Numbered from the stretch's first letter, positions 1 to 49,521 are shown. The stretch is 49,521 nucleotides of DNA from Alphaproteobacteria bacterium (GCA_017457425.1 JAFTHM010000055.1:1-49521); one strand, 5' to 3'. Translations and numbers: made by a program. The notes: generated from the letters alone by a model not told the origin.

Positions 1-300
1 ATTACTGGTTCCGGCCGTTGTTGTTCCTCCTTTACCCGAAGAAGAACCACGACCGGCACTCATACCGTCAGACAAAAAGTCCCGCAATTGAGTATTAGCT
101 TCGGATAACCAACTTTGGACCGTTTCTTCAACACCGCTCGAAATACGCTCAACCTGATTTTTCAAATCGGTAATGATTTGCCCACCCATTTGCAATAAAC
201 AAGGAATACCGCAAATAAAGGCATCGGCCTTTTTAACCGGTGCAATGACAACACCAACAGTCAAAGCAACCGCAGTTGTAAACAATAATACTTTCTTCAT
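1..300 (-). CDS. Secreted protein of unknown function; only the N-terminal 100 codons are in the window (gene continues past the left edge)
   Basis: ATG at 300..298, 9 nt downstream of AAGGAA. Frame is open to position 1. N-terminus MKKVLLFTTAVALTVGVVIAPVKKADA looks like a signal peptide, followed by FICGIPCLLQMGG and a Gly/Ser/Thr-rich stretch. Absent from the ORF track because there is no stop codon in the window. Confidence 0.6.
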   Translation of the reverse strand, partial: MKKVLLFTTAVALTVGVVIAPVKKADAFICGIPCLLQMGGQIITDLKNQVERISSGVEETVQSWLSEANTQLRDFLSDGMSAGRGSSSGKGGTTTAGTSN

Positions 301-320
301 GGCTGTTTTCCTTTCCCGTT

Positions 321-1769
321 TTATTTGTTGTCTTTTTTGTTATCTTTTTTATTGTCTTTTTCTTCCGGCTTATCTAACAATTTGATATCCGTATTGACAA
401 TACGTTGAATGCCTTCAAATTCCAATAACTGAATTTGCAATGCAATATCGGCCATCGCTTGTTTTGCCGTAGAAATCATAATCATTGTACTGACATTTAA
501 ATCATCAATCAAATTACATCCACTGGTCGGAGCGCTCGGAATACTCATCGCATCTTCAACCAAGTTGTGTTGTACACCAATGTTTAATGTCAACACATCT
601 GCCACCATATCAGCTAAATATTCATCTCGTTTCTTATGTATCTTTTCTTGTTCTTCGGCAGTTAAATCCTTTTCGTCCTTCACAAAGAATAAACTTTCCA
701 CATATGGTACAGCAGCATCCATCGTTTTTTTGGCGGCAGCATGCACCTTTTCCGGTTTAGCATCCAAATAATTCATTTTTAAAAAATCATATGCTTTATT
801 GGATTGTCTCGGATAAGAGGCCATCAATGCCGGACAGGAATCTATTGATGGATTCGTATCGGCATCCGGTGCCTCAGCCACCTCAGGACCTGCCGGTGTA
901 GATGGACGTGACCCGACAGCATCTAATTGTTTTTGTTTTTCGTCAGATACCTTATTATTGACAGCTGCCGTTTCGGCTTTAGCTGCTTTATCCGCTGCAT
1001 TTGATGCAATAAAACCGCCTTCCATAACCGGAATACCAACAGTTGGAGCACTCATAAAATCCGTTACGGCATCCATGGCAGCCCCCATGGATAAATTTGT
1101 GATTTGATCCCAACCAATGTACCCCAATCCCATTGTTAACAAGGATTGCGGATTATTCATCAATTCCATGGCACCAGTTAATTGAGCACCAACTTGAGAA
1201 CTTAAATTCATTACATCTGTCAGTCCGGCTCCTCCGGTTATGGCATTCAATGCATCGCTTTGAACACCGCCCAACATTGTGTCAACTTGAGAAGACAATG
1301 CCCCCATCTGATCCAACGATATATTTAACGAAGATATTGTATTTTTTAATTCGGAAATATTCCCTAGTCCAATGGCTTCTTGGGCTTTGCCGATGATATT
1401 GGAAGAACTGTCCGAAATAGCATTTCCCAACTGTGAAACTTGCTCTTGAAATTCTTGTGAAACAGCATCTTGTCCTGCCTCCAGTAAATTACCGGCCTCA
1501 TCTATGATATAGTTTTTATTCACCAATTGTTGTAATTGTTCAGGTGTCATACCCTTGTATTGATTCCCAATGGCATTAGACCATTCTTCTAAAATTTTGA
1601 CACCAGTTCCATCTGAGTAAGATTGATTTATTTCTCGTTGTATCCCTTCTAGTGTCGTCAAATTTTTTCCGCTCAAAACATTATTCACATTAATGTCTGC
1701 CGCATTTGCAATACCCGCAAAGGCAACAACTGCACAACTTGTCAATAAGAAAAATAACTGTTTATTCAT
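321..1769 (-). CDS. Secreted (possibly lipo-) protein of unknown function, 482 aa, with a C-terminal (KDNK)3 tail
   Basis: AGGAGG SD upstream of the ATG. N-terminus MNKQLFFLLTSCAVVAFAGIANA (possible LTSC lipobox or ANA/AD cleavage). A/Q/G/S-rich helical body. C-terminal module resembles those of the next three ORFs. Confidence 0.75.
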   Translation of the reverse strand: MNKQLFFLLTSCAVVAFAGIANAADINVNNVLSGKNLTTLEGIQREINQSYSDGTGVKILEEWSNAIGNQYKGMTPEQLQQLVNKNYIIDEAGNLLEAGQDAVSQEFQEQVSQLGNAISDSSSNIIGKAQEAIGLGNISELKNTISSLNISLDQMGALSSQVDTMLGGVQSDALNAITGGAGLTDVMNLSSQVGAQLTGAMELMNNPQSLLTMGLGYIGWDQITNLSMGAAMDAVTDFMSAPTVGIPVMEGGFIASNAADKAAKAETAAVNNKVSDEKQKQLDAVGSRPSTPAGPEVAEAPDADTNPSIDSCPALMASYPRQSNKAYDFLKMNYLDAKPEKVHAAAKKTMDAAVPYVESLFFVKDEKDLTAEEQEKIHKKRDEYLADMVADVLTLNIGVQHNLVEDAMSIPSAPTSGCNLIDDLNVSTMIMISTAKQAMADIALQIQLLEFEGIQRIVNTDIKLLDKPEEKDNKKDNKKDNK

Positions 1770-1781
1770 GGGACATCCTCC

Positions 1782-2531
1782 TTATTGTGCTTGATTACCT
1801 GATGAAGTGGCACCACCCGAAACATCAATGTCAGATAAATCTTTCGGTGCTTCATGCCCAATTAAAGCCTGAGCCGAAATCGTTTCTAACATCCGAGTAC
1901 GTAAGTGCATAACTTCTCCTTGTTTATGCATCATGACTAACTGTAATTTTGCCATATTATTCCACAATCCGATATGATCGGTTGCTTTAGCAACTTCCTC
2001 AGCCATCTTTTGATTATCTTCTGTCGCTTTTTCAGACGCCATAAATGACGCATTTGCCGCCGCATACCCATTTGATGTTACCCTTAACAACAATACATTT
2101 TGTTGATTGCGTGTCAATTTTTGTAATTCCGGCGTTTTAGACTTAATAAAAGCAATCTTCTTAATTTCTTCTTGAACAGCCTGAGAATCCGGCTCATCTG
2201 TTTCATTTTCCACCTTTAATACCTTCATAACATTTTCAGGTATCTCATATGGTTGATTTTCTGCCGGCGTTATTGAATTCACATCAGCTGCCTTCAATGC
2301 TTCAGACAAACTGGCTTCACTACCAATAGCCTGAGCTGTTTCAATTGTCTTTTTAACTTGTTCAGCAATTTCTTCTGCCGCTGCCTGAGCCTTCATCAAA
2401 TCCTTTACCAAGGTGATTGTTCCACCGATATCAAAGTTAATCGCGGCCCGTAGTGGCATAGCAAAACATGCCGTTCCCAACAAGGCAAGTGAAAAGACTT
2501 TTAAAAATGTTAATTTATGCGTCATGTTCAT
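1782..2531 (-). CDS. Secreted helical protein of unknown function, 249 aa
   Basis: AGGAGG SD. Signal-like KLTFLKVFSLALLGTACFAMPLRA. Only 12 nt from the downstream gene. Ends ...SSGNQAQ. Confidence 0.75.
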   Translation of the reverse strand: MNMTHKLTFLKVFSLALLGTACFAMPLRAAINFDIGGTITLVKDLMKAQAAAEEIAEQVKKTIETAQAIGSEASLSEALKAADVNSITPAENQPYEIPENVMKVLKVENETDEPDSQAVQEEIKKIAFIKSKTPELQKLTRNQQNVLLLRVTSNGYAAANASFMASEKATEDNQKMAEEVAKATDHIGLWNNMAKLQLVMMHKQGEVMHLRTRMLETISAQALIGHEAPKDLSDIDVSGGATSSGNQAQ

Positions 2532-2537
2532 ACCTCC

Positions 2538-3821
2538 TTATTGTGCTGTTTCACCTGTAGCCGGTGCTGTAGATGAACCGGACTGAGCCGTTGTATCAGT
2601 TGAGGCCGGAGCCGAACCGCCCCCCCCTAAATCTTCCTTAGACAGGACAGATGAAGTAGCGTCCCCTGTCCGTCTATTTACTTGTGTCCCAAAAGCTGTC
2701 AAATCCACAGCATAAACAGTTGAGGCATAGTTTTGAGCCTCTGCCGTCATAATGGATAGAGCCGATACCAACTGAATGGTTCCTCGTTCATCCGTTGCCT
2801 TTTCATTAAACAACTTTGTAATGGCTTCTTCTTGTTTCGGCAATCGTTGCTTTGTAACTTCTTGACGTATCCATGACATTGCCAACCCTTGAATACCCAA
2901 TTCTTTTTCAGCTTCTGTCTGCAACAACCTGATCTCTTCCAGTTGAGCCGTTGTCATTTTTAAAGCCTCTTCTTGTGTTTTAGGCAGTTGCATTTTTTCT
3001 TCAATCCGAGTACGCATTTCGGTAAACACTTTTTGTGCCTCGGCAAACTGAGCCGTAGAAGCATTACCCGTTCCATTAAACGCATCAGACCGATTCCCAT
3101 CAGGCCCCATAGACGTTGTTTGAACCGATGTGGTATTCATACCGGTACTTCCTTTTATACCCAACCCTTCCAATCCTTTTGATGGTTTGGAAGCGGCGCC
3201 TTGTTGTGTTTGTTTTGCTTTCGTCAATCCACTCAACAACCCTATAGCCTTTTTCGGATCATTTGCAATCTCTTTAATTTGACTTGCTGACAATTTGCCA
3301 CTCAACTGTTCGCCCAATAACTTTCGTAATTGGTCTTCACCCAATCCCTCTAATTTATCCAAGCCCATCTTTTTTAGCTTATCGGCATCTAAATTCATCA
3401 CATCATTTACTGACCACCCACCGATAATGTCTGTATTTAACCCCATATCTTTAAGCTTATCCAAATCAAAATCCATCAAATCTTGAGCCGACCAATCACC
3501 AACGATATTGGTTCCCAACACAGATTGTATTGTACCGTTTACTAAGCTATTTACTTTATTTTTAAATGATGTCAAATACACTTGAGGCAATTGCTGTAAA
3601 TCCGCAACCGCATTTTTAACGCCGGCTATACCATTTAACGCCGTTGTTTTTAATGTTTGTATTTCATTTAATCCCGTTTGCGCCACAGCCACGGCATTTT
3701 GTCCTTCAACCAACGCTTGTTGAACGTTTTGTTGAATGTCCGCAAACACCGGCGTCAATGCCCACACCGACGTATGAACAGCCATTAAAGGCAGAGCCAT
3801 ATATAATATCTTTTTCATCAT
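2538..3821 (-). CDS. Secreted protein of unknown function, 427 aa, with an internal tandem repeat
   Basis: GGGAGGTG SD. Signal-like MMKKILYMALPLMAVHTSVWA. Tandem GDWSAQDLMDFDLDKLKDMGL / GGWSVNDVMNLDADKLKKMGL repeat. Gly/Ser/Thr-rich tail ending ...GETAQ. Confidence 0.75.
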   Translation of the reverse strand: MMKKILYMALPLMAVHTSVWALTPVFADIQQNVQQALVEGQNAVAVAQTGLNEIQTLKTTALNGIAGVKNAVADLQQLPQVYLTSFKNKVNSLVNGTIQSVLGTNIVGDWSAQDLMDFDLDKLKDMGLNTDIIGGWSVNDVMNLDADKLKKMGLDKLEGLGEDQLRKLLGEQLSGKLSASQIKEIANDPKKAIGLLSGLTKAKQTQQGAASKPSKGLEGLGIKGSTGMNTTSVQTTSMGPDGNRSDAFNGTGNASTAQFAEAQKVFTEMRTRIEEKMQLPKTQEEALKMTTAQLEEIRLLQTEAEKELGIQGLAMSWIRQEVTKQRLPKQEEAITKLFNEKATDERGTIQLVSALSIMTAEAQNYASTVYAVDLTAFGTQVNRRTGDATSSVLSKEDLGGGGSAPASTDTTAQSGSSTAPATGETAQ

Positions 3822-3836
3822 GACACACCTCCCACT

Positions 3837-4451
3837 TTACTGTTGCGTAATATTGGATTGATGAAAACCATCCGATAATTGCATAATCGCAAACGTTGCG
3901 TTTAATCCCAAAGTTTTATTGACTTCGCCAAATTGACCTAACATGATACCGTTTAACACTTGAACATCTTCACGCAAGTTTTGAGCCGAATTCACAAATT
4001 TGAGCGCATTATCCCGCCGTTTATTAAAGTTTTCAATACCATTTTCCACCAATTTACCCAATCCCATTGCATAAGATACAGTTTGATCCATCAATGCCTT
4101 ACGATAAACGGCCATTTTTTCAATCTCCTCCATTGTCATTTCTTGTGCTTTTTTTTCATCTTTCGGAGGAAACAAAACACGTTTCAGTGTCGCAGCTGCC
4201 TTTTTAGGATCCTTAAACAACTCAGGTTTTAATCCGGCGGCCGGAATATTAATCGGAGACAATCCTAACGGAGCCAATGTATCCATACCCGTATCCAAAA
4301 TATCACCCGATGGGGAAATCATACGAGAGTGTGTTATACCTTCTACTTCACTCCATGAATACTCTAATTCTGGCATATCCGCCGCAAAAACAGGAGATAC
4401 ACCCAAAATCGGTATCAATAAAAACGTATAAAATAAAGAACGAAATTTCAT
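3837..4451 (-). CDS. Secreted protein of unknown function, about 204 aa from the internal start
   Basis: The track ORF is 3837..4532. The ATG at 4451 has AGGAGG 8 nt upstream and gives the signal-like N-terminus MKFRSLFYTFLLIPILGVSPVFA. The longer start would overlap the upstream gene. Ends ...NITQQ. Confidence 0.7.
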   Translation of the reverse strand: MKFRSLFYTFLLIPILGVSPVFAADMPELEYSWSEVEGITHSRMISPSGDILDTGMDTLAPLGLSPINIPAAGLKPELFKDPKKAAATLKRVLFPPKDEKKAQEMTMEEIEKMAVYRKALMDQTVSYAMGLGKLVENGIENFNKRRDNALKFVNSAQNLREDVQVLNGIMLGQFGEVNKTLGLNATFAIMQLSDGFHQSNITQQ

Positions 4452-4518
4452 GTCAAACCTCCTGTTTTTTTGACTTTCAGAAAGGAAACATCCTTTCCAT
4501 TGTTTTATTTTGATGTTC

Positions 4519-5922
4519 TTATGACCCACCACATCCTTGGGTAATCATTGCTTTACGTTGTGTACATCTGCTGGCAAAGGCCGTACACAACCGTTGACTG
4601 GAAAAAGCAGAAACTGCCCCACTGCAATTACCCGCAGCCAAATTTTGCCATACCGGTGTTCTGTTAGGTAAAAAGGCTTTGTTATTCCCCTTAACGGCAC
4701 CGGCACCGGCTTGGTAAGAAACATCCACAACAAATACTTGATGCAACAACGGCAAGTCCGTAAAACGTTTGCCCAATTGTTTCCAATAGTTAGCCCACAC
4801 CTTTACGTGCCCCTTACAAATTTCGTCAAACGACGCCGATTGCATTGCCTGATCCGAAATACGTCTGCCATTAAACATATTTTTCCAATGATTTCCACCA
4901 CAGGAATAATTGTAGATTTGTTTGGCTCCGGCCGGATCACTTTTCAACTTACCGCGACAGGTAACATGCAAATTATAAATTTGTCTTAAATCCGCCTCTT
5001 GCGTTTGTTTATCCAACATATTCCCTTGGGCATCTACATATTCCATAGGCATAAATGTTTGACGCATTGTTTGAAAATCTTTACCGAGCAAACTTCCCAC
5101 GCCAATTGTCGGCCAACAGACCGTATCAAGATACAACCAAGGACAAGTTCCCTCTAATTTCGGTCCGACAGCTTGCAACCAATAATTAATCGCTTGAGAA
5201 TAATCCTCGCCATTAATACTGCATTGTCCCATACGTCCGTCCATATTACCGACCGGACCGAATGAAGCGGTTAAATCCGTTTCTGCATCCAACAACCCTT
5301 CGGTTGCAGCCGTTTGAGCCTTTGACGTTCCAACAGCAGCCGCACTTTGCGCCATATTAGTCGGCATTAAAACCGGATAACCGCCACCGCCCAATCCGCT
5401 GAGCAAGCTATCCAATCCTAAATCATCAAATGCCATTCCCATAAGTTGTTTAATTTCGGGCGACATATCTTTTAAAAAACTCATCCCAACATTGCCCAAA
5501 TTTTTCAAATTCGTCAAATCAGATAATGAATTCATATTTTTAAAATTTTTAAAGATAGAGCCAATTTGTGTCACATTGGCATTTCCAAACATCTTGCCAT
5601 AACCAACTGCCACATTACCAAAATCAACAGCGCCACCTGATCCGGTTAAAATATTTGTGACACCGTCAACGGCATTAACAGCTATTTCGGCATTGGCACT
5701 AATTGAATCTGCCGTTCCCAAAGGACCGATAGATGGTGTCAAATCGATTTTATCCGTCACTCCAGCAATGCCTTCAGCTACATCAAAAACTTCCCCCGTT
5801 AACTTTCCGGCTCCGGTTTGCGCACTCGGCTTATCACCCGCCCAAACCTCTGACGCAGATAATCCGAAACATAAAGCAACAGCGCAAACGCCGGCTCCCA
5901 TTATCATTTTTAAATTTATCAT
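4519..5922 (-). CDS. Secreted two-domain protein: Gly/Asn/Ala-rich N-terminal region plus a C-terminal GH24 (T4/lambda-type) lysozyme-like muramidase domain
   Basis: AGGAGG SD. Signal-like MIMGAGVCAVALCFGLSASEVWA. The motif LEGTCPWLYLDTVCWPTIGVG matches the T4-lysozyme catalytic pattern E-G-x5-Y-x-D-x5-T-I-G-x-G with identical E-to-D (9) and D-to-T (6) spacing. The C-terminal half carries 10 Cys. Confidence 0.8.
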   Translation of the reverse strand: MINLKMIMGAGVCAVALCFGLSASEVWAGDKPSAQTGAGKLTGEVFDVAEGIAGVTDKIDLTPSIGPLGTADSISANAEIAVNAVDGVTNILTGSGGAVDFGNVAVGYGKMFGNANVTQIGSIFKNFKNMNSLSDLTNLKNLGNVGMSFLKDMSPEIKQLMGMAFDDLGLDSLLSGLGGGGYPVLMPTNMAQSAAAVGTSKAQTAATEGLLDAETDLTASFGPVGNMDGRMGQCSINGEDYSQAINYWLQAVGPKLEGTCPWLYLDTVCWPTIGVGSLLGKDFQTMRQTFMPMEYVDAQGNMLDKQTQEADLRQIYNLHVTCRGKLKSDPAGAKQIYNYSCGGNHWKNMFNGRRISDQAMQSASFDEICKGHVKVWANYWKQLGKRFTDLPLLHQVFVVDVSYQAGAGAVKGNNKAFLPNRTPVWQNLAAGNCSGAVSAFSSQRLCTAFASRCTQRKAMITQGCGGS

Positions 5923-5965
5923 GGCAACCTCCTTAAAAAATGGGTTTTCCTATTCCTTAAGTATT

Positions 5966-5993
5966 ATTATACCATCAAAACATAATCACGCAA
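5966..5993 (-). promoter_or_regulatory. Candidate sigma-70 promoter for the secreted-protein operon
   Basis: Minus strand reads TTGCGT-16 nt-TATAAT with an extended -10 (TGGTATAAT), about 40 nt upstream of the ATG at 5922. Confidence 0.4.
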
Positions 5994-6008
5994 GCGTTTT
6001 TTTATAAG

Positions 6009-6857
6009 TTAATTGTTTTTTTGACGTTTTTGTGCAATTTGTACCGTATTTTGCAACAACATTGTAACGGTCATTGGTCCCACTCCACCGGGAACAGGAG
6101 TAATCGCCGAAACATGCCCAATCATCTTATCAAATTCAACATCTCCAACGATTTTTTTATTCTTCAGCCGATTAATTCCCACATCAATAATAATGGTCCC
6201 CTTTTTCACAAAAGATTTCGTAATTAAGTTTGGTTTCCCAACGGCGACAATTAAAATATCTGCCTCACGACATACTTTTTTTAAATTCACGGTTTTTGAG
6301 TGAGCTTGTGTAACCGTACAGTTTTCATCCAACAACAATTGAGATAACGGTTTGCCCACCAATTTAGACCGACCGACAATCACCACATTTTTACCTTGCA
6401 ATATCGGACATACTGTTTTAATCAAAGCCAAACACGCCATCGGCGTACAAGGCACTAAATTCGGCGTTCCGACAAACAAATGTCCTAAATTGGCACTGGT
6501 CAAACCATCTGCATCTTTATTCGGATCAATGGCTTCAATCACGGCATCGGCATTGATATGTTTAGGCAATGGCAACTGAACCAAAATACCATCTACCTTA
6601 TCATTGGCATTCAATTCTTGAATAAAGGCAATTAAAGCTTCCTCAGTCGTTATCGGTGATAATTGAAACAATTCGGAAATAATTCCAACACGTTCGGCCA
6701 CTTGACGTTTATGACGCACATAAATTTCACTGGCTGGGTCATTACCGACTAAAATAACAGCTAAAGTCGGTGTGCGATTCATTTTAGCCACCTGTGTTTT
6801 TATTTTTTCCTGATACTCAATTGCCAAAGCCTTTCCATCAATAATCTGCGTTTCCAT
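6009..6857 (-). CDS. folD: Bifunctional methylenetetrahydrofolate dehydrogenase/cyclohydrolase
   Basis: Full-length FolD-like sequence (LAVILVGNDPASEIYVRHK, GILVQLPLP, VVIVGRSKLVGKP, PVPGGVGPMT). The ATG at 6857 has better AAGGAGA spacing than the one at 6863. Confidence 0.9.
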   Translation of the reverse strand: METQIIDGKALAIEYQEKIKTQVAKMNRTPTLAVILVGNDPASEIYVRHKRQVAERVGIISELFQLSPITTEEALIAFIQELNANDKVDGILVQLPLPKHINADAVIEAIDPNKDADGLTSANLGHLFVGTPNLVPCTPMACLALIKTVCPILQGKNVVIVGRSKLVGKPLSQLLLDENCTVTQAHSKTVNLKKVCREADILIVAVGKPNLITKSFVKKGTIIIDVGINRLKNKKIVGDVEFDKMIGHVSAITPVPGGVGPMTVTMLLQNTVQIAQKRQKNN

Positions 6858-6868
6858 TATCATTCTCC

Positions 6869-8044
6869 TTATTTATATTCAACAACGACATATCGTTTTA
6901 CTTGTCGCAATAATTTTTCAGATAGTTCATCCATTTTTTCTATTTCCAAAGCCGATTTTATCATGTCATCAGACGGCAAAACGGATTGTGTTGTTTCGCC
7001 ACATTTCATAAAAAATAAATCTCCTTCTTCTGTTTGTATCGGGCCAATCGGAGTCCCAACTTTTTGCGTTTTTAAAGAATACTTTAATTGAGGCGGTAAT
7101 TGATTTGGATCTGTCATCCCACGACGAACCGTTTCCTTAATTGCTTTTTTATTCCCAAAGTCCACAAACTCATCACATGTTGTCATTTTAAACACAGTCG
7201 GAATATACCCAACCGTTTTATTTTTTGCCGTCGCCAACTGAGCCAAATCCCAAATAGGTATTTCACCGTTTTGAGCGCCTTCTTGTTTATCCAATAACAA
7301 CACAATTAACCATCCGTTATCAACTGCCAAAGGAGCCGTCATTTCATTCAAATTCAGCTTGTCAACAACACGCATAATATGCGGGGCATAAACATCCGCC
7401 TTAACCCATCCCAGCAATCCGTTTTCTTTTGCCGACAAAGAGCGAGATTTTTGAGCAGCTACTTCGGAAAATGCTCTACCACGCCGAATATCTGTGATGA
7501 TTTTTTCTGCCTCTTGTTTTGTCGGAACAACAATTTCCGCCAACAAATACATGGGCTTTGCTAATTCTTTTTTTAGAGATGTTTTTTTATTTTGAATTTC
7601 TTTATCCGTTACAGCCTTTAACGCGTTTTTATGCTTATTTATAACCTGCATCCATAACAAATCGGACCGAACCTGATTATGAAGAGTATCTAAGCGAATA
7701 TCATCTTGTTTTAACAATTCAGCCATATACCCAGCCGACATATTATTTTGTTGTTCCAGCCGGCTGATAGCCTCCTTCACTTCGGTATCAGACACAATAA
7801 ATCCTTGCTTTTCGGCATCCTGACGTTTTATATATTCATCCACCAAAGCTTGCAAAGCCCGTTGTTCTAAATCATTTTGGCTGATATTTTGGGTTTGAGA
7901 GGGCTGCTGCAACTTCATCAACCGTACCCGTTCGGATACATCATAACCGGAAATCGGCATATCCCCCACAATGGCTTTGATTTCCGACGCATTCACACCC
8001 CATGTTGTCCCGATAATTGCTGCGGCTGTCCATATATATTTCAT
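6869..8044 (-). CDS. surA: Periplasmic chaperone / parvulin-type peptidyl-prolyl isomerase, SurA-like
   Basis: Signal peptide, SurA-like N-terminal region and one parvulin domain (LLAEIVVPTKQEAEKI...FSEVAAQKS...GLLGWV). Lies directly downstream of lptD, as in many proteobacteria. Confidence 0.7.
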   Translation of the reverse strand: MKYIWTAAAIIGTTWGVNASEIKAIVGDMPISGYDVSERVRLMKLQQPSQTQNISQNDLEQRALQALVDEYIKRQDAEKQGFIVSDTEVKEAISRLEQQNNMSAGYMAELLKQDDIRLDTLHNQVRSDLLWMQVINKHKNALKAVTDKEIQNKKTSLKKELAKPMYLLAEIVVPTKQEAEKIITDIRRGRAFSEVAAQKSRSLSAKENGLLGWVKADVYAPHIMRVVDKLNLNEMTAPLAVDNGWLIVLLLDKQEGAQNGEIPIWDLAQLATAKNKTVGYIPTVFKMTTCDEFVDFGNKKAIKETVRRGMTDPNQLPPQLKYSLKTQKVGTPIGPIQTEEGDLFFMKCGETTQSVLPSDDMIKSALEIEKMDELSEKLLRQVKRYVVVEYK

Positions 8045-8048
8045 ATCC

Positions 8049-11000
8049 CTAAATTCCCCCTAATGTTTTTAATTCAAATTTAACCATGAATGACGTTTCC
8101 CCTGTGTAATCACGGTCTTGAGTAAATTCTTTGTTTAAATCAAAAATAACGGCCAAACATTCATTATCATATCTCAAAATAGCTCCCGCCTCAACCGGAC
8201 CGCCGTTTTCAGCTAAATCATACCGATATAAACCGGATAACGACCACTGACGAGATAATCTGGATGAACCGAACAGTAAAATTTCTTCACGAGACGGATA
8301 AAAATTATTCCCAATCCATGTGTCTTTTAAATAAACATAATCAACACCTAATCTCAACGGATCGCCTCCACCCGTTAAAGTAATTTCATTTTTCTTCGGT
8401 GTTAATTTGTTTTCATCTAACCGAAACCGATAAGCCAATGAGATGTTCTTATAATCAATACTCATCCGACCAACATAATCGGAAAAGTTTTTGTCATCCC
8501 CCAATAAATTACCCATAACATCATCACGTTTAAAGCGATAAGATTGACCAAACAGTGTTGAAAATGCAGTGTTATGATTTGTGTAAACAGACCACTCAGC
8601 CCCATAATTCAACCGAGTACCCACCTCAACCCGATCATATCCCGAGAACCGATTGCGAGAAAATAAATTTGAATCATCAAAATCAAATACCAAACTGTCC
8701 ATATCCGGTATTTTATCGGCGTTTATATCTCTGTTAGGAGTCATTACCGCCATTACAATTGGCTTAAAAACTTGAGTGGTATTTGTCGTCGCCATTCCTA
8801 TCGGATAACTGGCCTCAACAGACAAATTCGGATAAACTCGTCCGGTTGTATAAGTATCATCAAGGCGGCGCATATTAAACCCATATCGGCCGGTGTCAAT
8901 ATTATATCCATCAAACCGAACAGTTCCTATAATATCATAAACAGCTCCGTAAGAACTGACATAAGGCAAATGGAATCCTTGCGTTAAAGATAATCTGTCT
9001 GATTTAAACCGTTCACGATTATGAATAATGGCACTGTTGACTTCGGTAAAGGCATACAATCCATTTGTCATTAACGGCATTGTTTGATAATTCATTTGCA
9101 ATTTCGGAATGATAATCGGCTGACTGCGAGAACTGATACCCGCCCGTAAACTTTGGAAAGACAAGCCCATTAAATTAACATAATTACGATTGCCAAATCG
9201 TTCGGCGGCAATATGAGAGGTTAAATACGATTGATTGTCATCAATACCAGAAATTTTATATTTTCTGAAATAGGTATCACTGGATGAGCGAAACAACTTA
9301 CCATTTAAACGCCAATTGTCATTTACATCATACTCAAAGTTGGCTTTAATATGCCCTTGGTAATCTTTTTTATCATCATCATCTTTTGTTCCGCTGAGTT
9401 GTAAATTAACGGCTCCTCGTTTAAATACCCCTTGATAATCGGCGACAACCAATGGTAAATGAGACACAGAAATGGTTGGTGTAATTAACAAATTTTGATT
9501 ATCTGCCACATCAATAAATAATGGTAGTTCTATCCCATTACCCATTGTGGAAGAATGGGCCAAAGACGGGGATAATAATCCCGTTTTACGTTTAACTGTA
9601 TGATCCGGCGTTCTTAAATACGGGAAATAAAAAACGGGAATATCTTTTACATCCAAAAATGAATGCGTAAAACTGATTGTTTTATCATTTTTATCGTGTT
9701 TCATACGATTGGCACGCAATTGCCACAGAGGTGATTTTCCCTGACATCTTTCACAGGGCGTATAGGTTAATTGACGCAAATACAAAACCGTTCCGTTTTG
9801 TGTCCGTTTCATAGACTCAGCCGCCACATATGTTCCGTCAATAATCTGCAAGGAAATTTGCTGTGCCACTGCATTTTTAAGACCATCACTGAGTTCGGCA
9901 TTTTGAACTGTCGTAACCGTTCCGTCCGGCGATGTCATTATGGCTTCATGTGGAATATGGGACGTTCCCTTAGTCCGATTAAACACTAATTTGTCCGTTT
10001 TTAAAACTGTCCCATTTTGTTCAATGATAACATTACCAAGAGCCGTCATTTCATTTTTGTTTTTATTGTATTCAATGGCATCGGCTTCAAAATTAACAGG
10101 CGCATCTTTATCCACATTCAATTCAATCGGAGCCGCCATAACAGATCCACTTAACAATAAAGCACCGATAAAGGCTCCGATTTTAAAAGACCCAATCTTA
10201 AATTTTTTACCCTTTAACAAAATCAAATATACAACCACAATCGGCACCAAGACATTTAAAACCATTAACGGCATTAACCATAAATTTTTGGCCGTCATAT
10301 TTTCAAAAGCCAAAGCCAAAGATTGTACAACTAATGTTGCCATGACAACCATATTAACCTGTCCCACTTGTCCCCGACGATTGTAATAACCGGCCAACAC
10401 ACCAAACATAGCCAAAAACACAAAAGATACATTATACAACGGTTGCAACAAACGCTTCATGGCTTCTACCTTAAATTTACGATATCTGGACACAGATCCC
10501 GCTTCGGTTTCAGAGGCCTTTAACAATTGTCCCAGCGAATATTCCCGCACATCATTTGTGCGAGTTGCCTTTTTAGACTCATCCCCAAAGCTCATCGTAT
10601 ATTTGTCAAATTTTAAAACAGAAAATTGTTTTGTTTGTCTGTCAAATTCCTGACGCATCCCATTTTCAAATTGAACCTGCGTTTCATATTCCCCTTGGAA
10701 TACCACTCCTTGCTCGGCAATTAACGAAGCGGGTCGTCCAGAATCCTTGGTATCATACACAATCACACCCTTTAATACGCCATCGGTTAATCTTTCACGA
10801 ATATAAATCGTTAAATTTTTAAAGGAATTAAACTGGCCGTCTTGCAACATCACATGAGATAAATTATTTTTAATTTGCCATTTCATTTCACGCATTTGTG
10901 TATTAGCATACGGTACAACAAACAAAGAAAAGGCATATCCCAATACCACCAAAATACCAGCCAAAATAAGTGGCGCCCGCATAATTTGACCATTATCCAT

Positions 11001-11279
11001 ACCCACCGCTTTCATAACCATCAATTCTTTATCCGATTGCATACGAGTATACACAAATAATGTTACGGCAAACAACGCCAAAGGCGATAAGATTTGCACA
11101 AAATTCGGCAAAACCAATAAAGTCATTTTAACAAATACACCAACCGAAACCCCTTTGGTAACAATCATATCAATCATTTTAAGAGATTGCGTCAACCACA
11201 CCAATGTGGTCATGCTGACCAACACCAATGTAAAACCGACAAGCAGTTGTTTTAATATGTATTTATTTAAAATTTTCAT
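8049..11279 (-). CDS. lptD: Single uninterrupted frame encoding an LptF/LptG-family permease (first ~360 aa) joined to LPS-assembly protein LptD (OstA; last ~700 aa)
   Basis: The N-terminal part is YjgP/YjgQ-like (MKILNKYILKQLL..., six hydrophobic segments). It is followed by KIGAFIGALLLSGSVMA/AP, which looks like an internal signal peptide, then an OstA N-terminal domain and beta-barrel region. No stop codon separates the parts. Start taken at the ATG at 11279 to avoid overlap with xerD. Confidence 0.7.
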   Translation of the reverse strand: MKILNKYILKQLLVGFTLVLVSMTTLVWLTQSLKMIDMIVTKGVSVGVFVKMTLLVLPNFVQILSPLALFAVTLFVYTRMQSDKELMVMKAVGMDNGQIMRAPLILAGILVVLGYAFSLFVVPYANTQMREMKWQIKNNLSHVMLQDGQFNSFKNLTIYIRERLTDGVLKGVIVYDTKDSGRPASLIAEQGVVFQGEYETQVQFENGMRQEFDRQTKQFSVLKFDKYTMSFGDESKKATRTNDVREYSLGQLLKASETEAGSVSRYRKFKVEAMKRLLQPLYNVSFVFLAMFGVLAGYYNRRGQVGQVNMVVMATLVVQSLALAFENMTAKNLWLMPLMVLNVLVPIVVVYLILLKGKKFKIGSFKIGAFIGALLLSGSVMAAPIELNVDKDAPVNFEADAIEYNKNKNEMTALGNVIIEQNGTVLKTDKLVFNRTKGTSHIPHEAIMTSPDGTVTTVQNAELSDGLKNAVAQQISLQIIDGTYVAAESMKRTQNGTVLYLRQLTYTPCERCQGKSPLWQLRANRMKHDKNDKTISFTHSFLDVKDIPVFYFPYLRTPDHTVKRKTGLLSPSLAHSSTMGNGIELPLFIDVADNQNLLITPTISVSHLPLVVADYQGVFKRGAVNLQLSGTKDDDDKKDYQGHIKANFEYDVNDNWRLNGKLFRSSSDTYFRKYKISGIDDNQSYLTSHIAAERFGNRNYVNLMGLSFQSLRAGISSRSQPIIIPKLQMNYQTMPLMTNGLYAFTEVNSAIIHNRERFKSDRLSLTQGFHLPYVSSYGAVYDIIGTVRFDGYNIDTGRYGFNMRRLDDTYTTGRVYPNLSVEASYPIGMATTNTTQVFKPIVMAVMTPNRDINADKIPDMDSLVFDFDDSNLFSRNRFSGYDRVEVGTRLNYGAEWSVYTNHNTAFSTLFGQSYRFKRDDVMGNLLGDDKNFSDYVGRMSIDYKNISLAYRFRLDENKLTPKKNEITLTGGGDPLRLGVDYVYLKDTWIGNNFYPSREEILLFGSSRLSRQWSLSGLYRYDLAENGGPVEAGAILRYDNECLAVIFDLNKEFTQDRDYTGETSFMVKFELKTLGGI

Positions 11280-11304
11280 GTTTTTGTGGTATTTTAATCC
11301 TTTT

Positions 11305-12201
11305 TTATTTACCACTATACGCCAAAGGATGAGATTTTTCAACTGTCTTTTTTAATCTATCCTCTAAAATATGCGTATAAATTTCCGTCGTAGCGATATC
11401 GGCATGACCTAACATTTTTTGAACAGAACGCAAATCGGCGTCATGTGCCACCAAATGCGACGCAAAGGAATGACGGAAAACGTGCGGAGAAACTTTCATC
11501 ACATCCACACGAGCTTTCAGCGCCGTTTTTTTCAGCTGATTAAAAAATGCCACTCTTGTTAAATGTCCTTCTTTGGATTTAGACGGAAATAACCATTTAC
11601 TGGGACGAGAAATAAAACATTCTCTGTGAATTAACCATTCTTCCAACGCTTCAGCGGCCGGTTCTCCCAATGGCACAATCCTTTCTTTTCGTCCCTTTCC
11701 AACAATCGTTATTGTTTTTTTATCTTCGGGAATAGCCGACAACGGCAATCCGACCAATTCGCTGACACGCATACCGGTTGCATATAAAATTTCAAGCAAT
11801 GCTTTTAGTCGTACATCTGATTTGGCCTCATTAATCAAATCGGCAATTTCACGTTCGGATAAATATTTCGGCAATGCCTTACCTATTTTGGGGGATACCA
11901 AATAATCTGCCGGATTTTTCTTTAGCATATCCTCTGAAAACAAATACCGATAAAATTCACGAATGGCCGCCAAACGACGTGCTTGAGTTTTTTCTGATAA
12001 TTTATTTTTGGAGGCCAATGTATGCATATATCCTTTTAGGTCATCATAACCAGCTTTAATCAACGATACATGGCGTGTTTTTAAATAAGCCTCTAAATCC
12101 AACAAATCACTTTCATATGCCACAACCGTTTTGGGACTAGCCCCTCGTTCAGCCACCATAATTTCTAAAAAAGCCGTAATGTGTTTACTGACTTGTTTCA
12201 T
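11305..12201 (-). CDS. xerD: Tyrosine site-specific recombinase XerD (XerC/XerD family)
   Basis: Core-binding and catalytic domains are present, with ATGMRVSEL, HVFRHSFASHL and LGHADIATTEIYTHI motifs (R..HxxR..Y). Housekeeping context; no flanking repeats seen. Confidence 0.8.
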   Translation of the reverse strand: MKQVSKHITAFLEIMVAERGASPKTVVAYESDLLDLEAYLKTRHVSLIKAGYDDLKGYMHTLASKNKLSEKTQARRLAAIREFYRYLFSEDMLKKNPADYLVSPKIGKALPKYLSEREIADLINEAKSDVRLKALLEILYATGMRVSELVGLPLSAIPEDKKTITIVGKGRKERIVPLGEPAAEALEEWLIHRECFISRPSKWLFPSKSKEGHLTRVAFFNQLKKTALKARVDVMKVSPHVFRHSFASHLVAHDADLRSVQKMLGHADIATTEIYTHILEDRLKKTVEKSHPLAYSGK

Positions 12202-13733
12202 GGATATACATACCGTTCTAAAATTAAGCGACGCATTAAAGATTTTGGCGCTATCTCAGACAATCCGGCAATTATGTTCGGTTCCACTCTCATATTTGAT
12301 TGCCATAATTTAATGGCATATAAGACAGCTTCCCCCGACCGAGAAGAGGATATTAATCCCTGCAAAGCCGTCTGCACTAAGGGTATATATCGTTTTGATG
12401 CCGCCATATGATTTAACACCTCTGTCCAATTGGTACTATCAGCTTCAGTTCCGATTTTATCCACAAAAGACGCACAATATGGATTTTTATTTTTCTGACA
12501 AAATGACAGGCCTTTGTCTATCTGTTTAGGCATTCCGCCACCTAATTGTTGCATTAACGGCTCTAAAAAGACTGCTTGCATTTTTGATGGGGCGTCCGTG
12601 CTTTTTTGTAAAATCTGATACCATGCATACGCTAAATCCGCATTATCCGATAACGCATATACCTGAACGGCATTAAAGGCCACTTCTTTTGTCGCTTCAG
12701 ACGGGGTAATTGTATCCAAAAAGGGACGCATAACAGGGGCCAACATCAAAAACAACCCATCGGTTCGGGCCGTTTCTAAATACTCATTTATCGTCCTGAA
12801 TATTGCGGTATCTTCTGTACCAGCCTTAATTTTTTGATACAGCTTTGCCCGCGAAACAGCCTTATTTTCTAAAGTATCATCCTTAACTTGCCCATATAAA
12901 TCATCTAACCGATTTACGTGATTACGCTCGGCCATTTCTAACCGAATATGTAAGGGGACGGACGGTAAATCAGATAACATTTTTTGATAGGCAATCGGTA
13001 CCATTATTTTAGACCAATCCACATGATTACCAAGCGCCCCAAGCAACGGCAAATGACGTATTTTTATATTTTTACCGTCAAACACCACTTCATTATTCGC
13101 AAATAATTTTTGAGCCAAAATCTGAGTCGTTTCATCCAATTCATTATTTTCCAAGCGGGTTGCAAAAATAAGTTCGGCCCCTGTTTTATCACCGTTTGCC
13201 ACTGCACAACTTAAGCGCATATCCTCGGCCATTTGTGTTAATTCCGGCGTTTTAATCATAAACTCACAGGCTTGTTTAGCTTGGCCGGATAAAAATAAAG
13301 CCAATGCTTTTAATTTCAAAACATCTGGCGTTTGATGCGTGGGAGGAACCAAATTTGCCAATGTCAAAACGTCATCAAATCGCCCTAACCTCATCAACAC
13401 GTCCATACGAAACGTCAGTGGCAACGCCTCCTCAGGTGAGGTTTGCCTGAGCGTCATTTGCCCAATTATATCACGCATTGCTGGGGTTAAAGGGGCTTGA
13501 ATAATATCCTTAATTAACGTTTTCAAGGACTCTGTATTACTCTTTCCCCAAATAGTTGCCGGAACATAATTGTGGGTGCCTAAATGATTAATCCCCAAAG
13601 TCGGTAAGTTTTGTATATGAACAGAAGGCAGTAAACTTTCCGCCATAACACCACCAGAAAACAAAGCCCCAAAAAGCGCCACAAAAATATGGCTTTTATT
13701 TATTAACGGCATTCGGCACAATCTTTTCAACAT
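12198..13733 (-). CDS. Secreted protein of unknown function, 511 aa, helical-repeat-like
   Basis: Long ORF with a 4-nt overlap onto the xerD start. Signal-like IFVALFGALFSGGVMA. The true start may be the ATG at 13712 (MPLINK...). No family recognised. Confidence 0.65.
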   Translation of the reverse strand: MLKRLCRMPLINKSHIFVALFGALFSGGVMAESLLPSVHIQNLPTLGINHLGTHNYVPATIWGKSNTESLKTLIKDIIQAPLTPAMRDIIGQMTLRQTSPEEALPLTFRMDVLMRLGRFDDVLTLANLVPPTHQTPDVLKLKALALFLSGQAKQACEFMIKTPELTQMAEDMRLSCAVANGDKTGAELIFATRLENNELDETTQILAQKLFANNEVVFDGKNIKIRHLPLLGALGNHVDWSKIMVPIAYQKMLSDLPSVPLHIRLEMAERNHVNRLDDLYGQVKDDTLENKAVSRAKLYQKIKAGTEDTAIFRTINEYLETARTDGLFLMLAPVMRPFLDTITPSEATKEVAFNAVQVYALSDNADLAYAWYQILQKSTDAPSKMQAVFLEPLMQQLGGGMPKQIDKGLSFCQKNKNPYCASFVDKIGTEADSTNWTEVLNHMAASKRYIPLVQTALQGLISSSRSGEAVLYAIKLWQSNMRVEPNIIAGLSEIAPKSLMRRLILERYVYP

Positions 13734-13848
13734 GGGTTATAGTCGGTTTTACATCGGCAATTGCAACATAAACCAAAAACACACCTAAAACAGCCAAAAT
13801 AATTTTCATCAAATAGTGTTTTTTTTCATATGAACCACGATATCTCAT
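13696..13848 (-). CDS. Possible 50-aa single-TM small protein
   Basis: ATG at 13848. Product MRYRGSYEKKHYLMKIILAVLGVFLVYVAIADVKPTITHVEKIVPNAVNK has one hydrophobic helix. Its stop overlaps the start region of the 511-aa ORF. Too short for the ORF track. Confidence 0.25.
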   Translation of the reverse strand: MRYRGSYEKKHYLMKIILAVLGVFLVYVAIADVKPTITHVEKIVPNAVNK

Positions 13849-13942
13849 TTTTTAAATCCTTTACCACTAGACAGATTAACAAAAAACTGTTATAATCATA
13901 CACATTACAACGAATAATGCACAGTGTCAAGAAAAACGGAAA

Positions 13943-14542
13943 ATGAGTAAGAATTTAACTGAACAAAAAATAATTTTGCTGGTTGGCATGATGGGGGTCG
14001 GAAAAACAAGTTTAGGACGCATTTTGGCCAAACATTTAAACTTGCCTTTTTTAGATAGCGATAAAGAAATTGAAAAAATCACCGGATTTACCATTTCGGA
14101 TTTATTTGCCCGATATGGCGAAGAAGAATTTCGCAAAGGCGAAGAACGCATTATGGAACGCTTGCTAAAAGGTAAACCATGCGTTTTATCGTCCGGTGGT
14201 GGCGCTTTTTTATCCGAAAAAACACGAGAAGTTGCTAAAAAATATGCGGTTTCAGTGTGGATAAAAGCGGGGTCAGATGTAATATCCAAACGCACCCAAG
14301 GACGCACACACCGCCCCTTAGTGCCGGCAGCCGATAATAAAAAGGCCATTGAACGATTGGTCAGCGAATGTTATCCACTGTATGAAAAAGCCGACATTAT
14401 GGTAGAATCGTTTCAAGAACATCCCTATAAAACGGTCAACAGATTGCTGACACTATTACAAGAAAAAGAAATTTTAACCGGCGTTCGTCCGATTATGCGT
14501 CCTCGCAAAAAATATCATAAAAAGGAACCAACCCAAAAATGA
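13943..14542 (+). CDS. aroK: Shikimate kinase
   Basis: Walker A GMMGVGKTSLGR, then LDSD..IE and FR..E motifs and a basic C-terminal extension. ATGA overlap with the next gene. Confidence 0.85.
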   Translation: MSKNLTEQKIILLVGMMGVGKTSLGRILAKHLNLPFLDSDKEIEKITGFTISDLFARYGEEEFRKGEERIMERLLKGKPCVLSSGGGAFLSEKTREVAKKYAVSVWIKAGSDVISKRTQGRTHRPLVPAADNKKAIERLVSECYPLYEKADIMVESFQEHPYKTVNRLLTLLQEKEILTGVRPIMRPRKKYHKKEPTQK

Positions 14543-15798
14543 CATCATATATATTATTATTTATTTTGCTGTGTTTATCATTTTTCTTTTCCGGAACAGA
14601 AACTGCTGTAACGGCGGCTTCTATGCCACTATTGCATGAAAAGGAAAAACAAGGCAGCAAACGGGCCAAAAAACTCAATAAAATGAAAAAAGATTCTGCC
14701 CGTCTTATCAGTACCCTCTTATTCGGAAACAATGTAGTTAATATTGCCATTACGGCTATTTCAACCGCTATTTGCATTGATATTTTCGGTGAATCTATCG
14801 GGGTATTGGTTGCCACATTCGGCGTCAGTTTTATGGTGTTAATTTTTTCCGAAATCTTACCCAAAACATACGCCATGAATAACGCCACCGAATTTGCCTT
14901 AGCCGTAACACCCGCCTTAAAAGCATTCGTTGTTATTCTGTCTCCGTTTGTAACGGCTTTAAACTGGATAGCAAAAATCATTATGAAGATTTTACGTATG
15001 AAACCAGCAAAAGTCGCAACTGAGGCCGAAATCAAAGCCGAAATTCGCGGTGCCATTACCATGCAAGACGGCGACGTTATGAATCAAGAACGCTATATGA
15101 TGAAATCCGTTTTAGACTTAAGCGAGGTAACCGTCGGCGATATTATGGAACACCGCAGTCAAATGGTGTCTTTAAATGCCAATTTACCGTTTGAAGAAAT
15201 CGTGGAATTTGTCAGTCGTTCTCCGTTCAGCCGTATTCCGCTGTGGTCCGGCAAACGTGATAACATTATCGGCATTTTGTATTCAAAAGCCTTGTTAAAA
15301 ATGATGCGCACCTATTATGTGAACGGCAAAAAAATTAATATTAAAAACTACCTGACAAAACCATGGTTCGTATTAAATACTACAACATTGTTAGACCAAT
15401 TACACGCCTTTAAAAGACGACGTGAACACTTTGCCATTGTGGTAGATGAATATGGTGCCGTACAAGGTCTTGTCACATTAGAGGATTTATTGGAAGAAAT
15501 CGTCGGTGATATTTCCGATGAAACAGATACACCGGCTCAATCCACTTTACAGGTTGTCAAAACAGAATCCGGTTCGGTACGGATTGATGGTAATGCCAGC
15601 ATTCGGGACATTAACCGCCACTTTAAATGGGAAATTCCTGATGAAAATGCATCCACCATTGCCGGATATATTATGTATGAAACCGAACGCATCCCAAATG
15701 TGGGGCAATCGTTTGTGATTAACGGTTTTACATTTACCATTATCGGAAAAGAACGCAATCACATTACATGCATAGATATTATACCGCCGGCCATTTAA
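14539..15798 (+). CDS. tlyC: CNNM/TlyC-family membrane protein (DUF21 TM domain, CBS pair, CorC/HlyC C-terminal domain)
   Basis: N-terminal TM helices, a central CBS pair and a C-terminal CorC_HlyC-like segment (VDEYGAVQGLVTLEDLLEEIVG). Confidence 0.8.
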   Translation: MTSYILLFILLCLSFFFSGTETAVTAASMPLLHEKEKQGSKRAKKLNKMKKDSARLISTLLFGNNVVNIAITAISTAICIDIFGESIGVLVATFGVSFMVLIFSEILPKTYAMNNATEFALAVTPALKAFVVILSPFVTALNWIAKIIMKILRMKPAKVATEAEIKAEIRGAITMQDGDVMNQERYMMKSVLDLSEVTVGDIMEHRSQMVSLNANLPFEEIVEFVSRSPFSRIPLWSGKRDNIIGILYSKALLKMMRTYYVNGKKINIKNYLTKPWFVLNTTTLLDQLHAFKRRREHFAIVVDEYGAVQGLVTLEDLLEEIVGDISDETDTPAQSTLQVVKTESGSVRIDGNASIRDINRHFKWEIPDENASTIAGYIMYETERIPNVGQSFVINGFTFTIIGKERNHITCIDIIPPAI

Positions 15799-15878
15799 AA
15801 ATTTTCTTGCAAAATCATATAAAAAAGAGTATGGTACGGAACATATATTTTTATACATAATAGAAAGGCACTTCCCCC

Positions 15879-16643
15879 GTGTTAAAAAAATTCTTTGCTT
15901 TAATTATTGGCATTGTGCTATGCCCTTGTTGTGTTTTTGCCCAATATGCCCAAGATTGGGATATGCGTGTACGATTAGTGGACACGACACCTACCGTTTA
16001 TGAACGCCCCTATTCTTTAGATGAAAACTATATTGATAAAAAAATGTTAGGACGCAATACTGCTGTGTTATTTGGGACAGGGATTGCCACTATGGGATTT
16101 TTATATATGATGCCGACCAGTTTTACCAACTGGGAAGATGATGACGAAGGTCCATTTGAAAAATGGTGGGATAATGTCTCCCGTGAGCCGGTATGGGATA
16201 GTGATGATTTATTTTTAAATTATGTAACCCATCCTTATGCCGGCGCCATTTATTATATGGGGGCCAGATCTGCCGGAGCCAATGCGATGACCTCCTTTTG
16301 GTATTCTTTCGCTCTGTCCACATTCTTTTGGGAATATGGGATAGAATCTTTTGCCGAACGCCCCTCTATTCAAGATTTAATCGTTACACCGGTTGCGGGT
16401 GCCTTTATCGGCGAATGGTTCTATAAAGTAAAACGAGGCATTGTGGAAAACGACGGATATCTCGGCGATTCAAAAGCATGGGGAACATTTGCTTTATGGG
16501 CGATGGATCCGATTACCGAGGCCGGAAACTTAATTTGGGGAGATGACAAACCGATTAATGACAGTTTTTCATTTTCATCGCAACCCACCATCACACCTAC
16601 CGGCCGTTTAGGCTATGGCATGCGTTTAAATTTTGCATTTTAA
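15879..16643 (+). CDS. Secreted/membrane-associated protein of unknown function (resembles DUF3943 from memory; unverified)
   Basis: GTG start. Signal-like LKKFFALIIGIVLCPCCVFA. Aromatic-rich (W/Y/F) body containing HPYAGAIYYMGARSAG. Confidence 0.55.
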   Translation: MLKKFFALIIGIVLCPCCVFAQYAQDWDMRVRLVDTTPTVYERPYSLDENYIDKKMLGRNTAVLFGTGIATMGFLYMMPTSFTNWEDDDEGPFEKWWDNVSREPVWDSDDLFLNYVTHPYAGAIYYMGARSAGANAMTSFWYSFALSTFFWEYGIESFAERPSIQDLIVTPVAGAFIGEWFYKVKRGIVENDGYLGDSKAWGTFALWAMDPITEAGNLIWGDDKPINDSFSFSSQPTITPTGRLGYGMRLNFAF

Positions 16644-16649
16644 TACAAA

Positions 16650-16677
16650 AAAAAGAGAGTTTTTACTCTCTTTTTTT
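16650..16677. terminator. Bidirectional intrinsic terminator between convergent genes
   Basis: AAAAGAGAGT-TTTT-ACTCTCTTTTTTT: a 7-bp stem flanked by an A-run and a T-run. Confidence 0.6.
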
Positions 16678-17782
16678 ACCGAAACACAAACTTTTTTTGT
16701 AATGCTGGTTTCCAAAAATCATCCGTAAAAATATCATCCAATGTTTTAAAAAATTGTTCTCGGTAATTTTCATGAGAAATCGCTGATTGATTTTGTGGTA
16801 AATCCGATAAAATTTTAGAAATCTCACCCAAATCATCTACATGATGAAACGTCGGCAAATCCAAATGTGTATAACGATTTTGTTGACGTATGCCGATATC
16901 TATCACATTAACCCCTAGCACAGGGGCTTCTTTCACACCACAAGAACTATTGCCAATTAAAACATCGGCGCCCTTTAATAAATGTTGGAAAGCACTAAAT
17001 GGCACCGATTTAAAAAATTGAAATTTTGGATTATTCTGGTACGGTTCATAAACGTCTAAAATCACCTGATGATTTAAATCATTATTCGGTAATACAACAA
17101 TATATGAACGGGTATCCTTTTCCAGCATCTGCATAATTTGAGAAATTTCACCATGAATGGTGTCGGATGATACTGTTGTCGTCGGATGATAAACCAAAAT
17201 ACCGTAATTATCGGATACGGGTGGGATATTATCCATTTTTTCTGTCGGTAAATTTGCCAAACTGGACGTTCCGACAATATGAATATTCCCTTCTTCTTCT
17301 CCCATTTGCATCAGTAATGATTTTGCCCGCTCATCCGCCACAAAAAAACGATGAGCCAGTTTGGAAATCGCATGACGCAAAGAATCATCAATACTGCCAC
17401 TTAAATCACCGGCCTCAATATGACACACCGGTACATTGTTTAAAACGGCCGCTAAAGCTCCGGCCATCGCTTCAGACCTATCGCCATGGATAAATACAAA
17501 ATCAATGTTGTCATCTTTTAAATGGGCACTGTAAGATTTGATAATATGAGCCGTTTCATCTGCCGTAGTACTTTCTTGCAATTCATTATCTATGACAATA
17601 TGACACCTATCTGCAAAATCGGTCTCAATTTCTTTATGTGTATTACCATATTTACTTTGCACTTGCATACCAGTCAAAAACAAATGAATTTTTATGTCCT
17701 GTCTTTGCAACAAATATTCCACATACGGTTTAATTTTTCCATAATCCGCACGAGTACCAGATAAAAAAGATACATTTATCAT
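16676..17782 (-). CDS. neuC: UDP-N-acetylglucosamine 2-epimerase (hydrolysing), NeuC family
   Basis: GTRADYGK and HGDRSEAMAGALAA...CHIEAGDLSGSIDDSLRHAISKLAH motifs. The ATG at 17782 forms an ATGA overlap with the neuB stop. Confidence 0.8.
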   Translation of the reverse strand: MINVSFLSGTRADYGKIKPYVEYLLQRQDIKIHLFLTGMQVQSKYGNTHKEIETDFADRCHIVIDNELQESTTADETAHIIKSYSAHLKDDNIDFVFIHGDRSEAMAGALAAVLNNVPVCHIEAGDLSGSIDDSLRHAISKLAHRFFVADERAKSLLMQMGEEEGNIHIVGTSSLANLPTEKMDNIPPVSDNYGILVYHPTTTVSSDTIHGEISQIMQMLEKDTRSYIVVLPNNDLNHQVILDVYEPYQNNPKFQFFKSVPFSAFQHLLKGADVLIGNSSCGVKEAPVLGVNVIDIGIRQQNRYTHLDLPTFHHVDDLGEISKILSDLPQNQSAISHENYREQFFKTLDDIFTDDFWKPALQKKFVFR

Positions 17783-18819
17783 GCAATATCCGTCCATTGT
17801 AAATGAGAACCGGCCTTAACGTCATTAGCCGTTGTTTTACCAATCACTTCATCAATTTGCGAGGCCAAAATACCACTTAAATAAGGACGTTTTGTTGTTA
17901 AATCATCTCGTGTTATTGTATGCCCTGCCGGAATATCTTTGGCGGCAATCAACGTTGAAAAAGCAAACTCAATTGTGATTTGTTCTTCCGGTAAAGCTTG
18001 CTTTTTACCGCCACGCATTTGGGCAATTTCAGCAGAATCCGCAATCAAATCCCGACATTCGGCAATATCCATAGAACAGATAATATCTTCCCCGTATCTG
18101 TCCTTTGTATCGGTAAAGTGGCGTTCCAAAACGCTCGCCCCCAAAGCCGTTGCCGCCAAACACGCTAAATTATTGAGTGAATGGTCGGACAGACCGATAA
18201 TTTCATCTGGGAAAGCCGATTTCAATTCCTCTAAAGCCCCCAAACGAATTTGCCCGGCTGAGGTCGGATATAAATTTGTTGTATGCATAATCACAAAATT
18301 ATCGTGATATTCACGAATGCATGCTACCGCTTTTTTAACCGCGTCTAAATTATTCATACCCGTTGATAAAATAATCGGTTTATTTTTGGATGCTACACAC
18401 CGCACAAATTCATAGTTATTCATTTCGCCGGATCCGATTTTATATGCTGGTACATTCATGTTTTCCAATCTGTCAATGGCGGCAAAAGAAAACGGCGTAG
18501 AAATAAAAATCATTCCTAAACTTTCAACATAACGTTGAAACTCAATTTCCTCTTCTTCTGTTAATGCACATCTGGCCATAATATCCCAAATGGAATACGC
18601 TGAATTCCCCGGAATGGCTTGTTTGGCCATATCACTCATTTCGGCTTCAATAATGTGTGTTTGATGTTTCACGATTTCGGCACCGGCCGCTTTGGCGGCA
18701 TCGGCCAATTTTTTAGCTTCCGCCAAAGAGCCATTATGATTAATCCCGATTTCCGCAATCACTAAGGGCGGATAATCCGGTCCGATTTTTCTTCCCGCAA
18801 TTTCAATAAATTTTGCCAT
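17779..18819 (-). CDS. neuB: N-acetylneuraminate (nonulosonate) synthase, NeuB family with a C-terminal SAF domain
   Basis: IAEIGINHNGSLAEAKKLADAAKAAGAEIVKHQTH and a C-terminal SAF-like AAKDIPAGHTITRDDL. Specificity (Neu5Ac, legionaminic or pseudaminic acid) cannot be told from the sequence. Confidence 0.8.
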   Translation of the reverse strand: MAKFIEIAGRKIGPDYPPLVIAEIGINHNGSLAEAKKLADAAKAAGAEIVKHQTHIIEAEMSDMAKQAIPGNSAYSIWDIMARCALTEEEEIEFQRYVESLGMIFISTPFSFAAIDRLENMNVPAYKIGSGEMNNYEFVRCVASKNKPIILSTGMNNLDAVKKAVACIREYHDNFVIMHTTNLYPTSAGQIRLGALEELKSAFPDEIIGLSDHSLNNLACLAATALGASVLERHFTDTKDRYGEDIICSMDIAECRDLIADSAEIAQMRGGKKQALPEEQITIEFAFSTLIAAKDIPAGHTITRDDLTTKRPYLSGILASQIDEVIGKTTANDVKAGSHLQWTDIA

Positions 18820-18848
18820 AAAATTTCTCCATAAAAGTTTATGAATTG

Positions 18849-18878
18849 ATTATAGGCATACAACAACATAAAATGCAA
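18849..18878 (-). promoter_or_regulatory. Candidate sigma-70 promoter for neuB-neuC
   Basis: Minus strand reads TTGCAT-18 nt-TATAAT, about 30 nt upstream of the neuB ATG. Confidence 0.35.
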
Positions 18879-18882
18879 TTAT

Positions 18883-19842
18883 TTAATCACGGATATGTTG
18901 ATTTTGAACAATCTCAGATAAAAACCGTTTAGCGGTTTCTTGATACGGCACACACACAGGGGAAAATATATTTTGATTTTCGCCCCCAAAAATACGAGGT
19001 GTTTTTGATGAGGTATGACCGATAACATAACGATCATTTGTCTCTTCTTCACCTTCTCTAACCATATGTTGAGCCAATAAAAACTGAGTTCCCGGATTTA
19101 AATATGATACATACCTTTTATTTTTATAATAGACCTCTTCCACAAAGAAATTTGCAAACATATTAAACATTTCTTTTGGATGTCCACATCGCCCCAGCCA
19201 CCAATCAACGACTAAGGTATTCGGATGATATAATTCGGCTATCATTTGTTGAAACGTCAACTGTTCATTATCCGTTCGGATTAAACAAAAACAATGATTA
19301 TCATGTAATATACGTCCTTGTTTGTTTCGTAAGTTTAAACAAACGGACTGAAACGGAATATTATTCGCCTTTAATACCAAAGATGTCATATGTGCCATTT
19401 CGCCACAATTACAAACATGTTCGTTTTCAATCATATCAATAAAATCTAACCGATGGCGTGCTTTTTTGATGGCATTATCGGCTTTGTCTGCTGCCTTATG
19501 TACTCTGTTCATTTTGCCGGATAACCATTCCAAAGTCCGCATAAACCGATGTTTATAAAAAGAGACATAAGCACCCAACATATATAATTTTGAAATATCC
19601 TTAAATTCATTTGCTAAATCTAATGCAAAACAATTGTTTCTCAGTTGGCGAATATTTTCTAATCTTCTGTCAATTTCATAGCTGTCCAGCAATGTTGTAA
19701 TCAGTAAATCACGGCGTGGATATAAATCTTCTAACATAGCTAAACACTGATGCCCAATATGCCAATCGTTTTTATCCGCCGGTAATTCAATCGGCGGATA
19801 ATATTTAGAAAATTTTCGGGCAAGTTTGATATTCGGATGCAT
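18883..19842 (-). CDS. Protein of unknown function with a transglutaminase/papain-like Cys-His-Asp signature
   Basis: NCGEMAHMTSLVLKANNIPFQSV (Cys-helix), HDNHCFCLIR and LVVDWW occur in the order and spacing typical of transglutaminase-like cysteine peptidase cores. No signal peptide. Confidence 0.6.
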   Translation of the reverse strand: MHPNIKLARKFSKYYPPIELPADKNDWHIGHQCLAMLEDLYPRRDLLITTLLDSYEIDRRLENIRQLRNNCFALDLANEFKDISKLYMLGAYVSFYKHRFMRTLEWLSGKMNRVHKAADKADNAIKKARHRLDFIDMIENEHVCNCGEMAHMTSLVLKANNIPFQSVCLNLRNKQGRILHDNHCFCLIRTDNEQLTFQQMIAELYHPNTLVVDWWLGRCGHPKEMFNMFANFFVEEVYYKNKRYVSYLNPGTQFLLAQHMVREGEEETNDRYVIGHTSSKTPRIFGGENQNIFSPVCVPYQETAKRFLSEIVQNQHIRD

Positions 19843-19844
19843 TG

Positions 19845-20429
19845 TTAATCCCGAGTATGCTCCATTTTTTCTTGCATTAAACGATTTTTACGTTCTTGCC
19901 AACAATCGCTGACACCTCCGGCAACACCAGATAAAACAGTGCCTAACAAACACACACCCGTTGCACAGACAAAACCTAAAGCGATTTGATTATGGGATGG
20001 GATAATATCTGAATGATAAATTGTTCCGATAGCCCCGATACCGGACAAAATCGCCGCCACACATGTACCCATCATAACTTCTTCGCATTTGTGGGCAAAT
20101 CTGGTCGGACGAGAAATCACATACTCTGTAAATGTTTTTGCTTCATCTCGATCAATCACTCGCAAAATCGGCGGTACATTTTCTTGTGATTTTTCTTGAG
20201 TTATTTCTGACACAATTTCCTCCTTGTCATTTACCATTTGCACCAAATTAAGCGTCTCTTGTTTTAAGATATCCGGCACCACATTCGTCCCCTCTTCATT
20301 CTTTTTTTCCATTTTATTTGTCTCTTGACATAATTCAGAGCGGTTTTGTTCCATTAACTGGGTATAAGAATGAATCTGACTGTTAAACGAAATGCCGGCA
20401 CCGGCATTAAAATTAATCTGAATACTCAT
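19845..20429 (-). CDS. Membrane protein of unknown function with a C-terminal bilobed hydrophobic hairpin
   Basis: The ATG at 20429 (MSIQINF...) has an AAGGATAAGAGG SD; the track's longer start overlaps the upstream gene. The C-terminus has two ~20-aa hydrophobic segments (MMGTCVAAILSGIGAIGTIY / IALGFVCATGVCLLGTVLSGVAGGV) separated by 10 residues. Confidence 0.6.
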   Translation of the reverse strand: MSIQINFNAGAGISFNSQIHSYTQLMEQNRSELCQETNKMEKKNEEGTNVVPDILKQETLNLVQMVNDKEEIVSEITQEKSQENVPPILRVIDRDEAKTFTEYVISRPTRFAHKCEEVMMGTCVAAILSGIGAIGTIYHSDIIPSHNQIALGFVCATGVCLLGTVLSGVAGGVSDCWQERKNRLMQEKMEHTRD

Positions 20430-20440
20430 CCTCTTATCCT

Positions 20441-21427
20441 TTATTTTTGGCGTTCTAATATCATACGATTTACCACCGTTTGCCACCCCGAAACAGTATA
20501 GATTTCATCTTTATGGCGATTTAATTGTTCGGCTTTTTCAGTTCCGATTGGTGTTTGGCTTTTAACTTCAACCGTTTGTTTGTTGCCATCTGTATCAAAA
20601 ACGGCATACCCGTTTTGAATTCCTAAATAAACGGCCGGCGTATTATTGAATTTTTCTTTATCTTGTTCTCCTTTAATCATACATCCGATAACGCCTCCCA
20701 ACACAGCCATTCCCATAACACAACGACGTATCATACGTCCATAATATTCCGGAAATTTATGCGTAAATCGTTCTTTAGTCATACACATTAAGTTACGTCC
20801 ATTTATGACAATTGGCTGAGGAACATCACGATACGTCGTATACGCATCCTTTGACCATAAAATATAGTCCATGTTCTCGGCATTTTTCATCGCATGCCCA
20901 TATCTGTTGTACAATGTTTCTGTGGTATCATCTAATCCGTTTTGAACCACAATATATTTGGAATTTTCATGTTTGTTATCGGCTAAACGATATCCTGTTC
21001 CGGTTGCAAATTCTTCACCCGCTATTGTTTTAAAAATATATTCATTTTCAAAAATATTTTTTTGAATAATAAAATGCTTTGTTCTAACTTCAATATTCAC
21101 ATCATCGTTAACAAACAGCTCTTTGTCATAAGACATTTTAGAATGAACGCCTTTCATTTTTAAATGACGGTGATGATTGCTGACGATATAGGACCCGTCA
21201 CGGCGAACCTCAATATCTTGAGCATTTTTGGCCCCCTCCATCACTTTTCCCTTTTCATTATACAACGTCAATCCTGTACCTCGCTCCACAATGTATAAGG
21301 GTAGATGGTCATGAGGATGATATATCCAATCTATTGTTTCATCTTTAAATAAAACCTTTCCGGCTTTATCTGATACTTCGCCGGTTTTTGTGTTAAAATA
21401 AAATTTATCGCTGATTTGTTGTCTCAT
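20441..21427 (-). CDS. Single-TM repeat protein of unknown function; paralog of 21574..22185
   Basis: The ATG at 21427 has a GAGG SD (the track start at 21439 is a GTG). Internal LYN..G....A.N repeats, one TM (CVMGMAVLGGVIGCMI) and a C-terminal YLGIQNGYAVFDTDGNKQTVEV module. Confidence 0.65.
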   Translation of the reverse strand: MRQQISDKFYFNTKTGEVSDKAGKVLFKDETIDWIYHPHDHLPLYIVERGTGLTLYNEKGKVMEGAKNAQDIEVRRDGSYIVSNHHRHLKMKGVHSKMSYDKELFVNDDVNIEVRTKHFIIQKNIFENEYIFKTIAGEEFATGTGYRLADNKHENSKYIVVQNGLDDTTETLYNRYGHAMKNAENMDYILWSKDAYTTYRDVPQPIVINGRNLMCMTKERFTHKFPEYYGRMIRRCVMGMAVLGGVIGCMIKGEQDKEKFNNTPAVYLGIQNGYAVFDTDGNKQTVEVKSQTPIGTEKAEQLNRHKDEIYTVSGWQTVVNRMILERQK

Positions 21428-21456
21428 TTTTTGCCTCACTGATGATTGATGAGGTT

Positions 21457-21485
21457 ATTATATCACAGCCCAAAATATTTGTCAA
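21457..21485 (-). promoter_or_regulatory. Consensus sigma-70 promoter
   Basis: Minus strand reads TTGACA-17 nt-TATAAT with a TG extended -10 (TGATATAAT). The -10 lies 30 nt upstream of the ATG at 21427. Confidence 0.6.
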
Positions 21486-21525
21486 CTATTTTTTTAATTG
21501 AGTCGTTTTTTATTAACAAAACGAT

Positions 21526-21551
21526 AAAAAAATCCCCCATAGACAGGGGGA
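21526..21551 (-). terminator. Intrinsic terminator of the 203-aa gene
   Basis: Minus strand reads TCCCCC-7 nt loop-GGGGGA followed by T7, 23 nt after the stop at 21574. Confidence 0.65.
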
Positions 21552-21573
21552 AACAAACAGTACATAACACTTA

Positions 21574-22185
21574 CTAACGGATATGTGTAAAATGATAAAT
21601 CTGAGATATTTCTTTCCATTTGGCAATAGAATGCGTTTGCCCTTCACATCCATATAAATAACCGACCTGATGTCTTAACAGAGTATCCGACACAACCTCT
21701 GCTGTTTGTTTGTTGCCGTCCGTATCAAACAAAGCCACACCATTGGAAATCCCCAAATATGTCATGTGCGTTTTTTGTTCATAAGCAGCTTTCTTTTCAC
21801 AACATCCGTGTATTTGCGAAACACCCAAATAAGCGACCACAAGAGCACCGCATATTGCCAATCCTCGTAATCCTTGCTTTATTTTATATTCCGGAAATAT
21901 GTATGTTTTTTTATTTTCACCCAACCCAACAACATAGCATTTTTTATTCCAGTAGATATGCTCTACGTTTTGCGCCCCCTTTACCGGCTGACCATTTCTA
22001 TCATATAACGTCCACAATTCTTCTTCATTTTCAACGGCAAAATATCTTGGATTATTATCGCTGGAACAATAAGTACTTCCCCTTGCAAATTCCTTACCTT
22101 GCTTTGTTTTAAAAGCATAACCTTTGCCATCATTATTTTCATCACATTCAATAATAAAATATTTTTCTTTGTACCGTATGGTCAT
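21574..22185 (-). CDS. Single-TM repeat protein of unknown function; paralog of 20441..21427
   Basis: Shares YAFKTKQGKEFARGS, LYDRNGQPVKGAQN, a TM segment and YLGISNGVALFDTDGNKQTAEV with the 328-aa neighbour. AGGAGAA SD. Confidence 0.65.
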   Translation of the reverse strand: MTIRYKEKYFIIECDENNDGKGYAFKTKQGKEFARGSTYCSSDNNPRYFAVENEEELWTLYDRNGQPVKGAQNVEHIYWNKKCYVVGLGENKKTYIFPEYKIKQGLRGLAICGALVVAYLGVSQIHGCCEKKAAYEQKTHMTYLGISNGVALFDTDGNKQTAEVVSDTLLRHQVGYLYGCEGQTHSIAKWKEISQIYHFTHIR

Positions 22186-22216
22186 TTTTCATTCTCCTAA
22201 AATTATCAATACCGCA

Positions 22217-22245
22217 ATCATAGCACAAAAACGGCCGTTTATCAA
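22217..22245 (-). promoter_or_regulatory. Candidate sigma-70 promoter of the 203-aa gene
   Basis: Minus strand reads TTGATA-17 nt-TATGAT. Confidence 0.4.
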
Positions 22246-22265
22246 TTCTTTTGTTATTTTACTCT

Positions 22266-22293
22266 TTGCAAAAAATCTGCTTTTTGATATACT
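22266..22293 (+). promoter_or_regulatory. Candidate sigma-70 promoter of sdaA
   Basis: TTGCAA-16 nt-TATACT with an extended -10 TG (TGATATACT). Confidence 0.45.
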
Positions 22294-22328
22294 GTTTTTA
22301 CAGTTTAAAATAACAAATGAGGTTTATT

Positions 22329-23711
22329 ATGTATCACAGCTTATTTGATGTCTTTTCTATCGGTATTGGCCCTTCCAGCTCTCATACCGTAGGCCCTATG
22401 CGAGCTGCTGGCCGTTTTATTGAAACACTGCGTAAAAAACGTCTGATTAAAAAAGTGGCTCAAGTTAAAACAACTCTGTACGGGTCTTTGGCTTTAACCG
22501 GTGTCGGGCATGGCACGCCAACGGCAATCGTCTACGGATTAATGGGATTACACGCCGACACGATGGATTTATCCCAAGATTATATCGGTTCGGTTCAATC
22601 ATCCGGTCAATTAAAATTAGGTAGCACAAAAGACATTCCTTTTTCTATTGCCCGAGATATTATTTTGGATAAAGAAACGTTTTTACCTCAACATTCCAAT
22701 GGCATGACATTTGTGGCATTGGATGAAACAGGAAAAGAACTCGCAACAGAAACTTATTTTTCCATTGGTGGCGGAACGGTTTGTCGTTCCGATGAAATGG
22801 GTAAAGCCCCCGTCCATGTTCAAACAGAGGTTCCCTATCCGTTCAGCACGTGTGCCGAATTAATTAATCAATGCAAAACGCATAATTTATCCATTGCCGA
22901 AGTTGTTTTTAAAAATGAAGAGGCGACAAAGACCTTTAACGAAATCAAAGATTATTTAATTTTGGTGGATAAAATCATGCAAACCGGTATTGACCGAGGT
23001 TGCGTGACCGAAGGAACGCTCCCCGGTGGATTAGATATCAAACGCCGTGCACCAATTATTTACCGCAGATTGGAAGAAAAATTCCATGCCAATGACGAAG
23101 ATCCACTTATGATTGTAGATTGGATTAATTTGTGGGCGTTTGCCGTAGCCGAAGAAAATGCCGTCGGTGGACAAGTGGTAACGGCTCCCACCATGGGTTC
23201 GGCCGGTATTATTCCGGCAGTCCTGAGATACTTTGAACGCTTTGCATCAAAAAAATCGCCGTTTGATTTAATGCTGGGCAAAGGTATCTTTTTGCTGACA
23301 GCTTCGGCTATTTGCAGTTTATATCGCACAAATGCGTCCATTTCCGGTGCTGAGGTCGGATGCCAAGGTGAAATCGGTGTAGCGTGTTCTATGGCGGCGG
23401 CGGGATTGACGGCGGCTTTAGGTGGCACAATAGATCAAATTGAAAATGCGGCCGAAATTGCGATGGAACATAATTTGGGATTAACGTGCGACCCCGTTTG
23501 CGGATTGGTACAAGTGCCATGTATCGAACGCAATGCCATTGCGGCCGTTAAAGCGGTAAATGCCGCCCGTTTAGCCCTCAGAGGCAACGGCAACCATCTT
23601 GTCAGTTTGGACAGTGTTATTAAAACCATGTATGAAACAGGCAAAAACTTACCGGAAAAGTATAAAGAAACATCACTGGCAGGATTGGCCGTAAATGCAC
23701 TGACGTGTTAG
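22329..23711 (+). CDS. sdaA: L-serine dehydratase (iron-sulfur dependent, single chain)
   Basis: The N-terminus SLFDVFSIGIGPSSSHTVGPMRAA is diagnostic, and the protein is full length (~460 aa). Start taken at the ATG at 22329 after GAGG. Confidence 0.85.
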   Translation: MYHSLFDVFSIGIGPSSSHTVGPMRAAGRFIETLRKKRLIKKVAQVKTTLYGSLALTGVGHGTPTAIVYGLMGLHADTMDLSQDYIGSVQSSGQLKLGSTKDIPFSIARDIILDKETFLPQHSNGMTFVALDETGKELATETYFSIGGGTVCRSDEMGKAPVHVQTEVPYPFSTCAELINQCKTHNLSIAEVVFKNEEATKTFNEIKDYLILVDKIMQTGIDRGCVTEGTLPGGLDIKRRAPIIYRRLEEKFHANDEDPLMIVDWINLWAFAVAEENAVGGQVVTAPTMGSAGIIPAVLRYFERFASKKSPFDLMLGKGIFLLTASAICSLYRTNASISGAEVGCQGEIGVACSMAAAGLTAALGGTIDQIENAAEIAMEHNLGLTCDPVCGLVQVPCIERNAIAAVKAVNAARLALRGNGNHLVSLDSVIKTMYETGKNLPEKYKETSLAGLAVNALTC

Positions 23712-23732
23712 TAAGTATAATACGATTGGAAA

Positions 23733-24569
23733 TTAAGCTCTTAAATACTGATTATGATAATAACCGTTGGTTTGTAATGCCTTTGAAATAAAGGGAAGTC
23801 TTTCTTTTAATGTTTGTTTTCCCTTTTGTTCAACTTGTTGGATTTTATCAGCATCCCATAATAACGTAACCGAACGAGAAAAATCTTGGAAAATATCACA
23901 TGATTTAACTTTACCCATCAATCTATTGTCGGCTACCAAAGACACACACCGTTTGACGGGGTCTTTTACCTCCAACTGAATATGACTGCGATTAGGTAAA
24001 ATATCACAGACCCCATGACTGGCGGCAATAGCCGTACTGGCTAACAACTTTTCTTTGAAATGCAATTTATGTCCCCCGGCAGCCAAATTATAGGCATGAC
24101 TGCCCAACGGTGTCGCCAACAAATACCCATCACCACAAACACAAAACGGCATTTTCCATCCCTCAATACGCCCCACTAAGCGTGCTTGTTGCGGATTATC
24201 GCCACTGCGAACATAGATTTCATTCCATGCTTCGGCTTGAATAACCGTATCATCCAATTTAACAGCCGTTGCAACCAAAGGATGTAAACAAACACCGGTT
24301 GCTTTTTCAACTCGTTCCGGTAAATTTTGAACGTCAAATTTATTTTGATAAGCGCCCACGTGTCCCAAATTCATTCCATAAACTTTTTTACCGTGCTTTA
24401 ACCCTAATCTCAAGGCATCCAAAGTCGTTCCATCACCACCCAATGCAATAATAGCATCCGCTTCATCAATCGGAGCCATATTTTCCGCATACTTTTTCGC
24501 CAAAAATTTACGGGCTTCCAACGCTTTAGTATTGCTTGCATCCGCATGTAAATAAAATCGTAATGACAT
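23733..24569 (-). CDS. nadK: NAD(+) kinase
   Basis: GGDGT motif (IIALGGDGTTLDA) and an NAD-kinase-like C-terminal domain (STAIAASHG...). Confidence 0.8.
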   Translation of the reverse strand: MSLRFYLHADASNTKALEARKFLAKKYAENMAPIDEADAIIALGGDGTTLDALRLGLKHGKKVYGMNLGHVGAYQNKFDVQNLPERVEKATGVCLHPLVATAVKLDDTVIQAEAWNEIYVRSGDNPQQARLVGRIEGWKMPFCVCGDGYLLATPLGSHAYNLAAGGHKLHFKEKLLASTAIAASHGVCDILPNRSHIQLEVKDPVKRCVSLVADNRLMGKVKSCDIFQDFSRSVTLLWDADKIQQVEQKGKQTLKERLPFISKALQTNGYYHNQYLRA

Positions 24570-24678
24570 ATTTCACCTTTCCTTATGAATACCATATTAT
24601 CACACCGTTTATTTTTTGTCAAGTAATTTTTAATTCACTTTATTTTATACAAAAGTACTTTTTTTGATAACTTATGTA

Positions 24679-24707
24679 TTGACAAGGATTTTTTACTTTG
24701 ATAAAAT
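24679..24707 (+). promoter_or_regulatory. lexA promoter
   Basis: TTGACA-17 nt-TAAAAT, immediately followed by the LexA box. Confidence 0.6.
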
Positions 24708-24708
24708 A

Positions 24709-24723
24709 GAACAAAACAAGAAC
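24709..24723 (+). promoter_or_regulatory. Alphaproteobacterial-type LexA operator (SOS box)
   Basis: GAACAAAACAAGAAC equals GAAC-N7-GAAC, the direct-repeat box (GTTC-N7-GTTC on the other strand) described for alphaproteobacterial LexA. It sits between the -10 and the lexA SD. Confidence 0.7.
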
Positions 24724-24736
24724 ATAAGGAGGCAAT

Positions 24737-25378
24737 ATGCTGACACAAAAACAACACGATTTACTGATTTTTTTAGATAAAACATTTAAAGAAACCGGTG
24801 TTTGCCCATCGTTTGATGAAATGAAAGACTATTTAGGATTAAAATCAAAATCCGGTGTTCACAGATTGCTCAGCGAATTGGAAAATCGTAAATTTATCAG
24901 ACGATTGCATAATAAAGCCCGTGCATTAGAGGTATTAACCGTCCCAGCACAAAAAGAGGTGCCATCCGACCTAATCCCCGTTGCCAATGACGACGTGATA
25001 GCCATTCCGCTGTGTGGCCGAATCGCCGCTGGTCTTCCGATTGAAGCGATTCGCTATCCATCCGAAACCGTTGCCGTGCCGGCTCAAATGATGGGATTAG
25101 GTGATCATTATGCCCTAACGGTAGATGGCGATTCTATGCGAGATGCCGGCATCATGGATGGGGATACCGTCATTATTCGCCGAACGGATCGTGTTCCAAA
25201 CGGCACAATTGTGGTGGCGTTAATTGACGGATATGAGGTAACCTTAAAACGCATTCGGGCCAATGGGTCTTCGGTGGCCTTAGAACCGGCCAATCCAAAT
25301 TATGAAACACGTATTTTTTCTGCCGACCGAGTGGAAATACAAGGCGAATTGGTGGGCTTAATGCGTTCATATAAATAA
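24737..25378 (+). CDS. lexA: LexA repressor
   Basis: N-terminal winged-helix domain ([12 protein letters not shown]...), an extended linker, and an S24 peptidase domain with GDSM and LKR motifs. Confidence 0.9.
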
Positions 25379-25573
25379 AAAAGAGTCCTTTAAAAAGGAC
25401 TCGTTAAGGAGGAGGGGTGAACAGAAGGCATAAAAGGGGGACCCTCTGTTCACAAGATGTTTGTCATATAGGGAGACTAAAAAAATACAAACATCTATTA
25501 TCTTACGATAACAAAGGCATCATACTATATTATGATGCCTTCGTCAAGTAAAAAATGATATTCTTTGGTGTAT

Positions 25574-26335
25574 TTACACTTGCGAATGTGTTTTTTCTTT
25601 AATTAAAGCGTTTGATGAAATATGATTTTGACAACAAATCGGATACGTTTGCTCTAATTCGGCTTTCAGGGCGTATAGTGCCATAGGTTCTTTTTTCGGC
25701 TGAACGATTTTAATATCAGCACCCCAAGAATTGGCAAAAGCCCTATCATTTTTGGGATTATCCCCAATATACAAAACATCTGAGGCTTTATCGGTAATAC
25801 TCATCCCCTGAACAGCTCTGTCAAAAGCCCCTTTATTGGGTTTATCCGTTATCGGATTGCCGGTATTTCCTAAAACCATATCAAACAATCCGTCAAATCT
25901 GCTCTCTAGCACTTCTTTTTTCAACAACTGTTCACTTTTTGCCCCCAACAACACAATCCGTGTTTGAGGCATTTGCATTTTAAGAGCACTCACAATTTCT
26001 TTAGCCCCTTCATAAACCGTTAATGGAGTCAATTTTGTACCACTGATACGTTCAAAGCGACTGACCAACTCGGCATCTCCTTGTTGCAACCGTGGATAAA
26101 GTTGATAAAAAATCTCTTGAGCCTCTACCCCCTTTTCACCCCAAATAGCCGTATTGGAAAAAATTTCGGCTCGTGCTTTCCCATTTTGAGCATGCGTATC
26201 TTCAGGTGTCCAAGCAGATGCCTTTTTATCCCCCAATTTATCCAATGTTAAAACATACGCCGCATGGACCAATTGTTCACATCCGACCAACGTTCCATCC
26301 CAATCAAAAATAATACATTTCGGAGCTTGTTTCAT
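25574..26335 (-). CDS. HAD-superfamily hydrolase (phosphatase-like)
   Basis: Motif I IIFDWDGTLV. Later GDNPKNDRAFANSWG resembles motif IV. Confidence 0.7.
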   Translation of the reverse strand: MKQAPKCIIFDWDGTLVGCEQLVHAAYVLTLDKLGDKKASAWTPEDTHAQNGKARAEIFSNTAIWGEKGVEAQEIFYQLYPRLQQGDAELVSRFERISGTKLTPLTVYEGAKEIVSALKMQMPQTRIVLLGAKSEQLLKKEVLESRFDGLFDMVLGNTGNPITDKPNKGAFDRAVQGMSITDKASDVLYIGDNPKNDRAFANSWGADIKIVQPKKEPMALYALKAELEQTYPICCQNHISSNALIKEKTHSQV

Positions 26336-26344
26336 AAATACCTC

Positions 26345-26977
26345 CTATATTTTTTTAAGTATTTCACTCGCCTTTGCTAAATTTTCTACGGCATAATCCG
26401 GTTTGATTTCGGCAAATTCAACCCCATTCGGATTTGTCCACACCAAAATGCCAATACCACCCGCATAATTATGAGCCATTTGAATATCGGCTTTTCCATC
26501 CCCAATGCTGATAATCATATCTGCCTCAATACCGGCCAGTGCCGTATCCGTAAAAATTTTAGAGGGTTTATCTTCTTCGGCTTCTTCGGCGCCAATAAGA
26601 CGATCAAAGTAATCGGCTACACCCATTGCCGAAACTTCATTACGTAAAATGGGACCGGCTTTATTACTGGCTAAAATATTCACAAAACCCAATTCCTTGG
26701 CCGTTTTCAATATTTCTTTAGCCCCAGCCTTTAATTCCAATGCATCGGCATGTTCGGCATACCGGCTTAAAAAATAAGCCCGCACTTCGGCGGCTTTATC
26801 CGCTCCAAACACATCTTTAATTAAATTGCGACCGGACGTATTCATAGCGGCCTTACTTTCTTCTTTTGTCCAAGGCGTCATTCCGTATTGTACACGAGCA
26901 TCATTTTGAGCCGCAAAAATCGCCCCAAAAGTATCGGCCAACGTATTATCCCAATCCCACAAAATCACTTTTGACAT
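26345..26977 (-). CDS. HAD-superfamily hydrolase (phosphatase-like)
   Basis: Motif I ILWDWDNTLADT. Also SNKAG and IGDGKADIQMA motifs. Confidence 0.7.
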   Translation of the reverse strand: MSKVILWDWDNTLADTFGAIFAAQNDARVQYGMTPWTKEESKAAMNTSGRNLIKDVFGADKAAEVRAYFLSRYAEHADALELKAGAKEILKTAKELGFVNILASNKAGPILRNEVSAMGVADYFDRLIGAEEAEEDKPSKIFTDTALAGIEADMIISIGDGKADIQMAHNYAGGIGILVWTNPNGVEFAEIKPDYAVENLAKASEILKKI

Positions 26978-27009
26978 AAAAAAATCTCCTTTATTTTGCT
27001 ATTTAGCTC

Positions 27010-27038
27010 AGCATATCATTTTTTTTTTTGCGTGTCAA
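27010..27038 (-). promoter_or_regulatory. Candidate sigma-70 promoter of the HAD gene pair, with an A11 tract in the spacer
   Basis: Minus strand reads TTGACA-CGC(A)11TGA-TATGCT: a 17-nt spacer and an extended -10 TG. Confidence 0.5.
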
Positions 27039-27123
27039 ATGATAAAAGGCTCCCCCTCCCTCCTTTTATTAACCATTTTTTAGTAAAAAAGTTCTTGCAA
27101 TTTGAAAAAAAGTATGTAAGAGT

Positions 27124-27340
27124 GGTTTTTGAAAGTGGCAATGGTGCCATTTTTTGGGCGTAGAAACCCATCAATAATTCCAGTCGTATGCATGCGACTT
27201 TAAACAAATATGCCGACTGAAGTCCGCAGTGTGAAAACACGTAGGGTGGATGTCGGTGAATAAGACCTCGGTGTCCAATAAGCCGAGCCATCTGGAATTA
27301 TATGGTTTTCTAACATCCGCCCGCCAAAGCGGGTTTTTTT
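27124..27340 (+). ncRNA. Unclassified structured RNA or long 5' leader ending in an intrinsic terminator
   Basis: Long-range pairing AATTCCAG (27176..27183) with CTGGAATT (27292..27299) encloses several local hairpins: AGTCG..CGACT, GCCGAC..GTCGGT, GTGT-GAAA-ACAC and CTCGG..CCGAG. Possible weak promoter TTGCAA at 27095. No family identified. Confidence 0.35.
27320..27340 (+). terminator. Intrinsic terminator 37 nt upstream of the pilin-like gene
   Basis: CCCGC-CAAA-GCGGG followed by T7. Confidence 0.6.
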
Positions 27341-27376
27341 AATATGTTATAACAAATAAAGAAAGGATGTTTAAAC

Positions 27377-27811
27377 ATGACAAATTTAAAATCTCAATCT
27401 GGTCGTTCAATGGTTGAAATGTTGGGCGTTTTGGCCATCATCGGCGTACTCTCCATCGGTGGTATCGCCGGCTACACAATGGCTATGAACCGCTACAAAG
27501 CAAATGAAGTATTGAATGCCGCTTCCACATTATCCGTTATAGCTCAATCTCAAATTAACAGCACGACAGTTCCAACATTGGATAAAGTTGGATATTCTTC
27601 TGAAACAGTGAATGGTTGTGAAATTAAAGCTACAGCAGCCGGGAAAGGCGCCGTAACTATTAAGTGTGATGATGCGGGCGTTATTACAGCCATTGAAAAC
27701 ATTAGTGGTGTTAAATTGACAAAAGATACTGCCACAAATGCCATTGACAATGATGGCAAATGGGTTAAAGGTTCAACGACAACAACGACAACTCAACCAG
27801 AAGATGAATAA
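27377..27811 (+). CDS. Type IV pilin / pseudopilin-like protein (prepilin-type N-terminus)
   Basis: SG/RSMVEMLGVLAIIGVLSIGGIAGY places Gly at -1 and Glu at +5, followed by a hydrophobic helix: class-III (prepilin peptidase) signal architecture. Thr-rich acidic C-terminus. AAGGA SD. Confidence 0.65.
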   Translation: MTNLKSQSGRSMVEMLGVLAIIGVLSIGGIAGYTMAMNRYKANEVLNAASTLSVIAQSQINSTTVPTLDKVGYSSETVNGCEIKATAAGKGAVTIKCDDAGVITAIENISGVKLTKDTATNAIDNDGKWVKGSTTTTTTQPEDE

Positions 27812-28044
27812 GTTTAACCTAACTTAATCATCTCAACCACATTTTGCCTTTTTATCGGTTTTTGGCAGTGGTTTAGACGGAGTAATCCAAAAAACAAAAA
27901 CCGATACCTCTTGTGCCAATGCTTAATTTTTTTTCTTGATTTAATTTTGTCGTAAGCGTTGGCACCTTTTTTATATCCAAAATTGTTAATAATAATTATG
28001 CTTCCTCCTCCCACTCTGAAGTACCAAAAAAACAAGGCTTAATT

Positions 28045-28075
28045 AACAAAAACACCCCACCGGCTGGTGAGGTGT
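28045..28075 (-). terminator. Intrinsic terminator of pnp
   Basis: Minus strand reads ACACCTCACC-AGCC-GGTGGGGTGT followed by TTTTGTT, 20 nt after the pnp stop. Confidence 0.65.
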
Positions 28076-28095
28076 TTCATTGTTAACGAAATGGC

Positions 28096-30243
28096 TTATT
28101 CGCCTTTTTTCTTTTCTTTTTTGATGTCTTCTAAAGAAATGGCTTCACCTGTTTCTTGGTTCACACGACGCATAGACAGTTTAATTTTACCCTTACCGTC
28201 AATGCCCATGCACATCACTTTAACTTTGTCGCCTTCTTTAACAACATCTGTAACATGTTCGACACGACTTGTCCCCATTTCGGACACGTGTACCAATCCG
28301 TCACGAGACCCCATAAAGTTCACGAAAGCACCAAAGTCCATAATCTTGACAACTTCGCCGTCATAGATTTGACCAACTTCCGGTTCGGATACAATGCTTT
28401 GAATCCATTTGAGGGCAGCCTCACCGGCAGCTGTATCAACGGAAGCAATGTTCACTAAGCCGTCATCATCAATATCAATTTTGGCACCGGTTGTTTCCAC
28501 GATTTCACGGATAACTTTACCGCCTGTACCAATGACATCACGGATTTTATCTTTATCAATTTTGAGTGAGATAATACGTGGTGCATTCGGGCTGATTTCC
28601 GGTCTTGGTTCGGCGAGTGCTTCGGCCATTTTACCCAAAATGTGCATACGACCTTCTTTGGCTTGTTTCAAAGCGATATCCATAATTTCCTTTGTAATGG
28701 AGGTAATTTTAATATCCATTTGCAAAGCGGTTACACCGTCTTTTGTACCGGCCACTTTAAAGTCCATATCGCCTAAGTGGTCTTCATCACCCAAAATATC
28801 GGACAAGACCATAAATTGATCGCCTTCTTTAATCAATCCCATAGCAATACCGGCCACCGGTTTTTTCATCGGTACACCGGCATCCATTAATGCCAATGTA
28901 GACCCGCAAACCGTTGCCATAGAAGATGACCCATTGGATTCCATAATTTCGGAAACCACACGCAATGTGTATGGGAATTCTTCTTTTGTCGGCAACATCG
29001 GGTGAATGGCACGCCATGCCAATTTACCGTGTCCAATTTCACGACGCCCTGGAGAACCCATACGCCCTGTTTCACCAACGGAATACGGCGGGAAATTATA
29101 GTGTAATAAGAATTTTTCTTTATATTCCCCTTGTAAAGCATCAACCACTTGTTCATCAATGCCTGTCCCCAAAGTAGCCACGACCAACGCTTGTGTTTCA
29201 CCACGAGTGAACAAAGCAGAGCCGTGTGTTTTCGGAAGTATTGCCACTTGAGCTTCAATCGGGCGAATGGTTTTGGTATCACGGCCATCAATACGTGGAT
29301 TACCGGCCAAGATAGAATCACGAACCGTTCTGGCCTCTAATTCATGGAATACTTTTTCGTAAATAGCCAGTTCTGCCTCTTTCCCTTCAAACAAAGCGGC
29401 GGCCTTTTCACGTGTAGCAGCCACAGCATTTTGGCGTTCCAATTTGTTATGGATTTTATAATCGGCCTTTAATTCTTCGCCCAATTTTTCCATAATTTCA
29501 CTGCGGACAACGGCATATTCGGCCGGTTCTTCTTTAACAGACCACGGCTCTTTAGCGCATTCTTCGGCCAATGCGATAATCATTTCAATAACCGGTTTTA
29601 ATGATTCATGACCAAAAGCAACTGCACCGAGCATTGTTTCTTCGGACAGTTCTTTGGCCTCAGATTCCACCATTAAAACGCCTTCCATCGTACCAGCAAC
29701 AACTAAGTCTAACTTCGTTGCATTCATTTGGCGTAAAGTCGGGTTTAAAATATACCGACCATCAATATAACCGACTCTGGCACCGGCAATTGGACCCAAG
29801 AACGGCAATCCGGAAATGGTCAGTGCAGCAGAAGCCGCAATCATCGCTACGATATCCGGTGCGTTTTCCAAATCATGACTGAGCAACGTACATGTTACTT
29901 GCGTATCGTTATTAAACCCTTTGACAAATAACGGACGAATCGGTCTGTCAATCAAACGGGATGTTAATACTTCCGCTTCGGACGGTTTGCCTTCACGTTT
30001 AAAGAAACCGCCTGGGATTTTACCGGCAGCATAGGCTTTTTCAATATAATTAACCGTCAACGGAATAAAATCTTCAAAAGTATCCGGTGTATTTTTGCTG
30101 GCACACACAGCGGCATGAACCACCGTTTCACCATAACTAACAATAACGGCACCGTCGGCTTGACGGGCAATTTTACCGGTTTCAATGGACAGTTTTTTAC
30201 CGCCCCAAATCATTTCTTTTTTAAATGTTGTAAACATTGTCAT
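28096..30243 (-). CDS. pnp: Polyribonucleotide nucleotidyltransferase (PNPase)
   Basis: Full-length protein with two RNase PH domains plus KH and S1 domains, 715 aa. Confidence 0.95.
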
Positions 30244-30319
30244 TTTTTTATATTTCCTTCACATAACATACATCAAAAGGAAGGGGCCTCCCCATGAGGC
30301 CCTATCCACTGGATTTTTA

Positions 30320-30589
30320 TTATTTACGCAATCCTAAGCGTGAAATCAAAGAATCGTATTCGGCTTGAGAATTTTTCTTAACATAAGCCAACAAACGACG
30401 ACGATTAGCCACCATAGCCATCAAACCACGACGGGAATGGAAATCTTTTTTGTGCACTTTCATGTGTTCGGATAAAGCTGCAATGTTAGCACTCAATAAG
30501 GCTACTTGAACTTGAGCAGAACCTGTATCCCCTTCTTTGATAGCATATTCTTTGATGATAGCTTGTCTTTGTTCTTTTGAAATCGACAT
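30320..30589 (-). CDS. rpsO: 30S ribosomal protein S15
   Basis: [15 protein letters not shown]...HSRRGL is typical S15, 89 aa from the ATG at 30589, which has an AAGGAA SD. Confidence 0.9.
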
Positions 30590-30618
30590 CTTAAATTTTC
30601 CTTTCTTTAAATTATTGT

Positions 30619-31572
30619 TCATAAAATCCGAAACGGCTTAATACCGCCTCGTTCAATTTTAGCCAAAGCCATTATATGATTTTCAAATTGTAATCCAATA
30701 ACCGTATCGGGGGTAAATTCCTTTAACAACCCCACATCAAACTCTTTACAAGAAATCGTTTGACCGTTCATCAGACGTTTCATTTGAACCTCGTTTACTG
30801 CCAACACCGAGATGTCGCTCAGTGCGGTATCCACGGGGATAATGCTTAAAGCGTTTGTATTATAATCGTTTTTTTCCAAATTTGCAAGCAAAATCGTATC
30901 GGATTCCGAAAAAGGTCCGCATTTGATACGTCTGAGCATGGTAATATGTCCCAAACACCCCAGCATTTGCCCCATTTCTCGGCCCAATGAGCGAACATAC
31001 GTGCCTTTGCCACAATCCACCTCAAACATCGTTTCTTGTTGTGGTGTATCGCCTTGAAAATACATATCTCCTGTTTGACAACAAGATAAATCCATCGGCA
31101 CAATCCTTAAATCATCAATGTGCACAGGACGCGGTTTCATCTCGGGTATATCCCCCTTACGAGCCAACTCATACGCTCTGACACCATCAATTTTTAACGC
31201 ACTATAGGCTGGTGGCGTTTGCATAATATCGCCAATAAAGTTAGGCAATATAGCTTTAATTTGTGCCACTGTCGGTCGGTTGTCCGAACGGTTCGTTATT
31301 TCCCCCTCGGCATCATCGGTTGACGTTTGCGACCCCCATTTAACAATAAAACGATATGTTTTTTTGCCATCCATCACAAAAGGGATTGTTTTTGTCGCCT
31401 TACCAAGAGCAATCGGCAAAACACCTGTTGCCAAGGGGTCTAAGGTACCAGCATGACCTATTTTTTTAGGCTTTAATAACCATTTAAGTTTACTCACCAC
31501 ATTGGTGGACCCCATATCATAGGGCTTATCTATAATCAACCATCCGTTTAAATCATTTTGTATTTTTGCCAT
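30619..31572 (-). CDS. truB: tRNA pseudouridine(55) synthase
   Basis: [16 protein letters not shown] catalytic motif and a C-terminal PUA-like region. Confidence 0.9.
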
Positions 31573-32454
31573 TTAATGCCGTCCCGAATTTTTATAGTCT
31601 TCAATAAACTTATCAAACTTTTTCAAAATATTATCACACCGTTGGTCCATTAATTTTTGACCGCTCACATCAATCGGATTCGCTTTATCCGAGAACACAA
31701 ACTGACGGTAAGTCCCATATTGTTTTAAATGTTTGGCACGCCGTAAATCACCTTGCTTTAACATATGCCGAATAATGGCAGATAATTTGGATGAATACAG
31801 TTTATGAGCCGCCGGCATAATCCATCCGTCTGCAATACCATATTCTTTTGCTATTTCATGAATATGAATCGGATTTTTAAACCCCATCCATCTGACAAAT
31901 GAATTTGACCGCCAATTTGTTTCATGTGGCTCTACCACGACTTGTCGCATACCGGCCGCATAAAAAACAGATAAACAAGACACGCCGGCCGCATTTAAAA
32001 ATCCATATTCAGCCGATTTTTTATCTTTCGGGTTTGTAATAACACACAAACTCCACCCATTATGATGTCCTTGAATATGTTTACCCTTTTCATCCGTTCC
32101 TTCATAAAAATACCTTGACCGAAAAGTGCCATATGTGCCCAAAATTTCCTGAGTGCCTCCATGTTGATAAACCAGCATATAATCAACACCCTCCACACCA
32201 ATATCTCCGGCTTCTTTTGGCGGTTTCCCCTCACAGGGCGGAAAAGTTAAATAAAATCTGGAATCGTGTTCCAACTTATAATTCCATTCACGAAATTCTA
32301 ATGGCTCATCCTTTTTGTCATACCGGCGAAAAAATAACCCTTCAAAATCATCCGGCAAATCCTTGTGAGCAAATGCCAATATGATATCTACAGGCACCTC
32401 AAATATATTGGGTAAAGGTTTTCTCTTAACGGCCACCGCGCACCGCCTTTGCAA
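31573..32454 (-). CDS. Protein of unknown function, 293 aa (C-terminal half possibly acyl-CoA N-acyltransferase-like)
   Basis: Long ORF abutting the truB start (TAAATG). NWRSNSFVRWMGFKN faintly resembles the GNAT C-terminal motif. No confident family. Confidence 0.55.
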   Translation of the reverse strand: MQRRCAVAVKRKPLPNIFEVPVDIILAFAHKDLPDDFEGLFFRRYDKKDEPLEFREWNYKLEHDSRFYLTFPPCEGKPPKEAGDIGVEGVDYMLVYQHGGTQEILGTYGTFRSRYFYEGTDEKGKHIQGHHNGWSLCVITNPKDKKSAEYGFLNAAGVSCLSVFYAAGMRQVVVEPHETNWRSNSFVRWMGFKNPIHIHEIAKEYGIADGWIMPAAHKLYSSKLSAIIRHMLKQGDLRRAKHLKQYGTYRQFVFSDKANPIDVSGQKLMDQRCDNILKKFDKFIEDYKNSGRH

Positions 32455-33028
32455 CGTTCAAAGACAATGGACGATAATAATTTTTAATACCGGCATACAT
32501 TTGCTCTAACGTTGTGTCAACCACACGACCGGAAGTTGCCACCAATTCCCCGTTTGAGTGTTTGTCTTCACTTTTGACATATTCGGGATAAGCATCTAAT
32601 CCCATTTTTTTAAACAATCCTAAAGCCTTTGTATTCGTTTCATCCGTCCGAATAATCACGTGTTGTGTTGAATTATTGACAATTTCTTCACACACCTTTA
32701 GCAAGCCGGCCATCGTTAAACCATACGACCCGAATCTAGGGCCACCTTCTTCATCATGCATAACAATGGATTGTTCCCACCGAGTATCCGTTACTTGTTG
32801 AATTTGCCCCTCTTTTTCATACCATCTGGGTTCGTTTGTTTTATCAAACGAAACCATACCGACACTGCGTTCTCCCTCATCCGCCGTTTCAACAACAAAA
32901 CCATAAGTAATATGTTTTTTGTTTGCTTCTTGTAATTGCATACCGGCAGATACCCAATCTTGTGGAATGGGATTTTTGGCATACTTTTTAAGCTCGTCTC
33001 TAGAAATCGGCAAATACTCTTGCATCAT
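32426..33028 (-). CDS. GNAT-family N-acetyltransferase-like protein
   Basis: GSYGLTMAGLLKVCEEI and ETNTKALGLFKKMGL resemble GNAT motifs A and B. A GGAGG SD precedes the ATGATG at 33028/33025. Confidence 0.55.
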   Translation of the reverse strand: MMQEYLPISRDELKKYAKNPIPQDWVSAGMQLQEANKKHITYGFVVETADEGERSVGMVSFDKTNEPRWYEKEGQIQQVTDTRWEQSIVMHDEEGGPRFGSYGLTMAGLLKVCEEIVNNSTQHVIIRTDETNTKALGLFKKMGLDAYPEYVKSEDKHSNGELVATSGRVVDTTLEQMYAGIKNYYRPLSLNVAKAVRGGR

Positions 33029-33106
33029 CAACCTCCAAAAAATAATATCTATTATATCACAAAATCTGCAAAAAGTAAAACGCACTTTTTATCGTGCGTT
33101 TTTTGA

Positions 33107-33553
33107 TTATTCATCATCAGATTCAAAATCGTCAGAAGTATCATCTATCATTTCATCATCCCGATATTTTTCAACATCAGCCCGAACCGTCGGATGACTT
33201 AAAATACTGGCAATGTGATCAGATTCTTCAAAAGCGCTATCCTCACGGAAAATCAAATTCGGCACAATCCGTAATCTGATAGATTTACCAACACGGTATC
33301 TGAATGGGCCTTTATGGTCATTCAACAAAGCCACTTGCTCGGTTGTGTCTACATCCCCAATCCCACGCACAAAGACCGTTGCATAGGCTAAATCAGGTGA
33401 AATTTGAACCTCGGTAATCATAATCAGAGAGGGTTTTAATCCGTCAATGAACAAATCGTTTTGGCTCATCATCCGACCCAGCACATGGCGGATTTCTTCC
33501 GCCACACGCAGTTGTCGTTGAGAGGGAGCCTTTGATGCTAAATGCTTCACCAT
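33107..33553 (-). CDS. rbfA: Ribosome-binding factor A
   Basis: RVAEEIRHVLGRMM...ITEVQISPDLAYATVFV is typical RbfA. Acidic C-terminal tail. Confidence 0.85.
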   Translation of the reverse strand: MVKHLASKAPSQRQLRVAEEIRHVLGRMMSQNDLFIDGLKPSLIMITEVQISPDLAYATVFVRGIGDVDTTEQVALLNDHKGPFRYRVGKSIRLRIVPNLIFREDSAFEESDHIASILSHPTVRADVEKYRDDEMIDDTSDDFESDDE

Positions 33554-33562
33554 ATCCCCTCC

Positions 33563-35995
33563 TTAAATATTGTCATTTAATTTAAGTTTAACGGCGATTT
33601 CTTCCATTTCATAGCATTCAACGACATCACCGACTTTGACATCATCATAGTTTTCAAAACTCATACCACATTCAAAGCTTTCTTTGACTTCCTTAACATC
33701 GTCTTTAAAGCGTTTGAGTTGTGTGAGGGCACCGTTATAAATCACAACACCATCACGTAAAATGCGAACTTTGGCGCCACGGCGGACAAGGCCTTCCTTA
33801 ACCATACAACCGGCCACCTTGCCGACTTTGGAAACGGAAATAACTTGACGCACTTCGGCATAGCCCAAGATTTTTTCACGCAATTCTGGTGTTAACAAGC
33901 CTTCAACCGCTAACTTCATATCATCGGCTACATCATAAACGATTGAGTAATATCTGATATCTACACCATCCCGTTTGGCGAGTTCTCTGGCCGTCGGATT
34001 GGCACGCACATTAAAGCCGATAACAATGGCTTTACTGGCTCTGGCCAAAGATACATCGGATTCGTTAATAGCGCCAACACCGCTGTGGATAATGGAAACC
34101 TTAACTTCTTCGTTACGGATTTTAGCCAAAATACCGTTAAGTGCTTCCACAGACCCTTGCACGTCGCCTTTGATAACAACCGGTAATTCTTTGATTTCAC
34201 CGGCCTTAATTTTAGCCAGCAAGTGTTCGGCACTACTCATGGTTTTAACTTGTAAAACTTCACGGGCTTTGCGTTGACGATAGGCAGAAATTTCACGAGC
34301 TTGAGCCTCGGTTTCCACCTCAATAAAGTCATCACCAGCCGCCGGTGTTCCTTGCAACCCAATCACTTCAACCGGTTGAGCCGGTGTGGCAGATTGTACC
34401 CGTTGTCCACGATCGTTGAATAAAGAACGAACACGTCCCCATTCATTACCGCACACAAAGATATCTCCGACATCTAACGTTCCTTTTTGCACTAAAACAG
34501 TGGCAACAGAACCACGACCTTTATCCATGCGGGCTTCAACCACGACACCTTCGGCCGTTCTGTCCGGATCAGCTTTCAGTTCCAAAATTTCGGCTTGCAG
34601 TAAGATGGTTTCAATCAACTTATCCAAATTAATTTTTTGTTTGGCGGATACTTCCACATCCATGACTTCACCACCCATAGCCTCAACTACAACACCGTGT
34701 TGTAAAAGGTCTGTACGAACCTTTTGTGGATTAGCCCCGGGTACGTCAATTTTGTTAATGGCTACAACGATTGGTACATTAGCCGCTTGAGCATGGTGAA
34801 TAGCTTCAATGGTTTGAGGCATAACGGAATCGTTTGCCGCCACAACCAAAACCACCAAGTCAGTTACTTTAGCCCCACGTGCACGCATAGCGGTAAAAGC
34901 TTCATGCCCCGGTGTATCAATAAAGGTTACCTTTTGGCCACCGGCAACAGACACTTGGTAAGCACCGATATGTTGCGTAATACCACCAGATTCGCCAGAG
35001 GCCACAGATGTTGAACGCAGCGCATCCAACAAGGATGTTTTACCATGGTCAACGTGTCCCATAACGGTTACCACTGGAGAACGCGGTTTCATATTTTGTG
35101 GATTATCTTCACCGGTTTTGAGGAAATCTTCCACATCAGATTCGGCCACCCGTTTAACTGTGTGTCCTAATTCTTCAGCCACCAATTGAGCCGTATCGGC
35201 ATCAATGGTTTGAGTAATCGTTACCATCATCCCCATTTTCATGAGTGTTTTTACAACAGTAGCGCCTTTTTCGGACATACGGTTAGCCAGTTCTTGTACC
35301 GTAATTGTTTCCGGAATAACAACTTCACGTGTTACTTTTTCGGCCGTTTTTAAAGATTCTAAGTGTTTTAATCTTTCTTTTTCTCTGGCCCGTTTGATAG
35401 AAGCAAGTGATCGGCGATGTGGACGATTACCGCCTTCTAAATCATCATCATCTTCCCCACCTGTATAGGCATTAACATTAATTTTTCCAGAATTGCGACG
35501 ATCATTATATCCTTTTTTGCTGGTCCGTTCTTCTTCCCGAACTTCTTTACGGCGACTAAACCCTTCGTCATCAAAGGATTTTTTACCGCTGTCTTTTTTC
35601 GGATTATCATTTGTTTTCGGGGCCGGTTGCTCTTGAACGGCAGCTTGCTCAGCTTTTTTGGCTTTTTCAGCTTCTTTTGCCAAACGAGCGGCTTCTTCAG
35701 CCTCTTCTCTCTTGCGTTCTGCACGCTCTTGGGCTTCTTTTGCCAAACGTTCTTCTTCTAATTTTCTGGCGTGCTCAGCAACTCGTTGAGCTTCTTGTAC
35801 CAACTTTAATTTTTGACTGGCATCTTGCGTTAATACGGCCGGAGTCGGTTCCGCCGTAATCACACGCTTTTTACGCACTTCAACTTGAACGGTTTTGCCC
35901 GAACCGGTAGAAGAACGCACACCTCCCAAAGATAACGTTTTCTTTGGCGTTAATGTTTTTCCCGATAAAGTCAATGGTTTCTTTTCTTCTGTCAT
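33563..35995 (-). CDS. infB: Translation initiation factor IF-2
   Basis: Lys/Glu/Ala-rich N-terminal region, G domain ([21 protein letters not shown]) and C-terminal domains. Confidence 0.95.
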
Positions 35996-35998
35996 TGT

Positions 35999-36613
35999 TT
36001 ATCCTTTCTCTTTTCCTTGCATAAACAAGTTTAATTTTTGGGCGGTCGCAATTAACGGTTCGGCCGCTTTTTGATTTAAAATTCCAATATGCACAACAGC
36101 CGTTTGTCCCATCATACGTCCCAATTCTTCACGGGTAAAATGCGAACAAACCGGTAATTCGGGCACATAGTGATACAGCTTATCTTGTTCTCTTTCCGAC
36201 GCATCAAGGGCTTCAAAAGCAAAAACAGCACTGCCATCCATAACCGCTTTTTTAACGGCTTCAAATCCAAAGACAACAGCCCCACCTTTTCTAGCCAAAC
36301 CCAACAACGACAAAGTACGACGTTTCAACCCTGCCTCTACTTGATCCATCAAATCGGCCGGCGTTTTAACGGGCGTATGAAATGACTTTGAAAACACTCG
36401 TTTTGTAACGGCATACTGCACGGTTTCTCTGGCCGGATGCACCCACATACCCCGACCGGGAAGTTTGCCCGTTTCATCAAAAATCACATCATGATTCGGC
36501 GCATACGCAAAGCGTATCATTTCCTCACGTGGATATGATTCTTTTGTAACGAAACACACTTTAAACCCGTCAGGCGTATGTGTTTTTTGTTTATTGTGCC
36601 TTGCTTTCTTCAA
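35999..36613 (-). CDS. ylxR: YlxR/DUF448-type RNA-binding protein fused to an L7Ae-like domain
   Basis: LPGRGMWVHP motif. Located between nusA and infB. The C-terminal LARKGGAVVFGFEAV resembles L7Ae/L30e. Confidence 0.7.
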   Translation of the reverse strand: MKKARHNKQKTHTPDGFKVCFVTKESYPREEMIRFAYAPNHDVIFDETGKLPGRGMWVHPARETVQYAVTKRVFSKSFHTPVKTPADLMDQVEAGLKRRTLSLLGLARKGGAVVFGFEAVKKAVMDGSAVFAFEALDASEREQDKLYHYVPELPVCSHFTREELGRMMGQTAVVHIGILNQKAAEPLIATAQKLNLFMQGKEKG

Positions 36614-38105
36614 ACCAATGTTCCCTTGCTTTCATGATAATGGCGTTGGCATCATCTTCGCTCATATCTTTACCCACGATTTCAACCAATTCATCGCCGG
36701 CTAAATCCGCCAAATCATCCAATGTTTTAACACCATTTTCGCCCAATTTTACCAACATGGCATCCGTTAAACCTTCAACGGCTTTCAAATCATCAGCCAA
36801 GTTCAATTCAGATAATTTTTGGTTAATTGTTTCGGCTTCGGCCACTAAGTAAGCTTTGGCACGGTTTTGCAATTCTGTAGCCAGTTCTTCATCAAATCCT
36901 TCAATACCGATGAGTTCATCCAAAGCGATATAAGCAATGTCTTCCACCTTAGCAAATCCTTCTTGGATTAAGATATGAGCCATCATATCATCCACATCCA
37001 AAGCACGCATGAATAATTCTACACGGTCTTTTGTTTCTTGGATACGGTGTTCGGATTCTTGGGCTTCGTTCATCATGTCAATGTGCCAGCCGGTGAGTTG
37101 AGAAACCAACTTAATATTTTGACCACGACGACCGATAGCGAGTGATAATTGTTCTTCGCTTAAAACAACTTCTACATTACCGGCTTCTTCATCAATCACG
37201 ATTTTCAATACTTCGTTCGGAGCCAAAGCATTCACGATAAATGTAGCCGGATCGGAAGACCAGTTAACCACATCCACTTTTTCACCTTGCAATTCGGAAA
37301 CAATTGCTTGAACACGAATACCACGAAGCCCGATACAAGCCCCACGCGCATCAACCGTATTGTCTTTACTCCAAACGGCGATTTTGGCACGAGAACCCGG
37401 ATCACGGGCAACGGCTTTAATTTCAATCAAGCCATCATAGATTTCCGGCACTTCGGCTTCAAACAATTTGGCCATAAATTGCGGATGAGAACGACTGAGG
37501 AATACTTGAGGCCCCTTAATTTCACTACGTACATCCAAAATCAACGCACGGATACGATCACCCACACGGTATGTTTCTCTCGGAATTAATTCATCCCGAC
37601 GCAGTAATGCTTCAACACGGCCGGCGAGTTCAACAATCAAATTACCGCCTTCAACACGTTTAATGGTACCGTTGATGATTTCACCTTTTTTATCTTTCAT
37701 ATCGTTATATTGTTGCAACCGTTCGGCTTCACGTACTTTTTGTGTAATCACTTGTTTGGCAGTCCCTGCGGCAATACGACCGAAATCCATCGGCGGCAAC
37801 ATATCCACAATCACATCACCCAAGCCCAAATTTTTATCACGTTTTTGAGCGTCAGCCAAAGTGATTTGCGTAAATTCATCTTCTACTTCTTCCACAACCG
37901 TAATATAACGAGCCATGGTAATAGCACCCGTTTTCGGATCAATTTTAGTACGGATATCGTATTCCGGACCGTATTTAGAACGACCGGCCTTAGAAATACC
38001 TTGTTCCATAGCCTCTAAAACGGCAGATTTTTCAATCCCTTTATCTCTAGCCAACATTTCGGCCATTTGCACGAGTTCAGGTCTTGGGAGTGTAGCAACT
38101 TGCAT
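36591..38105 (-). CDS. nusA: Transcription termination/antitermination factor NusA
   Basis: N-terminal domain, S1, two KH domains and C-terminal acidic repeats; 504 aa. Confidence 0.95.
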   Translation of the reverse strand: MQVATLPRPELVQMAEMLARDKGIEKSAVLEAMEQGISKAGRSKYGPEYDIRTKIDPKTGAITMARYITVVEEVEDEFTQITLADAQKRDKNLGLGDVIVDMLPPMDFGRIAAGTAKQVITQKVREAERLQQYNDMKDKKGEIINGTIKRVEGGNLIVELAGRVEALLRRDELIPRETYRVGDRIRALILDVRSEIKGPQVFLSRSHPQFMAKLFEAEVPEIYDGLIEIKAVARDPGSRAKIAVWSKDNTVDARGACIGLRGIRVQAIVSELQGEKVDVVNWSSDPATFIVNALAPNEVLKIVIDEEAGNVEVVLSEEQLSLAIGRRGQNIKLVSQLTGWHIDMMNEAQESEHRIQETKDRVELFMRALDVDDMMAHILIQEGFAKVEDIAYIALDELIGIEGFDEELATELQNRAKAYLVAEAETINQKLSELNLADDLKAVEGLTDAMLVKLGENGVKTLDDLADLAGDELVEIVGKDMSEDDANAIIMKAREHWFEESKAQ

Positions 38106-38119
38106 TTTATTTCCTTTCT

Positions 38120-38611
38120 TTAGTGTTTTTTCGGTTGTTTATTTAAAATATCGTCTGTCAAGATGAGTTTTGCTTTATGAATGTTATCAAACATCAATTC
38201 CGTTTCAACACCATCCACATACAAAACAACACCTGTTTTAGAATCATTCAGCTTTAACAAGCGTCCTTTAAAACGCTTTCTGCCATTTAAATCAGCATGC
38301 GTTTCAATTTTAGCTTCCTTACCCATAAAGCGTTCATAATCGGCAGGCTTTAATAACGGGCGGTCAATTCCAGGTGATGAAACTTCCAACGTCCAACGAC
38401 CGGAAAACGGATCCATTACATCCATCAAAGCCGACACCGTCCGAGAAATTTGTGTACAATCATTTAAGGTCATTTCCTTGCGATCAATGCGTTCGGCCAT
38501 CACCTGAATGGTTTTAATGTCGCCGCCTTGTAAACTGACACGGACAATTTCATATCCCATATCCGTTAAAGACGGTGTAATTTCTTGTTCAATTTTTTGC
38601 TCTATTTCCAT
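38120..38611 (-). CDS. rimP: Ribosome maturation factor RimP
   Basis: LEVSSPGIDRPL motif. Lies upstream of nusA. The ATG at 38611 has an AAGGA SD (the track start is a TTG at 38632). Confidence 0.85.
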   Translation of the reverse strand: MEIEQKIEQEITPSLTDMGYEIVRVSLQGGDIKTIQVMAERIDRKEMTLNDCTQISRTVSALMDVMDPFSGRWTLEVSSPGIDRPLLKPADYERFMGKEAKIETHADLNGRKRFKGRLLKLNDSKTGVVLYVDGVETELMFDNIHKAKLILTDDILNKQPKKH

Positions 38612-38811
38612 TGGTTTTTCCTTAAAATTCAACCTGTTATTTGTTATTTAACCCCCGACGCTTTATGAAAAAAGAGCGGAGTTTTTAACCCCACCCTCTT
38701 AGGAAAGCTACGAGAATATATCTTTTATATACACTACTTTTTTCCAAAAATCAAGCACTTTTTTAAAAAATAACGTTTTTTTTCAGGCTGATTATAAAAA
38801 AATAACCTCAA

Positions 38812-39228
38812 CTACTTTATTTTACACAACGCTCGTATTTCCCACGCACTACCAACTGAGGTTTGACATGACCGAAGGGACCCCGATCCCGAAACAGAAT
38901 AAGATCCGGTTGTACACCCCCAAGGTGCCATTACCGCCCAATTTGGATGTCCCATCGCCAAATTCGGACAAGAATTTGCGGTACACTTTAACTTATCGCA
39001 CCCACAATCATCATTGATATTTTCAATTAATTTCAACCCCATACCATCACACCAAGAGGCCGCATTAAACCAAGTCATAGCACTATTACTTAAACAATAC
39101 TCGCCACGAATAACGCCTTTCACAATGGTACCTGCCCCATTTGCACACGTTTCAGTTGTGGCTTCTTCAGCCATGGCAACGAAAGAAAACAATAAAACAC
39201 CGCCCGTTATCATTAAAATTTTATTCAT
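38812..39228 (-). CDS. Small secreted Cys-rich protein with a C-type-lectin-like / DUF1566-like signature
   Basis: Signal-like MNKILMITGGVLLFSFVAMA. YCLSNSAMTWFNAASWCDGMGLKLIE resembles the CTLD core (W-x-x-A-x-x-x-C-x-x-x-G-x-x-L). Ten Cys; ends ...WEIRALCKIK. GGAGG SD. Confidence 0.55.
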   Translation of the reverse strand: MNKILMITGGVLLFSFVAMAEEATTETCANGAGTIVKGVIRGEYCLSNSAMTWFNAASWCDGMGLKLIENINDDCGCDKLKCTANSCPNLAMGHPNWAVMAPWGCTTGSYSVSGSGSLRSCQTSVGSAWEIRALCKIK

Positions 39229-39252
39229 ATATCAACCTCCATTTTTGTTAAA

Positions 39253-39277
39253 ACAAAAAACCACTTAAAAAGTGGTT
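39253..39277 (-). terminator. Intrinsic terminator / attenuator 25 nt upstream of the lectin-like gene
   Basis: Minus strand reads AACCACTT-TTT-AAGTGGTT followed by T6. Its 5' arm overlaps a CTTCCAACC segment that can instead pair with an upstream GGTTGGAAG. Confidence 0.55.
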
Positions 39278-39433
39278 GGAAGTTCGAAACTACTTAAGTC
39301 AAATAGTATGATATATTGGCGCATTCGCTTATTCTATCATCTTCCAACCGCTGTTGGAAGTTATTTTCTCTTGCTACGCAAGATAGACTTAAAGAGGTTT
39401 CGACACCTCGGGGCAAAAAATTGCCTTGAGTTT

Positions 39434-39462
39434 TTTATATCACATAAAAAAATGCTTGTAAA
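39434..39462 (-). promoter_or_regulatory. Candidate sigma-70 promoter of the lectin-gene leader
   Basis: Minus strand reads TTTACA-17 nt-TATAAA, directly after the rsmB stop. Confidence 0.45.
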
Positions 39463-39465
39463 CTG

Positions 39466-40563
39466 TTATTTTCGTTTTAGCACCGCAACATATAATCCAT
39501 CTGTGCCGGTTCTAAAGGGCGAGCATTGTTTTTCTCGCACAAATTCAAAATCATTGTGGCGGGATAAAAAAGCATCAACTCGCCCCCGATTTTCTGGTTT
39601 CAGTACCGAACAAGTCATATAACTTAAGTACCCACCCACACGGACAAACCTACAAGCCTTATCCAAAATATCGGCTTGTTTTTGGCAAATATCTTGTACC
39701 TGCATTTCGGTCAATTTCAATCTGGCATCCGGACATCTGCGCCACGTTCCCGTTCCCGAACAAGGCGCATCCACCACCACATGGTCAAATCCATCGGGAT
39801 AATCCGTTGTGCCAATTGGTGTTTGTGTTCGGATGATTTTAATACTCGCTCGTTTAGCTCGTTTTTCAAGCTCGTTTAAAGACCGTACCGATACATCATG
39901 CGCCACAATTTGTCCTTGCCCATTCATCATCTGGGCAAAAATCAGTGATTTACCACCGGCGCCAGCACAATAATCTAATACCGTATCTCCCGCTTTTATC
40001 CCTGTTTCCAATGCCACCAGTTGAGAGCCCTCATCTTGCACCTCTACCAAACCGTTTTTGTAGGCCTGACACGCATTTAAATTGACTCGTTTTTTTAACA
40101 CCAATCCATAAGGCGACATTTTTGTGGGTTCTGTTTCAATTCCTTCATTCAAAAGCAGTTTTGCGATTTTTTCTCTATTCCCATTGGCGCGCAAAATCGT
40201 ATCCGGTGTTTGCAACAGTGCCGGCAATTCCTGAGCGGGATTTTCCACGTGATTTATCATCCAATCGGGTACCTCAAAACAAATGGCATCACTCGCCCCA
40301 GCCGGTCTATAATCGGATGTGTATTTACCCGTTAAAACAGCCTCAATTTTATCATCAAGTGTCCCATTCGGTAAATCATAGACTAAGCGCCGATACGCCC
40401 GCAAAACACCCCACACCATATCCGTCAAAGCCCGTCTGTCCTTTGACCCGATATATCGGCGTGCTCTGGTATAGGCATTAACCACTTCACTGGCCGGTTG
40501 CGTGGTGTTTAAAATTTGCTCCAAAACTTCACGGGCGGCAATTTTAATCTGCTGTAGTTGCAT
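39466..40563 (-). CDS. rsmB: 16S rRNA (cytosine-C5)-methyltransferase, RsmB/Sun family
   Basis: SAM motif DYCAGAGGKS and catalytic DAPCSGTGTWRRCPD and YMTCS motifs. Confidence 0.8.
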   Translation of the reverse strand: MQLQQIKIAAREVLEQILNTTQPASEVVNAYTRARRYIGSKDRRALTDMVWGVLRAYRRLVYDLPNGTLDDKIEAVLTGKYTSDYRPAGASDAICFEVPDWMINHVENPAQELPALLQTPDTILRANGNREKIAKLLLNEGIETEPTKMSPYGLVLKKRVNLNACQAYKNGLVEVQDEGSQLVALETGIKAGDTVLDYCAGAGGKSLIFAQMMNGQGQIVAHDVSVRSLNELEKRAKRASIKIIRTQTPIGTTDYPDGFDHVVVDAPCSGTGTWRRCPDARLKLTEMQVQDICQKQADILDKACRFVRVGGYLSYMTCSVLKPENRGRVDAFLSRHNDFEFVREKQCSPFRTGTDGLYVAVLKRK

Positions 40564-40825
40564 GGCGAATTTTTTCCAATATATTTTGAATCCGGGCGTT
40601 AACTTTTTCCTGCCCTACTTCTGAGGCAAATTTAACGGCTAACAATAAATACAAATCAATACATTCTTTTTCAAAAGCCTGACGGTATTCATTATCCGAT
40701 TTCGGAATATCATGCATTTTCATATAGGTGTCCTTGACCTTTAACTCATCAATATGATCCGTAATCATAATTTCCAACGCATGTTTATCACGCCATGCAT
40801 TTTTTAGTGCCTCAAAATCTTGCAT
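40544..40825 (-). CDS. Small protein of unknown function, 93 aa
   Basis: ORF translationally coupled to rlmE (TAATG) that overlaps the rsmB start by 20 nt. No recognisable motif. Confidence 0.45.
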   Translation of the reverse strand: MQDFEALKNAWRDKHALEIMITDHIDELKVKDTYMKMHDIPKSDNEYRQAFEKECIDLYLLLAVKFASEVGQEKVNARIQNILEKIRHATTAD

Positions 40826-41505
40826 TATTTGCCCCCTTTAAAGCCGGTTGCTACCACATAAACTTCGGAAGAATCTTTCCGACTGGCATCGGGTTTGGCG
40901 TGTTTAACAACGGCAAAATCACGTTTCATTTCGGCTAAAAATTCATTTTCGGTTCCGCCTTGGAAAATTTTGGCAATAAACACACCGCCAGGATTCAATA
41001 CCTTAATGGCAAAATCATACGCCATTTCTAATAATCCCATAATACGTAAGTGGTCAAGGCTATGCACACCCGTTGTATTGGCTGCCATATCACTCATCAC
41101 AATATCGGCCCGATGTCCGCCCAATAATTCGTCTAATTTAGCCGGCGCTTCATCCGATGTAAAATCCATTTGGACTAAATTTGCCCCCGCAATCGGATCG
41201 GCCGGTAACAAATCCATACCAACCACCAATGGATTTTCTGGCGTTGATTTAACTCGGCTGACGGCAACTTGACTCCACCCGCCCGGGGCACATCCTAAAT
41301 CAACGACTCTTTTTCCCGGTTTAAAAAAGTGGAATTGATCATCTAATTGCATAATCTTAAAAGCCGCCCGTCCACGATACCCCAAACGCTGAGCTTCCGA
41401 TACATACGGGTCGTTAATTTGACGTTGCAACCAACGCACGGAGGAGGCACGTCGGCCCTTTACTTTTTTAAGTTTTGATTTTAATGGTCTGGCATTAAAT
41501 TTCAT
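40825..41505 (-). CDS. rlmE: 23S rRNA (uridine2552-2'-O)-methyltransferase RlmE/FtsJ
   Basis: YRGRAAFKI, VVDLGCAPGGWSQV and DIVMSDMA motifs. Confidence 0.9.
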   Translation of the reverse strand: MKFNARPLKSKLKKVKGRRASSVRWLQRQINDPYVSEAQRLGYRGRAAFKIMQLDDQFHFFKPGKRVVDLGCAPGGWSQVAVSRVKSTPENPLVVGMDLLPADPIAGANLVQMDFTSDEAPAKLDELLGGHRADIVMSDMAANTTGVHSLDHLRIMGLLEMAYDFAIKVLNPGGVFIAKIFQGGTENEFLAEMKRDFAVVKHAKPDASRKDSSEVYVVATGFKGGK

Positions 41506-42392
41506 TATAAATCCTTATATTCATTTTTATCAAAACGCCGATGTATCCACATCCATTGTTCCGGCGTTTCAGTTATCCAACGTTCCAAAACTTTATTCAT
41601 ATTCGCCACCGTTTCATAAACCGCCAACTCCATATTGTCCGACTGCGACAACGGCAACGTTTCTACCGTCATTTTAAAACGACCGTCCGGCAATCGTCTG
41701 GCACAGCCCATCACAATCGGCAATCGCATTTTTAACGCAATAGACACCATCGCCGACGGTGTCATCGCCATTTTACCAAAAAACGGCACGGCAATTCCTT
41801 CGCGTAATCGTTGATCACACAAAATGGCAATATGTTCCCCATTTTTCAGCAAATCCAACATAATTCTGGCACCGCCACTGCCTTTAGGGATATGAACACC
41901 AGCTCGTTTTTTAAACATTAACTTTTCAAGCCATGGATTATTGGCCGGCCGGTAAACCGGATGCAATTGAAAATAATGTTGGGCCACATAAGTTGATGCA
42001 AACTCCCAATTTCCGAAATGAGCCGAACACACAAAACCGCCGACATCATCATCTCGTAAAGATTTTAAGTATTCTTTACCTTCCACATCTGCATCGCTAA
42101 TCCATTCTTTTGTATGGGGCATTTCGGCAAAAAATTTTGCAAAATGAATCCACATTTTTTTGATAATTTCTTTTTTTTCGGCATCTGTTTTATTTGGAAA
42201 AGCAATACTTAAATTACGATACGCGATTTTATTCCGTCGCGTCATCCACGGCGCAATAACACCCCCTAAAAAACCGGCGGTTTTTGTTGCCCATTTTAAC
42301 GGCAATATTTTAAAAAATATCCAAAAAATTCCAACAAACACCCCAACAATCGGATCAATTAAAAAACGATGCAGCGCATCTCTTTTTTTCAT
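41505..42392 (-). CDS. lpxL: Lipid A biosynthesis late acyltransferase (LpxL/HtrB family)
   Basis: N-terminal TM segment, HFGNWE catalytic motif; adjacent to lpxK and waaA. Confidence 0.8.
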   Translation of the reverse strand: MKKRDALHRFLIDPIVGVFVGIFWIFFKILPLKWATKTAGFLGGVIAPWMTRRNKIAYRNLSIAFPNKTDAEKKEIIKKMWIHFAKFFAEMPHTKEWISDADVEGKEYLKSLRDDDVGGFVCSAHFGNWEFASTYVAQHYFQLHPVYRPANNPWLEKLMFKKRAGVHIPKGSGGARIMLDLLKNGEHIAILCDQRLREGIAVPFFGKMAMTPSAMVSIALKMRLPIVMGCARRLPDGRFKMTVETLPLSQSDNMELAVYETVANMNKVLERWITETPEQWMWIHRRFDKNEYKDL

Positions 42393-43357
42393 TTTAACAC
42401 CTCTTTTAATACCGTATGAACCTCATTTAAGTCATCAAATATAAAGTCTCCGGACAACACAAGTATGTTATTTGCCAGCTCGCCGGTTAATTTTACGGCA
42501 TCTTTTGTTGTGGTAATCAATGGGACAGGACCGGCTTTTTGCTTCATTTCTTCAATATCAAACCGTGTATAAAAATAATGGTCCGGAAAAACTTGAGTGC
42601 CGACGATTTCAACACCGGCCTCACTTAACGTATTAAAAAATTTATTCGGATTACCAAGACCAGCAAAAGCAAATACCTTTTGCCCTTGCAAATCATTTAA
42701 CATCCTTGTATCCGGCACAAAACGTCCGGTTAAAATCGGCAAATCAATTTTGTGGCGTTGTAAATAAAAACGTACACCCCATGTATCCTCGCCAACAATA
42801 ATAATGCCATCAGCTCGTTTTAATCCCTTGGGAGCCGGTTCTCGCAAAGGACCCGCCGGTAAAACACATTCGTTACCAAATCCTTTGCGACCATCTACAA
42901 CGACAAAAGACAATGTTTTAATCAAACTGGGATTTTGAAATCCATCATCCATAATAATCCCTTTAGCCCCACACTTAACCGCCAATTGAGCCCCACGTGC
43001 TCGGTGATTATCCACAACCGTCGGGGCGACTGAGGCCAATAGCATCGCCTCATCCCCCACATCAAACGGCGTATGCGTATTTGTATCAACCAAAACATTT
43101 TTAATTTTTGATTTATATCCATGATTCAAAAAGAAAAACCCCTGTTCTTTTAAAATCTTCATTAACGCCAAACACACCGGTGTTTTACCGGTTCCGCCCA
43201 CAGAAATGTTGCCGACACAAATAACCGGTACAGGGGCTTGATAAGGTTTTGTTCGTTTAAAACGTCGGGCAACCGTCCACGCATAAATTGCCCCGAACGG
43301 CATTAAAACCTTTGATAAAACAGATGTTTTTTTATCCCAAAAAGCTGGTGTTTTCAT
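42389..43357 (-). CDS. lpxK: Tetraacyldisaccharide 4'-kinase
   Basis: P-loop VGNISVGGTGKTP. Typical length. Confidence 0.9.
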   Translation of the reverse strand: MKTPAFWDKKTSVLSKVLMPFGAIYAWTVARRFKRTKPYQAPVPVICVGNISVGGTGKTPVCLALMKILKEQGFFFLNHGYKSKIKNVLVDTNTHTPFDVGDEAMLLASVAPTVVDNHRARGAQLAVKCGAKGIIMDDGFQNPSLIKTLSFVVVDGRKGFGNECVLPAGPLREPAPKGLKRADGIIIVGEDTWGVRFYLQRHKIDLPILTGRFVPDTRMLNDLQGQKVFAFAGLGNPNKFFNTLSEAGVEIVGTQVFPDHYFYTRFDIEEMKQKAGPVPLITTTKDAVKLTGELANNILVLSGDFIFDDLNEVHTVLKEVLK

Positions 43358-44622
43358 TACAGATCCACCCTTTCATGCAACAAAGCATAAACACGATCCA
43401 ACACTGCCATTTGTGATGTAGCAAAGGCCTGAGCCCGTTTCATCACAGGTTCCATTTCCTCCGGATGCGTTAAATAACGAACGGCATTTCCCAAGACCTC
43501 TGACGGCATTTGCACCCGAATCAAAGCCCCCTCACTACTGGCTTGATTCACAATTTCACGGAAATTAAAGGTATACGGTCCCACCATAACCAACCGCCCC
43601 AATCGCATAGGTTCTAACATATTTTGTCCACCAAACGGCACCAAAGACCCACCAACGAAAACAATAGGTGCCAAACGGTATAACAGCCCCATTTCTCCGA
43701 TTGTATCCGCCAAATAAACATCAGTATTTAACGTAATGTTCTCACCACGAGACCGACGGGCAACCTGTAATCCGGCCGCAATAAATAACGCCTCTATCTC
43801 ATCACCCCGCTCAGGATGCCGTGGCACAACAACGGATAAAAAGCTGGGAAAAGTCCGTTTAACATTCGTATGAAAGTTTAAAATCATTTCTTCTTCACCC
43901 GCATGGGTACTGGCTGCAATACACCGAGGGCGCGGTCCGATTTGACCCAAAATCTCATTTAGTTCTACGGCATCATACGGCGGATTAACGGCAGAAAATT
44001 TTAAATTACCAACACAAACAACCTGCTTAGCCCCCAAAATTTCCAACCGATTAGCATCTTCATTTGTTTGACCGAAACAAAGCGTAAACAAACGCAACAA
44101 CGGTGTAATAAAAAATTTAGCCTTACGCCATCTGTCAAAAGACCGATCGGAAATACGACCGTTTAACAACACCAACGGCTTTTTATTTTTGGCTATAGAT
44201 TTTAAGATATTGGGCCAAAAATCAGATTCAAACCACAACACCAAATCAGCATTCCAATGTTTTACGAAACGCCGAGTCGCCCACGGAAAATCAATGGGTA
44301 TATATTGATGAAAGGCCCGATCCGGCAATCTTTTTGCCATTAACGCTGCCGACGTTTTTGTTCCGGATGTTATCATCACATGAACCTTTGAATCACGATT
44401 CAAAATTTCATTAATTAACGGCATCATAGACAAACATTCACCGACACTGGCACCATGCAACCAAATCAAACGCCCCTCTGGTCGTTTTTTCTTTGGCCAC
44501 CCCAAACGTTCATTAAGTCTTGAAATATCTTCTTTTTGACGAACAATGCGTACCAATATCCACACCAAAATTATCGGCGATAATACAATGGTTGCAAGGG
44601 TATACAAAAATAATGGTACCAT
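43357..44622 (-). CDS. waaA: 3-deoxy-D-manno-octulosonic acid (Kdo) transferase
   Basis: N-terminal anchor and WLHGASVGE motif; GT30-like throughout. Confidence 0.9.
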   Translation of the reverse strand: MVPLFLYTLATIVLSPIILVWILVRIVRQKEDISRLNERLGWPKKKRPEGRLIWLHGASVGECLSMMPLINEILNRDSKVHVMITSGTKTSAALMAKRLPDRAFHQYIPIDFPWATRRFVKHWNADLVLWFESDFWPNILKSIAKNKKPLVLLNGRISDRSFDRWRKAKFFITPLLRLFTLCFGQTNEDANRLEILGAKQVVCVGNLKFSAVNPPYDAVELNEILGQIGPRPRCIAASTHAGEEEMILNFHTNVKRTFPSFLSVVVPRHPERGDEIEALFIAAGLQVARRSRGENITLNTDVYLADTIGEMGLLYRLAPIVFVGGSLVPFGGQNMLEPMRLGRLVMVGPYTFNFREIVNQASSEGALIRVQMPSEVLGNAVRYLTHPEEMEPVMKRAQAFATSQMAVLDRVYALLHERVDL

Positions 44623-44688
44623 TTTTTTCCTTTTGTGCTAATATATTTATTGTTTTATATTAACTGAGTTTTAAAAAAAAGGCAAGTA

Positions 44689-45276
44689 ATGATTGGTATT
44701 ATTGCAAAAAATAACTTAACTAGACAAGCTTTATGCGATATTTTAGCCGATTTCAATCCTACTGTTTATGAATCCGGAGAAACACCAGCAGATTTAATTG
44801 TGTTGTATCAAACAGCCGATTTTGCCGACGGTTTTTTTAAACAGCCTGTTCCTTGTCCCGTTTTATTAGTGGGAGCTTCTCATGAGGAGGCGGATTTTTG
44901 CCTGCCGATTCCCTGCCGATTAAGCCTTTTAAAACAAACAATACTCAAAGCTTTAGAGGCATCAAAGAATGCCATCACATTTGAAAACCCTATTTTTCAG
45001 TTTAATGCCAAAAATCGTCGCCTCTATAATAAACAAACCGAAGCAGAAATTTATTTAACAGAAAAAGAAAACGCTCTTGTGGCTTATTTGGCTAAAAAAA
45101 TAGGCACACCTTGCCATAAAGAAGAATTGTTAACACAAGTGTGGAAATACAATCCCGACACTGAAACACATACGGTTGAAAGCCACATTTACGCCTTAAA
45201 ACAAAAAATTGGTCTGGACGCAAACTATTTCATCGGTTCGGGCGACGATGGGTATTTTTTAATGACACAAGATTAA
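44689..45276 (+). CDS. OmpR/PhoB-type winged-helix DNA-binding protein with a degenerate (pseudo-)receiver domain
   Basis: The C-terminus LTEKENALVAYLAKKIGTPCHKEELLTQVW...TVESHIYALKQKIG is a trans_reg_C-type wHTH. In the N-terminal domain the acidic pocket reads IIAKNN (usually DD/DE) and the phospho-acceptor position reads LIVLY (usually D). Confidence 0.65.
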   Translation: MIGIIAKNNLTRQALCDILADFNPTVYESGETPADLIVLYQTADFADGFFKQPVPCPVLLVGASHEEADFCLPIPCRLSLLKQTILKALEASKNAITFENPIFQFNAKNRRLYNKQTEAEIYLTEKENALVAYLAKKIGTPCHKEELLTQVWKYNPDTETHTVESHIYALKQKIGLDANYFIGSGDDGYFLMTQD

Positions 45277-45282
45277 ATAAAA

Positions 45283-45301
45283 CCCCTCTTAAAAAGAGGG
45301 G
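45283..45301. terminator. Bidirectional hairpin terminator between convergent genes
   Basis: CCCCTCTT-AAA-AAGAGGGG flanked by A/T-rich runs. Confidence 0.55.
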
Positions 45302-45320
45302 CAAAATAAGATTAATTAAT

Positions 45321-46139
45321 TTATTTAATCGGCAAATTGGGTTCTACAATTTCAACCGGCGCCGACCTATTTTGTTGTCCTACAGGCAGAGCTGTGGGTT
45401 GTGCACCAGGTTGAATCGTTCCACCTGCCCCAGCCGGAATAACACCGGCCGCCTGTAAAACTTCAGCCGGAACACCTACAGAACCATCAGGTTGCTTACT
45501 GATAATCATTTGCGGAGCTGGTTGAACAGCGGGCATTCCTTGCATATTATTTGGTCTAACCGCCTGCGGTTGAACAGGGGCCGTTCCCACATTATTTGGC
45601 TGAGCTGTTGCTTTTGGTTGAATATTAAATAATAACGCATTTTTAATATTATCGCTGATAGCCGTATTTTGTAATACTGGATTTTTATCCAAATACCACA
45701 ATACATTTTCCCCATTACTATCCACAGCCGTCATATCGGCACCGGCAGAAATAATCAAATTCAAAATATCTTGACGTGGTGAATAATAAGCCGCAAACAT
45801 TAATAACGGCACTTTATTGGGGGCACCAGCGATTGAAAATCCTTCCAATGACACGTCTTCCTTAACCGACACACCATTTTCCAACAACAATTTAACGACT
45901 TCCGGATTACCACGGCGAATAGCCAATTGCAAAATTGTTCCACCACATTTAACCGGCGCGTTCAAATCCACTCGTCCGCCCAAAATCGGTTCTAAATCCT
46001 TGCCGCTACGCGCATTACGAATTAAATCTTGTAACGGCGAATAAGAACATATGCCAGAATTACCTCGGCTTGGAGCCGCCCACCCCGTTGTCGCTGTCAA
46101 GCACACGGCTATAGCCGTCATCAATAAAATCTTTTTCAT
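45321..46139 (-). CDS. Secreted ankyrin-repeat protein with a Pro/Gln/Ala-rich C-terminal region
   Basis: Signal-like MKKILLMTAIAVCLTATTGWA. ANK-like repeats (GGTILQLAIRRGNPEVVKLLLENGVSV; PLLMFAAYYSPRQDILNLIISAGADMTAVDSNGENVLWYL). Low-complexity P/Q/A tail. Confidence 0.7.
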   Translation of the reverse strand: MKKILLMTAIAVCLTATTGWAAPSRGNSGICSYSPLQDLIRNARSGKDLEPILGGRVDLNAPVKCGGTILQLAIRRGNPEVVKLLLENGVSVKEDVSLEGFSIAGAPNKVPLLMFAAYYSPRQDILNLIISAGADMTAVDSNGENVLWYLDKNPVLQNTAISDNIKNALLFNIQPKATAQPNNVGTAPVQPQAVRPNNMQGMPAVQPAPQMIISKQPDGSVGVPAEVLQAAGVIPAGAGGTIQPGAQPTALPVGQQNRSAPVEIVEPNLPIK

Positions 46140-46765
46140 TATTTTTCCTCCTTATATGGGTTTACAAAATTAAACATACTATCCTTGATGGGTTTGTTGG
46201 CCGTAATATCATACAAAGACACCGTCGATTTCACGCCTTGCATATCCACCACATCCCATTGTTTTAACTCCAGTGTATCCTTATCAATCACCAATGTCAA
46301 GGTACCAAGTTCTTCGGCATCTTTTTTATGAGCCGATACAAAATATTCATCTAAGACATCTTGCACGTCAGATACCACAAAATCAGGGTCAGTAAAGGAT
46401 AATTTATCTTTTAAAATTAAAGCTACCGGTGTTTGAGCCAAATCAAAGAAACTGACTTCCTCCAAATCCTTATCATGGTAAATAAAATATCCGTCCGTGG
46501 CATAAAATTCCAAAGGTGAGCCCTTTTCATAAACCAATCTCATTTTACCAGGTTTGGACAAATACAAATCCCCTGTTTGTAAATCATCTTTGACCTTGGA
46601 ATTAAACTGAGCAAATTTCGCCTTAATTGTTCTCATGCTGTTATAAGCCTTTTCAACCTTAGTCAAAATGGCTCGGTTTTCCGGTGTATCAACCGATTTA
46701 TGAATATCAGCCATCGCAACAGATGGGATTAATAAAGCCACCGCCCCCCATATGATTTGTTTCAT
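46139..46765 (-). CDS. lolA: Outer-membrane lipoprotein carrier protein LolA
   Basis: Signal peptide and FAQFNSK...GDLYLSKPGKMRLVY pattern. Lies in the ftsK-lolA neighbourhood. Confidence 0.75.
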   Translation of the reverse strand: MKQIIWGAVALLIPSVAMADIHKSVDTPENRAILTKVEKAYNSMRTIKAKFAQFNSKVKDDLQTGDLYLSKPGKMRLVYEKGSPLEFYATDGYFIYHDKDLEEVSFFDLAQTPVALILKDKLSFTDPDFVVSDVQDVLDEYFVSAHKKDAEELGTLTLVIDKDTLELKQWDVVDMQGVKSTVSLYDITANKPIKDSMFNFVNPYKEEK

Positions 46766-47241
46766 TTTAATTCCTTTCGCATAGAGTATATATAGTTTTT
46801 CATACCCATTTTTTCATAACATTTAATGGCATTCGGATTATGAATGGATACCGTTAATCGCATTTCAAAAATCCCTTGGCTTTTTAAATAATTTTCCACC
46901 TGAGCCATTAACTTGGTTCCGATTCCCATATGGCGATAATTTTCATCCACCGCCAGACAATCTATCCGTCCGTCTGTGTCAGCCACATTTCCCCATTGAC
47001 GACGATTGGAACGCATTTGTAATGTTAAAAATCCAACGATTTTTTTATTTGTTTCGGCAACAAAAATTTTCCAATTATCTTTTGTCAGCTGATCTTGAAC
47101 ACTTTGTTCAAAGGCGCTCATATCGGCATCCGTATAAACTTCCGGATCAATGGCGGCATGATAATCCACAGTTTGAGCAAAAATCGGCATAATAGCGGAT
47201 ACGTCTTCCAAAGTTGCCAATCTGATTTTAATATCATTCAT
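46762..47241 (-). CDS. GNAT-family N-acetyltransferase
   Basis: Motif A LAVDENYRHMGIGTKLM and NPNAIKCYEKMGM. The ATG at 47241 follows GAGGTG. ATGA overlap with the lolA start. Confidence 0.75.
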   Translation of the reverse strand: MNDIKIRLATLEDVSAIMPIFAQTVDYHAAIDPEVYTDADMSAFEQSVQDQLTKDNWKIFVAETNKKIVGFLTLQMRSNRRQWGNVADTDGRIDCLAVDENYRHMGIGTKLMAQVENYLKSQGIFEMRLTVSIHNPNAIKCYEKMGMKNYIYSMRKELK

Positions 47242-47249
47242 ATAACACC

Positions 47250-49487
47250 TCACGCATTATCAGTTGGCACTAAAATATCCCGTTTGCCGGCAATATTCGG
47301 CTTAGATAAAACCCCTTCTCGTTCCATACGCTCAATTAAATCGGCTGCCTTATTATAACCCACTCTGAGCTGACGCTGAACATAACTGATAGACGGTTTT
47401 TTATCGCGTAACACAACGGCAACGGCTTGGTCATACAAATCTCCATCGCCACCACCGGATGAACCACCCATTACACCACCAGCACCACCACCCATAGCAC
47501 CGTCGGGTTCTTCGGCAACGACAGCATCCACATAAATCGGTTCGCCTTGTTCACGTAAATGCTTAACCACCTTGGCCACATCATCATCACTGACAAACGG
47601 CCCATGCAAACGAATGGGCTTACTGCCCGCCGGACGATACAGCATATCCCCTCGGCCAAGGAGTTGTTCTGCCCCTTGTTCATCCAAAATCGTACGACTA
47701 TCAATTTTATTGGTTACTTGGAATGAAATACGAGTCGGGAAGTTCGCTTTAATCAAACCGGTAATCACATCAACACTTGGGCGTTGGGTTGCTAAAATGA
47801 GGTGAATACCAACGGCACGTGCCATTTGAGCTAATCTCAAAATAGCCGGTTCAGCCTCTTTACCACATTGCCCCATCAAATCGGACATTTCATCTACAAT
47901 CATGACAATGTATGGAATTGGCGTTAAATCAAAATCTTGTTCTTCAATAATCGGTTTACCGGTTTCAGGATCAAAACCCGTTTGCACCCGTCTGGTTAAG
48001 CGTTGGCCATCTTTGGCAGCTTGCAACAACTTTTGATTAAATCCTTCAATATTGCGCACGCCAAGTTGGCTCATAGCACGGTATCTGTCTTCCATTTCAC
48101 GCACCGCCCATTTGAGTGCTACAACAGCCTTTGCTGGACTTGTCACAACCGGTGTTAACAAATGTGGAATCCCATCATAAATGGATAATTCCACCATTTT
48201 GGGGTCCACCAAAATTAAGCGACATTCGGCCGGTGTAAAACGATACAACAACGATAAAATCATGGTGTTAATCGCAACGGATTTACCCGAACAGGTCGTA
48301 CCTGCCACTAACAAGTGAGGCATTTTTGCCAAATCTGCATAAGTCGGTACACCGCCAATATTTTTACCTAAAATCAAAGGTAAAGCCCCTGTATTTCCAC
48401 CAAATTTAACACTTTCCACCAATTCCCGAATATAGACGGTATCTCGTTTCGCATTTGGCATTTCAATCCCAATGGTATTTGACCCCGGTACAACGGCAAT
48501 ACGTACGGATAAGGCCCGCATTTCACGCGCAATATCTTCGGACAGAGCAATCACACGAGAAGTTTTAATCCCACTGGCCGGTTCAAATTCATACAACGTT
48601 ACAACAGGCCCTGGGTTAGCCCCCACGATTTTACCACTCACCCCGAATTGAGCCAAAACAGCCTCTAAATCCTCGGACACCTTACGCATTGTATCTGCGG
48701 TAATGGTTGCCCCAATGGTTTTCGCCGGCTCTAACAATCCGGATGACGGCAACACAAAATCACATTTTGAATTTTTAAGCGATTTAGCCTTGCCTTTTAT
48801 TTCTTTTGGATTTTCTTTCGGCGCTTTTTCTTTTACCTCTTTGACTGTTTTCTCCGTCATTTTTGATACCGTTTTTAACGGTTTTTCAATCATACTGGGC
48901 AACGAAACAGACGGCATTTTGATTTTAACCGACGGCATTTTTACATCCGGCACCGGCAATGCACGAACTTTGGACACGATACACCCAATTATCCATTTAC
49001 ACAGACGATACGCCGGAAATTTCAATGTAAAAATAACCAACACCCCAAACATTATCCACAATGGTACCCGAAAATACCAGTCGGACAGCTTACTCCACTG
49101 AGATAAGTAAAAACCTAAAAAACCACCTGTACCGGCAATTGTTTTTGAAGTCGGTTCCCAGCCGCCTGTCGCAATCAACCAACACCCCACCATAACAGCT
49201 GGCAACAAGGCCAAAGCCCGCCATTTAAAATGACCGGTTAATTTGAACATCAGCATAACACCCCAAGCAATTGGAGCGCACACCACAAGCCAACATATTT
49301 TACCAAACCCTTGCCATAAAATGTCGGCAACAACGGCACCATACGCCCCCATCAAATTGCGAATAGCCGTATCGCTGACTGTATTTAACGATTCATCAGC
49401 CGGATGATAGCCTAAACAAGCTAACAGCCCAAAAATACCGCCCAAAAACAGTGCAATTGCCCATAAAAAATAAATAAACTGACGCAT
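47250..49487 (-). CDS. ftsK: DNA translocase FtsK
   Basis: N-terminal TM domain, linker, motor domain (VAGTTCSGKSV Walker A, MIVDE Walker B) and a C-terminal gamma wHTH (SISYVQRQLRVGYNKAADLIERME). Confidence 0.95.
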   Translation of the reverse strand: MRQFIYFLWAIALFLGGIFGLLACLGYHPADESLNTVSDTAIRNLMGAYGAVVADILWQGFGKICWLVVCAPIAWGVMLMFKLTGHFKWRALALLPAVMVGCWLIATGGWEPTSKTIAGTGGFLGFYLSQWSKLSDWYFRVPLWIMFGVLVIFTLKFPAYRLCKWIIGCIVSKVRALPVPDVKMPSVKIKMPSVSLPSMIEKPLKTVSKMTEKTVKEVKEKAPKENPKEIKGKAKSLKNSKCDFVLPSSGLLEPAKTIGATITADTMRKVSEDLEAVLAQFGVSGKIVGANPGPVVTLYEFEPASGIKTSRVIALSEDIAREMRALSVRIAVVPGSNTIGIEMPNAKRDTVYIRELVESVKFGGNTGALPLILGKNIGGVPTYADLAKMPHLLVAGTTCSGKSVAINTMILSLLYRFTPAECRLILVDPKMVELSIYDGIPHLLTPVVTSPAKAVVALKWAVREMEDRYRAMSQLGVRNIEGFNQKLLQAAKDGQRLTRRVQTGFDPETGKPIIEEQDFDLTPIPYIVMIVDEMSDLMGQCGKEAEPAILRLAQMARAVGIHLILATQRPSVDVITGLIKANFPTRISFQVTNKIDSRTILDEQGAEQLLGRGDMLYRPAGSKPIRLHGPFVSDDDVAKVVKHLREQGEPIYVDAVVAEEPDGAMGGGAGGVMGGSSGGGDGDLYDQAVAVVLRDKKPSISYVQRQLRVGYNKAADLIERMEREGVLSKPNIAGKRDILVPTDNA

Positions 49488-49521
49488 ATGATACCTCTTT
49501 TTTAGGTATCATAAAACGAAA

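What the first reader, a model, noticed from the sequence alone, without database searches (positions are those of the whole stretch)
1..5993. Operon of six signal-peptide proteins led by a secreted GH24 muramidase: candidate uncharacterised envelope/surface system
Seen directly: six consecutive minus-strand ORFs (4519..5922, 3837..4451, 2538..3821, 1782..2531, 321..1769 and a partial one at 1..300). Each starts with a positively charged and then hydrophobic signal-like N-terminus. Each is preceded by a strong AGGAGG-type SD. Gaps between them are only 6 to 67 nt, and a single candidate promoter lies at 5966..5993. Apart from the lysozyme domain of the first gene I recognise no family. The other proteins are A/Q/E/K/G/S-rich and helical-looking, with Gly/Ser/Thr-rich tails. 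The operon continues beyond the left window edge.

Inference: a peptidoglycan-cutting enzyme co-transcribed with five or more exported structural-looking proteins is the pattern seen where a machine or fibre must cross the sacculus, as with secretion-system lytic enzymes plus pilus or tip subunits. Here no ATPase, secretin or known pilin is present, so this may be a new accessory module or a new kind of surface assembly.
Basis: partly seen in the sequence, partly recalled or inferred. Interest (0 to 1): 0.8.

Follow-up and report, generated by a model that had tools for sequence, protein, structure and literature searches.

The report
Variable front of a type IV secretion operon
The six exported proteins are the fast-evolving front end of a type IV secretion system operon in an uncultured gut alphaproteobacterium: a T4-lysozyme-like cell-wall cutter followed by several very divergent copies of what look like the pilus-tip protein VirB5, so it is an unusual variant of a known machine and not a new one.

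Summary
Six co-directional minus-strand ORFs with signal-peptide-like N-termini, Shine-Dalgarno sites and short gaps lie downstream of folD.

- **Context.** In the same species (L003) and about 70 related gut or rumen alphaproteobacterial MAGs, the array continues into virB8, a virB7-like lipoprotein gene, virB8, virB9, a giant virB10 and virB11. In a sister clade the equivalent array sits between virB4 and virB8, the slot of virB5 to virB7.
- **P1.** It has a low-confidence N-terminal half and a confidently modelled C-terminal T4-lysozyme fold. The catalytic Glu-x8-Asp-x5-Thr spacing is present. No sequence family model is matched.
- **P2 to P5.** They form one clade-restricted paralogous family. 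P6's family shows only slight member overlap with it.
- **VirB5 link.** Several sub-threshold signals agree: TrwJ as best PDB hit, PF07996 and DUF4141 near-hits, VirB5-like mature N-termini and operon position. I call it probable, not proven.
- **Variability.** The array is the most variable part of the locus: 82-85% DNA identity against 95.6% in the flanks, within one species.
- **Lysozyme distribution.** Among held loci it occurs only in a small sub-clade.

Verdict: a new variant of a known kind (a VirB/rvh-like T4SS). Interest is moderate.

The parts
5966..5993 (-). Candidate sigma-70 promoter in the 86-nt folD-P1 spacer: TTGCGT, 16 nt, then an extended -10 TGgTATAAT.
   Evidence: Read directly. 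It was not picked up by the consensus scan because the -35 matches only 3 of 6 positions. Function is inferred, not shown.
4519..5922 (-). P1, 467 aa. Signal peptide (about aa 1-28), a low-complexity and poorly modelled N-terminal region (aa 29-231), and a Cys-rich C-terminal T4-lysozyme-fold domain (aa 232-467).
   Evidence: Only 10 homologues were found among 5.8 billion clusters.
4522..5229 (-). T4-lysozyme-like (GH24-like or pesticin-like) muramidase domain of P1, with E257, D266 and T272 in the E-x8-D-x5-T spacing of T4 lysozyme E11/D20/T26.
   Evidence: - AF2 per-block pLDDT 71-94 for this domain.
- Foldseek top PDB hits are almost all T4 lysozyme (probability about 1.0, target TM mostly 0.55-0.66 for isolated lysozyme chains).
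- BFVD hits are phage lysozymes and a pesticin domain.
- BLASTP against T4 lysozyme gives 12/25 identical residues over the catalytic segment.
- E257 is invariant in 11 sequences.
3837..4451 (-). P2, 204 aa. Exported protein that matches only the C-terminal half of the array family profile.
   Evidence: - Family HMM positions 134-268.
- hhalign to the P3 family 94.6% and to the P5 family 91.6%.
- In L006 it is fused behind the P1 N-terminal region.
2538..3821 (-). P3, 427 aa. Exported array-family member with the mature N-terminus LTPVFADIQQNVQQ, which resembles VirB5, an internal tandem repeat, and a Gly/Ser/Thr-rich tail.
   Evidence: The iterated P3-family profile against plasmid VirB5 proteins gives 95% hhalign probability over the N-terminal 66 columns, signal peptide included.
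1782..2531 (-). P4, 249 aa (probably 247 aa, starting at 2525). Exported array-family member of typical VirB5 size; mature N-terminus AINFDIGGT.
   Evidence: -.
- Mature P4-family profile against mature VirB5 profile: 52% local over 180 columns, 66% global.
- The AF2 model has low confidence (pLDDT 47) but is all long helices.
321..1769 (-). P5, 482 aa. Exported array-family member with a long variable N-terminal part, the shared C-terminal helical domain and a KDNK-repeat tail.
   Evidence: hhalign: P4-P5 87.6%, P2-P5 91.6%.
1..300 (-). P6, N-terminal 100 aa of a protein of about 325-350 aa (Q6 family). Mature N-terminus FICGIPCLL, followed in relatives by a Gly/Ser-rich stretch.
   Evidence: -.
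- Full-length orthologues: L003:15597-16574 and L049:5693-6745.
- The family is present in 66 loci.
- The family is fused to the next gene family (Q7) in L079.

Best explanation
The six ORFs are the promoter-proximal, rapidly diversifying module of a chromosomal VirB-type type IV secretion system (T4SS). Its core gene order resembles the Rickettsiales rvh system. The host is an uncultured gut or rumen alphaproteobacterium.

**Shown**
- In the same species and in about 70 related species the array is followed directly by one more conserved exported protein (Q7), then virB8, a virB7-like lipoprotein gene, virB8, virB9, a giant virB10 and virB11.
- In a sister clade the equivalent array lies between virB4 and virB8.

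**Inferred for P1**
- P1 is exported by Sec.
- Its T4-lysozyme-fold domain cuts the glycan strands locally so the apparatus or pilus can pass the sacculus. It would thus be a functional analogue of VirB1, built on a different lysozyme fold.

**Inferred for P2 to P6**
- They are very divergent VirB5-like subunits.
- After Sec export they would compete for, or combine in, the pentameric cap. That cap sits on the periplasmic stalk and ends up at the tip of the VirB2 pilus.
- This would give the cell a repertoire of alternative tip or adhesin surfaces.

**Variability**
The elevated divergence of exactly this segment points to diversifying selection and allele exchange on surface-exposed parts. The Bartonella Trw system, with its multiple variant TrwJ (VirB5) copies, is the precedent.
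For: **Context**
- Same gene order with VirB8/VirB8/CagX by precomputed Pfam in L001, L002 and L003.
- Full downstream map in L049: VirB8 (PF04335) twice, a lipobox-bearing small ORF, CagX, a TrbI-containing 2354-aa protein, and a T2SSE-family VirB11.
- The layout is conserved across 79 loci from gut or rumen MAGs.
- L003 is the same species as the window: XerC 99%, LptD 99%, FolD 98.6% amino-acid identity.
- Sister-clade operon: VirB2 x2-3, a VirB3-like gene, VirB4 (PF03135), array, VirB8, a small ORF, VirB8, VirB9.

**P1**
- Confident C-terminal model.
- T4 lysozyme as top structural match in PDB and BFVD.
- Catalytic E/D/T spacing, with 12/25 identity to T4 lysozyme.
- Signal-peptide-like N-terminus and 12 Cys, which suits a periplasmic protein.

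**VirB5-like family**
- P2 to P5 fall into one family by iterated HMM and hhalign.
- A family profile finds TrwJ (R388 VirB5, 7o3v) as best PDB hit, E=5e-4.
- PF07996 (VirB5) hits at E=6.8e-5 and E=1.4e-4 (the latter 22.7 bits, cut-off 24.7).
- DUF4141 hits up to 28.8 bits, cut-off 30. DUF4141 genes lie among the tra genes, near traG and traJ, in Bacteroides conjugative transposons (PMC10434189).
- My own 9-sequence VirB5 HMM hits two members, one over its full length.
- Mature-versus-mature hhalign gives 52-79%.
- A VirB5-type mature N-terminal motif occurs in 17/250 array proteins, 3/564 other ORFs and 6/9 VirB5 references.

**Hypervariability**
- Window against L003: dS 0.5-1.1 and dN 0.05-0.15 in the array; dS 0.15-0.25 and dN 0.003-0.016 in the flanks.
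- DNA identity drops from 95.6% to 82-85% near the start of P1.
- The same dip is seen in other close genome pairs.

**Role of VirB5 and VirB1**
PMC12857230. Bartonella multicopy trwJ: PMC2610397.
Against: - No window protein reaches any curated family threshold.
- Every VirB5 signal is sub-threshold. The TrwJ hit and the 95% hhalign value both include the signal peptide, which inflates scores.
- With signal peptides removed, probabilities fall to 52-79%.
- The strict N-terminal motif is present in only about 7% of family members.
- The P4 structure model is unreliable (pLDDT 47) and its fold search was uninformative.
- A profile search of 1.84 billion representatives did not bridge to recognised VirB5 proteins.
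- P3 and P5 are twice the size of a normal VirB5.
- P2 carries only the C-terminal half of the family profile.
- P1's N-terminal half matches nothing.
- D266 and T272 are replaced in one or two P1 homologues.
- The lysozyme is absent from most related arrays, so it is not a core assembly factor.
- No polytopic VirB6 or VirD4 was seen in any held locus, so completeness of the machine is not established. The window clade's own VirB2, VirB3 and VirB4 were also not seen.
- The window itself ends before the virB8-11 genes. The continuation is inferred from a same-species relative.
Confidence: 0.65

Rival explanations
1. The array proteins are Sec-exported cargo of the T4SS and not structural subunits. 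They would work like pertussis toxin subunits, which cross the inner membrane by Sec, are encoded upstream of ptl in one operon, and are pushed out by a T4SS lacking VirD4 and VirB5. P1 would then be an exported muramidase toxin aimed at competitors. The others would be secreted host- or competitor-directed factors under diversifying selection.
For: - All array proteins have signal-peptide-like N-termini.
- No VirD4 gene was seen in any held locus.
- The proteins are hypervariable.
- P1 weakly resembles the pesticin toxin domain.
- The Ptl precedent, and the idea that the toxin may stand in for VirB5 at a pilus-like tip, are described in PMC12857230.
Against: - In the sister clade the array sits between virB4 and virB8, in the structural-gene slot, not upstream of the whole operon.
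- The weak sequence signals point specifically to VirB5, TrwJ and DUF4141.
- No immunity-like small gene follows P1.
- VirD4 could simply be encoded elsewhere, as in split rvh systems (PMC2653234).
Confidence: 0.17
2. The array proteins are clade-specific accessory parts of the periplasmic or outer-membrane core complex, comparable to Cag3, CagM and CagT of Helicobacter, which decorate VirB7/9/10 homologues. They would not be homologous to VirB5. The similarity to VirB5 would come from signal peptides and helical composition.
For: - The system has a giant VirB10 (2354 aa) with beta-flower repeats, recalling the expanded Cag-type core.
- VirB5 signals are all sub-threshold and weaken once signal peptides are removed.
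- Q7 is conserved, exported and matches nothing known.
Against: - Core-complex parts are normally conserved, whereas these are the most variable genes of the locus.
- Copy number and sizes vary between species.
- The mature N-terminal motif is enriched after signal-peptide cleavage and so does not depend on the signal peptide.
- The PF07996 hit in L063 covers residues 107-237, far from the signal peptide.
Confidence: 0.12
3. The operon is an independent, previously unknown envelope or surface-fibre system that merely lies next to T4SS genes.
For: None of the six proteins matches a curated family. The family is restricted to this clade.
Against: - Adjacency to virB8-11 on the same strand, mostly with small gaps, is conserved in about 70 species.
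- In the sister clade the array is embedded between virB4 and virB8.
- No assembly ATPase, usher, secretin or sortase belongs to the array itself.
Confidence: 0.04
4. The region is a prophage or lysis-cassette remnant, suggested by the phage-type lysozyme.
For: The P1 C-terminal domain has the phage T4 lysozyme fold.
Against: - There are no PHROG matches for P1 to P5. Q6 and Q7 have only weak matches (E 1e-4 to 5e-3); those of Q6 fall mainly on its Gly/Ser-rich stretch.
- There is no holin, integrase-flanked island or phage structural gene.
- GC content is uniform with the flanks.
- The chromosomal position after folD is conserved in 38 loci.
Confidence: 0.02

Closest known systems
VirB5 / TrwJ / TraC minor pilin (Pfam PF07996), the pentameric cap of the T4SS stalk and pilus tip
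   Same: - Sec signal peptide and mostly helical composition.
- P4 and many family members are 230-280 aa.
- A VirB5-type mature N-terminus ([IV]P[VI]xD followed by an amphipathic helix) occurs in a subset.
- Encoded after virB4 in the sister clade.
- TrwJ is the best PDB hit, and there are sub-threshold PF07996 hits.
   Different: - No member passes the Pfam threshold.
- Five or six very divergent paralogues per genome where one is usual.
- Some are 400-630 aa with extra variable regions.
- P2 has only the C-terminal half.
- The fold is not confirmed.
Bartonella Trw T4SS with tandem variant copies of trwJ (VirB5) and trwL (VirB2)
   Same: - An alphaproteobacterial, host-associated T4SS with several variant copies of the putative tip protein in tandem.
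- Multiple VirB2 genes in the sister clade.
- Fast evolution of these parts (PMC2610397).
   Different: - In Trw the copies are recent duplicates amplified together with trwI and trwH (VirB6, VirB7).
- Here the paralogues are ancient (10-20% identity), no VirB6 is co-amplified, and a lysozyme-domain protein is added.
Rickettsiales vir homologue (rvh) T4SS
   Same: - The order virB8, virB7-like, virB8, virB9, virB10, virB11.
- Chromosomal location among housekeeping genes.
- In the window clade, separation from virB2-4 (PMC2653234).
   Different: - The rvh system is defined by having no VirB5 analogue, by duplicated VirB4 and VirB9, and by multicopy VirB6 (PMC11077975).
- Here there is a multi-gene putative VirB5 array and only one VirB9 in the locus.
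- VirB10 is giant.
- The host is a gut alphaproteobacterium not labelled as Rickettsiales.
VirB1 (specialised lytic transglycosylase, SLT/GH23 fold) and AtlA of the gonococcal T4SS
   Same: - A Sec-exported peptidoglycan-cleaving enzyme encoded in a T4SS operon and dispensable in many lineages (PMC12857230).
- AtlA is a precedent for a non-VirB1-type enzyme serving a T4SS (PMC4207684). Its lambda-endolysin relationship is my own recollection of Kohler et al. 2007.
   Different: - P1 has a T4-lysozyme-type fold with the E/D/T triad, not an SLT domain.
- It is Cys-rich.
- It carries a 200-aa N-terminal region that is fused to a P2-like protein in L006.
Phage T4 lysozyme (GH24) and the pesticin C-terminal domain
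   Same: The fold and the catalytic segment E-G-x4-[IL]-Y-x-D-T-x4-T-I-G-x-G-x-L-L.
   Different: - No significant profile match to PF00959 or to any PDB sequence.
- About 70 extra residues and 12 cysteines.
- The context is a secretion system, not a phage or a bacteriocin.
Bordetella ptx-ptl operon
   Same: Several Sec-signal proteins are encoded at the head of an operon that continues into T4SS genes. No VirD4 is nearby (PMC12857230).
   Different: - There is no similarity to toxin subunits.
- In the sister clade the array is internal to the virB gene order.

Membership tests
VirB5/TrbJ family (PF07996) | Match to the family profile above the curated threshold | tested here: not met
   No hit for any window protein. 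Two of 95 family members hit at E=6.8e-5 and E=1.4e-4 (the latter 22.7 bits, cut-off 24.7).
VirB5/TrbJ family (PF07996) | Sec signal peptide followed by a mature N-terminus of the [IV]P[VI]xD type and an amphipathic helix | tested here: inconclusive
   - Signal-peptide-like N-termini in all six proteins.
- P3 LTPVFAD, P4 AINFD and P6 FICGIPC are only approximate matches.
- The strict motif occurs in 17/250 array proteins, 3/564 controls and 6/9 VirB5 references.
VirB5/TrbJ family (PF07996) | Elongated three-helix-bundle fold with a small appendage (TraC, TrwJ) | tested here: inconclusive
   The AF2 model of P4 has pLDDT 47. It shows only long helices (35-71, 134-181, 186-226). Foldseek was uninformative.
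VirB5/TrbJ family (PF07996) | Gene located in a virB-type operon downstream of virB4 | tested here: met
   - In the sister clade (L079, L093-L098) the array follows virB4 directly.
- In the window clade it precedes virB8.
VirB5/TrbJ family (PF07996) | Localisation at the stalk cap or pilus tip | not testable with these tools
   Needs immuno-EM or cryo-ET.
GH24 / T4-type lysozyme | Sequence-profile membership (PF00959 or CAZy GH24) | tested here: not met
   - No PF00959 hit; Pesticin C-terminal only at E=0.12.
- No significant PDB sequence hit.
GH24 / T4-type lysozyme | T4 lysozyme fold | tested here: met
   - Per-block pLDDT 71-94 for aa 232-467.
- Top PDB matches are almost all T4 lysozyme: probability about 1.0, target TM mostly 0.55-0.66 for isolated lysozyme chains, though E is only about 0.03 for the full-length query.
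- BFVD matches are lysozymes.
GH24 / T4-type lysozyme | Catalytic Glu, Asp and Thr with the spacing E-x8-D-x5-T | tested here: met
   - E257, D266 and T272 align with E11, D20 and T26.
- E is invariant in all 11 sequences.
- D is replaced in two homologues (N in P0007, G in P0010) and T in one (A in P0007).
GH24 / T4-type lysozyme | Muramidase activity on peptidoglycan | not testable with these tools
   Needs a zymogram or muropeptide analysis.
VirB1 (specialised lytic transglycosylase) | SLT (GH23) domain | tested here: not met
   No SLT family hit. The fold is T4-lysozyme-like. P1 is at most a functional analogue.
VirB1 (specialised lytic transglycosylase) | Periplasmic export and encoding within a T4SS gene cluster | tested here: met
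   Signal-peptide-like N-terminus. P1 is the first gene of the cluster that continues into virB8-11 in relatives.
Rickettsiales vir homologue (rvh) T4SS | Duplicated virB8 flanking virB7, followed by virB9, virB10 and virB11 | tested here: met
   L001, L003 and L049: VirB8 (221 aa), a small lipoprotein, VirB8 (239 aa), CagX, TrbI, VirB11. This was seen in relatives, not in the window itself.
Rickettsiales vir homologue (rvh) T4SS | No VirB5 analogue | tested here: inconclusive
   The array is probably VirB5-like. If so, this hallmark is violated.
Rickettsiales vir homologue (rvh) T4SS | Duplicated virB4 and virB9, and multicopy virB6 | not tested
   - Only one VirB9 homologue per held locus.
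- No polytopic VirB6 in held loci.
- The rest of the genomes could not be fetched.
Bartonella Trw-type amplified pilus module | Tandem, recently duplicated trwJ-trwI-trwH (VirB5-VirB6-VirB7) units and multicopy trwL | tested here: not met
   - The paralogues share only 10-20% identity.
- There is no VirB6 or VirB7 between them.
- Multiple VirB2 genes exist in the sister clade.
- The system may work like Trw but is not a member of that type.

The most novel reading that the evidence does not exclude
The array encodes a set of Sec-exported proteins that share a VirB5-type docking module and carry different 'payload' regions. They would be loaded one at a time onto the stalk or pilus tip of a T4SS for which no coupling protein was seen. 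In this reading P1 is a tip-presented or piston-expelled muramidase that attacks the cell wall of a target bacterium, as the T4 tail-spike lysozyme or lysozyme-bearing T6SS spikes do. P1's N-terminal region is fused to a family member in L006. The other proteins would be exchangeable adhesins or toxins. This would be a contact-dependent delivery mode for periplasmic cargo by a T4SS that generalises the pertussis-toxin case.
Probability: 0.12. Interest if true: 0.8.

Novelty: new variant of a known kind. Interest (0 to 1): 0.45.

Why it matters
- **An undescribed T4SS layout.** A conserved chromosomal T4SS is present in at least about 80 species-level genomes of uncultured gut and rumen Alphaproteobacteria (human, ruminant, rabbit). 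I found no paper describing it with the one literature search I ran for it. Its core gene order resembles the Rickettsiales rvh system, which is currently treated as a hallmark of Rickettsiales and is defined partly by lacking VirB5.
- **Possible bearing on rvh evolution.** A relative with rvh-like core order plus a multi-gene VirB5-like array, multiple pilins and a giant VirB10 would bear on how the rvh system evolved. It would also bear on what these gut bacteria do to their hosts or neighbours.
- **A candidate specificity determinant.** The hypervariable array is the obvious candidate for the host- or partner-specificity determinant.
- **An alternative VirB1 analogue.** The T4-lysozyme-fold protein adds a second fold to the list of wall-opening enzymes recruited by Gram-negative T4SSs.
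- **A limit on the claim.** None of this is a new kind of machine.

Tried and rejected
- **Exact-sequence look-up of P5** to recover the window's own contig: not on record.
- **Pfam, NCBIfam and PHROGs on the proteins themselves:** no significant family. The weak PHROG tape-measure and virion-protein hits of Q6 fall mainly on its Gly/Ser-rich stretch, so I rejected them.
- **AF2 of P4** with a 19-sequence alignment: pLDDT 47, with a meaningless fold search (UvsY, designed helical bundles).
- **Profile of the P4 family against 1.84 billion representatives:** only 18 hits, all family members, none with a Pfam label. No transitive bridge to VirB5 was obtained.
- **PDB profile searches for the Q6 and Q7 families:** nothing credible. 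The PDCD10 and multicystatin hits were rejected as chance or repeat matches.
- **hhalign of a motif-selected subfamily against VirB5:** only 23% local and 54% global.
- **hhalign of the P1 N-terminal region** against all array families and VirB5: nothing.
- **An apparent P1-P2 homology** (98.8% hhalign): rejected as an artefact of the L006 fusion protein sitting in the P1 alignment.
- **Q7 as a candidate VirB6 or second VirB9:** no transmembrane segments beyond the signal peptide and no match to the CagX protein in the all-against-all BLAST.
- **R388 by accession BR000038:** not in the plasmid collection. It was retrieved as NC_028464 through a protein search instead.
- **VirB4 of the window's own clade:** not reached. 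The 120 listed VirB4 hits all share 67-70% (one 88%) identity with the L079 query, and the three looked up all lie in the sister-clade operon.
- **Literature search** for RF32-type gut Alphaproteobacteria with T4SS: no paper.

Full report
**1. The observation**

The region 1..5993 contains six consecutive minus-strand ORFs:
- P1, 4519..5922, 467 aa
- P2, 3837..4451, 204 aa
- P3, 2538..3821, 427 aa
- P4, 1782..2531, 249 aa
- P5, 321..1769, 482 aa
- P6, the first 100 codons of a sixth ORF at 1..300

Each is preceded by a GGAGG-type ribosome-binding site. The intergenic gaps are 67, 15, 6, 12 and 20 nt.

Each product begins with one or two K/R residues, then a hydrophobic stretch. Read by eye, an Ala-x-Ala-type site follows. 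No lipobox is present. A crude signal-peptide regex flags 300 of 320 unique family members, against 0 of 68 VirB11 homologues. SignalP itself was not available.

I make two small corrections. P4 probably starts at its second ATG (2525), judged from SD spacing and the 247-aa homologues. The proposed promoter (TTGCGT, 16 nt, TGgTATAAT at 5966..5993) is present but has a weak -35, so the consensus scan did not list it. That scan found promoter-like sites at or below chance level. It listed no terminator-like site between the genes on the coding strand.

GC content is uniform with the flanks. The upstream neighbours are folD, surA and a fused lptF/G-lptD gene. Every other ORF scanned in the window is housekeeping, ankyrin-repeat or without a family. 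The housekeeping set includes xerC, pnp, truB, rbfA, infB, nusA, rimP, ftsK, kdtA, lpxK, lpxL, lexA and NAD kinase. No further secretion genes appear.

**2. Where the operon goes**

None of the six proteins reaches significance in Pfam, NCBIfam or PHROGs. P1 has only ten homologues among 5.8 billion protein clusters, all from uncultured alphaproteobacterial MAGs.

Looking up the contigs that encode three of those homologues gave syntenic loci. L003 shares 96-99% amino-acid identity with the window in XerC, LptFG-LptD, SurA and FolD, so it is the same species. There, folD is followed by:
- the six homologues
- one further exported protein of about 490 aa (Q7)
- VirB8 (PF04335), a small ORF, VirB8 again, and CagX/VirB9

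The fully held locus L049 completes the picture. The small ORF is a lipobox-bearing VirB7-like peptide. VirB9 is followed by a 2354-aa protein with nine beta-flower repeats and a C-terminal TrbI (VirB10) domain. A 329-aa T2SSE-family ATPase (VirB11) comes next.

Scanning one genome per GTDB species with this VirB9 returned 79 loci. Almost all are labelled uncultured Alphaproteobacteria, from human, ruminant and rabbit gut. The layout is kept in most of the loci mapped:
- folD
- four to six exported proteins
- a Q7 homologue
- virB8, a virB7-like gene and virB8
- virB9, virB10 and virB11

folD directly precedes the array in 38 held loci.

**3. A sister clade fixes the position of the array**

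In L079 a VirB4 (PF03135) lies directly upstream of the array. I used that VirB4 to find relatives and then their contigs. This gave a colinear operon in L093-L098:
- two or three TrbC/VirB2 pilin genes
- a 96-aa two-TM VirB3-like gene
- VirB4 (810 aa)
- three exported proteins
- a 1235-aa Q7-family protein
- VirB8, a small ORF, VirB8 and VirB9

The array therefore occupies the slot that virB5, virB6 and virB7 hold in canonical virB operons.

Several of these sister-clade proteins have mature N-termini very like VirB5. Examples are QFAVFDASNIASAIE, LLPTIDAGAIAEG, LPKIDLGGSAAKI and GIPTIDGLTDAG. Compare GIPVFDGTRALDF in TrwJ and GVPVVDTQNIAQNIQQL in a Dinoroseobacter VirB5.

**4. What P1 is**

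An AF2 model built on the 11-sequence alignment is disordered or of low confidence for residues 1-231. It is confident (per-block pLDDT 71-94) for residues 232-467.

- Foldseek against the PDB returns T4 lysozyme entries almost exclusively. Probability is about 1.0 and target TM mostly 0.55-0.66 for isolated lysozyme chains. The E-values of about 0.03 are weak because the query includes the disordered half.
- BFVD returns phage lysozymes and a pesticin-domain protein.
- The alignment shows EG-x4-LY-x-DT-x4-TIGVG-x-LL. BLASTP against T4 lysozyme gives 12/25 identities, pairing E257/D266/T272 with the catalytic E11/D20/T26.
- E257 is invariant. D266 and T272 are replaced in one or two homologues.
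- At sequence level nothing is significant.

P1 is therefore a T4-lysozyme-fold, GH24-like domain and not a recognised GH24 member.

The domain has 12 cysteines and follows a signal peptide, which suits a periplasmic enzyme.

Among the held loci it occurs only in the window lineage and four relatives: L001/L002/L049, L003, L004 and L007. Most of the 38 arrays with folD directly upstream lack it. In L006 the P1 N-terminal region (47% identity over residues 1-231) is fused directly to a P2-like sequence, with no lysozyme in between.

I infer that P1 is a lineage-specific functional analogue of VirB1. VirB1 is normally an SLT-type lytic transglycosylase and is often dispensable (PMC12857230). AtlA of the gonococcal T4SS is a precedent for a different wall enzyme recruited by a T4SS (PMC4207684).

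**5. What P2 to P6 are**

Iterated HMM searches within the held loci merge the P2, P3, P4 and P5 groups into one family. It has 129 members in 54 loci, all on the operon strand upstream of virB8. The P6 group overlaps it only slightly.

hhalign on signal-peptide-trimmed ortholog alignments gives these probabilities:

| Pair | Probability |
|---|---|
| P2-P3 | 94.6% |
| P2-P5 | 91.6% |
| P4-P5 | 87.6% |

The typical member is 200-300 aa.

The link to VirB5 rests on several independent but individually sub-threshold results:
- A 95-member family profile finds TrwJ, the VirB5 of R388, as its best PDB hit. E is 5e-4, and the aligned stretch includes the signal peptide.
- Scanning members singly against Pfam gives PF07996 (VirB5) for two of them. 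One is L063:2843-3610, residues 107-237, at 22.7 bits against a cut-off of 24.7.
- The same scan gives DUF4141 for four members, the best at 28.8 bits against a cut-off of 30. DUF4141 genes lie among the tra genes, near traG and traJ, in Bacteroides conjugative transposons.
- An HMM I built from nine annotated plasmid VirB5 proteins hits two array proteins, one over its full length.
- Mature-against-mature profile comparison gives 79% (C-terminal helix) for the whole family. For the P4 group it gives 52% local over 180 columns and 66% global.
- A strict VirB5-type N-terminal motif is found in 17/250 array proteins, 3/564 other ORFs and 6/9 VirB5 references.

Against this:
- The P4 structure model was unusable.
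- A profile search of 1.84 billion representatives found only 18 family members and no bridge to recognised VirB5.
- A motif-selected subfamily scored only 23-54%.

Taken with the operon position (section 3), I rate 'divergent VirB5-like subunits' at roughly two in three.

**6. Hypervariability**

Between the window and the same-species locus L003, nucleotide identity is 95.6% over 10 kb of flank, up to the signal-peptide codons of P1. It falls to 82-85% over the array. Part of the P1 N-terminal region is not alignable at all.

Codon-based estimates:

| Region | dS | dN | dN/dS |
|---|---|---|---|
| Flanking genes | 0.15-0.25 | 0.003-0.016 | 0.02-0.06 |
| Array genes | 0.5-1.1 | 0.05-0.15 | 0.06-0.24 |

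Raised dS as well as dN suggests exchange of old, divergent alleles and not only relaxed constraint.

The same dip over the array, relative to both flanks and the virB8-11 core, is seen in other close genome pairs: L030/L031, L025/L026 and L042/L044.

This is the pattern expected for surface-exposed parts under diversifying selection. It parallels the variant TrwJ and TrwL copies of the Bartonella Trw system (PMC2610397; PMC2653234).

**7. Mechanism proposed**

Shown:
- Gene order, family relations and context.
- The lysozyme fold and catalytic motif.
- Hypervariability.

Inferred:
- All products cross the inner membrane by Sec.
- P1 locally cleaves peptidoglycan where the apparatus is built.
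- The VirB5-like paralogues assemble, alone or mixed, as the cap on the periplasmic stalk. As VirB2 polymerises beneath them, they are carried to the pilus tip. This follows the R388 model summarised in PMC12857230.
- The several divergent copies provide alternative adhesive or contact surfaces.

Not resolved:
- Whether the system has a VirB6 or a VirD4. None was seen in any held locus.
- What the conserved exported Q7 protein does.
- What the substrates are.

**8. Rivals**

- **Sec-dependent cargo in the manner of pertussis toxin, about 0.17.** It fits the signal peptides, the missing VirD4 and the pesticin-like toxin fold. It fits less well with the internal operon position and the VirB5-specific signals.
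- **Clade-specific core-complex accessories of the Cag3/CagM type, about 0.12.** It fits the giant VirB10 but not the extreme variability.
- **An independent new surface system, about 0.04**, and **a prophage remnant, about 0.02.** Both are contradicted by synteny and family scans.

**9. Comparison and novelty**

The core order (virB8, virB7, virB8, virB9, virB10, virB11, chromosomal, split from virB2-4 in the window clade) resembles the Rickettsiales rvh system. However, rvh is defined partly by lacking VirB5 and by duplicated VirB4/VirB9 and multicopy VirB6 (PMC11077975). The first would be violated here. The others could not be tested.

The multi-copy putative tip proteins recall Bartonella Trw, but these are ancient paralogues with no co-amplified VirB6 or VirB7.

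The wall enzyme is a T4-lysozyme-fold analogue of VirB1.

I therefore file the finding as a new variant of a known kind (a VirB-type T4SS), not as a new surface machine. Interest is moderate. It is an apparently undescribed, widespread T4SS layout in gut Alphaproteobacteria with an unusual hypervariable module, but the general principle is known.

Noticed in passing
window 8049-11342 (minus strand): A single 1097-aa ORF joins an LptF/LptG-type inner-membrane permease domain to LptD_N and LptD outer-membrane domains. The same fusion (1076-1087 aa) is called in L001, L003 and L004 with Pfam PF03739 + PF03968 + PF04453. A protein joining an inner-membrane and an outer-membrane component of the LPS transport bridge is unusual.
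   Followed up: partly
L049:11825-18889 (relatives; left of the window): The VirB10 homologue is a giant (2354 aa). It has nine Bflower_2 (5-fold beta-flower) repeats ahead of the TrbI domain. In more distant loci (L080-L083) it is split into two ORFs of about 1100-1500 aa each.
   Followed up: partly
L006:1253-2593: A 446-aa protein consists of the P1 N-terminal region (47% identity to P1 residues 1-231) fused to a P2-like sequence (49% identity to P2 residues 43-198), with no lysozyme domain. Either the lysozyme was inserted in the window lineage or it was deleted here. This fusion created a false P1-P2 profile match.
   Followed up: yes
L079:5103-7871; L093:16390-20097; L080:2593-8160: The Q6 family (the window's partial sixth ORF) and the next gene family (Q7) are fused into one 922-aa protein in L079. 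Q7-family proteins grow to 1235-1855 aa in the sister clades and begin with a VirB5-like GIPTIDG N-terminus.
   Followed up: partly
L093:1-8469, L095 and L097 (sister clade): Divergently next to the T4SS operon lies a pilus or secretion cluster with a secretin, TcpQ, PilO-like protein and T2SSE ATPase. The T4SS operon there starts with two or three TrbC/VirB2 genes. One of these is a 530-aa protein with a C-terminal pilin domain (L097:7630-9222).
   Followed up: no
window 45321-46139 (minus strand): A 272-aa ankyrin-repeat protein lies among housekeeping genes. Ankyrin-repeat proteins are typical T4SS effectors in Rickettsiales, Legionella and Coxiella (my own knowledge). It is therefore a candidate substrate of this system.
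   Followed up: no
window 12198-13733 (minus strand): A 511-aa ORF between xerC and the shikimate kinase region has no Pfam match. It evolves very fast: 48% amino-acid identity between L001 and L003, where neighbours keep 82-91%.
   Followed up: no
window about 3312-3500 (within P3): P3 contains a short internal tandem repeat, W-S-x-x-D-[LV]-M-[DN]-[FL]-D-x-D-K-L-K-[DK]-M-G-L, read from the translation. P5 ends in a KDNK repeat and P3/P4 in Gly/Ser/Thr-rich tails.
   Followed up: no
window 16676-18819 (minus strand): A UDP-GlcNAc 2-epimerase gene and a NeuB-family gene lie side by side. This suggests synthesis of a sialic-acid-like (nonulosonic) sugar for the cell surface.
   Followed up: no
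L007, L047, L043 (record titles): Three contigs carrying this alphaproteobacterial T4SS locus are deposited under the titles 'uncultured Lactobacillales bacterium' and 'Holdemanella biformis'. These are probably mis-binned or mislabelled MAG contigs.
   Followed up: no
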